Origin: Carcharhinus amblyrhynchos
Taxonomy: Eukaryota
Length of the DNA: 64,000 bases
Reading direction: 5' to 3'
NCBI GenBank assembly: GCA_965287045.1
Contig: OZ336878.1
Location: forward strand, 83,204,001-83,268,000
Under the pieces are notes generated by a model. That model did no database searches. It was not told the DNA's origin and saw nothing but the letters and a program-made list of their open reading frames with translations. This document shows, piece by piece, positions 1 to 64,000 of the stretch (its first letter is position 1; every line of letters begins with the position of its first letter). The position numbers and the translations under genes were made by a program.

Positions 1-75
1 GGTTGGTGCTGACTTGATGGGCTGAAGGGCCTGTTTCTGCACTGTAGGGTCCTATGTTCTATGTTCTGTGCTGCC

Positions 76-352
76 ATCTAGAAGGACTAGGGTAACAAAT
101 ACATAGGGACACCACCACTTGCAAGTTCCCCTCCAAGCCACACATCATCCTAATCTATAAATATATCAATGTTCCTTCACTGTCGCTGGTTCAAAATCCT
201 GAACGCTCCCTACCACCACTGTGGGTGTACCTACATCACATGGGCTGCAGTGATTCAAGAAGGCAGCTCAGTACCAAATTCTCAAGGGCATTTAGGGATG
301 GCAATAAATGGTGGCCTAGCCTGTGATGTCCACATCCCATAAACTTTTTTTT
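76..352 (+). mobile_element. 3' end of a LINE ending in the gggatgggcaataaatg...cacatcccat tail
   Basis: Same tail at about 45340-45605 and 53180-53505. Confidence 0.7.
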
Positions 353-670
353 AAATGGTTTCTGACACAAACGCATCAATTTTCTGCATTGAATTTCATG
401 TATCATGTGATCACCCATTGCACTAGCATGTTTTTGTGCTCTTAGTAGCATCTTTACTGTTCACAGTACTTCCAAGTTTTATGTCATTTACAGATATTGA
501 AATTGTGCCCTGCTCACCCCAGTCTATGTCAGTAATATAGATCAGGAAAACTGTGGTGCAGCTCCTGGGGAACTCCACAGTGTACCTTCTTTTATGACTC
601 ACATGAGTTGAATGTAAAGGCTATGTCCATATGACAGAAGATAATGGTGTTGCTTATGTTTGTCTTTTAG

Positions 671-837
671 AACAGAAACATGACGACGCAGTGGTGTTTC
701 TCTACCTGTGGATCGCTTGTTTGTTGGTCAGCTCCTGTTACACTCTCACCTGGGACCTGAAGATGGACTGGGGTCTCTTTGACAAAAATGCTGGAGAGAA
801 TACCTTCCTGCGTGAGGAGATTGTGTACCCTCAGAAA
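671..837 (+). CDS. XPR1: XPR1 (SLC53A1) internal coding exon, EXS domain
   Basis: Acceptor tcttttag|, donor |gtatgt. Encodes (E)[55 protein letters not shown], matching the XPR1 [11 protein letters not shown]...[11 protein letters not shown] motif. Upstream exons are outside the window. Confidence 0.95.
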
Positions 838-1309
838 GTATGTGTTTGAACCATTCCAAGCATTGCTCATTCTGGCTTCTGGGTTAGTAGAAACCTGGGC
901 CAACAATATTGTGGAACATGGTGTACAGACTAATATGTAGCTAGGTATTTCCAAACATTTATCAAGATCCAAATTAATATGGGCGACTCTTAGTGGGAAG
1001 TGTACCTGTATACACAGGAGGGTATTTTTGGCTGTGATACACCTCCACATGATGAGTAAGTTGTCTGATGCTCTCCTCCTTCCTGGCATCACAGTTGCCA
1101 AAGGTTAGCTTTTGTATCTTGACAGGAGTCCGTGCCTTGAAGGTGGAGAGAAAACCGGGGAACAGATCAGCAGAAGTCAAGGACATTATCTTTAGGCAAA
1201 TATTGGCACTTTAATGTTGGAACAGAGACTTTCCACAGTTGAGATGTGTTTCGCCTTTCCACTGTTTACTGTGCTCTTAACTTAATCCTTCCAGTGGTAA
1301 TTAGACACT

Positions 1310-1560
1310 CCAGCCCTTCTACATGGATAATGTGTCTGAAGAACTCCGTTTATTTTCTTTTGATTTTATTTGGAATTCTCTTGCTTTATCTGTCTCATTC
1401 AGTACATCTTCATTAATCATTTTCACCAGCCAACTTATCCTTAGGATCATTCTTATGCACCACATTTCGAAGCTCTTGATTTTCTTTCCTAATGCTCTAA
1501 GCTTCACATCCGTAACTCATTACTGACTAGACATAGTGTTTTAGCGCACAAATTCTCATT
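1310..1560 (-). mobile_element. Degenerate RTE-type LINE fragment
   Basis: Minus ORF KIKSFEMWCIRMILRISWLVKMINEDVL resembles the RTE post-RT motif FEMWCxRRxLRISW...NEEVL. Confidence 0.6.
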
Positions 1561-3973
1561 TCAAAGTTCTGTATTATGCCCTCATATTGCCTGCAATTAA
1601 GAAGCTGGACCACTTCTGCTTAATATATATTGTGCCCTCATAGGAATGAGACACCCATCCCTGGGCTGCAATTTCGACCCTAAGCTGTGTAACACTTATG
1701 GATTGTCATCCATTTCCCAGTCTCTCGTCAGAATATCTACCTGGAACCAGTTGAAAGACCGTTTTTTCCCTCATGCATATTTTGCGCATCAATGTTCCCC
1801 CACACTATCTGCCAGTGTGCACACTCTGAAAGCACCGACAACAGTAGCCCTTTCACTTTTCCCGACCTCCCTCTGCTCTGTTGTTATCCACACAGTGTGC
1901 GAGGTCATCTTTAGAAAGAACAAGGCAAAGTCATGTCTTCCATTAGACCATAATACAACCATTGAGGTATGATTGTGTTGAACCTCCAGATCTCTTTCAG
2001 AGCCCATAACCAGGTACCTCTCCGGCAGCATTATGAAACTTTACTATCTTCAATCTGGTCTCTTGCGCAAACCCAATTTTCATCGCTCTGCCATTGGTGG
2101 CTGTGTCTTAGCTGCTTAGGCACCAGGAACTACAATTCCTCCCTTAATCTGCTCCTCCTCTCTACCTCTGCTCTCAGATTATGGTGTTCCTTAAAATCTG
2201 CCTGCTTGATCATGCTTTTGATCACCTGACCTATCTTCTTGCATAGCTTGCAATGTTAATTCTAAACTGCGCAACTGTGCAACAACCCAGAAGACCTTGC
2301 ACAAGCCAAGCATAAATTGATTTTTCTAATTTACCGTGTCTGCATATCCTCTCAAAACAAAATAATTAGAGGGAACATTGGTAGTTTGGTGTGAAATTTT
2401 GATCAGTTGCCTCTTGTAATGTCTTACTGCATTAAGGGCATTATATTATTGCAAGATGTTGATATTAGCTTCAGTTTACCAAACATTGCTTCATAATACA
2501 GTAAGCGTAGTTGTGGTGGCATTCCTGTAGTTCACATCTCATGGGTTCCTATAGAAATTAATGTTAAAGCTGGAGTTAGGTTCCTTCATACATTTCTTGC
2601 CTGTAAAAAAGCAATGTACAAGTTGAAATACTGTACCATACATGCAGCACTGCGCATCCTAGCTAGAATATGAAATAAATCACTGAATATAAAAGAAATA
2701 CTATATACATTTAAATTAGATAACACAAAATCACCCAAAAAAGACCTGAACATTACAGCTTCTGTGTCTCACCCAGAGCACTCCTGAAACTTGCTTAACT
2801 TTTTGTTTGCTTTTCTTTCCCACTCTGCTTTTACCTCGCTCCATAAGAACTGGAACTGTAGTAGGCCATTCAGCCTTTTGAGCCTGCTCCGCCATTTAGT
2901 AAGACCATGGCTGCTAACACTCATTAAGCCCACTTTCCTGCCTCCTCTTTGTAATACTTAATTCCTCTCTTTTTTCACTCTGCATGTATGTCTGTGTCTC
3001 TCCTTTCCCACTCTCTGCGGGTGTTTTGTGGGGGTGGGGGGCAGGGAGAGGTGAGAAGTAGCTTGAAGCCCTTGATTCTCCCTCTCTCCTAGATTATTCT
3101 CAGTTCATCACATGATCAGTGGCCAGCAGCTTTCTGTCCCTGCTCTTGAATCCAGTTCCTGGATCTCAAGGCTCAGTCTCCCAGCAGCTTGGGATTCTGG
3201 TGCCTATGGCATTAGTACATGACCGTAGGGTGGGTACAGTCAGAGTTCAGACAACATAAATGTAAAAATAGTGGCATGAATCAATAACAGGGCCCTAGAG
3301 ACTAAACATTAAAGTGAAATGACTAAGTGGGATGACTTAGTGAAGAATTTCTGTATATGAATCACCCCAGATTCAAGCTTGGTTGAAGTTTCCTGAAGCC
3401 AACACCAGGTTGGATGTAGTAATAGCCTTCATGATATATAGATTGAGAGGCAAAATTTTCAATGCAACATCTTTGATGTCGATCAAATTCTCAGTTGTAG
3501 TTATTATTACATAATAAGTACAAGATTGTTGAATGTATTGCTGTCACACCTTGTTGCCAGCTTCCTTTGTCCCACCATTGGTGGTCATATTTTGAGTTGT
3601 GAAGGCCCGAAGCTCTGGAATTGTCTACGTAAACCTCTCCACCTGCCACTCTTCCTTTATATGCTCCTTTAACCATACCTCTTTAGCCAATCTTTCTATC
3701 ATAACATCAGTTTATGTTGTTTAATATCACATTTGTTTTGACAATGCTTCAATGGAAATGCTTTGGAATGTTTTAATATATCAAAGCTGCTAAAATGGAA
3801 GTTTTTGTTGGTTATTAAGAAACATTTTGAGAGGACTATGAGTAAGCTCTCTGCTACTGGTTTACTCAAGCTTGGAAGAAAAGGAAAGGAAATTGGTTTG
3901 TTCAGACTTGCACTTATATCCCATTACAACCTGAAAGTGTACTGAGGAATTGATATTTTTCTTTTATTTACAG

Positions 3974-4113
3974 AGTTATTACTACTGTGCCATAGTAGAG
4001 GATGTCATCCTGCGATTTGCTTGGACTGTGCAGATTTCCATCACCTCAATGAGCACTTTTGCTTCAGCAGGAGACATAATTTCCACTGTGCTGGCCCCAT
4101 TGGAAGTCTTCCG
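3974..4113 (+). CDS. XPR1: XPR1 internal coding exon
   Basis: Acceptor tttatttacag|, donor cg|gtaaca. Encodes [46 protein letters not shown](R), in phase with both neighbours. Not in the ORF track. Confidence 0.95.
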
Positions 4114-4719
4114 GTAACATAATTTAAAACCTTGTGATGAATAAATTGATGCTCGGTTAGGTGTGGAAGTGATATGGACAATAGCGATAATATTGATTAA
4201 ATTCAGTGTAGAACAGGGTGATCCCTAGCCTGCTGCAGCCTGGAAGGGTGCCAGATTAAGGATATTATGTGAGAGTAGAAAGCCTTTTTTCTTTTGCAAC
4301 TATTCTAGAATTTTGCATCCAAAGCAGATTTTTAAAACCCACCAAATCCATGAGATGTCGGAGTTGAATGTCAGAAGTAAGGATGGAGAGCAAGAGTAGG
4401 TGGGTTAGAGTAGGCAGCTTCAGATGGAGCAGAGTTCTTGTGTTCTTGTCCTACAAAATGGTTTGGCAGCACAGTGAGGATCCTGTCTGAGGTAGTTTCA
4501 TGCAGCATTATATCCCAGAGCCAACACGGACAGGCCGTGAACCAGATTTATTTAATAGCCTAACTGCAAAAAGGTTTATCTAACAGCAAACATAATGCAA
4601 TCAATGAAATGTTTGAAAAAAAACTCAAAACAGCTACGAAGATTCTAGATTTAGATACGGCTGGCTTCAATGGAATGAGACATAGACTGTCCACTGTAAA
4701 CTAGGAAAATCTGTTAATT

Positions 4720-6400
4720 GTTAAAATGACGGATTAATGGGAGGGGTTTTAAAAAAATAATATGATGCAGAACCAGCAAGAGATTTACTTGTCAAAAGCA
4801 GCCATGAGCAACTAAAGAGCTAAGAGCAATATAAAATGAAAAGGTAGATCATGCACTTTTTTTAAAACCACAACCTGGCAACTGGGGAAGATGCAAAGGG
4901 AACTATAGATGACCAAACTTATTTGAAGAACTGCAGAAAGGGTGTATGAAGAGAAACTTGCAAGCAATATCAGAATTAAAACGATTTTACTATTAGGTTA
5001 TTAAAGTGCGGTCAGGAGCAATGTGGTCCCTTCAAAAACTGATATTGGTGAATTTTGTCAAAGAAAAGGGAATGCTGGTCATGTTGAATACTTTGCATCA
5101 TTACTTACAGTGGAGGAAGATGTCAACTGGCCATTCCAATGAAACTAATATTGAGTTAGGGATGAAAACTCACCAAGATTAACTTAAACAAAATAACAAT
5201 AATTTTAAAAATGACACTAGTGAGTAATAAATCCCTAGGACCATATAGTTTCCGTCCTAGGATGTTAAAGGAAATAGTTGAGAATACTGCAGATGCTCTG
5301 ACTATGTAATCTTCCAAAGCTTTCTCAGGTAAAGTCAGGGAATTATAGACCCGTTAGAATAATATCTGGAATCAGGAAATTACTAGAGTCTACAATTAAG
5401 GAATACCTTGAAAACTTGCAGCTGATCAAGAAGAGACAACATGATTCACAAAGGGAGGAATCTGATTGAGCTTATTTTGAAGAGGTGTCTAAAGGAGTGA
5501 ACATGCAATGCCCATGGATGATATTTATATGGAATTCCAGATGGAATTTGATAAATCCCTCAGTAGAGACTATTAACAAAAATTGATGCTCATGGAATTG
5601 AAGCCAAATTAATAAACTGATAAGGAAATTGACTCAGCAGCAGGAGATTGGAATAACGCATTAATTAGCAAGCTGTGACTAGTGTCCTGTAAGGATATGT
5701 GTTGGGACCTCAACTATTCATCGTCTTAATTAACAACTTAAATGTTTGGATTAAAAAGTCATGTATCCAATATTAAAAAGCCACATATCCAATTTTTTTG
5801 ATGACACAAAGATAGGCAGCATTGTAAACAACATAGATGGAAACACAGAATTACAAAGCAATATTACAGATTAAATGACTGGGACCAATTGATTTCAATA
5901 AAGTCAAATGTGAGGCCATTCACTTTGGATCTAAAAAGAATAGAACAGAGTACTTTACAGATGGCAAAAGAAAAGAAACAATAGAGCCCAAGGAACTGAT
6001 CAAAAAGGCTAATGGAATGCTGGTCTTTATATCTAGAGTACTTGAATACAAGAGGGTAGACATTGTGCTTCAGTTATACACAGCCTTTGTTACACACATG
6101 TGGAACACTGAATAATTGTGGGAGGGGAATACAGCATAGATTTATTAGAGTAATATGTAGGTTAAATCATGAGGAGAGATGACACAAACTGGAGATGTGT
6201 TCCCTGGACTTCAGAAGGTTTTGGATGATTTGATACTAGATCAATTCGTTTTAGAAGTGGGTTTGATTTATATTTGTAAACCAAAGATATTAAGGGATAA
6301 CAGACAGAGACAGGAAGATGGAGTTAGATCACAGATCAACCATAACTTCACTGAATTGCAGATCAAGTTCAAGGGACTTAATTGCCTACCCGTGTTTCAA
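4720..6400 (+). mobile_element. Highly decayed CR1 LINE (RT region and tail)
   Basis: Remnants of KSPGPD, GNYRP, VLGPQLF, DDTKIG and a CR1 3' UTR, with many stops and indels. Confidence 0.75.
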
Positions 6401-7163
6401 TCTTCCTTGGTCAGATGTGCCAGGAATTGTCAAATATCTCAATATGTACATGCTAGTTTACCATAGATAGACCGTGCATGAGGTGGCTGTTTTATTGGGG
6501 CTGTTTTGTGGCTGAGAAACCATCAGGACTCTGGTAATGAGGGCATTGAAAACCCAGTCTTGTCAACAAGGATTCAGTGCTCTTGGGTAGAGTTGGAAAT
6601 TTGTGTTGGTAGTTAAGGGGGAGCTGGGAAGAAAAATAGTCAGGAGTAAAAAGGAGAATTGAGGCCTTGAGAAGGATGTAGTGGAAAGAAAAATTATGAG
6701 GACATGATGGGAAAGCCCTAATGGCAATGGAGATCCTGGAAGTGAGCATTTACGATGTTGATGTTGAAGGTGATGACCAGTTACGTGATTTTGATGTTTT
6801 TGTAGACAATAGCTTTGGAAGAAGAATGCAGAAATGGGAACAGACAAAGCAAGGTTGGGTTCCACTGGTGGATGGAGTACACTCAATCTCCCAATATATT
6901 ACAAAAAAAACTTCTTAATGTAAAAATAAAAAGCATTGTGCCCAGTCCCTGAAGAATAAGCAAAAAAGGCCTGGAGAATAAAGCTGCTAGCAGACATTTT
7001 GTGTTAAAAGGAAGCCAGAATTTGTTAAAACTCATAAGTACACTAAGTGCTCGCACCCTTAGATTGGCTTGCAACAGCAACCAGTATAATGTCGAACTGT
7101 TTATGAACAGGTTGGTGTATACTGCAAGCTAAAACATTTCTCCTCTGCTGAGTTATCACAATA

Positions 7164-7505
7164 GGGTGGCATGGTAGCACAGTGGTTAGCACGGCTGCTT
7201 CACAGCTCCAGGGATCTGGGTTCAATTCCTGGCTTGGGTCACTATCTGTGTGGAGTTTGCACATTCTCCTCGTGTCTGCATGAGTTTCCTCCGGGTGCTC
7301 CGGTTTCCTCCCACAGTCCAAAGATGTTCTGGTTAGGTTGATTGGCCATGTTAAAATTGCCCTTAGTGTCCTGAGATACGTAGGTTAGAGGGATTAGTGG
7401 GGATGTAAATATGTAGGGATATGGGGATAGGGACTGGGTGGGATTGTGGTCGGTGCAGACTCGATGGGCTGAATGGCCTCTTTCTGTACTATAGGGTTTC
7501 TATGA
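7164..7505 (+). mobile_element. Full-length tRNA-derived V-SINE (HE1-like)
   Basis: A box (tggtagcacagtgg), B box (ggttcaattcc), V domain (ggtttcctccgggtgctccggtttcctcccacagtccaaagatg) and a CR1-like tail. Confidence 0.9.
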
Positions 7506-7688
7506 TAATAGAGTAGAGTGAGCCAGCTTATGGACAATTTTTAAGGATTTTAGTCTCTGCAGCTAGCTGCATTTAAGACTTGGCTCAAACATTTGAGCAA
7601 ACACATGAGTCACTTCATAGTACTTTGCATTTTGTGGTTGCCATCACCACACTGCTGCTCACTAATACTGAATTGTGTTTCACTACAG

Positions 7689-7898
7689 CCGGTTTGTGTG
7701 GAATTTCTTCCGTCTGGAGAACGAACACCTGAACAACTGTGGTGAATTCCGTGCCGTACGTGATATCTCGGTGGCACCCCTCAATGCCGATGACCAGACT
7801 GTGCTGGAGCAGATGATGGACCTTGAGGATGGAGTGCGAAATCGCCAAAAAAGCAGAGTGTGGAAACGCACTTATAGCATCTCTCTGCGTAAAACATT
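7689..7898 (+). CDS. XPR1: XPR1 penultimate coding exon
   Basis: Acceptor ctacag|. Encodes [69 protein letters not shown](L). Donor tt|gtacgt gives the phase-2 junction needed by the last exon; the donor is less certain than the acceptor. Confidence 0.9.
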
Positions 7899-10026
7899 GT
7901 ACGTATTGATTTCAAGGGATTCACTCTCAGGTTGCACAGTAACTGCAGCACCGAGAGAACTCGGAAGGGAAAGAATAACACTTTTACAGAACATGCTAAA
8001 CAACAAATTAACTTAGTTGTTCTGCACCTTTCTCTACCTCAGCTAGTGTTTTCCAGCCAATTAAAGCAATCACTGTTGTGACATAGAAGATGCAGCAAAC
8101 CGTTTGTACACAGCAATAACTTGCAAATAATCTTTGTTAGTGCTGCTGACAAATTTTGGTCATGTCTCAGGGAGAACTGAAATCACACTAGCCCCATGAT
8201 CGCCTTTTAGGTTTAATCCCACTTCCCAAAAGGTGCTGTCCCTGGCTGCAGTGAAATACACTGTACTCCATTCACAAATAGCTTGCCTCCCAGATAGCAT
8301 GCACTATGATAAAGGAACTTTCTTTATCATTGCAATGTTTGAAGATTAGGAGAGGGTGGGAAATCAAGAGACAGGAAAGCAGCAGTTGGACGGGATGGTG
8401 CACAATTGAAGGGAGACTACCATCCCATTCCATCTGATGGGGGCTGTCAGTGTAAGGATGGAAAATTGATAGCCCTGGAGACTAAGTCTTTGACTTCTCC
8501 ATAGCTACTTCATCTGGCTGCACAAATCATATTTCTGTGCAACAACATGTCCCATATCTTCAACCTTACTGCACTCCCGTCAGCTCTGTCCTTCCCAAGC
8601 CCTTCAGCTTCCCAGACTCGCAGTAAATGAACTTCATTCATTTAATTTGAAATCTTTGTGGCCTTGTTCAGCTGGCCATTTCCACATTCTGACTCCAGGT
8701 TACTCCTTGTTATTGTCACTTTTCAAAGTACTGTGTCTTTGCCTGCGGTACTCCTTACTATGATCCTCTGCTTTCTTTCTCCTAAATATTTGCTTTAAAA
8801 CTCAAGGGTTGAAATTTTCCTGTCCTGTGCACTACTGGAATCACAGCAGGCAGGGGTGGACCGTGCAATTTCTGTTGACCTTGGGTGGGAATTTCCCTCG
8901 CCTTGGGGTGAGTGTGGCCAGAAAATCCTGTCCAATGACTTCTCTGTCATGAAAAATTGAGATCATCTGGTCAGCTGCCTCTGCCACTTCCTTGCATCCC
9001 CTTGGCCAACCAAGCTGGAAGTCCTCTTCTAAGGATCCATCCCTTTCCTAGCCCTGAACTTGCATCCTTTCTTTCTCTCCTATCTCTGCTCATACCCTCT
9101 CCAAACTCACCTCCCGCTCCCTCCAACTATTCCCACTAAACGGTTGACCACCCAGCTCCTCCTTGTTAGCCGATACTGTAAGTAGCACTCTGTTCATGGC
9201 TTGTCCTGCAAATCTGCTGTCTTCACCTCTCTCAAAAAACACCCCATGATTATCCTCCATCCTTGTGAACGTTAGCCCTATCTCCAACTGTCTTTTCTCT
9301 CAAGCCCTTTAATGTGCAGTCACCTCCCAAATACATGTTTGTCTTTATATTTGAGTTCTTCCAATCAATTGAGTCCCCCCTGTCAAAGTACCAAAACAGC
9401 TCTCAGCAAAGTCACAAATGATACCCTATGTAACTGTGACAAAGGCAACTTATCCCTCTTTTTTGATCTGTCTGGAGCCTTTCACCACACCATCCTCCTC
9501 TAACTCTGTTCCATCGTCGTGCAGCTGAGTGGACCTTCACTTGCCTGGTTCCACTCTTCTTCATCTAACCAGAAAAAGAGTATCAGTTGCAGTTGCTTTT
9601 CTTCCTGCTCCCACACCAGTGTCCCCCAGGAATCAATCCTTGGCTCCTTCTATTTCTCATCTACAGTACAGGCTGCAACTCAACAGTAACATCTGAAAAC
9701 CCAGCATTAGCTTTCAAATGTACGACAACTGGCTCAACCTCACCACTGCCCCTCTTGACCTCTCCATTGTCAAAATTGTCAAACTACTGGTTTAACACTG
9801 GATTAGCAGGAATTTCCTCTTCCACCATCTTTTCCCACTGCACTTGAAACTCAATCCCTTGACACCAACACTTTCCTTCTCCTTGGTTATTGTCTGAATC
9901 AGATTGCTCATAATCTTGATATTTGATCCTGAGAAGAACTATTAATCAAATATTCATACCATCAATCCATAAGACCACCTATTTCCACATTTGCTTCAAC
10001 TTTTCAACATCTGAAGTCCTCTTTGT

Positions 10027-10302
10027 TTGAAGTTTATTAGTGTCACAATAAACTTATATTAACACTGTAATGAAGTTACTGTGAAAATCCCCTAGCCGCC
10101 ACACTCTGATACCTGTTCGGGTACACTGAGGGACAATTTAGCATGGCCAGTGCACCTAACCAGCACGTCTTTCGGACTGTGGGATGAAACCGGAGCACCT
10201 GGAGGAAACCCGCATGGACACAGGGAGAACATGGAGACTCTGCACTGACAGTGACCCAAGCCGGGAATCGAACCCGGGTCCCTGACGCTGTGAAGCAGCA
10301 GT
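10027..10302 (-). mobile_element. V-SINE with an alternative 3' tail
   Basis: Reverse complement shows a tRNA head with B box (ggttcgattcc), the V domain and a tail ending ...ctaataaacttcaaac. Confidence 0.85.
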
Positions 10303-10359
10303 TCGAAGCCTGTAAACATGATATTCCAACGCAATGCAAAGATGCTTCAGTGTGATTTG

Positions 10360-12850
10360 GACAGGCTTTGTGTGTGGGCATGTGCACGGCAGATGCAGCA
10401 TAATGTGGATAATGTGAGGCTATCTGCTTTGGTAATGATAATAGGAAAACAGATTGCTACTTGAATGGGTGTAAATTGAAAGAGGTGGATACTCAGCGAG
10501 ACCTTGAAGTCCTTGTGCATCAGATGCTGAAAGTAAGTGCACAGTTATAGCAGGCAGCAAAGAAGGCAATGGTACGTTGGACTTCATATATTGAGTATAA
10601 GGATAGGGATGCTTTGCTGCAATTGTACAGGCATTGGTGCAGTCGCACCTTGACTATTTTGTGCAGTTTTGGTGTCCTTATTTGAGGAAGGATGTCCTTG
10701 CTATAGAGGAGGTACAGCGAAGGTTTACCAGGCTGATATCTGGGATGGTAGGTCTGTCATATGAGGAGGGACTAAGTCGGTTAGGATTATATTCACTGGA
10801 GTTCAGAAGAGTGAAAAGGGATCTCATAGAAACTTTTAAAATTCTAACGGGGTTAGACAAGGTAGATTCAGAAAAAATGTTCCTAATGGTGGGGGAGTCC
10901 AAAACTAGGGGTCATACTTTGTGGATAAGGGGTAAACCTTTTAGAACTGAGGGGAGGAGAAATTCCTTCAGCCAGAGCCATAGGGGTTTACAGCATGGAA
11001 ACAGGCCCTTCGGCCCAACTTGTCCATGCTGCCCTTTTTTTAATCCCTAAACTAATCCCAGTTGCCTGCGTTTGGCCCATACCCATCGTACCCATGTAAC
11101 TATCTAAATGCTTTTTAAAAGATAAAATTGTACCCGCCTCTACTACTACTTCTGGCAGCTTGTTCCAGACACTCACTGCCCTCTGTGTGAAAAAATTGCC
11201 TCTCTGGACACTTTTGTATCTCTATCCTCTTGCACTAAACCTATGCCTTCTAGTTTTAGACTCCCTTACCTTTGGGAAAAGATATTGACTACCTACCTTG
11301 TCTATGTCCCTCATTATTTTGTAGACCTCTATAAGTTCACCCCTCAGTCTCCTACTGTCCAGAGAAAAAAGTCCCAGTCTATTCAGCCACTCCTTATAGC
11401 TCAATCCATCGAGTCCCGGTAGCATCTTAGTAAATCTTTTCTGCATTCTTTCTAATTTAATAATATCCTTCCTATAATAGGGTGACCAGAATTGCATACA
11501 GTATTCCAAATGTGTCCTTACCAATGTTTTGTACAACTTCAACAAGATGTCCCAACTCCTGTATTCAATGTTCTGACTGATGAAACCAAGCATGCCGAAT
11601 GCCTTCTTCACCACTGTCCACCTCTGACTCCACTTTCAAGGAACTATGAACATGTACCCCTAGATCTATTTGGTCTGTAACTCTTTCCAGTGCCCTAACA
11701 TTAACTGAGTAAGCCCTGCCCTGGTTGAATCTACCAAAATGCATTTGTCTAAATTAAACTCCATCTGCCATTTGTCAGCCCACTGGCCCAATTGATCAAG
11801 ATCCCATTGCAATTGGAGATAATTGTCTTCCTCACTGTCCACCATGCCACCAATCTTGGTGACATCTGCAAATTTACTAACCATGCCTCCTATATTCTCA
11901 TCCAAATCATTAATATAAATGACAAATAACAGTGGGCCCAGCACAGATTGCTGAGGCACACCGCTGGTCACAGGCCCCCAGTTTGAAAAACAATTCTCTA
12001 CAACCACCCTCTGGTTTCTGCCAAGAAGCCAATTTTGTATCCATTTAGATACCTCACCCTGGATCCCATGAGATTTAACTTTATGCAACAACCTACCATG
12101 CGGTACCTTGTCAAAGGCCTTGCTGAAATCCATGTAGACAACATCAACTGCACTGCCCTCATCTACCTTCTTGGTTACCCCTTCAAAAAACTCAATTAAA
12201 TTTGCGAGACATGATTTTTCACTCAAAAAGCCATGCTGACTGTCCTTAATCAGTCCTTGCATCTCTAAATGCCTGCAGATCCTGTCTCTCAAAATACCTT
12301 CCAACAATTTACCCACCACAGATGTGAGGCTCACTGGCCTGTAGTTCCCAGGCTTTTCCCTGCGGCCCTTTTTAAACAAAGGCACAACATTTACCACTCT
12401 CCAATCTTCAGGCATCTCACCCGTGACTATCGATGATTCAGATATCTCAGCTAGGGGACCCGTAATTTCCTCCCTCGCCTCCCACAACGTCCTGGGATAT
12501 ATCTCATCAGGTCCCGTAGATTTATCTACCTTGATGCGCTTTAAGACTTCCAGCACCACCACCTCTGTAATATGTACACTCCTCAAGACATCAGTGTTTA
12601 ATCCCCAAGTTCCTTAACATCCAGAGGGTGGTGAATGTGTGAAATTCACTATCACAGAATGTAGTTCAGGCCAAAACATTGTCTGATTTCAAGAAGAAAT
12701 TAGATGTAACTCTTGGAGCTAGAGGAATCAAGAGATATGGGGAGAAGGGGAGATGAGGATATTGAATTCGATGATCAGCCATGATCAGAATAAATGGCAG
12801 AGCAGGCTTGAAGCACCAAATGGTCTACTCCTGCTTCTAGTTTCTATGTT
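10360..12850 (+). mobile_element. CR1 3' fragment split by an antisense CR1
   Basis: ORF 10634-11050 encodes the ORF2 C-terminus, which resumes at 12621 (ccagagggtggtgaat). Confidence 0.85.
10978..12620 (-). mobile_element. 5'-truncated CR1 with RT domain and 6-bp target-site duplication CCAGAG
   Basis: Minus ORFs 11666-12586, 11222-11614 and 10988-11176. CCAGAG at 10972-10977 and 12621-12626. Catalytic FADD reads FADV. Confidence 0.9.
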
Positions 12851-15309
12851 TCTACTCGTCAGCCTTCCATGTTTTACACTCGGTAGACTTAAGGTCATCC
12901 AAAACTCAATTGCCTGTGTCCTAACTCGCACCAAATTCCAGTCATCCATCGCCTCGGTGCTCACTGATCTACACTGTCTCCAGTTACATAATACGTTGAT
13001 TTTAACATTCTCATCCTTGTTTTTAAATCTCTCCAATGCCTCACTCCTCCCCAGCTCTATAATCCCCTCCAGCCCCCAAAAACTTCCCAAGATATCTGTG
13101 CTCCTCTAATTCTGGGCTTTTTGAACATGCTCTGTTCTAATTATGCACTGAGGGCGGTCATGGCCTTGGCTGACTAGGCCCTAAACTATGGCGTTCCCTC
13201 CCTACATCTCCACTTCTCTGGCCTTAAAACTTAGCTCTTTGGTAAACTTTCTGGTCATGCGTCCAATTTCTTTTTATGTAGCTCATGTCAAGTTGTTTTT
13301 TAATGCCCCTGTGATGCACATTGGGATATTTTATCAAGTTAAAAGCACTATGTAAATACAAGTTGTTGTTCTCACTGATTGCACCATCCCTTCCTTCCAA
13401 TCTATTCCCTCTTTCCTGCCTTAAGTTGCTTTGAGGTATATTTACACTGCATTTCTGAAGTACATATTAGCTGTCAAGGGCTTTGAATGACAATGTGAAA
13501 AATGTTATGTAAATGTGAGTTCTTTCTTTAGTGCAATTTGGAGGGAACATACTGGCACCATATGGTGCGAATCTGCACTGCAGTGGCAGTCTGTTCTGCA
13601 TAATCATTTTTTTCCAGAGTTTATATGATTTATTCAGAGGGGTACTTTTTAAAGTTCTCTTTATTTATTGTTTTGAAAAAACAAAATTGTATGTTGAAAT
13701 TTGTAAGATCCATGATTTACTTCCTTCACACTTCTCTGGGGAGTATTAGTCTGAATGTGGAATGCAGATTCTCGTGTGTGCATAGAGCTGGCAATAAGAA
13801 TTCTAAAGCTGGCCACAACACTCCCAGATTAGTAAAGAGAGAATAGAGTTCCCACTGTTGATTGCTATCCAGGGTTGTTTCCTCCTAAAGCTCGAGGATT
13901 TGTGAACAACGAGAGAGATCAGGATCAGTGATACCATTTCATTCAAACATCCTGCCAATTGCTCACTTTGATGTACATTTTACACTAGTTTACCTCCTAA
14001 TATGATTGCCAGTGAGGGTGAGCAAGGCACTAAGCATCCTCAGGAGACCAATGGAAATGGAAGGGAAAAGCAGTTCTCTTAATGAAACCATTTGTTTTGA
14101 TGACTGTTGTATTTGTGAATGAGAGCCCTTCAGGTGCAGGAATGTCCCTTATCTAAATGGTATCATATGTGAAAGTGTAAATTTCCCTGCGAGACTAAGG
14201 CTGAAATGAGAACCTGATTCTCTAAGTCCACTGGCAGTTTTAACACACTACTGGATTTATATTTACTGTCTCAACTCAGAAGAAGAGTATTTTCCATTGT
14301 ACCCAATTCAAATAGACTTTTTAAATGGCATTGATCTGAAAACTAAAACAATCAAGCAATTAAATTGCTTTTCGTGCAGTTTAAATGCTGTAGATAATCT
14401 GAAATCATCTTCCTACTAGTATGTGATACTAGTAGGGTCTTGTGCTCTGCAAATCTCCCATTAGTACCATTTGCCTGTGGTACTTGCTCATTTGGAACAG
14501 GAGCCCCTTGAGCCCGGTCCATCATTCAATTCAGTCACACTCCATATACATGGCAGACCTGATTTAATCTCCCAGCACTCAGTGAGGGTCACGTTCAGTA
14601 ACAGCTATTTAGACACACCAGGTGTAGGTGTTTGTCTTCGGGGAAAGAACATGTACAATGTATACCCTGAATCTAATGTTCAACAAATACATGGCTGCCA
14701 TCTTACTGACCCTTGATGGTTGCCTGTGATCAGCATTGGTCACTTCAAACATGAAAAGAAGGACCTTGCATCTATTTCAAAACTCGTCTACAGCACATAT
14801 CAAGGACATGCTGGAGCATGCACTGTTAAGCTACCAGTTTTTCCAGCTATACAGCCTAACCAGTAGCTGCTGAAAAAATAATGGAAGTTTATTTTTAAAC
14901 TTCCTTATATAGACCATGGAAAAGCAAGAGTGCTGTTCCCAGCTCCACCTCACTGCTGCCAACCCATACTTTACCCTCCTGTATCTCATTCCCCCATTTA
15001 TTGGAGCATAAGATGTTTCTGGAGCTCAGTGAGAATCTTTGGCCTCCTTCCTCTTCTTCCACATCCATTCATCTACCTGTAGTCACAATCTTTTATTGTT
15101 TGCCTTTTGCAAAATCTGCAGGTTTCAGTCAGCTGTAGTCCTACACAGCATTTACAAGCAGCACTCGGGAGGATGTGAAAAATAGAAGAAGACCATTTGG
15201 CTCTTTGAGCCTGTTCTGACATTTATGGCTGATCTTCTACCTCAGTTTCCTTGCCTGGACTATCCCCATATCTCTCAGTTCCCTTGAACGATTGACCTCT
15301 GCCTGCATA

Positions 15310-15710
15310 ACACGTGTCAGACAATGACCTTCTCCAACAAGACAGAATCTAAACATCGCACCTCAACATTCTGTGACATTACTGTCACTGAATCCCCCAC
15401 TATAAACATCCTGGGGGTTAACATTGACCATAATCTGAACTGAACTTGCCATACAAATGCTGTGGCTACAAGAGCAGGTAAGAGGCTAGGAATTCAGTAA
15501 CTTGCCTCTTGACTCACCAGAACCTGTGAACCAATTCAGGATTGTGATGGAATACTCTCTTGTCTGGATGAGTGTAGCTCCAACAGTCAAGATGCTTGAC
15601 ACCATCCAGGACAAAATAGCCTGCTTGATTGGCACTCCATCTGCAAACATTCACTCCCTTAACCATTGACATACAGTAGCAGCAGTGTGTTCCATCTACA
15701 AGATGCACTA
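15310..15710 (+). mobile_element. LINE 3' coding fragment (same family as 43730-45605)
   Basis: Shares gaatcccccactat..catcctgggggtt and tggatgagtgtagctccaaca with the 44.9-45.3 kb copy. Confidence 0.7.
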
Positions 15711-16269
15711 CCTGGCCAGGAGAAACACCCTTCCAGTATCTGCACTGTCAATCTCTTTAAGAAATATACTTGTTTGAATGAGATCACCTGACATCCCCTA
15801 AATTCCAGGGTTTTTAGGTTCAATTCACAACAATATTAGCTCAGTTTGCTGCAGGAAACAACTGTATTCCAAGCCATATTTTTGACACTCCTGAATTAGA
15901 TCATGGAAAATCTGTACCTCATCTCCATTTGCCTGCTTTTGCACCATAATCCTTAAGATTGTAACCTAACAAAAATATGTCTATCTTAGTCTTCTAAATT
16001 TTAATTGACTTCTAGCATCCACAGCCTTTTGGGGGAAAGAGTTTCAGATTTTAACAGTTTTGTGTTTTCACTCTTGGTGGCCTGACACGAATTTTAAGCC
16101 TGTGCCCTTCCCTATCACAAGCATTTGATTGCCTGCATCTACTTCTAACATCCTAAATACCTCGACTGCATAGCTTGGGTGTGTCATTTCACAGATGAGG
16201 AAGTTTTCTGTTGGCAAGGCACAAATGGGCAGCCAAGTTCGCTGAACCCCTGGCAAAAGTCAAACCAAA

Positions 16270-16905
16270 GTTGTAAAAAGCCCAAACAAAGCACTGTGGT
16301 TCAAGACTAGAGAAGTAGAAATCAAAAGCTGAGAAGTCAAGTTAAATTTATAAAGAACCTTATTTAGATGCACTTCAGAACACCATGTCAGGTCTGGTCT
16401 TCTCTACTACAAAAAAGGATACAGGAACATTAGAGAGGATGCAAAGAAGATTTGCAAGGATGATACAAGAACTGGAAATAAATAACTACCAGGAAAGACT
16501 AAACAGGTAGGGTCCCATTTCCTTTAGGAAGCCACCAAATCAAGGTTATAAAATTAGGAAGGGACTTGATAGGGTAGGTACACAGAAATTGTTTCCACTT
16601 GTAAGAAAGTTCAAAACTAAGAGCAATTAAATGTAAGATGGTCACTGGTAAATTCAATAGGAAATTCAGAATAAACCTAGTTACCCAGAGAGTAGTTCAA
16701 ATGTGGAACTCACAAGCTCATGGAATAGTAAAATCAAATAGGATGCATTTAAGAGAAAACTAGCTAAGTAAGTAAGAGAGAAAGGATTAGGAAGATGTAC
16801 TGACAGGGTGAACTGAAAGGGAAGCTCGCGTGGAGGATAGACATTGACATAGTTCACATGGGCTGAATGGGCTGTTTCTGTGCCATAAATTCCCTGTAAT
16901 TCCAT
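16270..16905 (+). mobile_element. Decayed CR1 3' fragment
   Basis: ORF2 C-terminal remnants and tail gggctgaatgggctgtttctgtg. Confidence 0.7.
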
Positions 16906-17012
16906 GAGAGAGCAGAGATTTCAGGAGAGCAAGGTGTAGGTACGAAAGTGATTTGATTGATGCTATGAATTCTGGTCTTTAATTCTTACATTGACCTGTT
17001 TCTCACCCCCAG

Positions 17013-17073
17013 AGTGAGGCCCCGTGATGCGGCCGTGTTAATCGAAGACACAGATGATGAAGCGTACACATGA
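17013..17073 (+). CDS. XPR1: XPR1 terminal coding exon
   Basis: Acceptor ttctcacccccag|a. Encodes [19 protein letters not shown] (TGA at 17071-17073), resembling the human end [12 protein letters not shown]. Confidence 0.92.
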
Positions 17074-17831
17074 AAGTCAACACCAAGCAGTCACTGTCCT
17101 TCACACGTTCCAGTTCTACCAGGCACTGAACACAATCTGCCACTGTGCGTGGCAATAGACTCGATTCCATTTTTTCCCCTTTGTTTTAATATATTAATTT
17201 AAACCGATTTAAAAATAAGTGTTGTAACGAACAATTTTACAACTGACAGCAAAACATATCCACAAGGATCAAATCAAACAGAACAAACTCTGTGCTGGAA
17301 AATACCAATTTTCTTTTTGTTTTGTCTTGTACTTTTTTTCTCTCTCTCAGGCTCAGTATAGCTAGGGCTGGTTTAAACTGGTTTCTTCAAGTCTTTCTGA
17401 CTGGCTCATGGCCCTGGTTGCACTTGCAGGGAAAGTGCACTTAATTGTACTTCCTACGTGAAGTTATGGTGTTTAAAAAATTCATTTTGATATGCATTTG
17501 TTCTGTTCCAATTGGAAATGTTCATATTATTTATGAAAGAAACTTGTGTCCTGTCTGTTGATGCAGAACTTAGTGTCAATGTTCGTTGAACTTTATTTTT
17601 GTGTTTCGGTCAGTGGTTAGCTTTCCTCTTGCAAGAAAGCTAAGCATCTTTATTAAGAGCACTTCAAAGCTTTCTTTGAAGTGCTCTTCCTGCAGAATTG
17701 TCAAATGCAGAAGTCCTGCATCCAACACAGACCACCAAGCTACATTCCACTGGTACAAGTTACCTATGACAGGCTAGCTTAACAAAAAACTTTGCAGATA
17801 CCACAAAATATGTTTGTATTATTTATAAATC

Positions 17832-17960
17832 ATGGCCAGAATTCTCTAACCTCACATGCGGCTGGGATTCTCTGGTCCTGCTGCAGTGAATGGAGATTTG
17901 ACTGAATGTCAAATTCTCTGTTCTCACTGGGCCATACAAGACCAGAAAATTCTGGCCCAT
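17832..17960. mobile_element. Short MITE-like element with terminal inverted repeats
   Basis: atggccagaatt...aattctggcccat termini; a possibly related decayed element lies at about 8806-8933. Confidence 0.55.
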
Positions 17961-20641
17961 ATTTACAGCCAGTGGTATCAAGGACTGTTGCAAAGAAATT
18001 ATTCTTCATTTCAAATTCTTCTTTTTGTGAAATTTAACAATTTACATACCCCAGAAATTTAGTTGGAAATTCGCATGAATAAAGTTTTTGGCCAAAGTTT
18101 GAATGTCAAATGATGGATTCCCTCAGTGCATCAGTTTAATCTGTCAATCTTGTTGTTCATTTTCTGATACCACTGCTGGATCCCGCTGCTTTCTTGCTAC
18201 ATGCCCAACCTGTCATAGGAGCTGGAATGTTGATTGGTGCAGTGAAGATTTTCCCAGGAACCATCAGTGCTATCGTTGTAAGAGCTGCCCTTCTCACTTC
18301 CTGGAGAGAGTGCCACAATGAGTTTCTCCAGTAACTTAGATTCATGGCAGCATGTGACCCTTAGCCCCGTGGGCGGATGTTTCAGTGGAGCCATCTTAAG
18401 ATGCAATTCAGTTGGCCAAAACCTAGATCAGTGGAGAGATTTCAATGCAGTGGGTTATGACCATTGTGCCAATGATTGGCTGCACATTTCAGGGTTCAGA
18501 ATTTGCTATTAATGTATGTCACTGTGAAAATTAGTAATAGTGAAGTTGGGAATTGTTCATTAATCGCTCATGTCACGTTCTGAATTCATTCCATTTATCT
18601 AATCTTTACAGGGATTTTTTTAAATGTAGTTGATTTAGCTGGATTGGGACATTCAGAAAGTATAATAATGATTCTCTTCTGATAGTCTTAAGAGGGCTCC
18701 ATTGTAACAAAGAACCTGTGATCCTGGACGTACACAAAGGCGATCAAGGTAAGTTCTGGCTCTGTGTCAGAAGAACTCTACATCTCATGGCTGAGCCTCG
18801 TAGAACAAACTTTGTTACAGATGTCACATGGGTAGGGGAAGACTTCATTGTAAAGGATCCATGAGTTTGGCATGCTTGGATGCAGGACTGCCTTCACAAC
18901 AGAGTATAACTTAGCACAATCATTTGGAACTGTAAGTTGAAGCAAATGCGTGAGCATTGGATATGATCAAAGTTTTTGGTGAATGAATCATTCATAAACA
19001 AAATAACGGCTTTAAAAAAACCCTTTCCAAATCTCACTGGCAGAAATTCACAACATTCACCCATGTTTCGGTTTGCAGCAATAGCTTGTTTTATACAAAA
19101 TTTTCACATTCCTGTTGCCTTCTGTTAATAAAGTGTACGGAAAATGGATGTGATTAAGTCATATTGTGATACCTACAGAGGAAGGGGGAAGAAAAGGGAT
19201 ACCATGTCACTAGGCTGAATTTGAACGTGTCTGTGAACATGGTAGCTCAACAAACCAGATTCAGGCAGTTCCACAGTGTAAGCATTGGGAACTTCTTTTT
19301 ATATCCTGGGACTGCTTCCATTGAAAGCACTTCCATAATGGAGTGAGTTCCTGTTATTGTTGAATCTGACTTCTTTATATTGTGGGGGAAGACTCAACAA
19401 TAAGGGGCAATTGTGCAGACTAAAGCAGCCAGTCAGATTGGTAAATCCAGCCTCACATGAATGCTGGATGAAGCTTTGTACTGCTTAGCAATAGGGCAAA
19501 TGTATGTAGAGTAAGTCCTGTATGTGATGCTAAGAAGCAGAGCTAGAAGGGAGCTTATATTACCTTGAGAAAGCTAGCCAGGGAAAGATATGTATGCGCT
19601 CTAGCATTATTTATGTTGCTGTGTTAGGCAACCATTATGACAAATACAGTGCTCTGTGACCAACAATGGAGTTGAGGTTTGGTGAAGCCATTCAAAAGTT
19701 CAGAATTAATGCAGTATGAATGGGCATTATTTGATCTCTGTTTGGGTTCAATCCAGCATCGTAACCAACTTATGAATGAGGCTCAACCTAAACTTAAATG
19801 TAAGTACAAAAAGTGAACCGCAAGCCTAGATTGCCAAATATCTTTCGGGGAGCAATTTTGTATCTTTCCTTCCTTTATTTTAATCTGGGGCTCAATTTGC
19901 TAAATTGAATTGTGACACAGAATGATTAGCTTTCACTAAAAAAATCTAAACAAGCATGGTATTTTTTCTTTTCTGAATTGGGGCTATGGTTTGCTGAATT
20001 TCTGACAGGCCCAATCTATACAGTGTACCCTTCCGGTCTCCTTCCACCCACAGGTACAAATAAAAGCCAGGAAACCTTTGCAGACTCGCTAGTTACAAAA
20101 TCCTAGATCTGTGGGTAGCATACTGTAATGGTGAAGGTAATAATGGGGAGCAGCAGAAGAGCTGTTGATATTTGAAGGTTACTGAACTCATGTCTCATCC
20201 CTCTCCCTTCTTTATTAGTTCCTCACAGAGACTGGATAATTTTTGATTGAGGGACATGGAGCATTCCAGTGCCTGCTTTGCACAGCCACCCAAAACCTAA
20301 ATTCATCACCTTGCTTGTTGGAAGCTTTCATTGTTGGAAGCTTTGAACAAGGAGACCAAGTGTAGGATCAGTCTCCTTTTTGTTGTTAATATACAAAGAC
20401 ACATAATCCTTCAGGATGGGAATAATTATACTTCATACAGTTGAAGGGGATAGTACCACAGCATTGCTTGAAGTCACTGTGGAGGGCAGGCTCAATCTAC
20501 AAAGCTTTGTTGTGTGTAGAAAACCGGAAACCTAAATAAATTCATTCAGACTTCAACAAAATGAGAATCAAATCCATGAGCATTGATGACTTCTGTTCTT
20601 GGACAGAGGTACAACTAGTCCATTCTGAACTACTCATCTTT

Positions 20642-20980
20642 CTATAACCAGTGATAGGACCATTTTAAAACACACCCCTCTCTAGAGCCTGCAACTGGCC
20701 CATTCTAAATGACTTCACCCCTCTTTAGAACCTGTGACTGGCCCATTCTAAAACACACATCCTCTGTAACCAGTGACTGATCCATTCTAAACACATCCCT
20801 CTGTAACCAGTGACTGGCCCATTCTAAACACATCCCTCTGTAACCAGTGACTGATCTATTCTAAAAACACCCCTCTGTAACCGGTGACTGATCCATTCTA
20901 AACACACTCCTCTGTAATTAGTAACTGGCCTATTCTATTACACATACCCCTCTATAACCAAAAACTTGCCCATTCCTAAT
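20642..20980. repeat. Minisatellite, about 9 copies of a 37-41 bp unit
   Basis: Core unit ctgtaaccagtgactg(g/a)(c/t)ccattctaaacacatccct; central copies near-identical, edge copies diverged. Confidence 0.9.
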
Positions 20981-23900
20981 TACCTTTGAGATGGGCATAT
21001 TGTTTGATTGAGTCACTGGTTTTGCCTATTCTTTAGACGGCTGTGCTCTATTTCATGAGCTACCTCTCATCAACTGTCAGCCCATAGTCAGTATATCATA
21101 TTTCTGATCAACTGAGAGAATGGTCACTATTAAGTAGGCCACAAGCTGGAACATTCTACTCCAGGGAAAGGGAGAAATCTATGAACTGACATTGTGTTTG
21201 ACGATTCTAACGACTCTTTATAAAGATGTGAAATTACTTAGAGAAGCTTGATTCTGTGACCACCAAATGTTCCTACTGCAATATGGCAGGGTTGGAGCAC
21301 AGACAGAGGGAGCCTTGAAGCTGTGACATCAGCACTAGAAGGTAAGTCGCTTCAATTATTGATATAAAGTTGTCCCCTTTTCAAAAAAAATCTGCCATGT
21401 CTCCCTCTTTGGCTCATTGGTTTCTAAATCAGTTGGACTTGGACGAAACTTACACCCTAAACCATGCCCCTCCAAAAAAAAACTCCATTGACCAGTCCTG
21501 GAGTGCAAGTAGAAACGAAAGCAAGGGACGCCTGGCTTGATGTGATTTCATAAGTAACGTCAGTACCATTCACCACACTTTCCTGCCGAAGGACCTAAGA
21601 ATGCAGTAACTCTGTCTGAAATTAAGAGTGCAAATAATAAATTTGGACAGCTGCAGGATAGCAGTTCTCCCTTTTTTGGCATTGGATAGCAGCAGAGAAG
21701 CACAAGCATTATCAAAGCTGTCCACAATTGTGATCATTCCATTCCACCCAAAACAGTGGCAAATTATCTTGGGAGATAGAGATTTAAGGCTAAAACCTAA
21801 ATGATCACACAATGCAAAGATATGATCTGGTCCATACAGATAATTTGGTGTTTTCACAAAGTCATTATTTTCAGTTGGTTAAGTGCCAACCTGCTTAATA
21901 ACCTAACTCAAAAATTAACCCTGCAAAATCGTTTACCTAATGTTAAATAAATGAAACTGGATGTTATTGTGAAAACAAGATGCAAGTTTGGAGACCTTGT
22001 GCATCCACTCTTGGTCCCAAAAATATACCTTTGTTAATCTTCTACCAAACATCCACAGTGAGCATTTTTGAGCTGCTATTTGGTGCATGAAAAACTTAAT
22101 TCACTTGTATGGTACTAAGCCTTGCTGAGCTGCAAAGGATCATAACCTCCTGAGCAGTCAGCTTGTCCTAATTCACCTGTACTGTAATTAATACATCCTT
22201 AACTCCAGTTATGTGACAGAACTAACACAGTTATAACCAATTTGAAAACCCAAATGACGAAAGCTCAGCTTTATTACTGGTGCAGTCGTATTGATCACTC
22301 CCTCTTGGTGTTCTATTCTGATTCACTTGTCTGGTTTTAAATGGACTTGGCTTTAGAAAGTCTGCTAAACTGGCCGTACTCCTTCCCCACAAATGCCTTT
22401 TCACCTTACCAACAAGCACCACATCCTCAGACACTAGGGATGAACCTGGCACAGCACTTCAGTTCCTGATACTGCTAAGCCAGTTCTGGGAGGTATGCAA
22501 TCTGGGGTTCTGACCCTTTGTCTCTCTTGGGAAGAGCCTGGGCTCAGTACAACATCATTTCCATCCTCGTTCCCCCAACCCTGGAGTGTAGAATGAAGAG
22601 CAGAAACATGAATTTGGCTCGGCTGTGCAAAGTGGCATTAGAGTCTAGTTGTCTTATCCAGAAGACCCTGGCTGCTAAGCTACTGGACCTTTTTAACCTT
22701 AAAGGTGCTCACTCATTAGTCTCTGATAGCTGGACCATTTATACTGCATTAAATCAGTGTCTCAGGAGTTGAGCTGGTTCTCAAAAACTGCAAAAAAAAA
22801 GTTACTAATAAAACAGCAAGTCTCATCTGTAAATATTCTGAAGCCAGCTTTAGTTCCAACTGTAGTCTTGGGTATTCATGCTGCTATATGGTGCTGCACA
22901 GATTACAGAAGACTTGAGCCTTGCAAAAAGCAGGGTCAGTGATTTTCCCAATAGTGGCCCACATCTTTCACCTCTACTAATGTTATCACTCTCTATTGGG
23001 ACGCCTGACTTTTGCTTTTGTTCTTTGTCACCTATGCTCTAAACATTGCTTTCGCTTCACCAGATGCAAATGTCCTAAACGAAAATCTGCTTTTTCTGTG
23101 TCTGTCTCTGTTGACAAACAAATTGTAGAGCTTTAGTTGTGGAGTTAGGATAATTTTTGCTTGTAGCTATTGCTAACACCAGAGCGATATGTTCCTAGAC
23201 TGCACCAATGTAGCAGTATCTCAATTATTATTTTCAACTTCAATCTGTTGCCTTTATCTTTAAGGATTTCCCATCAGCAAAAAAACATGCATTTCAAAGT
23301 TACTTACAGCTATACTGCGATGGGACAGCTGTAGCTACCAGCAGCACTGTAACCTGAGAAGACAGCTGATACCCCTGTTTTTTTTTCTCTCTTTAGTTTA
23401 TATTTATTTAAAATGTAGTGTTTAGATTCCTTAAACACAGGATGAGCAGAAGAATGAAGAGCTGTGTAATCATTTAACATCTGGGCTCTAAATATACAGC
23501 TGCATGTTAACAAAGGAAAAAAGGTAGTCACACTGAGAATTAAGAGGACAACTTCAGCCAGGATACTACTGAGCACTGGTTCAGAGTGCCCAGGCACCCA
23601 CAATCTAGTATTAGACTGGCATGGAAGGTTTGAGAATTTGAAGAAAGGAAGGGGTGGTGGGGGTCCTTCGGAGATTGGAATTAAACCACATCATTCAATT
23701 GCACCTCACCAATGCTGCTGACACTGGCCTCAAAATTTGCAAGTGCATCTCCATAAAGCTCTGTAAAAGGGAATGGGATCTTAAATATGAAAAATGGTTA
23801 ATGATGTGTTTGCTTTACCCCCACTCTCTGAATCACTTCCTTTGTCTCGCCTTCCCCTGTATAATTGCAGCTGTTATTTTCCTAAATACCTAATCATTGT

Positions 23901-26900
23901 CCTGCCCAACCACTCCCCCCAACACAATTAAATTAATAACCAACTTAGTGATGACACTACACACACACACAAACACACATGCTCTGGTCTACTATCCAAA
24001 TTAATGTACAGGTCAGTCAGTATTGGGTTAGAACCTGCACTGGGGATAATACTCTTGTAGCTATCTTGAGAAGGAGTACAGACTAGTTTTAAGTTTTTTT
24101 TTAATTGAGAATGTTCCTGCAGGTTGTTGCCTTTGAGTCGTAACTAGTGCTTCCTAGATCTAAATATTTCCACATTCTTTTTGCTTATTTGTAATATTTT
24201 CAATTAGGTTGCAAGATTCCTCGATGCATTGTCTGGCACTGGTTTAGTTCTGAGGTTGAGTAGAATAGGTTTCTATAGATCTGATCCATGTTAATAGGAG
24301 CTATAAGTGCCACTCCAACAGCACAGGTCAAAAGTCAGCAAACCAAACATGCTGCCATCATGGTTGATTTGCATCACTATGGTAATTTAATCTATAGTAT
24401 TTGCATTTTAATAGAGAGTTTAGAAAGTAATATGGTCATGTTTCTATCTTATGATTTGGCATTGCACCCTTGAGCCACCATCTGAACTGATTAATCATTA
24501 CTTATGATCCTAGGGGTCAAAATGAGTGACCACAGTGTTTTATGAATACAGTGCTCGAAAGCTGACATCCTTATGCTATTCTTTAAATGGAGAAAATTGT
24601 CACATGACCAGTGAAAGTCAATAACTCTTGAGTTTCGGTTAATAAAATGACAAGATGATCATCAGTTAGAACATGGTCCTAATGGTCAAATTTTCACTAA
24701 ATTGGGTTAGATGGTGGTCTTTAAGAAGCTTATTATTATACTAATATACGTAAGTTGATGGTGTAAATATTTATTGATGCTCAGCAAGATTAGTTGTTTC
24801 CTACAAATTATAGCATTAAGTACGTTTCAAAACTGCTTCATTGGCTGAAAATCACTTTGGGATGTCACTTTGGGATTTTCTGCGTAAATGCACGATTTCC
24901 ATTTTTGTCCCACCTAACTTGCTTCTTTTTTGTGCAAGCTTTTAGCAGTCCTGGATCACATGTTAACTAAAAGCCTCAAACCACTCTGCTCATATGTTCC
25001 TGTATCCCAACGTCTTATTGCCCCCCTCCTATAGTGAGGTTAGTAACCCTGGAGTGACTAATTGGGACCACCAAACACCCACGATTCTCTTCACACACTA
25101 AAATAAATCCATCTAAAAACACCTCACATTATCTAACTACCGGCTTACTCCAGGAGAGTTGCCTGAATTTCTATGTAGGCTTTACCAAAATGCTTGGAAC
25201 TCTGCTTGAACAGTTCTCTTAAAGTGGTTTAGTAAAGGGAAATTTCACATTATCACAGCACTTGCTAAATTACATCATGTTGAATATTCTCACCACATTA
25301 ATTTAATTGTGTCCTTCCCTTTCTGGAATTCCCAGCTCCTAATGCACTAATAATTCACGTGGGATTAAACAGCACAGGGTGATTGTGATCATCTTGGTAG
25401 GAGTAAAGTCAATCATTAAAGGGATACAATCCTTTTTTTTAAAAGCACAGCCTCCATTCACTGATCCGTAACTTTTTAAAAGAGAAATCAGTAACAACAT
25501 TCAGTAACCTTGCAGATACAAAACTGAAATATTTTCAAAAGTATATGGTTGTATTAGCGGGTAAAATCATTAAGCACAGACACAGAAGTCCAATTATAGG
25601 ATGCCTCCCAGGGCTGGTACAGGGATAGGGGGATCTTAATTCAATTAGTGATCATTGCTATATCATTTCAGATCTGGATCACCTTGCTCCTTTTCCTGCA
25701 CACACAATTTTTAAACTCAGTGAGTGTTGAAATTTCCTCTTAGCACTTACTGCCAGTCCCTGTAAGATAATCCCAGTGTGTCCACCACACAGATAGTTAC
25801 AAGCATCCACAGAACAAAATTCAGAGCCCAGATGACGAATAGATTATTAAAAAATGCAGCAGTACATTTTAGTGCATTTTAACAAATATATATATATATA
25901 CTTGTGTCCTTGGCTATTTCATCTGTTTTTTGAAGGACACTATTCCATGTTTGACTTGTACAGTAGCTTTTCCCTGCCAACAGCACTGTTGATAGTATGA
26001 TGCTTTTGAGTCCTGTTAATTGAACAAAGTGAATATGGAATGTGATTCGTCCTATATTGGTGCTCTCTTTTCCTGCTCCCCTCACTATTGCTGACTAGTT
26101 GCTTGCAATTCCATAATGTAAAAGCAAAGCTTGTCATGCGGTCTTTGTAGTCTGTGGCGTGCCCTGTTGATGATGCACATTGTGATAATTGATGTCTGTG
26201 GAAGATAGATGGTGAATAGATTTCTGTGGTTTAAGTGTTTATCTTGGAGAAGGATGCAATTTCTCCACTTCCCTTTAATAGAATAGCTTGTAAAAATGGT
26301 GATTGGTTTCTCCACTGTATTCAGATGGTTTCTGGTGATCTTGAGTTGTATTTCTGTACACACCACAATCCTGGCATTGTTGGTTTTATAAGCCCCTTTG
26401 TTTATTTTTCTTTTAGTGGGGAACACTTGAAATGTACAACTCCTTCCTCATTTTCTTTTGGCTATCCTGAACTTCTTTATGCAAATGTTATTTTACTGTA
26501 ATTATACTAAAGTACTTTAGTACTAATGTCAGTCCCTAGTTGTAGCTGACTTGTGAACATGCCAACACCTACACTAATTAAGGTGAACCCAGTAATACCG
26601 CTTCAATTAATTCCCCATCACTCTGTCTGTTTCTATGGTGGGATTTCCTGAGCAAGTTTTCTGTTCTGCAGACCCACAAAGGGTTACTGCTCCTCACTCA
26701 AACATGCTTGTGTGAGAGAACAGGATTAGACTGGACTCTGGTACCATGTAACTACTTCAGTCGCTATCTAAACTAACAGTGTGAAGAATGGTCTAATGCC
26801 AATTGTTACCTGCAGTTACCAACCAGCAGACTGAGAATCAAGCACAGGAACCAGTTGTTCTACATGGTTTAGTTTTATATCAGATATTGACTTTATTGTT

Positions 26901-29093
26901 AACCTGTTGAAAGGAATGTGATTTGCAATAAAAGGGAACTTGAGATCTTTATGAAAAACCAAATCCCAAAGGTCAGAGTGCTGATAGACAACTTTCAACA
27001 GAATCCAAATGAGCCACCATCATCATTCTTCCGCTAATCCTACTTTCTCTCTTGTATTTAGCTAACTTTTCCTTAAAATGTCAAGTGTTTAAAAAAAATT
27101 ATATAATGGCAATGTTGCAAACCCAGATTTATATCTGGAATGTAATCTCTCACATGCACCAATAGTTTTTTTTTGCAGAAAGCAGTGTTGCTGAGGATAT
27201 TGGACAGTATAGTCTCCAAATTGAGTTCTTGGTCTGGAGTAGGGGGCATATAGTTGGCCTCAATGCCTAAGCCTTAGGAAGAGGAAAAGACTCAGCTTTT
27301 GAAATCTGGTTAATCCAGAAAGTCCTGTTGGAGCTCCATGTGTGAGTATGGGCAATCAGAAGCCCTTGTGCTCAAATATGCACTGGTACTCACTGGCCAA
27401 GGCACTGGGGATAGTTGATACCCTTAGGGTTGTACACCACAAGGCAGCAATACCAGGTCTGACCTTACTCTATGGCAATTGGAACCCCATAAAGGCTATT
27501 CTGTAGAATTTTTATCCTGAAGAGAATCCTATAATCTTCAAATTTCAATGGTTAGGTTTGATTTAAAATGGCTCTTTTGACAAGCTAACGTGGATTTGAT
27601 GTAATAAATTCCGTAAGGATGATGTGGCAAATCTAAATAATCAAGTTTACTTGCCAAAGTTGATAACCCGTTCCCAGTGACCAAACAAAAATTGCAGGAC
27701 ATTTGATTTGCTCATCCCTTCCATTAGTTCCTGTTCCGTCTATCTTGTTGAGGGAAGTCATCTAACCTTAAGCATGTATCCCCACCACTGAGGTTCTTAG
27801 ACAGCTATTCAGCATGAATCTGCCTGCACATCATGACTGCAGCATTGGGTTGCTAGACGTATAACATAGATTCCAGAGTGCTGTTGGAGGGAAGTAGAGT
27901 AAAAGGATAATCGAGGATGGAATCTCTCTCTACTTTGCTCCAGAATCCACTTAGGTTCATCCTCTCAAGTTTCCACCTTAACCTTTTAGCGCTCTGATAG
28001 TTTCTATGGTTGGACTATAAGAGTAGCCATAGCATGATTTGACCAGTGTAAAGTGATGACATATTTCCTCATGCCAATCTTTTCCCATATCATTAACTGG
28101 TGCATCTGCCTAACTTGGAGTTGTATATTGCATATGTTCCCTTTGAAAAGCTTTTCCCATTGCCACGAGTGCGTGTATCTTGCCAGCACTGCCTTTCACC
28201 TTCCTGTGGTCCACTTAAACAGACAAGTTTTTCTTTTGTTTTTGCCAATTTTTTAATACAACCCACCAGAAAATTCAAGAGGTTACAATCAAAAATAAAC
28301 CTGTACTAGTGAAGGTTTCTATCGTACAGCTGTAATCAGTGTTTGTTTGTACAAAGTATCAATGATCAGCAATCAGTATTACCTCTAATGTACAAAGATT
28401 GGTGTAAAATTTGTTCTTGTTAGTTTGTTTTTAGATGATCTATATGTGGGTTTTTCAAACCACTCCCATCCTTTCTAGGAAATGAAGTTGTTTCTCTTCG
28501 TCACCTGTATTTTCTTGTACAACATTTTAATCCTCTAAAAGTCAGGAGTGATTGTAATTTTCTTTTGATTTGTAAATAATTAGCAAGCTAATGCAAGCTG
28601 TCAGGATACAATGCTTTTGGCTTGTTTCATTTCTAATAACAAATATTGGAAAGTGCCATTCACCTTCCCCCAACTAATCAAGTCCCAAATTGGGGAGATG
28701 GTCAACGTATGAAGCGTTGAATGTTCAGTTCCTCAAAGTTAGAATGTTATAAAAATGTTCTTCAAGAAATAGGGATGATCATGATTGATTTTATATATCA
28801 CAGCATTCTGACATTCCTAGTACTATTTCTGATAGTCTTTAGTTTCAATAGAATTGTCCTGATGCCATCTGTATTTATTCAGTTACTCTTTAACCGGTTA
28901 ATGTTACCTTGGGATGACTGTGTCTCTGATCCCAACTTTCTCTCAGTCTCAGAGATGTGCTGGTGACAATGAGGGGAAGATTTTGTTCTGATTTCGATGT
29001 TAACACTTGTGAAATTTTATATTGTACCGTCTCTGCATCTTATTCTGCTGAACGGGATTTTTACTACCACAAATTGTTACCCGTTAGTTCTGA

Positions 29094-29099
29094 AATAAA
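29094..29099 (+). terminator. Candidate distal polyadenylation signal (AATAAA) of XPR1
   Basis: ctgaaataaaattttac at the boundary between the unique block and the repeat-dense block. Confidence 0.45.
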
Positions 29100-29607
29100 A
29101 TTTTACTCCTGCATTCGGAATTGGAATAATTGACCTGATGTCACATGCCTTTCCCCACTGGTGTTGCAAAAGAGTCATCATCAACCATTCACATTTATAT
29201 CCGAATCTCAACAAAGGTCAGTTACAGAAATGGTAAGCAGTGTTGTGATATTGAGTAGTTATGGCTCGCCAGGTACAAAAACACAACCAAAGTGTGGCCA
29301 TGTTTTGAGGCACAATCAGAGAACATTGCAGGTGAGATGAGCACACGTAAGAGAAAACATAAGTGAAGACCATAAGTCATAGGAGCAGAAGTAGACCATT
29401 CAGCCCCTTGACTCTGCTCCACCATTCAATGAGATATGATCTTCAACTTCACTTTTCAGCTTTAACCCCTTAACCCTTGATTTATTACTGATTAAAAATC
29501 CATCTCAGACACGAACATACTTAACCCAACCACCACAGCCCTCTGCAATAAACAATTCCACAGGTTCACTATCTTCTGAGAGAAGAAATTCCTCCTCTGT
29601 CTTCAAA

Positions 29608-29945
29608 CGGCATGGTGACACAGTGGTTAGCACTGCTCCCTCAGCACCAGAGACCCGGATTCAATCTCACCTTGGGTGACTGTTTGGAATTTGTATATTC
29701 TCCCCTTATCTGCATGGGTTTCTTCCAGGTGTTCCCACAGTCCAAAGATGTGCAGGTTAGGTGGATTGGCCTTGCTAAATTGCCCCATAGTTTCCAAAAT
29801 GGGTAGGTTAGGGGGATTAGCCATGGTAAATGTACAGGGTTATGGGACAGAGGGGTAGGCCTGGATGAGATGCTCTTTCAGAGAGTCAGTGCAGATTCGA
29901 TGAGCAGATGGCCTCTTTCTGCACTGTAGGGATTTCATGGATTCT
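29608..29945 (+). mobile_element. V-SINE inserted in an antisense CR1 tail (about 29355-30120)
   Basis: tRNA head and V domain; the host CR1 continues on both sides (cctctgtctt...taaatgggtgacccc). Confidence 0.85.
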
Positions 29946-30236
29946 AAATGGGTGACCCCTCATTCAGAGATTATGCCCTGTTGTCCTAGACTCTCCAACA
30001 AGGGGAAACAACTTCAGTATCTACTCTGTCAAGCCCCCTGAGAATCCTCTATGTCCCAGAAAGACTGCCTCTCGTTCTTCTAAGTTAGCCTCAGCCTACT
30101 CAACTTCTCATGAGAACATTTCCATTTCAGCACATCTCAACTTTTGCAAAGGGATTATATATCAATTCCCTGGCATCACTAATCATTTAATTTAACCTTG
30201 TGCCTTCTGATTCTGTTCTACTTGAACTGTTCCAGC

Positions 30237-30610
30237 TAGGATTATTGAGACTCCAGGATTGTCCTGGAGCCTCGATAATCCTAGCTGGAGCAGTTCAGGA
30301 TTCTCCTGCAGTCTCCATGGATTGAAGATCAATCTCCAGCACAGTTTATTTGACCCTGGAGAAAAATCATCAGGACACTAAAGATATATTTCTAAAAATT
30401 TCTTTGCACATTTCTCTTTAGCGGGTATAACAATATTGAAAATGGATGTTTGGCCGATAGTCACACAACATCTAGTTGGGTAATAAATCTTTTTACTTTC
30501 TAATTGGCTCAGTAAGGCAGTACATCACAAGGATGAATGTGTTAGCCAACACGTGGCTGGAGCACAAAGGTAAGTCATGTGCATATATTTAATTACAGTT
30601 GGCAACCTTA
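30237..30610. mobile_element. Possible hAT-type MITE remnant
   Basis: Right end gttggcaacctta, decayed left end taggg, internal ctccagga/tcctggag repeats. Confidence 0.4.
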
Positions 30611-30984
30611 CCTTCAACCTCCACTGGATTTTGATCAAAGAAATTGTTTAAAAATGAATGGAAAGTTGGAGAGCTGGAGTACAATAGGGTGGATGTTACA
30701 TTGACTTTAAAACTAAACTCTGTTTCAGTCCTCTCTGGAATACTTCATTAAGTTCTGAGCCTCAGGAAGGATATATTTGAGGGGGTGCAATACACATTCA
30801 CCAGAATAATGCCAGTGCAAATGGATTAAGTTATGAATTTAGATTGCTTAGACCAGACTTCTATTCCCTTGAATATAGCAAATTAGGGGGTGATCTGATT
30901 GAGGTGTTTATGATGTTTAAATTGATATAGTAGATGGAAATTGCCTTGTCTGCTGGGACAGTCCAGAACAGAAGACACTTAAAT

Positions 30985-33900
30985 AAGAACATAAAAAGTA
31001 GGAGTAGAAGTACAATCATGGCTGGTCTCATCTTGGTGTCGACTCAAATTTCCTATCCATTCTCCATAACCCTTCAATTTATTACTAATTAATATTTTCA
31101 GCTCCTCAAATTTACTCAATGACCCAGCATCCACTACACTCTGGGGTAATGGATTCCACAGTTTCATGACCTTTTGAAAGAAGTTGTTCCTTCATTACAG
31201 GTGGCTGCAGGGTGACAGAGACTGGGAGCTGAATGTACAGGGCTATCAAGTGTTTAGGAAGGATAGGCAGGAGGGAAAAGTGGGGGGCGTAGCTCTGCTG
31301 ATTAAGGATAGCATCACGGTGGTAGCAAGGGATGATATTGGAGCCAGGGAGCAGAACGTGGAATCGTTGTGGGTAGAGATTAGGAACAGCAAAGGGAGGA
31401 AGACGCTGGTGGGTGTCGTCTATAGGCCCCCGAATCATGATCTGGAGGTGAGGCGGGCTGTTAACGCGCAAATAAGTGTGGCGTGCAGGAATGGGGCGGC
31501 CGCAGTTATGGGGGATTTCAATCTGCATATTGATTGGTCGACCCATGTTGGACGCGGTGGGCTCGAGGAGGAGTTCTTGGAATGCTGCTGGGATAGTTTC
31601 CTGGAACAGTGTGTGTTGGAGCCGACGAGGGAGCGAGCTATCTTGGATCTGGTGCTATGTAATGAGGTGGGTAGAATTAGGGACCTTGCGGTGAAGGATC
31701 CTCTTGGGGAGAGTGATCATTGTATGGTGGAGTTTCTGGTGCAGATGGAGGAGGAGAAAGTGAGTTCCCGGACACGCGTACTTTGTTTGAATAGAGGGGA
31801 GTACGGTAGGATGAGAGAAGAATTGGCAAATGTGGACTGGGGGAGCGCGTTGGAGGGAGGGTCTGCTGAGGAGCAGTGGAGGACCTTTAAGGAGATCTTT
31901 CTTGGTGCTCAGCGGAAATTTATTCCGATGGTCAAAAAGGACCGTAGGAGGAGAGGTAATAAGCCGTGGATAACGAAGGAGGTGAAGGAAAGTGTAAAAT
32001 TAAAAGCGGAGGAATTCAGAGTAGCTAAGAGTAGTGGGCGAGAAGAGGATTGGGAGAGGTTTAAACGTCAACAAAGATTGACAAAGAAGTTGATAAAGAA
32101 GGGTAGGAGAAACTATGAAGCTGGGCTAGCGCTTAATATAAAAAAGGATAGCAAGAGTTTTTATAAATATATAAAAAGGAAGAGGCTGGCTAGGGTGAAC
32201 TTTGGTCCTTTAGAGGATGAGAAAGGGGACCTAGTGGTAGGGGATGGGGATATGGCTAAGGTATTGAATAACTTTTTTGTTTCTGTCTTCACGGAGGAGG
32301 ACGTGAATAATTTGCCGGGTGTTAGCGATGGAAAGGTGGTAGGACTGGAGGGTCTTAATGACGTTACTGTTACTAGAGAGGCGGTGCTCGACAGACTGGA
32401 GGGGCTGATTGTGGACAAGTCCCCAGGACCGGATGGAATGCATCCGAGGGTTCTGAAAGAAATGGCGGAGGTGATAGTGGATGCCTTGGTGGTTTTTTTC
32501 CAGACGTCGCTGGATTCTGGGGAAGTGCCGGATGATTGGAAAACGGCTAATGTTACGCCATTGTTTAAGAAGGGTGCCAGGCAAAAGGTGGGGAATTATA
32601 GGCCGGTTAGTTTAACGTCTGTGGTAGGTAAAATGTTAGAATCTGTCATTAAGGAGGAAATTGCGAGGCATCTTGAAGGGAATTGCTTGATAGAGCAGAC
32701 GCAGCACGGTTTCATTAAAGGGAAGTCGTGTCTGACAAATTTACTGGAGTTCTATGAGGATGTGTCTAGGGCAGTGGATAGAGGAGAGCCGGTGGATGTG
32801 GTCTTTCTAGATTTTCAGAAGGAGTTTGACAAAGAACCTCACAAGAGGTTATTGCAGAAGGTCGAGGGACATGGAGTTGGGGGTAGGGTGTTAGCGTGGA
32901 TAGAGGATTGGTTGTCAAATAGGAGGCAGAGAGTGGGGGTCAACGGGTGCTATTCGGATTGGCGGATGGTGACTAGTGGAGTGCCCCAGGGGTCGGTGCT
33001 GGGGCCTCAGCTTTTTACCATTTACATAGATGATCTGGAGGAGGGAACCGAGTGTAGGGTGTCGAAATTTGCTGATGACACCAAGATTGGGGGAACGGCA
33101 AATTGTGCGGAGGGTGTGGAGAGTCTGCAGAAGGATCTAGATAGTCTGGGCGAATGGGCCAGGAAATGGCAAATGGAATTTAATGTTGGCAAGTGTGAGG
33201 TGGTCCACTTTGGTAGGAATAATGGTAGGAAGGACTATTACTTACGTGGCGAAAAACTGCAGCAGGCGACGGTGCAGAGGGACCTCGGGGTCCTTGTGCA
33301 TGAGTCGCAAAAACCCAGCTTGCAGGTGCAGCAGGTGGTCAGGAAGGTGAATGGGATGCTGGCCTTCATAGCGAGGGGGATTGAATATAAAAGTAGGGAG
33401 GTCTTGCTGCAGCTGTATAGGGCATTGGTGAGGCCGCAGCTGGAGTACTGTGTGCAGTTTTGGGCGCCGCACCTGCGCAAAGATATTTTGGCCTTGGAGG
33501 GAGTGCAGAGGAGGTTTACTAGGCTGATACCGGAGTTGAGGGGGTTGAGCTATGAGGAGAGGCTGAATAAACTAGGCTTGTACTCGTTAGAATTTAGAAG
33601 AATGAGGGGAGATCTCATTGAGACGTATAAGATGATGAATGGGATGGATAGGATAGAGGTGGAGAGACTCTTCCCGCTCAGAAAGGACAGTAGGACTAGG
33701 GGGCACAGCCTCAAGATAAAGGGGGTGCGGTTTAGAACGGAGTTGAGGAGGAACTTCTTCACTCAAAGGGTGGTGAATCTCTGGAATTCTCTGCCCGTTG
33801 AGGTGGTGGAGGCTGCCTCGCTAAATATTTTTAAGACGCGGGTTGATGGGTTTTTGATAAGCAAGGGGATTAAGGGTTATGGGGAGAGTGCGGGAATGTG

Positions 33901-34395
33901 GAACTGAGCCACGACAGATCAGCCATGATCTTATTGAATGGCGGGGCAGGCTCGAAGGGCTAGATGGCCTACTCCTGCTCCTATTTCTTATGTTCTTATG
34001 TTCTAATCTTGGATTTAAATCTCCTACCTCATCCTGAAACTATGACTTCTTGTTCTAGCTTACCCTATAAGAGGGAACATCCTCTCTACATCTACTTTGT
34101 CAATCTCCTTTATCTTATATACCTCAATTAGATCTCCTCTCATTCTTCTAAACTCTAGAGATTTTAGGCTTAAACTGCTCAATCTGTCTTCATAAAATAA
34201 TCTCATATCTGGAATCAATCTGGTGAACCTAACTGTCTCCAATGCAACTACATCCCTCCTCAAGTAAGGGGACCAAAATTGTGCACAATACTCCAGGTGC
34301 AGTCTCACTAATGTCTTGTACAGTTGCAGCAACACTTGTCTACTTTTATACTCTGTTCCTTTAGCAATAAATGCCAAAATTCTATTTGCAATGTA
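30985..34395 (-). mobile_element. Older CR1 3' fragment split by the young CR1 (30985-31199 and 34004-34395)
   Basis: Minus ORFs 34060-34410 (LEYCAQFWSPYLRRD...RRMRGDLIEVYK) and 30979-31167 (LWNPLPQSVVDAGS) are consecutive parts of the CR1 ORF2 C-terminus. Confidence 0.85.
31200..34003 (+). mobile_element. Young 5'-truncated CR1 LINE with uninterrupted ORF2 (APE endonuclease + RT)
   Basis: ORF 31184-33907 contains GVVYRPP, MGDFN, LDLVL, SDH (endonuclease) and NYRPVSL, QHGF, GVPQGSVLGP, FADD (RT). 3' UTR ends in a (ttcttatg)n tail. Homology starts at WLQGD, just after the expected ET of ETW; the called TTG start is in flanking DNA. Confidence 0.95.
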
Positions 34396-35044
34396 ATTTT
34401 CAATTTCCACTTTTGCTCATAAAGGACGGTAGAAATCTGGAACTCTTAAAAAAAAGTTGGATGTTTGAAAATTTTCAAACAGGACACTTTGGCCTGAGCT
34501 GAGATTTCTTCTCCATTGTCTGTGTAATCAGTCTTCTTTGAAAATAAGGTTGTTGGCTGTAGTTCTCCACATTCCTTTTATTTAATGCATATTCCACCAG
34601 AGTTATGATGTTTCTGAATTAACTTGTCCCAATAATTTTGTTAATTGATGTTGAGTTGTTGTAAAGCAGCTATTTGGAATAGTTGCTTTTTGGCATTACA
34701 AAGTTGTGCAGTTTGTAAGGATTGAGTTTATACTGATCAGTGGTTACAACAAGACATTGATTTCCATCAGTAGTTTTAAAAATTAGATGTATTGAAATAT
34801 TAAATATTTGTAAATTTCAGTGTAGAGTATGGTTTTGATCTGGGATTTCTGGGGTGCTTACACAAATCCTGATCAAATTTCACACTTTATAATGAGGTCA
34901 TTCTGTCTCCATTACAGTGGGAGGAGGGTATTAATCTTGATTGGCATGTCTAAGATATTTAAAGTGTGGTAAATGTAAAGAGTGGTTTATCTGCTGCAGA
35001 TGTAATTATAGTTATTTGATGATACAAGTAATGTGTTGTTACTA

Positions 35045-36470
35045 TGGGGATCCTGTAGATGTAGTGTATCTGGACTTCCAAAAGGCATTTGATAAGGTGC
35101 CGCACAAAAGTTTAATACACAGGGTAAAATCCCATGGGGCCAGGGGTAATATATTAGCTTGGATAGAGGAATGGCAGCCAACAGAAAGCACAGAGTGAGA
35201 ATAAAAGAGTCTTTTACTGATTGGCAAGATGTAATTTGTGCTGTGCTACAGGCCCCAGCTGTTTACAATCTATTTTAATGGCTTGGCTGCAGGGCAGGCA
35301 ATGGTGTATTGGTATTGTTACTGGACCACTAATCCAAGGGGACCCCACAGCAGAAATTTGAATTCAATAAAAATCTGGAACTGAAAGTTTATGATGACTT
35401 GATGATGACCATGAAACCATTTCTGACTGTCATAAAAACCCATCTGGTTCACTAATGATCTTTAAGGAAGGAAATCTGCCATCCTTACGAGGTCTGGCTT
35501 ACATGTGACTCTAGACCCATTCTTAAATGTCCTTGCGGATAAGCAATAAATGCCAACGCAGCCAGTAATGCCCACATTCCATAAATTAATTTTAAAAAAT
35601 TGCAGATGGCACTAAACTAGGTGGGAAAGCAAGTTGCAATGAGGAAATAACCAATCCATATCCAATTGTAAATTTCTTAAGTGAATGGGCCAAAATTTGG
35701 CGGATGGAATTTAACATGGAAAAGTGGAAGTTATCTGTTTGGTTGGAGGAATAAAAAGGCAACTTATCTAAGTGGAGAAAAGCTCCAAAATGCTTCAGTG
35801 CAGAAAGATCTGGGTGTCCTCGTGCATGAATCACAGAAAGTTAGTATGCAGGTACAGCAGGTAATGAGAAATTCAAATGGAATTTTGATATTTATTGCTA
35901 ACAGTATAAAAGTAGGAAAGTGCTGTTTCAATTGTACAGGGCATTAACGAGACTGCATCTGGAGTACTGTGCACTGTTTTGGTCCCTTTACTTGAGGAAG
36001 GATGTAGATGCATCAGAAGCAGTTTGGAGAAGGTTCACTAGATTGATGCCAGGGATGAAAGACTTGTCTTACAAAGAGAGATCAAGCAGTTTAGGCCCAT
36101 CTTTGCCAGAGTTTAGAATGAGACGGAAATGTAATTGAGATATATAAGATGTTAAAGGGAATTGGTAGGGTTGACATGTAGTGGATGTTTCCCCTTGTTG
36201 ACATTCTAGAACAAGAGGATGTGGTTTTAAACTAAGGGGTGATGGATTGAAACAAAAATGAGGAGGAATTTTTCATGCAAAGGGTGGTGAATCTGTGAAA
36301 TTCTCTATCCTAGAGTGCAGTGGAGATAGATTTTAATAAGGGATGAAGGTGGAATTCGGACATAGATAAAATCAGCCATGATTGAATTGATTGGTGGAGC
36401 AGGCTCAAGGGGCTGAATTGCCCTCCCGCACCCCGCCCCCCCCCCCACCAACTCCTAGTTCTTATGTTTA
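35045..36470 (+). mobile_element. Decayed CR1 RT/3' fragment interrupted by a SINE at about 35300-35595
   Basis: GDPVDVVYLDFQKAFDKVPH and LEYCALFWS motifs plus a CR1 tail. Confidence 0.8.
35300..35595 (+). mobile_element. tRNA-headed SINE with ggttcactaatg...gactctagaccc core and caataaatg tail (MER131-like by recollection)
   Basis: Related copies at about 42750-43030 and, split, at 45880-46095 plus 46580-46705. Confidence 0.65.
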
Positions 36471-37197
36471 TGAAAGTTTCTAATTAAATGCAGGTAGTTC
36501 TATCAGCTTATTGGTGAACCCTTAGTTGTACTGGCTGGTGTGACCTGAAGTTTATTAAAGACTTTATGACAGGTACCGATTACAAAGTCTGCTTGGCACA
36601 TTTAGTACATGCACCAGTATTTAATTGAGTGATGCCAGATGATCATTCCAGGTAATAATCGTTTTTAAAGTTCTTTTAATCCAGGTTGTAAATGGTTCTG
36701 ACAGAGTCATAGAGTTTTACAGCACACAAAGACATCTTTTGGCCTATCATACCTGCACTGCACCATCAGGCACCAATCTATTCTAATTCAGTTTTGCAGC
36801 ACTTGGTCCATAGTCATGTATGTTACAGCATTTCAAGTGCTCATCTAAATACTACTTAAATGCTGTGAGGGTTCCCACATCTACCGTCGGGCACCAATCT
36901 ATTCTAATTCAATTTACATTTACAGTCTGGATTAAAAGAACTTTAAAAACAATTATTACCTGGAATTATCATCTGGCATCATTCAATTAAATACTGATGC
37001 ATGTGCTAAATGTGCCAAGCAGACTTTGTAATCAGTACCTGCCATCTTGCATTTAATAAACTTCAGATCACACTAGCCAGTACAACTAAGAGACACCAGT
37101 AGGTTGATAGAACTACCTGCATTTAATTAGAAACTTATACAAACATAAAAACCAGGAGAGGGGGCAGGCAGTTCAGCCCCTCAAGCCTGCTCCACCA
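36392..37197. repeat. Inverted duplication, arms 36392-36694 and 36917-37197
   Basis: For example tttctaattaaatgcaggtagttctatca versus tgatagaactacctgcatttaattagaaa; the arms include non-repeat sequence. Confidence 0.92.
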
Positions 37198-37440
37198 TCA
37201 GGCACCAATCTATTCTAATTCAATTTTCCAGTACTTGGTCCATAGTCTTGTATGTTATGGTGTTTTAAGTGCTCAAATAAATACTTAAATGTTGTGAGGG
37301 CTCCCACCTCTGCCACTCTTTCAGGCAGTGAGTTCCAGATTCCCAACATCCTGTGGGTGAAATTTTTTTTCTCAAATCCCTTCTAAATCTTCTGCCCATT
37401 TACCTTAAATCTATGCCCCTGGATTATTGACTCCTCAACT

Positions 37441-40400
37441 AAGAACAAAGAAAATTACAGCACAGGAGCAGGCCCTTCAGCCCTCCAAGCCTGCTGCCTG
37501 ACTGAACTAAAACCCCCTACCCTTCTGGGGACCATATCCCTCCACTCCCATCCTATTCATGTATTTGTCCAGACACCCCTTAAGTCACTATCATATCTGC
37601 TTCCACTACCTCCCCCGACAGCAAGTTCCAGTCACCCATCACCATCTGTAAAAAAAAATTGCCTCGTACATCTCTTTTAAACCTTGTCCCTCGAGCATTA
37701 AACTTATGCCCCTAGTAATTGACTCTTCCACCCTGGGAAGAAGCTCCTTACTCTGCATTCTGTCCATGCCTCTCATGATCTTGTAGATTTCTATCAGGTC
37801 GCCCTTCAATCTGTCGTTCCAGTGAGAAGAAAACCAAGTTTCTCCAACCTCTCCTCATAGCTAATGCCCTCCATGCCAGGCAACATACTGGTAAATCTTT
37901 TCTGTACCCCCTCCAAACTCTCCACATCTTTCTGGCAGTGTGGCAACCAGAATTGAATACTATATTTCAAGTGCGGCTTAAGGTTGTATAAAGCTGCAAC
38001 ATGACTTGCCAATTTTTAAACTCAATACCCTGGCCGATGAAGGCAATCATGCCATATGCCTTCTTGACTATCTTCTCCACCTACGTTGTCACTTTCAGTG
38101 ACCTGTGTACCTGTACACCCAGATCCCTGTGCCTATCAATATTCTTCAGGGTTCTGCCATTTACTGTATATTTCCTATTCATATTAGACCTTCCAAAATG
38201 CATTATCTCACATTTGTCTGGATTAAACTTCATCTGCTATCTCTCCACCCAAGCCACCAACCAACCTATATCCTGCCGTATCCTCTGATAGTCCTCATCA
38301 CTATCTGCAAATCCGCCAACCTTTGTGTTGTCTGCAAACTTACTAATCTGTTACGTTTTCCTCCAAATTATTTATATATATTGTAAACAACAGAGGTCCC
38401 AGCACTGATGCCTGAGGAATGCCACTTGTTACAGCCCTCCATTCAGGAACACATCCTTCCACTGCTAACCTCTGTCTTCTATGACCGAGTCACTTCTGTG
38501 TCCACCTTGCCAGCTCATCTCTGATCTCATGCGACTTCACCTTCTGCACCAGTCTGCCATGAGGGACCTTGTCAAAGGCCTTTCTGAAGTCCATGTAGAC
38601 AACATCCACTGCCCTACGCTCATCAATCATCTTCATCACTTCCTCGAAAAACTTGATCAAGTTCGTGAGACACGACCTCCTCTTCACAAAACCATATTGC
38701 CTCTCGCTAATACGTCCACTTATTTTCAAGTGGGAGGAAATCCAGCCTTGAAGAATCCTCTCCAATAATTTCCCTACCACTGACATGATGCTCACCGACC
38801 TGTAATTACCTGGATTATTCTTGCTACCCTTCTTAAACAAAGGAACAACATTGGCTATTCTCCAATCATAAAGTCAAAGAAGAACAAAGATCAAAGAACA
38901 ACACAGCACGGGAAACAGGCCCTTCGGCCCAACGAGCCCACGCCACCAACTTAACAACGTGTTTTTCCTCCTCCACCCTTGACCCATGTTACCCCCATGG
39001 TACCCCCATTGGAAACCAGATTAAGGGGAGGATAATTTAGGGACAATTTGTTACACCAATCAGCCTAAGAGCACATCTTTGGGGTGTGGGAGGAAACCGG
39101 AGCACCCAGAGGAAACCCATGCAACCACAGGGAGAATGCGCAAATTCCCACAGACACTGGCCCAAATCCATGTATCTGCACAGCTAACAGTGATAGTCAC
39201 TGAGCTGTTGTGGTGCCCATCTGTTGGTCCAGTTTTAAGCATACACAAACGACGCAAAGTACTAGGCTACTCTCGAAACATCCAAGAGCAGCCCACGCAC
39301 GACCCACTGCATGCATGCCCCTTGTTAGACAACAAGGTGGACCGACACACCTGCGGAGTAAAAGAATCATAGAGATCTACAGCGTGGAAACAGGCCCTAA
39401 GGCCCAACTTGTCCATGCTGCCCTTTTTTTTAACCCCTAAGCTAATCCCAATTGTCCGCATTTGGCCCATATACCTCTATAACCATCTTACCCAAGTAAC
39501 TAGCTAAAAGCTTTTAAACAACAAAATTGTACCCGCCTTTACTGCTACATCTGGCAGCTTGTTCCAGACACACTCAACCATCTGTGTGAAAAAAATTGCC
39601 CTTCTGGACACTTTTGCATCTCCCTCCTCTCATCTTAAACCTATAGCCTCTAGTTTTAGACTCCCCTACCTTTGGGAAAAGATATTGGCTATTTGACCGA
39701 TCTGTGCCTCTCATTATTTTATAGACCTCTATAAGTTCACCCCTCAGCCTTCTACACTCCAGAGAGAAAAGTCCCAGTCTATCCAGCCAAACCAGCACTC
39801 AAACCCGAACCCAGCACCCAAATCCCCTGCAGCCAGTGAGGATACAAAGATTTCTCTCAAGGCCCCAGCAATTTCCTTCCTTGCCTCTCTCAGTATTTTA
39901 GGGTATGTGCCATCAGCCCTTGGGTACTTGTCTACCTTATGTTTCTCAAGAACCCCAATACCACCACCTTCTTGATCTCAACATGACTCAAATTATCCAC
40001 ACACCCTTTCCCAGATTCATCATCCACTAAGTCCTTCTCTTTGGTGAATACTGACGCAAAGTACTCATTTAATACCTCGCTCATTTCTTCTGGCTCCATA
40101 CATAGATTCCCTCCCCTGTCCTTGAGTGGGCCAACCCTCTGCCTGGCTACCTTCTTGTTCTTTATGCGTATGTAAAAAGACTTGGGATTTTCCTTAATCC
40201 TACTGGCCAATGATTTTTTTTTCTCACTCCTTGCTTAAGCTTCTTTCTATTTCCCTTATATTCCACACTTGCTTTGTGTGTTTCCAGCCTCTTAGCTTTG
40301 ACAAATGCTTCCTTTTTTTCTTTGACTAGGCTCAAAATATCTCTCGTTATCCAAGGTTCCCACAACTTGCGATACTTTTCCTTCATCCTTACAGGAAAGT

Positions 40401-40863
40401 GCCGGTCCTGTCAACTTATACCTGAAAGCTATTCACATGCCAGATGTTGATTTTCCTTCAGACATCTGCCCTTAATCTACATTCTTCAGTTCCCGCCTAA
40501 TACTGTTGTAATTAGCCTTCCCCCCGTTTAGCACCTTAACGGGAGGACTACACTTTTCTTTATCTATCACTACCTTAAAACTTGCTGAATTGCAGTCACT
40601 GTTCCAGAACTGCTTTCCTACTGAAACATCAACCACTGGCCAGGCTCATTCCCCAGTACCAGGTCCAATATTGCCCCTTCCCTAGTTGGGTTATCTACAT
40701 ACTGTTTCAAGAAGACTTCCTGGATGCTCCTTACAAACTCTGCCCCATCCATGCCCCTAGCACTAAGTGAGTCCCAGTCAATATAGGAAAAGTTAAAATT
40801 TCCCACCACAACAATCCTTTACTTTTACATCTTGCTGAAATCTGCTTACATATCTGTTCCTCT
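37441..40863 (-). mobile_element. Long decayed CR1 (endonuclease to tail) interrupted at about 38868-39815 by a V-SINE-like element and a CR1 tail
   Basis: Minus ORFs carry VVGNFNF..IDW, LDLVLGNEPGQ, PWIT, NYRSVS, DFRKAFDKVPH and the C-terminus; tail (ctttgttc)n near 37441. Confidence 0.85.
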
Positions 40864-40966
40864 TTAAAGGGAGTGTTTCTTCCTGGTTACCCTATAAATA
40901 TCCCTCAATTTTGTACAACTTAATGAGATCCCCCCTCAGCCTTTACTGTCCTAAGAATACCCAAGT

Positions 40967-42466
40967 GGGCAGCATGGTGGCACACTGGTTAGCAGTTCTG
41001 CCTCTCAGCGCCAGGGACCCAAGTTCAATTCTGGCCTTATGACAGTGCACGTTCTCCCTGTATCTCTGCATGGGTTTCCTCTGGGTTTTCCAGTTTCCTC
41101 CCACAGTCCAGAGATGTGTAGGTTAGGGGAATAGAGGGTAAATATATGGGGTTGCAGGGATAATGAGAAAGTTAGTTAAAGGAGAACCAGTGGATGTGAT
41201 TTAATTAGATTTCCAGAAGGCCTTTGACAAGTGCTGCCTAGGAGACTTAAATAAATTAAGAGCCCATAGTGTTAAGGGAAAGATCCTGGCATGGATAGAG
41301 GATTGGCTGATTAGCAGAAGGCAGAGGGTGGGGATAAAAGGGGTCTTTTTCAGGATGGCAGCCGATGCCTAGTGGTGTGCCTCAGGGGTCAGTGCTGGAA
41401 CTACAACTTTTCACAATATACACTAATGATTTGAAAGAAGGAACTGAAGGCACTGTTAGTAAGTTTGCAGATGATACAAAGATCTGTAGAGGGACAGGTA
41501 GTATTGAGAAAGTGAGGGGGGGGGGCGGTTTCTGCAGAAGGACTTGGACAGGCTAAGGGAGTGGGCAAAGAAGTGGCAGATGGAATACAATGTGGAAAAG
41601 TGTTTGGTTATGCACTTTGGAAGGAGGGATGGAGGCATAGACTATTTTCTAAATGAGGAAATCAGAAGCACAAAGGGACTTGGGAGTTCTTGTTCAAGAT
41701 TATCTTAAGGTTACGTGCAGGTTCAGCTGACAGTTAGGAAGGCAAACGCAGTGTTGTTAGCATTCATGTTGAGAGGGCTAGAATACAGGAGCAGGGATAT
41801 ACTTTTGAAGCTGTCAAAGGCACCCATCTGGAGGATTGTGGGCAGTTTTGGGCCCTGAATATAAGGAAGAATGTGCTGATCTTGGAAAGGGTCCAGAGGA
41901 GGTTCACAAGGATGATCTCTGGAATGAAGAGCTTGTCATATGAGGAACAGTTGAGGACTCTGAGTCTTTAGAGTTTTGAAGAATGAGGGGGGGCTTTTAT
42001 TGAAACTTACAGGATACTGTGAGGCCTATTTAGAGTGGACGTGGAGAGGATATTTCCACTAGTAGGAAAAACTAGAGCCAGAGGGGACAACCTCAGACTA
42101 AAGGGATGATCCTTTAGAACAGAGATAAGGAGGAATTTCTTCAGCCAGTGGTGAATATGTAGAACTGTTTGCTGCAGAAGGCTGTGGAGGCCAGGTCATT
42201 GAGTGTCTTTAAGACAGAAATAAATAGGTTCTTGATTAATAAGGGGATCAGGGGTTATAGGAAAAAGGCAGGAGATTGGGGATGAGAAAAAAAATTAGCC
42301 ATGATGGAATGGCAGAGCAGACTTGATGGGTCAAGTGGCCTAAGTCTACTCCTGTGTCTTATGGTGTTATGGATAGGGTTGGGGTGGACCTGGGTAAGAT
42401 GCTGTGATGGAGATTTGTGCAGACTCGATGGGCTGAATGGCCTCCTCCTACACCGTAGTGATTCTA
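40967..42466 (+). mobile_element. V-SINE split by a CR1 RT-to-tail fragment (41163-42370)
   Basis: SINE head at 40967-41160 and tail at 42371-42466. The CR1 has GVPQGSVL and FADDTK. GGATA flanks both sides (41158-41162, 42371-42375). Confidence 0.8.
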
Positions 42467-43729
42467 TCCAGCCGCTCTTCATAGCTGATATGTTGCTGGC
42501 AGTAAATAAGTTATTACCTCAGTTTCCAAGTTAGTCTTCACGCAGTTGTGAGCACCTTCCAAGTCCCTTTCCAGAGATTTAAACACACAACAAATGCTGC
42601 TGCTCCCTGTGCAGTACTGACAGAGTACTGCACTGTCAGAGGCGTTCTCTTTTAAATCAGACATTAACCCACAGCATCAGCTGCCCTTTCAGGTAAAATA
42701 GAATGGGGAAGAACTGGCAACTTATTGCTTGTGGCCGGGCCTTTAGGGACGGTGGTGGTGAAGTCAAATCCAGAGCCCTAGACTAATGCTCTGGGGTCAA
42801 AAGGTTCAAATCCCGCCATGGCAGCTGATGGAATTTAAATTCAGTTAAAACTGAAATTAAATGCTGGTCTCAGTAACGGTGATGATGAAACCATTGCCGA
42901 TTGTCATTAAAAACCTATTTGGTTCACTAATGTACCTAAGGGAAGGAAATCTCCTGTCCTTACCTGGGCTGGCCTACATGTGACTCCAGATCTACAGGAA
43001 CATGGTTAACTCAGAAATGGCCTAGCAAACTATTCCCTTATACGTGTTTGCATGGGCCCAGATGATTAGATATGGTGATTGGTGATGATTTAATTGGAGG
43101 ATCACTGCACTTTAGATGAGGGGCAAGGTTGTGAAAGCAGAGCCTTAATTAATAACTATCACTACAGGAATTGAACCCATGCTGTTGGCATCGCTTTACA
43201 TCACAAACTAGCCATTAGCCTTCCAGCCAACTGAACAAAACTGATCCCCTAAGTACTGTGTACAATATTACCTTGTTTCAGAAAAGGTGTAAATGCATTG
43301 GAAGCAATTCAGAGATGGTTTACTAAAGTAATCCATGGAATGAATGAGTTGTCTTATGAGGAAAAGTTAATCAGGTTAGACTTGTATTTCCTGGAGTTTA
43401 GAAGAGAATGGTATGATTGAAACATTTAAGAGCGTGAGAGATATAGACAGGGTGGATGCGGAGAGGATGTTTTCTCTTGTGGAAGAACCTTGAACTTGGG
43501 GTCACTGTTTAACAGTAAGGGGTCAGCTATTTCAAATAGAGATCGTGAAATTTCTGTAATCAGAGTGTTAAGTTTTTGGAACTCTCATCCTGAAAAGTCA
43601 GTGGAAGCAGAGCCTTTGAATATTTTTAAGGCAGAACTTGATAGCTTCTTGGTAAGCAAGGGGGTGATAAGTTATTGGGGAGTAGGGTCAGATGCAGATT
43701 TGAGGGGACTGAATGACTGACCTCCCTTG

Positions 43730-45605
43730 TTTGTAAGTCTTCCTTAGAGATGGAGCTTGTACCAAAATTGGGAGTGGTGTCTGACAGACCAGTTGAGGAA
43801 CAACCTGACACAGTCACATACATGGAATCATACTTTACGGATAATGTCTCAGACACAACCACCAATGTCCATGCATGTGTCTTGTTGCACCAGCAAGAGA
43901 GAGGTGGGAGCAAATTGCCCTGGGCGTCCTCTGCATTGACTGTGCCAAACAGCAAATAATACACATCCCACAATAAATTGATCAGATCTGAGCTCTGCAG
44001 TCCTGCCCCCATCTAACCCAGAATGGTGGTGGACAATTAAACAACTCACTGGAGGAGGAGGCTCCACAAATGTCCACACCCCCTGATGCAGGAGTGCAGC
44101 ACATCCATGCATAAGATATGGCAGCCTCAACCAGAAGGGCTGCTTCTTGCTATCAAGAAATGGCTGAAGCCACTGATACCGCAAAGACTAATGCCCTGAC
44201 CATATTCCAGCAATAATACTGAATATTGTGCTCTAGAACTTACCCACTCCTAACCAAGTTGTTACAGTAAGCTACAACATTAGCAATGTGGAAAATTGCC
44301 CTGCTATATCTGTACGCAAGAAACAGGACAAATTGAATCCAAAAAAATTACCATCACAGCCACCTATTCTTGATCATCAGTAAAGTGATGGTAGGGGTCA
44401 TTAACATTGCGATCAAACAGCATCTACTCAGCAATAACCTGTTCACTGACACATTTTGGCTCTGCCAAGATCATTCAGCTCCTGACTTCATTGTAGCCTT
44501 GGTTCAAACATGGACAAAAGAGCTAAACTCCAGAGTGACTGCCTGTGGCATCAAGACAGCATTTGCCTAAGTGTGGCCTCAATGAATCCCAGCAAAACTA
44601 GGGCCAATAGGAATTGAGGAAAATTCTCTGCTGGTTGGAGTCATTCCTGACACATAGGAAGGTGGTGGTGTGGTGATTGGCAGTCAGGTCCAGGATATCA
44701 CAACAGGAGTTCCTAAAGGTAGTGTCCGCGGCCCAACCATCTTCAGCTGCTTCATCAATGACCTGCCCTTCATCATAAGGGGGTTGTTTGCTAATGACTG
44801 CACAAATGTTCAGCACCATATTTAGATACTGAAGCAATCCATGCCAATATGCAGCAAAATCTGGATAATATTCAGGCTTGGGTTGATAAATGGCAAGTAA
44901 CATTTTAGGCACAAAAGTATCATCTCCAACTAAAATATCTCTCTTTGATATTCACTGGCATTACCATTGCTGAATCCACCACTGAACTGAGCTTGCCATA
45001 GAAATACTATGGTTACAAGATCAGGTCAAAGGCTGAAAATTCTGTGGCAAGTAACACCTCCTGGCTCCCCATAGCCTGTCCACCATCAACAAGGCACAAT
45101 TCAAGAACATGAATGGGCATACTTGCCTGGATGAGTGCAGCTCCCAACAACTCAAGAAGCTCAAAACCACCCAGCACAAAGCAGCCCATTTGATTGGCAC
45201 CCCATCTACCACTTTAAACATTCACTCCCTCCACTACTAACACAGTGGCAACAGTTTGTATCAGCTACAAGATACACTGCAGAAGCTCACCAAGGCTCTT
45301 TAGACAGCACCTTCCAAACCCGTAGCCTTTACCATCTAGAAAGACAAGGATAGTAAATACATGGGAACATCAGTTCCCTTCCTGGCCATTCACCACCCTG
45401 ACTTGGAAATATATCGCTGTTCTTTCACTATCGCTAGATCAAAATCTTGGAACTCCCTCCCTAACAGGGGTACTCACACCACATGGACTGCAGTGGTTCA
45501 AGAAATGGTTCACCTCCATCTTCTTGACAGTAACTAGGGATGGGCAATAAATGTTGGTCTAAGCAGTGATGCTTATATTGTGTGAAAGAATATTTTTGAA
45601 AAAAA
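43730..45605 (+). mobile_element. Decayed, internally deleted APE-RT LINE of a family distinct from the canonical CR1 copies
   Basis: Endonuclease N-terminus LVPKLG...QPDTVTYMESY; RT remnants GVPKGSVRGPTIFSCFINDL, FAND, WQVTF; tail gggatgggcaataaatg. Confidence 0.75.
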
Positions 45606-46699
45606 AACTCCACCATATCTAGATGATCACATTGCTTTTTTGTGTACTCACCGCTATCTCTCTAAGTTGCAATAGTGACCACACTTCAAAAATGTATTCG
45701 ATTGGTATTTTGGTTGCCCCGAGTCAGAAAAGGCGCTACATATAAGCAAGCCTGACTATTTGAATTGACCAAATCATGCTGTAGGTAGACGTAACAGTGT
45801 GGTGAGCATTTTATTAGTCAGCAATGTATCTTCTTCAGCCGACATTCAATTGATTTTGTGGTATTCAAATCTGGTGTGGTATTGTAAGTAGTAGTTATTG
45901 GACTAGTAAGCCAGAGCGTAGACTAATCACCCAGTGAATGAGGGTTCAAATGCCCCTGTAGTATTTTGGAAATTGGAATGTTTTTAGAAGTCTGAATGAC
46001 TGAAATCAGTAAGAGTGACCACTGTTGGACTGTTGCAAAAACAGTCAGCTCCCTAATGCCCTGAGAAAACAGGCCATCCTTACCCAATGTAGTTGACATA
46101 AGAAACAGGAACTGGTGTAGGCAGATCCTGCTCTGCCATTCAATAAGATCAACTCCACTTTTCCTCCTATCCCTTTGTGACCAAAAGCTTTGCAATCTCT
46201 GTTTCAAATACATTCAATAATGGAGCATATGCAGCTTTCTTGGGTAGAGAATGCCAAAAAAATTCATAACCTCGCGTGAAGAATTTTCACTTCATTTCAA
46301 TCCTAAATGTCTGGTGTCTTACCCCCATCTCTTGACTCTTCAGCCCGGATGGAAATAGGAACTCTACATTTGCCTCATCATATCCTTTAACATTCTTGTA
46401 TGTTTCATTAAGATCACCTCTCTCTCCAAAATGTTTTACTCACCATCCTCAGTCTAATAAAACTTAGTTGCACTCACTGTCACATTATCTTGTAATAAGG
46501 AAGCGAAAACTCCGCTGAATACACCAGGTGTAGTCTCATCAAGTTTCTAAGTAAATGACTTCCTCATCCCTCAGAAAGATCTATACGCGACTCCAGACCA
46601 ACAACAATTGGTTGACTCTCTGTGACTCAGTCAGGGTGATCAGGGTTGGGTAATAAATAGAAATGTTGCCAGTGAAGAACCACATCCCAAAAATGGATT

Positions 46700-49600
46700 T
46701 AAAAATCCTATAAACTCAATGCAGTTGAGCCTCACAAGCTCAGGCACTCAGTCTGTTTTCCTTGTAGGGAACAGTTAACCAAAGTCTCACCCGCATCCCT
46801 GCTCAACTGCAATAAGGCACAATGAGCACGAATTGTTTGCTTGGCCCAGTTTCTGGGTTGTGTTTCAGTGGTGATTTGAGGGGGGGGTGGCAATACTGAG
46901 ATGCAAAAGCATCCTGCACCTTATAACTTGCTCCCACAGCACATCCAGAATGATCCATAGGAGGAAGCTACCGCGTTGCCACAGGGCAACACCATGAAAC
47001 ACCAATGCTTGGCTAAAGCTTAAAGTGTGAAGCACCAGGCTGTATGGAACTGCTGTGTTACATTTGTATTTATACATGTTACTTGTTTAAAATCATACAT
47101 ACACAAACATTAACTGCAGCACCATGAGAGAGTCGCACTAACAATTAGCGGGTTATTCCATACCAGGAATAAATGGGCTGCTGTCCCATTCTGTCAATAA
47201 GGCCACTGGAAAAGGGATGTGAGATTGAATGTGTCCATCAGAGTGATTTGAACACCCACGCGCAGCTGTAGAAAAGGGAGAACTCACGAAGCATGTCTCA
47301 CAGTCAATCTTCCAATAAAGGAAAGGGCTTCCAAACACTAAAGCTCAAAATTGTCTGCGTTCATCAGAAACCGGAGTTCAAAATACACTTCACAATCCAA
47401 ATTGTCAAAAACACAGGTTTTCACTGCTGACGGCCCATCCACATAAACAAGGAGTGAAAACCATTCTGAATTGCAACAGAGGCAGTTTCTCACCCCCAAG
47501 CCCAAAATGTGTCAAGTCTACGTGCAACGCACGTCCCAGAAACATTTCACACAGCAAGGCGGGGTATGTTTCAATGTCCAGTCATACCTGTGGTGTAAGC
47601 TAGGAGCCCCCTGAAGTAGTGCAGCATTCCACCTTCACTGATTGGGCATCGTCTCCATTCATTCCAACATGTTCTGCCAAACAAGCCAACATGTTTCCCA
47701 CCTCTGCCAGGTCTACTCCTGCTGCCAATATTAAAGTTCTTCCTCTCCCCATCCCACCACCACCACCATTTTACCTGGAGTAGCCATGGTGCTGGTTTGG
47801 ATTACATATGTTTTGTGAGCAACATATTTAATTGTTAGTATTTTAGACAGGAAGAAAGGGTCGGGCCAGGAAACTTGCCAATGGCACCAGAGAGAAACTA
47901 GACAAGACCCAATGACCAGGCCATAAATTATCACAAGGTTGTTTGTTTACAGTGAAGATCGCCAAGCAAAATGAATTTTAGAAGGCATTACATACCTGCT
48001 CATTTGAAAAGACAGAAACTTGCATTTATAAGGCATTTTATTACATCCCTCAAACATCTCAAAAGTGCCTGACAATGAATTACTTCTTTGACTGACTGCA
48101 ATCACACAAGTGAAAATGGGAGCTGCTTTGTACAAGCAAGATCCCACAACAGCAACACTTTAAATGAAGTTTTGCTTGGGTTCTATGAATGCCTCCACCG
48201 CAAAATCCCTGCTGTTTCTCAAATGGTACCACAGCACTATCATAGAATAACACAGTGCAGAAATAGGCCCTTCAGCTCGAGTCTGCACCAATGCATGATA
48301 AACACCTGAACTCCCACCTAACCCCACCTGCCAGCACTTGGCCCACAGCCCTGAATGTTATGATGTGCGAAGTGCTCATTTAGGTACTTTTTAAAGGATA
48401 TGAGGGAACCATCCTCCCAGTCAGCGCATTCCAGACTATCACCATTCTCTGGAGCTGCTCCTTATCCACTCTGTCCATGTCTCTCATCATTTTGTACACC
48501 TTGATCAGGTCACCCCTCCGCCCTTTCTGCTCCAAGGGAAATAACTCAAGTCTACCCAACCTCTCTTCATCACCCAGCTGAATAGACAGACAGGACCGGG
48601 GTTTGGTGGGCACATCCCACAGTACTCTCCCCAGCTGTTCTGTTGTTTTGATTTACGAGAGTCACTGCACAGTCTTGCTTCATAGTTACGCTGTCCCCCA
48701 CCACAAAAAAAAGTACAATCTGTTATTTCATTTGTAGATCTCCACTGGTTTGGGGGAGCTACAATGGAAGCATGTACAAAAACACCCAAACAATAGTTAC
48801 ATGCGAGTTGACACAATATCTGTACATCAGAAGTAATGAGATAAGTACCAGTAAATTCAATAAACAGCTCAGGGGAAGCATCTGTACTCAGACAGTGGTG
48901 AGAACTCACTATCACAGCAAGTGGTTGAGGCAAACAGAACAAAGAAAAATACAGCACAAGAACAGGCCCTTCGGCCCTCCAAACCTGTGCCAATCATCAG
49001 TGTGGTGTTGGTGTGCTTAAGGGGAAGGTGGGTAAGCTCATCAAGGAAAAAGGAAAAGGATATATTGATGGAGATAGCAGGTGAATATGGGAAGAATGGC
49101 CTGAATTTTACACAGTAAATTCAATGTAATTTAACGTATGCAATATTGGAAATGCAGGATATGGCTGGGGAAACATTACTATGCATTTCTGGTGATTTAC
49201 TCACAACACACTTCGAGTTATCAGGCATTAGTGATGAGAGATCTGCAGCCTTGTCCTTTACAGCATCGTCAAGTCCATTAACGTATCAGCCAAATCTCAG
49301 TGAGTACCACATGCCTCAGATTGCAATATTGTGGGAGTGCATCTCACTTCAGAGACTTGGTCACATAACCCAGGCTGACACTCCAGAACAGTACTGAGGG
49401 AGTACTGCACTGTTAGCAGGCCAGTACTGAGGGGAGTGCTGCACTGTCAGAGTGTCAATACTGAGGGAATGCTTCACTGTCAGGCGTACCCTCTTTCAGA
49501 TGAATTATTACCTGTATCTCTTCTCAAGCGAATGTAGAATATCTCTTTGCACCATGAGAAGAGCAGGGTGTTCTCCCTGTGTCCCGGCCAACTTCTAACC

Positions 49601-50030
49601 CTCAATCACCATCACAGAAACATTATCTGGTCATTATCACAATGCTGTATGTGGGATCTTGCTGTGTGCAAACTGGCTGCTACGTTTCCTACAACAGTGA
49701 CGACATTTCAAACATACTTCATTGGCTGAAGCTCTTTGGGATGTCTTGAGGTGAAAGGCGCTATAGAAATGCAAGTCTTTCTTAATTTACATTCATGACA
49801 ATCCCACCCCAGTTGCAATTTATCCAAAGCATTATGAGGGTATCCAGCAGTGAGAGGGTTAAGCTTCGGGCACAGTGCAGTGATGCCCTCCTTGCCCTTG
49901 CCCAGTACACACTGCCTATCTAATTTCCAGATAGAGTCACCGCTAACAATCCCCAAGCACTAAGCCCCACCACATGACTGACCCCCTACGCAGCATTGTG
50001 TCCTTTTCTGGGAATGACTGTTGGGCTCCA
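46700..50030 (-). other. Probable 3' UTR of the NACC-family gene (distal end undefined)
   Basis: Unique blocks at about 46.7-47.95 kb and 48.6-48.85 kb with U-rich/TGTA character on the minus strand, interspersed with old SINE/CR1 remnants. Confidence 0.4.
49300..49785 (+). mobile_element. Deu-domain/L2-tailed SINE remnant with a triplicated 28-bp motif
   Basis: cagtactgagggagtgctgcactgtcag-like motif three times (49390-49482), tgtgggatcttgctgtg core, tail gaaaggcgctatagaaatgcaagtctttctt. Opposite-strand copies at about 48010-48240 and 50380-50800. Confidence 0.65.
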
Positions 50031-50365
50031 CTAGTTTGGAGCCTCCATGATACCGCTCCCAGTGTCTTCCAGACCCTCTGGGAAACCCGTCTCGTAACGG
50101 TGGCCAGAAGCACCAGGCCTCATCCCATTGGTATCAGGCCTCTGCCCGGCGCCTGGCAGCTCCATTTCTTGGCTCCCATCTGGCAAAGCCCCCGTTGCTC
50201 CATCAGTAATGACCGAGCGATAAACACCGTCTCCCTCAGCCAGCATCAGTTTGAGCTTGGGGATCCAGTGTTTGCGGACCACCCTCCTGGCGTTGGTGCA
50301 CATGTCCGCAGCGATGGCGTTCATCTCGCTCTCCTTGAAATTTGGAGCAAAGTTCTGACAGTAAA
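50031..50365 (-). CDS. NACC-family gene, terminal coding exon
   Basis: Acceptor cttctcttttgcag|. Encodes (V)[52 protein letters not shown]...IMEAPN* (TAG at 50031-50033). Paralog identity uncertain, so no symbol given. Confidence 0.93.
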
Positions 50366-51250
50366 CTGCAAAAGAGAAGACAAAAGCTTGCATTTATCTC
50401 GCACCTTTCACAATCTCAGCATGTCCCAACACGCAGTACCGTCAACAAAACATTTAACGTGGGCCTGCTATTGGAATGTGGCAGGCTATTTATGCACAGC
50501 AAGCTCCCACAATCATCAATGAGGTCATGACCAGATAATCCGTTTTTAATAGTATGGGTTAAGGGACAAATATTGTGCAGATGCACCGATGGGAACTTCC
50601 CATGTAGTGCCATGAAATCTCTTATACCCATCTGAGTGGGCACAGAGACCTCAGTTTAATGTCTCACCTGGGAGACAGGCGGCACCTGCAGCAATGTAGC
50701 ACTCCCTCAGTACAGTGCAGGGAGTGTGTCGGCCTGGATTATTTGCTTGGGTCTCTGCGAGGCTTGACTCAGAAGTCAGAATTCTACGCACTCAGCCCCA
50801 GCTAACAGAGGAGATGTCTCACAAAAGGAACAGTGTTTAAGCAAGGAGCTGGCCCAGACAGCATAAGAGGAGGCCATTCACATTGTATCTCAGAGCTCTC
50901 CAATTAGTCCCACACCTCTGCCCTTACCCCACAGCCCTTTAAATTGTTCCTGTTCAGGTGCTTACCCAATTGCCTTTGGGAGGTTATTTTTGAATCTGCT
51001 TTCAGGCAGTGCATTTCAGATCATAACCCTTGCTATGTTATAAAAGTTCTCCTCTTGTCCTCTCTGTTCTTTCACCAATGCTAATAAGTCTGTGCCCTCT
51101 GGTCACTGGCTAATCTATCAGTTTTTGCCCTGTGTTCACTATCCAAACCCTACAACTGTTAGTTATTCTAACACCACCATCAAGCATGAAACATTCTTTG
51201 GGGATAGAGTAAAGTCTCAGCTTCTTACATAATAATTCTATTCCATCTGC

Positions 51251-52418
51251 TGTTGGAAAGCAAAGATCGTTTTAACAGATTTATACTTGCGTGGGCAAAC
51301 ATTAGGTTTAGTTAGGTCTAGTTTAGGTAGGTTTTATTTAATATTTCTGTGCCAGAGGGAAAAAAACCTATAGTTAGATTTCATGCTGAACAAAAGTGTT
51401 TGTGTGGAGGATAGTTTCAGTCCTAGCTGAGATTTGATTGTGACAGAAAGCGCTACGGCATTAAGAATAAATATCATTGCTTAGCAACTTGGGGTTCCTT
51501 AAGGTTAATCAAACAGTTTCTTTTTTTAGTTTCAGTTGAAAGCGAGAAGCAGTTGTAGAAAGAGCATGAAGCAATAAACAACTCTCTCAGCTCTGCTAGG
51601 GGAAACTAAAGAGGAACTAGCTTTTTTAGCTTTGCTGTAAGAAAAATCCTACAATGTAGTAACGGTTCAGATAACCAGTGCCAAAGATCTAAAGGTCAAC
51701 AAGTTAAGGAGCTAAAGAAATTAAAAAAAAGGTTTCCAGAAGGTGTGGACTTAAAGGGAACAAAGAAGAAACTATAGAAAATAGAAAAAAATTATAGAAA
51801 AGAAGAAAAATAGAAAAGGATTCTGTTCAGGGATACCAGAAAAGGCTGAGAAGACATTGATTGGTGAGGATACTAGAGAAAGGTTTTCTACAAGTAATCC
51901 TAAAGTTTGAAATGAAACAAATTATAAAGTATTGACTGGATATCAGAATTGGTGTAACAGTCAAAACCTGAAAGGATTAATCCAAACTCCTGGCATGGGT
52001 TTACTGCTAAAAGTGGAGCGAAAGCTCTGGTCAAATGAATCCTTTGGAAAATGTGGCGTGGAATATGTTGGGAGTGGATTTTGGAAACTCCCAAATGATA
52101 ATCATCTGGGGGAATTCTGAGGACAAATCCACAAACATTAAGTGTGTGCGCTAACAAGTCCATTGTGGCTTCAAATGTACTTTGTCATCTATGTTAAACT
52201 TAAAACCGTGTTATTGGTTAAGTTAGAGGAGGAGTGAAGGAGTCTTGTATTATAATCCATTTTTCATGTTTAATAAATTACTTTTTCTTGTTGTTAAAAT
52301 AATTAGTGGTCCTGTGACTTTCTTCTTCTGTGTTTGATTAAAAGTTTACAGTCCTTTGAGGCAGGGTTCCATTCTGGTATCTTCCCTTCCAGTTATAACA
52401 TTGACTGAGATCATAACA
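51251..52418. mobile_element. Putative solo LTR (about 1.17 kb)
   Basis: TGTT...AACA termini, near-matching 4-bp flanks CTGC/CTAC, internal AATAAA near 52272, no ORF. Confidence 0.5.
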
Positions 52419-53520
52419 CTACTTCTGCATTAGCCTCTCACACACAGGAAAGGTCAGTCCTAGTCACGGTTCTCAAGTACTGTTCTTTTCAACTGAACTC
52501 TGGAATGATCCAGCTTTCCATCATCCACTCCCTCCTTTATACCACTTCTTAGTGGGGCTAGCATGTAGATTCACCAGAATGGTAGTCTGTTTAATGGGTT
52601 AATTTAGGAAGCCAGCTCGCATGGGTTAGGCTTGTATATAGATGAGAAGGTGATCTACAAAGGAGGAGGCCATTCAGCCCCTTAAGCCTGTTCTGCCCAT
52701 TCCATGCAATCATGGTTGATCTGCATCTTAAATTCAATAACCTGCCTTGACTTCATATTCTTTTACATCCTGACTGGCAAAAATGCATGGGTCTCAGGTT
52801 TAAAATTAATAGATCTATCACCCACTGTTTTTGTGACAGCGTGCTCCAGACTTATACCCTCCTGTGTGGAAAGAGTGTTTCCTAACCTCTCGCCCAAATG
52901 GCCGCCTGTCCTCCACTCCCCTACCAGTGAAAAACCATTCTAATCATCTATTTATGCCTTTCAAAATCCAAAAACTTCAGTCAAATCACTCCCAGGGAAT
53001 ACAAGTTTTGTTGTAACTTCTTTAAAAATCATCTAATTATCATTACTCTAACTTACTCTAGCCCTTGATAACATTCTGGACTGGCACTGCATTATTCCCA
53101 AGGCCAACGTACCCTTCCTAAGCTGTGGACCCCAGACCTGTACACAGTATAATAAGCAGAGCTTCCTCCCTTTACATTCACCAAAGATCCTTAGACAGCA
53201 CTTTCCAAACCCACGACCACTTCCATCTAGAAGGACAAGGGCAGCAGATACATGGGAACACCACCACCTGCAAGTTCCCTTCTAAACACTCACCATCCTG
53301 ATTTGGAAATATATCACCATTCCTTCATAGTTGCTGGGTCAAAATCCTGGAATTACCTCCCTAATGGCATTGTGGGTCAACCCACAGCACTTGTGCTGCA
53401 GCAATTCAAGAAGACAGCTCATCAACATAATTTCAAGGACAACTAAGGATGGGCAATAAATGCTGACCAACCAGCGATGTTCATGTCCCATGAATGAACA
53501 AAAAGAAATTCTAGATAGAA

Positions 53521-53698
53521 GCAAATTATTGCAGATGCTGGAATCTGAAACCAAAAGAGAAAATGCTGGAAAATCTCAGCAGGTCTGGTAGCATCTGTAA
53601 ACAAAGAAAAGAGCTGGTGTTGAGTCCAGATGACCCTTAATCAAAGCTTTATAGATGCAGCCAGACATGCTGACAGTTTCCAGCATTTTCTCTTTTGG
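53521..53698. mobile_element. Short inverted Penelope-like terminal fragment
   Basis: About 50-bp inverted arms, ccaaaagagaaaatgctggaaa... (53551-53601) and ...tttccagcattttctcttttgg (53648-53698). Confidence 0.55.
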
Positions 53699-54282
53699 AA
53701 AAAGATTCCATCCACCTTGGCATAAAGTTGAACATTCCTTTAGTCTTTTTGATTATGTTTTAACACCTGCCTACTCCATTTTAGAGATCTGTGTACATGG
53801 AACTCCTAAGGCCAATTTTGATGGTATCAGACAGAAACATCGGGTAAATGGGAGACTTTTGAAAGCGTGCTAACTAAGATTCAGGATAAGCACATTCTTC
53901 TTAAAGTGAAAGACAAGGCTGGTAGAAGTAGGGAATCCCAGATGACTCAGGATATTGAGGCTCTGGTCAAGGAGGAGGAGGAGGCACATAACATGCATAG
54001 GCAGTTGGGATGCCTTGAAGAGTATAGGGGGTGTGGGAGTAGAGCTAAGAGAGAAATCAGGAGGGCAAAAAGGGGACACAAGATTGTTTTGGCACATCAG
54101 GCAAAGGAGAATCCAAAGAAATTCTACAAATATATAAAGGGCAAAAGAGTAACAGAGACAGTAGGGCCTCTTAAGGATCAACATGGTCATCTATGTGTGG
54201 ATCCACAAGAGATGAGTGAGATCCTAATATTTCTCATCAGTATTTACTGTTGAGAAAAGCATGGATGTTAGGGGGCTTGAGG

Positions 54283-56270
54283 CCGTCTGGAAATCTGATA
54301 AATCATGTCCACTGGTTCTCCTTTATCTAACTCTCATGTTACCTCCTGAAAGAACTCTGACAGATTTGTCAGACATGACCTCCCCTTGACAAAGCTGTGC
54401 TGACTCAGTCCTACTTTATCATGCATTTCCAAGTACTCCATGATCTCATCTTTAATAATGAATTCTAAAATCTTGCCAATGATCAAAGTCAGGCTAACAG
54501 GCCTATAATTTCCCTTCTGCTGCCTTCCTCCCTTCTTAAACAGCGGTGTTACATTAGCTACTTTCCAGTCCTTTGGGAGCCTCCCTGCTTCCAGTAATTC
54601 TTAAAAGATTACCACCAATGCCTCCACAATTTCCTCAGCTATCTCTTTTAGAATTCTGGGATGCAGTCCATCAGGTTCAGGTAATTTATCCACCTTCAGA
54701 CCTTTAAGTTTCCCCAGAACCTTCTCCTTGGTGATAGCCACTGCACTCAACTGTGTCCCCTGACTCTCCTGGAGCTCTGGTGTCTCACTGGTGTCTTCCA
54801 CCGTGAAGACTGATGCAAAGTAACTATTCAGTTCCTCTGCTGTTTCTTTGTTTCCTATTATTATTTCTCCAGCCTCATTTTCCAGTGGTCCAATGTCAAT
54901 TTTTGCCTCTCTCCTACCTTTTATATATTGAAAAAAAAACTCTTCCTATCTTCTTTTTATATTACTAGCTAGCTTACACTCATATTTCATCTTCTCCCCC
55001 CTTATTGCATTTTTAGTTGTCCTCCGCTCACTTTTAAAGGCTTCCCAATCCTTTGGCTTCCCATTAATTCTTGCAACTTTGCACGCTTTTTCTTTTGCTT
55101 TTATGCTGTCCTTGACTTCTCTCGCCAGCCATGGATGCCTTGCCCTCCCCTTAGCATGTTTCCTCCTGCGTGGAATGAATTTCTATTGTGCAGCTCTGCC
55201 TGAGGTTAGATTCCTGCCACCTTCTACACTCTCTGTTCTATTATGTTGTCTGGAAACTTTACTAACCTCTCCTGAGCCTTCAATTCCATTAACCTGCACT
55301 GCTACCCTCTCCTTTAACTTTGATTTTCTAATTTTCCAGACAACTGAAGCGTCTCCCCCATTATTTAGTTTAAAGCCCTATCTACAGAATTCTGGTCCCA
55401 GCATGATTCAGATGAAGACTGCCCCATCAGAACAAGTCTTCCCCAATACTGGTGCCAAATCCCATGAATTCAAACCCATTCCTCCCCCACCAATCTTTGA
55501 GCCACGCATTTACCTCCTTAATCTTGACCCTGTGCCAATTAGCTCGTAATTACCGCTTAGGTAATCATCTCTGGATTATTACCTTTTTGGTTCTGCTTTT
55601 TAATTTAGCTCCTAGGTGTTCATACTCCCTTAGCAGAACATTTGCTCCTGTTCTATCTATGTCATTGTTACCTTTGTGGACCACGATAACTGGGTCTTTA
55701 CACTCCCACTCTAAGTTCCCCTGCAGCCCAGATGAGATATCCCTAACTTGAACAGCAGGCAGGCAACATAGCCTTCAGGATTCTTGATCCTGATCACAGA
55801 GAACAGTGTCAATGCCTCTAACTGTACCATCCCCAATTACAAGTACATTTCCTTTTTCTCCCCCCACTTGAACGCCTCCCTGTACCACAGGTTAAGAGAG
55901 TGGGCTTACAGGAAATTGAGAGGCCTGGATAGAGTGGACGTAGAGAAGATGTTTTGACTAGTAGGAGAAACCAGAACCAGAGGGCACAACCTGAGGCTAA
56001 TGGGATGATCCTTTAAAACAGAGATGAGGAAGGATTTCTTCAGCCAGAGAGTGGTGAATCTGTGGAACTCTTTGCCGAAGAAGGCTGTGAAGGCCAGGTC
56101 ATTGAGTGTCTTTAAGATAGAGATAGATAGATTCTTAATTAATAAAGGGGTCTGGGGTATTGGGGAAAAGGCAGGAGAATGGGGATGAGAAAAATATCAG
56201 CCATGATTGAATGGCGGAACAGACTCAATGGGCTGAGTGGCCTAATTCTGCTCCTATGTCTTATAGTCTT
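54283..56270. mobile_element. Rearranged CR1: antisense ORF2 and ORF1 (SGNH-esterase-like) pieces joined to a sense 3' tail
   Basis: Minus strand KVDKLPEPDGLHPRILKE (54601-54801) and VIGDGTVRGID...CLPAVQVRDI (about 55735-55840); plus-strand tail 55890-56270. A separate plus-strand CR1 fragment lies at about 53830-54280. Confidence 0.7.
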
Positions 56271-56599
56271 ATCTATTGTTGTCTGCTTTGTAGTTTTATG
56301 CTATTATCTACACTACGTATTAATCCACCAGTCTTTGGTACATCAGCAAAAATGTGGAGCTGCGACTCTGTAAAGTGATATCCAAATCATTAGTAATCAC
56401 AGTGTACAGTAGAGGTCTTGGTACAAATCCTGGTGGGTCACCACTAGTCAATCCCTTCCATTTCCATTATATCCCCATCTTCTCCCATCTAAACAAGCAA
56501 TCTCCCAGCCAGGTCAATACTTGGCTTTCAATACCATGAGATTTGCTACTTGTTACGTGGAACCTTATCAGATGGTTCCTATAAATCAAAGACGATAGA

Positions 56600-56830
56600 A
56601 GCCATACGATGCAGAAGGGGGCCAGTCAGCCCACTGAGTCTGCACCAACTCTCCAAAAGAGCTTCCCACCCAGGCCCTCCCTCACTCCATCCCTAAAACC
56701 CGTGAATTTACCGTGGCTAATCCGCCTAACCTGCACATCTTGGGACACTAAGGGGTAATTTAACATTTTCAATCCACCTAACCTGTACATCTTTGGACTG
56801 TGGGAGGAATCCCAAGCACCTGCAGACACA
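56600..56830 (-). mobile_element. 5'-truncated V-SINE
   Basis: Reverse complement of cctcccacagtccaaagatgtacaggttagg plus a CR1-like tail. Confidence 0.8.
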
Positions 56831-56849
56831 CTGAAGTTGACACAAATTG

Positions 56850-58150
56850 AAGCGCTTAAGGATTACTAAACATTAAACACTAATGAGACTCCGAGGATTA
56901 ATATGGACATATGGAAAGAACTAAGGGCTTGGGAAGCAGCAGACATTAAGTAGAGAAACAGGATTGGAGTGTGGGATAAGTGAGAATACAAAAAGATTAG
57001 GAGAGAAGTCAAAAAACAATTAGGAAGGCAAAGAGGAACTATGTATAAAATTATCAAAGCACATAAAAGAAAATAGCAATTGAAAGATGTGATAAACAAT
57101 AAGGTAAATGATTTTAAAGGAAATAGCAGATGTACTGAATAAACTAACAAATTCAAAGAGTGTGAAACTCCTGGTGCAGATGGACTGTATTCACATATGT
57201 TTAACAATTCCATGGGAAGAGATAGGAAAGACATTATTACTCGCATTTAAAAATTCATTAGATGAAGGTGTTGTACCAGGGGACTAACAGATAGATAATG
57301 GCATTCTGATTAAGAAGGGGGGCAAAATTTGTCCAGGTAATTATATGTCAGTTAGCTTAATACAATAGGTGGGAGAAATAAAGAAATCATGACTAAAGGA
57401 GAGAATATTTAGAAATGAGAAATATAATAATGAAATCAATATTGATTTCACATGGGGAAAATCTTGCTCATTGAATATTTTGAAGATCTGAAAGAGAAGA
57501 GAGAGAGAGTAGACATTGGTAATGCAGTAGATGTAATTTATCTGGGGTTTCAAAAGGCCCTTAAGTTGCAGAATGGGCAAATACTTTGGCAGATCAACGC
57601 AGATAAATGTGACATAGTTCATTTTGATGGGAAGAATAGTGAGGTCACTGATAATTTGGAAGGTGCCAGTGTCTGTGGGGTAGAGGAACAAAGAGATCTC
57701 AGAATATAAATATATCAATGACCAGAAGGTGCGTCACAGATTAACAAGGCCTGAAAAAGATCAAACTAAGAATAAGGGTTTATTTCTAGAAGGATAGAAT
57801 TGAAAAGAAGGGGAGTTATACTAAACCTGTATTGAACTTTTGTTAAGCGCACAATTAGACACTGTCTGTGGTTCAGGTCACCATGTTATAAAAAGGATAT
57901 AGAAACAGTGAAGAGAGTGCAGAGAAAATGTACCAGACTGATACCAGAAATGTGTGGGTATGAAATCAGGAAGGGATTGACAGGTTGGGTCTGTTTTCTC
58001 GTGAAAAGAAGACTGAGGGGTGATCTAACAGAGATCTTTAAAATTCTGAAAAGTTTTGATAGAGGGGATGAAGAGAGATTATTTCCCCTCGTGGGGGAGA
58101 ACTAGAGGCCACCAATATAAGATAGTCACCAAGAAATCCAATAGGGAATG
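56850..58150 (+). mobile_element. Highly decayed CR1
   Basis: NAVDVIYLGFQKA and RRLRGDLTEIFKI remnants. Confidence 0.7.
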
Positions 58151-58739
58151 TGACTGTGGCTATTTGACTGCAGAGTGCATCACAGCCAAACCTGACAAGT
58201 CATATTCAACATCTCCACACGTGCGCCTTCGTGGAGATCAAGCCCATGGGGCTGTGACCAGAGCAGGACTATTAATGGTCTCTTGGGCAGTCAAGGTTCC
58301 ACTGGGTGGTGATGGGCCCTTGGATTAGGGACAGAAACACTAACATTACTTTGACATCTCTCTTTCAGCGGTTCCTGAGGCTGATACATTCAGCTGTTCT
58401 CACTGTCCAGGGTGTAATGTGGCTCCCCCCATTATCCTTCCGCCTACTGACTGACTGACTAAACCACTCCCCCCTCCCTCGACTCAGGCATCAAATTTAA
58501 ACCCCTTGTCCTCATTCAGTCTGGCCCCTTCCTACCTCTCTGACTCCCTCCTCACACCCTCCAGCTATGATATCAGTGTCCGTGCCTCTGAGTGTCTCAA
58601 GCCCACACCCATCGTAAAGCCCTTCAGCCCATTCACTGTACCCGTTTCTGCCTCTCTGGACAACTCAATGCCCGTTCCTCTCCTCACTGCCCTTTTCACC
58701 ATTAACACCTCTCCATAAACACAGCACTGCCCTGTTTAC

Positions 58740-58837
58740 CTTTAATGGCGTTGAGTATCCTGCTATCCAGTGGTTTCCGACTGGGATCGCAGAGTGAAGA
58801 ACGGATTCCAGTGCCGCAGCTGTTAGCCAGAGTATTC
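58740..58837 (-). CDS. NACC-family gene, 98-bp BEN-domain exon
   Basis: Minus-strand acceptor tag|, donor g|gtaaac. Encodes [32 protein letters not shown](V); phases agree with both neighbours. Confidence 0.93.
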
Positions 58838-59344
58838 CTAGTGGATCCAGAAGATTAGGCAGTCAAAACAAGTGAGCGACATTCACAGACACATCTTTAC
58901 AAAACTAGCTGATGGTTTCCAGTGACTATCCTTCATGTAGCCTTGGAGTTAGCTTCTGTGATGGGCACAAATAAGCAGTACAAGAAGGGTAGCACAGTGG
59001 TAACATTACCAGACTAACAACCCAGAGGCCCCAATTAATGTGCTGATGTGACTTCAATCCCATAGCAATGTAATTGACTCTTAACTGCCCTCTAAAATGG
59101 ACAAGCAATCAAACTGCCACAGGACATCAAATAAGAATGAAACCAGTCACACCAACTGGTGTTTATCTCAGCACTAGGAAGGACAAAGGCACATCAGCCC
59201 TGCAAAGCCCTTCTTACTCATAACTGAGAGCTTGTGTCAGTTTTGGAGAGCTGTCCACAGACATACTTACACTCACTGAGCCGTTTCTTACAGCCAATGT
59301 CCCAGACACCTCCATCAACTTCCTTGTTCTGCCAGTGAGTCGTG

Positions 59345-59628
59345 GGGTGGCACAGTGGTCAGCACTGCTGCCTCACAGCTCCAGGGACCTGGGTTCAATT
59401 CCAGACTTGGTCACTGTCTATGTGAAGTTTGCACGTTCTCCCATGCCTGTGTGAGTTTTCTCCCACAGCCCAAAAATGTGCAGGTTAGGTTAACTGGACA
59501 TTCTAAATTAACTCTTAGTGTCCTGAGATGTGAATAGGTTATAGGGATTAGGGATAACTAAGTGGGGATAGGGCCTGAGTGGGATTGATTGGCCGAATGG
59601 CCTCCTCCTGCACTGAGGGTTTCTATGT
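59345..59628 (+). mobile_element. V-SINE
   Basis: A and B boxes, V domain and tail. Confidence 0.85.
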
Positions 59629-60525
59629 TACCATCTGTCCTTCTCCCCCTGCTCCCACTCTATATCAACCTGTCACTGATACATCTGACCACGATAGTAC
59701 TGGTATGAGCGATCTTCACACAGGAACACCCTCAATCATATTGTGTGGCACGCCCACCATGTAAAATGGGATGAGTTCAGAACAGGTTGAGCATCTTGAG
59801 ACTGGGCATCCATGAGCTACTGTGGGCCATCAGCAGCAGCAGCAGAATTGTACTCAACCACAATCTGTAACCTCATGGCCCAGCATATCCCCCACTCTAC
59901 CATTACCCCAAGCCAGGGGATCAACCCTGGTTCAATGAAGAGTGCAGGACGGCATGCCAGGAGCAACAGCAAATATACTGAAAAATGAGGAGTTAACCTG
60001 GTGAAGCTACAACACAGGACTGTGTGCCAAAGAGCAGAAGCAGCAAATGATAGACTGAGCTAAACCATCCCATAACCAATGGATCAGATCAAAGCTCTGT
60101 AGTCCTTCATATCCAGCTGTGAATGGTGGTGGACAATTAAATGACTTACTGGAGGTTCCACAAATATCCCCATCCTCTATGATGGAGGAGCCCAGCACAT
60201 TGGTGCACAAGATAAGGTTGAAGCATTTGCAGCAATCTTTGGCCAGAATACCATGCGGAAGATCTATCTTGGCCTCCTCCAGAGGTCCCCAGCATCACAG
60301 ATGTCAGTCTCCAGCCAATTCAATTCACTCCATGTGATATCAAGAAAAGGCTGAGGGCACTGGATACTGCAAAGACTATAGGTCCTGACAAAATTCTGGA
60401 AATAGTACTGATGGCTTGTGCTTCAGAACGAGCTGTTGACCTAACCAAGCTGTTCCAGTACAGATACACGACTGGGGCATCTACCCGGCAATGTGGAAAA
60501 TTGCCCAGGTCTGTCCTTTACACAG

Positions 60526-62109
60526 GATGTGGAGATGCCAGCGTTGGACTGGGGTAAGCACATTAAGAAGTCTCACAACACCAGGTTAAAGTCCAACAGG
60601 TTTATTTCGTAGCAAAAGCCACAAGCTTTCGGAACATTGCCTCTTCATCAGATGAGTGGGAGTTGTGTTCGCAAACAGGGCATATATAGACTCAAACTCA
60701 ATTTACAAAATAATAGTTGGAATACGAGGCTTTACAGATAATCAAGTCTTAAAGGTACAGACAATGTGAGTGGAGAGTGGGTTAAACACAGGCTAAAGAG
60801 ATATGTATTGTCTCCAGCCTGGACAGTTAGTGAGATTTTGCAACCCAGGCAAGTCATGGGAGTTACAGATAGTGTGACATGAACCCAAGATCGGGGTGAG
60901 GCCATCCTCATGTGTGCAGAACTTGTCTATCAGTTTCTGCTCAGCGATTCTGCGTCGTCAAGTGTCGTGAAGGCCACCTTGGAGAACGTTTACCCAAAGA
61001 TCAGAGACTGAATGCCCATGACTGCTGAGGTGTTCCCCAACAGGAAGAGAACACTCACACCTGGTGATTATTGAGCAGTATTCAGTCATCCATTGTCATA
61101 GCGTCAGCATGGTCTCCCCAGTGTACCATGCCTCGGGGCATCCTTTCCTGCAGCGTATCAGGTAGGCAATGTTGGCTTGCATGAGTTGCAAGCTGGGTAG
61201 TTTGCTGCAGACAATAGTCTGTTTGAGGTTGTGCAGTTGTTTGGAGGCAAGACGTGGAGGTATAGGGACAGCCTTGGTGAGATGTTCGTCTTCATCAATG
61301 ACATATTGAAAACTCGGAGAAGATGTCGTAGCTTCTCCACTCCGGGGAAGTACCCAGCCTTCAAGAGAACAGTGACCACAACACCACACAACCCTGCCAC
61401 AGCAACCTCTGCAAGATGTGCCGGATCATCGACACGGATGCCATCATCTCGCGTGAGAACACCATTCACCAGGTACATGGTACATACTCTTGCAACTTAG
61501 CCAGCGTTGTCTACCTGATACGCCACAGGAAAGGATGTCCCGAGGCATGTTACATTGGGGAGACCATACAGATGCTACAACGGATAAATGAACACTGCTC
61601 GACAGTCACCAGGCAGGAGTGTTCTCTTCCTGTTGGGGAACACCTCAGCAGTTACAGGCATTCGGCCTCTGCTCTTCGGCTAAGCGTTCTCCGAGGCAGC
61701 CTTCACAACACACGACAATGCAGAATTGCTGAGCAGAAACTGATAGCCAAGTTCCACACGAGGACGGCCTCAACTGGGATCTAGGGTTCATGTCACACTA
61801 TCTGTAATCTCCCCCGACTTGCCTGGGCTTGCAAAATCTCACTAACTGTCCTGGCTGGAGACAATATACATCTCTTTAACCTGTGCTTAACCCTCTCTCC
61901 ACTCACGTTGTCTGTACCTTTAAGACTTGATTACCTGTAAAGACTCGTGCTCCAACCATTATCTTGTAAATTGAGTTTCTGTCTATGTATGCCTGTCTGT
62001 GAACACAATTCCCGCTCACCTGATGAAGGGGCAGTGTTCCAAAAGCTTGTGGCTTTTGCTACCAAATAAACCTGTTGGACTTTAACCTGGTGTTGTGAGA
62101 CTTCTTACT
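60526..62109. mobile_element. Penelope-like element remnant in inverted configuration (GIY-YIG endonuclease and terminal repeats)
   Basis: ORF 61416-61784 reads YSCNLASVVYLIR...CYIGET...RINEH (GIY-YIG). The mirror copy on minus reads IAYLIRCRKGCPEAWYTGET. Inverted arms about 60564-61186 and 61486-62107. Confidence 0.9.
60620..60654 (-). ncRNA. Minimal hammerhead ribozyme motif in the Penelope terminal repeat
   Basis: Minus strand CAU-CUGAUGA-AGAGGCAAUGUUCC-GAAA-GC-UU-GUG: both core boxes present, palindromic AAGCUU at stem III, imperfect stem II. The plus-strand copy (62017-62051) has AAAA in place of GAAA. Confidence 0.6.
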
Positions 62110-62848
62110 TTACAAATTCAACTCAGTCTACTCTTAAACATCAGGTAAAGCGATGGAAGGGGGTCATCAACAGTGCTATCAAATGGCACTTACTCAGCAA
62201 TAACTTGTTCACTGATGTTCAATTTGGGTTTCACCAGGGTTACTCAGCTCCTGACCTCATTACAGCCTTGGTTCAAACATGGACAAAAGAGCTGAATTCA
62301 TATCATACGCTAAAGACTTCCAAATCCTACACGGTGTGAAAAAAAGATCAGTTTGTCACGATGTCCCTGAATCGATAATTGGTTTGGAAAGTTATACTTT
62401 GCAGAATCAAGTTGCCAATTGTGCTAGACTGTCTCTAGGAATCTCTGAAATTTGAAATTTAACTTCCAAGACAATGCAGTAATTTGAAAATCCCCGAAGA
62501 AAAATCATCAGGAAATTAAAAATCTGTTTTTTCATTACTTAGTTCTAAAGAGATGCAGACATACTTTTTCAGTAATGGTCAATATTAATCCAATTGGATA
62601 ACAAAGATTATGATCCCTGTCCTGCAGGAAGACCGTGTCCCTGGAGGATGGATCAACGGTGGGTGTGTGGCGCTGAATCGTGTGATGAAACCTCCAGGCA
62701 TTGCCCCATGCAGAGATGGCAAGCCCATCATGGAGACACAAATGTTTTGTAAACACTGACACAGTTCAGCAAGTGTTTTGTTGTGGTAACACTGCTGGAC
62801 CAAGTGAACTTCACAGACCCAAGTGACAACTGCCAAGTTTAAACTCAC

Positions 62849-62954
62849 CGATCAAAGAATGCAGCCAGCAATCTCCGCAGCAAAACCTTGTGTCTGGTCC
62901 CCGCACAGATATGACAATTCATCAGCTGAGCTCTTGTGATGTACACGCTCGTAC
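62849..62954 (-). CDS. NACC-family gene, 106-bp BEN-domain exon
   Basis: Minus-strand acceptor ctgcag|, donor cg|gtgagt. Encodes (G)[34 protein letters not shown](R), the NACC1/NACC2 BEN motif. Confidence 0.93.
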
Positions 62955-63049
62955 CTGCAGGTTCAACAGCAGCAGCAACCGTTGGTCAACAGTGATCTTC
63001 CTGAAGGTCCACACAAGGTGGAGTAACTATCCACTGACTCATCTCCAAG

Positions 63050-63780
63050 CCAACTCTTAGGACAATCACTCTAATTTCACTCAACTGTATGGCATTGCTT
63101 GAAAACAGCATTAGTCACCACATGTTCCTGTAACACCCAGCTCAACCTCATCTCTTCCTCTCTTAACACTTCAAAATTATTAGACTGCTTCTCTTACATC
63201 TAGTGCTGTAGGAGCAGAAATTCCTTCCAATTGAATATTGGGAAGATGGAAATGAAAGTTCTTGTTTTTTAAAAATCACACTAAAAGCCCCATTCCCTAC
63301 CTACCAACTAGATTCCTCTTCCTGAGATTAAACCACTTTCGCAATCTCACTGTCATATTCAATCCCAAGATCAACTTCCAACCTTACATTTGTGCCATCA
63401 CTAAGGCTGTCACTAACCCTGTACCATCAGCTAATTCTACTTCTGTCACAGTTTAGCCCTGCTGAAACCCTCGCTCATACTTTTCTAACCTCTAGACCCT
63501 GACTATTCCAATGAACCACTGGCTGCTTTCGTACTTTCAACAATCTGTAAACTCGAGGTCACATGAAACTCTGTTACCCATGTCTTAAATGGCATTAAGT
63601 CCCATTCGCCCATCACCCCTGCGCTTGCTGACTGACACTGGCTCCCAACATGTGAACTATAAAGCACTCACCCGTTTCCAAATTTCAAGATACCTCTCCT
63701 GTCCCTATCTTGGTAATCTCCACCAACCCTTCAACCACCAAAGACTCTGTTTTCCCCCATTACTGACTCTTCACTATCCC
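63050..63780 (+). mobile_element. Decayed L2-type LINE 3' fragment
   Basis: ttccttccaattgaatattgggaagatggaa, tctagaccctgactattccaat and cccatcacccctgcgcttgctgac resemble L2 ORF2 C-terminal blocks. Confidence 0.6.
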
Positions 63781-64000
63781 CAATTTTCATTGCTCCATTA
63801 TTACCCAGTCCCTATCCCCATAGCCCCATAACCCCACGCATTTAATCTGCTAGTCCTCCTGACACTAAATGACAATTTAGCATGGCCAATCCACCTAAAA
63901 ATTGCAGCTTTTAAACACCTCTCACAGAAGCTCACAGATCAGAGAAACAACTGTTGATAAGAAGCAGGGAAGGATGGAATTCGAACCCTCCAAGGAACAA

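Follow-up and report, generated by a model that had tools for sequence, protein, structure and literature searches.

An intact third NACC gene beside XPR1 in cartilaginous fishes, likely a 2R sister of NACC1 and likely lost in bony vertebrates

Our analysis of a 64,000-nt stretch of the Carcharhinus amblyrhynchos genome (the window; positions 83,204,001 to 83,268,000 of contig OZ336878.1) reveals the 3′ half of a NACC gene, here termed NACC3. We assign a probability of about 0.8 to the reading that NACC3 is an intact gene of cartilaginous fishes that is likely the 2R sister of NACC1, that was likely lost in bony vertebrates, and whose product is predicted to be a BTB dimer and CATG-core binder. 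In humans, the NACC family has been connected with cancer, with pluripotency, and with a neurodevelopmental syndrome, and NACC3 represents a third branch of this transcription-factor family with two human members. Literature searches found no published description of a third NACC gene.

The window contains three NACC3 coding exons on the minus strand. In particular, a 106-nt exon (62954-62849, with AG acceptor and GT donor) encodes the start of the BEN region, comprising a beta strand, helices 1-2, and the equivalents of human R400 and R401, and is identical to the Mustelus 'NACC1-like' protein at 36 of 36 residues; a 98-nt exon (58837-58740, AG/GT) encodes helix 3, the α3-α4 loop with the clade-specific motif SSLCDP, and the start of helix 4, and is identical at 33 of 33 residues; and the 335-nt last coding exon (50365-50031, AG acceptor) encodes the recognition helix α5 and a C-terminal tail, ends at TAG, and matches Mustelus at 94% over 114 aa. 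The last exon also matches the human NACC1 BEN structure 7BV9 (E 2e-17). Joined, the exons form a single open frame of 178 aa in which the sole stop is the terminal one, and the spliced peptide is identical to the Mustelus protein at 174 of 178 residues. A tblastn search with the Mustelus protein matches precisely these three exons (E 5e-18, 5e-15, and 1e-67). The splice sites and the single frame bear out the claim of an earlier sequence-only reading that three correctly phased BEN-domain exons converge on XPR1, and the tail, described there as unlike that of NACC1 or NACC2, is specific to the NACC3 clade (~65 aa).

Four sequencing runs, whose RNA status is a guess, were aligned to the window. 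Contigs of three of the four (from three studies; RNA status a guess) stop exactly at 50365 and then continue into other sequence; in run X2, the contig extends 207 nt beyond 50365, as compared with 98+106 nt in the two upstream exons. Among the rows listed for run X13, no piece ends at this position, and the NACC3 splice joints are not among the joints listed for the aligned runs, a table dominated by repeats. Spliced NACC3 transcripts are likely. A probable 3′ UTR of at least 2-3 kb (47130-50030, minus strand) is delineated by run contigs of the same guessed RNA status: in run X1, contigs of near-identical sequence span 47130-47579 and 48032-50365, and coverage by runs X2 and X6 extends from about 48950. 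AATAAA signals are present at 48037 and 45810.

The last four XPR1 coding exons lie on the plus strand at about 671-837 (98% to catshark XPR1), about 3974-4113, about 7689-7898 (also matching human XPR1 structures at E 1e-31), and about 17013-17073 (last exon, with TGA), all four matching catshark XPR1. NACC3 is on the minus strand, and the two genes therefore converge, tail to tail, with ~33 kb between their stop codons. No further gene was found between them: none of 138 non-repeat open reading frames of at least 48 aa has a Pfam match at E ≤ 0.01, although such a scan has little power for short exons, as the NACC3 exons, scanned singly, likewise give no match in any of the three cases. The XPR1 neighbourhood of NACC3 is conserved across chondrichthyans. 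Specifically, the two genes carry neighbouring accession or locus-tag numbers in 15 of the 18 species in which both were seen, chimaera included, and are located on contigs of equal size in the remaining three.

The main tree (IQ-TREE, mixture model, 39 rows) reveals that the window peptide and 11 chondrichthyan 'NACC1-like' proteins form one clade (100/99), that this clade is sister to a NACC1 group of 4 shark and 14 bony-vertebrate proteins (100/99), and that NACC1 and NACC3 together are separated from NACC2 and lamprey (100/97). The BTB and BEN domains alone give the same tree shape (98/97, 100/99, and 100/98), and the NACC3 clade is recovered at 97/94 with the window-covered columns only. 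The root is one long-branch lamprey protein, with a warning that long branches may meet, and no invertebrate NACC outgroup was found among the matches listed. The check that the sequence-only reading had proposed, a tree of BEN and BTB sequences with gnathostome and lamprey proteins, thus yields a separate third clade, which by sequence is the sister of NACC1. Because NACC1 and NACC2 each contain sharks and bony vertebrates, and NACC3 lies outside both, the duplication predates the shark/bony split. The NACC3 clade is present in at least 22 chondrichthyan species, chimaera included. Among the top clusters listed in the ESM Atlas, only NACC1 and NACC2 appear.

NACC1 (NAC1, BTBD14B, BEND8), a BTB-BEN transcriptional regulator, has the same BTB and BEN layout as the NACC3 orthologues and is the closest paralogue by tree; NACC2 (RBB, BTBD14A, BEND9) has the same layout and ~63% identity to NACC3. 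In 23 alignment columns with a fixed two-against-one pattern, NACC3 has the NACC1 state 17 times and the NACC2 state twice. NACC1 and NACC3 have in common the extra valine in RRVVRK, TRAQ, and GTRHK, which NACC2 and lamprey lack, and NACC2 and NACC3 have in common an ancestral MLxxGxxVYRxV stretch after helix 5. The peptide had been described as mixing NACC1 and NACC2 traits, but the tree makes it a sister of NACC1, not an even mix. The NACC motifs noted earlier are indeed present in the peptide, including those termed NACC2-like, but the latter are not diagnostic of a third gene: three of the four (NCHxCAG, DPSRK, and LNA) also occur in shark NACC1 and are nearly unchanged in lamprey, and are therefore ancestral and alone no proof of a third gene. 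What is diagnostic of NACC3 is the SSLCDP loop, together with ILNAIKV, KHWIP, and its tail. The SSLCDP motif is found in 33 of 233 BEN-loop proteins compared, all 33 of them chondrichthyan. NACC1 has SSTNDP in this DNA-facing loop; moreover, the NACC3 linker lacks the KRLW basic motif, and the NACC3 tail is longer than, and unrelated to, that of NACC1.

In Hemiscyllium, NACC3, NACC1, and NACC2 are located on three different chromosomes (contigs of 116.5, 33.3, and 67.3 Mb), and in two Mobula species and Rhincodon, NACC3 and NACC1 are on different contigs. Unlike NACC1, NACC3 was not found in bony vertebrates in three sets of protein matches (best 120 of 956, best 120 of 1118, and best 150 of 2803). 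Odd, unnamed teleost-like rows all group with NACC2 or NACC1. As judged from these protein sequences, NACC3 was likely lost in bony vertebrates, humans included; a loss from mammals had been proposed earlier, but the apparent loss is wider and takes in all bony vertebrates sampled.

NACC3 is very likely a 2R ohnolog, because it lies with IER5 on skate LER10 (1-alpha), whereas the human neighbours of NACC1 lie on the paralogous LER39 (1-beta), the positions of NACC1 and NACC2 themselves being inferred. UBAC1, which we take to be a neighbour of NACC2, is located with IER5L on skate LER31 (2-alpha). From human neighbours, skate NACC1 would lie on LER39 (NFIX and TRMT1) and skate NACC2 on LER31. 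The topology ((NACC1,NACC3),NACC2) is that predicted for ((1-beta,1-alpha),2-alpha). A first doubling would have separated the common ancestor of NACC1 and NACC3 from NACC2 (2-alpha, skate LER31, chicken 17), a second, likely the one in early jawed vertebrates, would have split NACC3 (1-alpha, LER10, chicken 8) from NACC1 (1-beta, LER39), and NACC3 would then have been lost in bony vertebrates. Skate positions were taken from SI Tables 3 and 10 of the skate genome paper, which place promoters of Ier5-1, Xpr1-2, and 'Nacc1' at 40.92, 41.06, and 41.29 Mb of Leri_10C, and Nfix and Trmt1 on Leri_39C; the same source equates LER10 with GGA8 and 1-alpha, LER39 with 1-beta, and LER31 with GGA17 and 2-alpha (PMC10115646). 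The skate LE gene ids were rejected as positions, their order not following coordinates. Human NACC1 lies within a 908-kb interval with NFIX, TRMT1, LYL1, STX10, IER2, and CACNA1A (PMC13298845). Skate NACC3 is ~0.37 Mb from IER5, with NFIA 11 Mb away; neither STX6 nor CACNA1E turned up in the skate table, and the microsynteny is that of IER5 alone. The human 1q25 gene order, to which the window had been compared, is not intact in skate, where IER5 is on the 5′ side of XPR1. The trees, the co-occurrence of three genes, and the skate paralogy nonetheless support the original proposal of a third NACC ohnolog, absent in humans, on the XPR1/IER5 paralogon.

The names in use (NCBI 'NACC1-like', skate annotation 'Nacc1'), and the lack of a chimaera NACC1 among the matches listed, would fit a chondrichthyan-specific duplicate of NACC1, or NACC1 or NACC2 itself moved beside XPR1, but we consider this exceedingly improbable. 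In AU tests on 25 rows (14 of the 39 left out as fragments, long branches, or near-duplicates), a grouping of NACC3 with shark NACC1, as expected for a shark-specific duplicate, is rejected at p 0.00085, and at p 0.003 with domains only (11 of the 39 rows left out for the same reasons); groupings with bony NACC1 (p 0.00088), shark NACC2 (p 9e-44), and all NACC2 (p 0.007), and a basal position (p 0.006), are rejected as well. NACC3 thus falls outside the shark-plus-bony NACC1 clade and is not a NACC1 orthologue, and the tests with NACC2 speak against NACC2 orthology. Furthermore, shark NACC1 shares 76.5-79.6% identity with bony NACC1, as against ~68% with NACC3, and lies on another chromosome, and sharks retain separate NACC1 and NACC2 genes. 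The earlier alternative of a true NACC1 or NACC2 beside a second XPR1 accordingly fails for the NACC gene, and no finding requires a second XPR1. It appears quite improbable that the window carries a second XPR1 ohnolog and not the gene orthologous to human XPR1, even though this XPR1 is named 'homolog' or '-like' (NCBI), 'xpr1b' (Ensembl, chimaera), or 'Xpr1-2' (skate table), and even though the shark tail is 4 residues shorter than that of gar and tetrapod XPR1. The skate-table suffixes also occur on partial models of other genes; XPR1 identities show no extra depth (shark-gar 82.5% and shark-turtle 83.8%, versus gar-turtle 85.1%); the gene is located beside IER5 on LER10, which corresponds to chicken 8; and each chondrichthyan species has one XPR1 type among the best 120 of 1655 XPR1 matches. 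Only XPR1 distances and the unrooted position were used, because rooting the XPR1 tree on a fly protein drew the root into the teleosts through a long-branch artefact.

A NACC1 copy could also have come to lie beside XPR1 in stem jawed vertebrates through duplication on a small scale, or through transposition, instead of the whole-genome doubling, as the tree dates the event only to before the shark/bony split and only one close paralogous pair (IER5/IER2) accompanies it. We regard this origin as improbable: the copy is positioned near IER5 on precisely the 1-alpha partner of the 1-beta chromosome that carries NACC1's human neighbours, and the gene topology is the one expected from those chromosomes. 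The gene has introns and is therefore not a retrocopy. It is unlikely, although less so, that the ohnolog also survives, unannotated or fast-evolving, in coelacanth, gar, bowfin, bichir, or lungfish. Consistent with such survival, the skate genome paper reports 17 ohnologues retained by chondrichthyans together with coelacanth and 24 by chondrichthyans together with ray-finned fish, as compared with 19 by chondrichthyans alone (PMC10115646); the absence reported here is based on ranked protein lists, which unannotated or decayed copies escape, and no gar, bowfin, or coelacanth NACC protein appears by name among the matches listed. However, scores among the matches listed fall from 764 bits for chimaera NACC3 to 642 for shark NACC1 and at most 625 for bony NACC1; the one NACC3 listed below this gap is a partial whale-shark protein, and no bony row there resembles NACC3; every row from bichir, sturgeon, paddlefish, or lungfish is a NACC1; and the SSLCDP-type diagnostic motif is in none of the bony proteins among the 233 with a BEN loop.

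NACC3, as a likely 2R ohnolog, resembles other chondrichthyan-retained ohnologues in being alive in sharks, skates, and chimaera, with none found in bony vertebrates. The skate genome paper counts 68 differentially retained ohnologues and names wnt6b and cspg5 among those retained; its main text does not name NACC (PMC10115646). The NACC case differs in that the copy likely lost belongs to the alpha chromosome, where retention is high, with the retained one likely on beta, the less common direction (PMC7269912). A hidden shark ohnolog is a well-known pattern, of which NACC3 is a new instance, and the surprise is thus limited. For the chicken-8/19p13 paralogon, NACC3 provides a clean marker of the split between 1-alpha and 1-beta; bony vertebrates kept the beta copy and likely lost the alpha one.

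The window exons match the C-terminal BEN domain of Mustelus 'NACC1-like' (Pfam BEN E 2e-8; 7BV9 E 5.5e-87), and the BTB exon is outside the window, with BTB present in the 98%-identical Mustelus orthologue (Pfam E 6e-26). The side chains of human NACC1 that contact DNA are R400, R401, R421, R429, D462, T465, N466, R468, R469, and R472 (PMC11472053). All ten are identical in NACC3, as are G419, I420, and S423; the residues with which helix 5, helix 2, and the α3-α4 loop read CATG are all retained. NACC3 is therefore predicted, from sequence, to recognise the CATG motif that NACC1 binds, and the NACC1 and NACC2 BEN domains bind a nearly identical ACATGT site (PMC8887127). For NACC1, binding at 1.3 uM is reported. 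By analogy with the human NACC1-DNA crystal structure, the major groove would be where helix α5 reads the CAT bases, and the minor groove would be read by the α3-α4 loop arginine. Dimers formed through BTB would recruit co-repressors, making NACC3 a putative transcriptional regulator. The BEN core is identical at 112 of 112 positions to four sharks and at 108 of 112 to chimaera, which points to long purifying selection. What most likely preserved NACC3 is an expression pattern or partners of its own, in line with its divergent linker and tail, and not a new DNA motif.

An orthology error is corrected by these results: skate 'Nacc1' and NCBI shark 'NACC1-like' are the NACC3 paralogue, and expression data filed under these names are therefore misassigned. 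The role of a BTB-BEN copy after more than 400 million years apart becomes an experimental question. A further reading holds that NACC3 is a CATG-binding regulator of cartilaginous fishes only, with its own chondrocyte or skeletal-patterning programme, and that a rearrangement of the XPR1-IER5 block removed it a single time, at the base of bony vertebrates. This is speculative and we hold it to be rather unlikely; if true, loss of NACC3 would be one regulatory change separating cartilaginous from bony skeletons. Among the leads for this reading, mice that lose Nacc1 show changes in vertebral patterning and in the matrilin expression of chondrocytes (PMC3724875), and the Leu-Cys change fixed next to the minor-groove arginine might affect which flanking bases are chosen or bring in redox control. 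In the skate fin, NACC3 (annotated 'Nacc1') has an expression difference of log2FC -1.57 (padj 0.0096), the sign of which is unreadable, as markers of both sides, anterior and posterior, have negative values and 6,887 rows are listed. As a further lead for the skeletal reading, skate NACC3 is expressed in the developing pectoral fin with a baseMean of 136.

The window contains the 3′ half of a NACC gene, NACC3, on the minus strand. Its three coding exons, at 62954-62849 and 58837-58740 (each with an AG acceptor and a GT donor) and at 50365-50031 (the last, with an AG acceptor and ending in TAG), join into a single open frame encoding 178 aa followed by the TAG stop, and 174 of the 178 residues are as in the Mustelus asterias 'NACC1-like' protein (P0001), which points to a shark near Mustelus as the source. 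The joined frame bears out the three phased BEN-domain exons of an earlier, sequence-only reading. Contigs from three of four sequencing runs presumed to be RNA break off exactly at acceptor 50365, with other sequence beyond; in run X2 this extra sequence is 207 nt, as compared with 204 nt summed over the two upstream exons. The same contigs span 1–3 kb of likely NACC3 3′ UTR. The contig ends at 50365 support splicing of the exons in transcripts, the runs being presumed RNA; the exon joints themselves are not among the joints listed. A 2.4-kb contig from run X13, from another species, aligns at 45958-48358 with ~7% differences and continues past the first poly(A) signal downstream of the stop (AATAAA at 48037); either the 3′ UTR reaches this far or the aligned part is conserved non-coding DNA. 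We conclude that a third NACC paralogue, NACC3, is real, intact, and conserved (probability about 0.97).

A tree with lamprey protein P0350 as outgroup has the shape ((NACC3, (shark NACC1, bony NACC1)), NACC2), with support of 100/99 for NACC3, 100/99 for NACC1, and 100/97 for NACC1 plus NACC3. The NACC3 clade is kept in domain-only (98/97) and window-only (97/94) alignments. AU tests reject each of five alternative NACC groupings at p ≤ 0.007, and the proposal of a third NACC gene outside NACC1 and NACC2 holds on both the tree and these rejections. The three-clade structure is independent of the root; the sister relation of NACC3 and NACC1 depends on the root, which is one long branch (lamprey), and is backed by five columns in which lamprey sides with NACC2 against NACC1 plus NACC3, as compared with zero columns in which it sides with the odd one out in either other pairing. 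Tree placement of proteins P0174, P0349, P0352, P0374, and P0403 assigns to NACC1 a paddlefish protein that carries the label NACC2, and splits the teleost-like NACC2 rows into at least two divergent lineages.

The sequence-only reading had argued for a third gene from a mixture of NACC1-like and NACC2-like residues and a distinct tail. The tail stands as a mark of the gene; the residue mixture does not, since NCHVCAG, DPSRK, and VLNAVK are found in shark NACC1 too, with almost the same residues in lamprey. These motifs are ancestral states altered in bony NACC1. The markers of the NACC3 clade are instead the loop SSLCDP, ILNAIKV, KHWIP, and the tail; SSLCDP occurs in 33 of 233 fetched proteins with that loop, all 33 chondrichthyan. 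A protein search with the last exon returned, among the best 120 of 956 matches, ten with 68–96% identity and 88–100% query cover, all from cartilaginous fishes, below which matches rest mainly on the BEN part.

Cluster look-ups bring the NACC3 group to 22 species, which include sharks, rays, skates, and chimaera. Hemiscyllium has all three NACC genes, on separate contigs of 116.5, 33.3, and 67.3 Mb; NACC3 occurs together with NACC1, on a different contig, in Rhincodon and two Mobula species, and together with NACC2 in catshark and chimaera. NCBI and Ensembl already list models of the gene under names of the NACC1 type, mostly 'NACC1-like'. A literature search with few subscription papers within its reach turned up no account of a third NACC gene, and NACC goes unmentioned in the available main text of the whale-shark paper (PMC8455134). 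NACC may be among the 19 ohnologues that, according to the accessible part of the skate paper, chondrichthyans alone retained (PMC10115646).

XPR1, whose last four exons lie on the plus strand and end at 17073, and NACC3 are arranged tail to tail, in agreement with the convergence first proposed. RefSeq numbers or locus tags of the two genes are consecutive in 15 of the 18 species having both (for example, catshark XP_038651085/6, skate XP_055497992-6, and chimaera XP_007901138-40); in Carcharodon, Stegostoma, and Rhincodon the two genes are on equal-sized contigs and the numbers are not adjacent. Because adjacency extends to chimaera, the pairing goes back as far as living chondrichthyans do. 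The alternative originally offered, a true NACC1 or NACC2 beside a second XPR1 ohnolog, is countered by the tree and by XPR1 itself: identities are even (shark-gar 82.5%, shark-turtle 83.8%, gar-turtle 85.1%), and each chondrichthyan species has a single XPR1 type among the best 120 of 1655 matches. A second XPR1 ohnolog thus appears not to be needed; the labels 'xpr1b' and 'Xpr1-2' stay without explanation. At the last exon junction (7890-7898 and 17013-17073), elasmobranch XPR1 has a tail 4 residues shorter than that of gar and tetrapods, without their RRPRLASQ stretch; the chimaera tail is a different, intermediate version.

Available skate data place promoters of Ier5-1, Xpr1-2, and 'Nacc1' on Leri_10C at 40.92, 41.06, and 41.29 Mb, and equate LER10 with chicken 8 as the 1-alpha copy, with LER39 as its 1-beta partner and LER31 (chicken 17) as the 2-alpha copy (PMC10115646). 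Its place beside XPR1 identifies the skate 'Nacc1' (LE10501) as NACC3; the skate tables list this gene as differing between anterior and posterior pectoral fin, in a direction not readable in the accessible material (PMC10115646). NFIX and TRMT1 are neighbours of human NACC1, in the part of the source available (PMC13298845); skate Nfix and Trmt1 are on Leri_39C, and Ier5l and Ubac1 on Leri_31C (PMC10115646). The flank comparison first suggested, made in skate, finds IER5 near XPR1 and NACC3, with STX6 and CACNA1E not placed in the accessible skate table (PMC10115646). The NACC tree shape matches the prediction from ((1-alpha,1-beta),2-alpha), and NACC3 is very likely a 2R ohnolog. We take the human order to be NACC1, STX10, IER2, and IER5 to lie 3′ of XPR1 at human 1q25. 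Read from the NACC side, the skate arrangement IER5 - XPR1 > < NACC3 resembles the former, with XPR1 in between; unlike in the latter, IER5 is on the 5′ side of XPR1. The block was therefore probably inverted in one lineage, and the IER5-XPR1 inversion probably sits where NACC3 was lost. The literature search found no paper covering XPR1, STX6, IER5, and KIAA1614 together.

Among the best 120 of 1118 matches to full-length NACC3, chimaera NACC3 scores 764 bits, after which scores drop to 642 for shark NACC1 and 625 for the highest-scoring bony NACC1. HMMER against 1.84 billion representatives, clustered at 50% such that a bony copy could be hidden inside a cluster, added two NACC3-type rows among the 150 listed; neither has a name, and both resemble shark or skate proteins. 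All tree-placed bichir, sturgeon, paddlefish, lungfish, amphibian, reptile, mammal, and teleost rows are NACC1 or NACC2, as are the other listed rows by best score. NACC3 is probably confined to cartilaginous fishes. Gar, bowfin, and coelacanth are not named among the rows listed, and loss of NACC3 throughout the bony vertebrates is accordingly rated as likely.

In the human NACC1-DNA crystal structure, as far as the source is accessible, D462, T465, and R469 read CAT bases, R421 inserts into the minor groove, and R400, R401, S423, R429, N466, R468, R472, and G419-I420 contact the backbone (PMC11472053). All these residues are identical in the window peptide. NACC1 and NACC2 favour almost identical ACATGT sites, according to the portion available (PMC8887127), and NACC3 is therefore predicted to bind ACATGT as well. 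The BTB domain of P0001 matches the NACC1 BTB structure (E 1e-58), and NAC1 homodimerises via BTB, in the accessible text (PMC7764960). NACC3 would likely dimerise by BTB, bind CATG DNA, and recruit co-repressors. NACC3 differs from NACC1 in having LC in place of TN beside R421 and S423 and in its distinct, conserved tail. Outside the window (P0001 residues about 150-200), it also lacks the basic motif KRLW, which is present in all aligned NACC1 rows (KRLY in lamprey) and which we take to be part of the NAC1 nuclear signal. One available paper passage describes that signal as bipartite and in the N-terminal half. The TN-to-LC change, missing KRLW, and distinct tail could matter for function. 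The same linker retains a VKxE motif.

The window is vertebrate DNA rich in repeats, with 35.5% of it masked as LINE or self-repeat. No further gene was detected between XPR1 and NACC3 (Pfam matches in 0 of 138 ORFs, a weak test). An uninterrupted 909-aa LINE frame between the two genes (31178-33904, plus strand), with endonuclease and reverse transcriptase (RVT_1 E 4e-31), is probably a young copy of CR1/L2 type; the window has 40 further LINE-like pieces. In a NACC3 intron, at 61099-61781, two GIY-YIG-like fragments face each other, as in Penelope-like elements; the one on the plus strand matches Pfam at E 5e-4.
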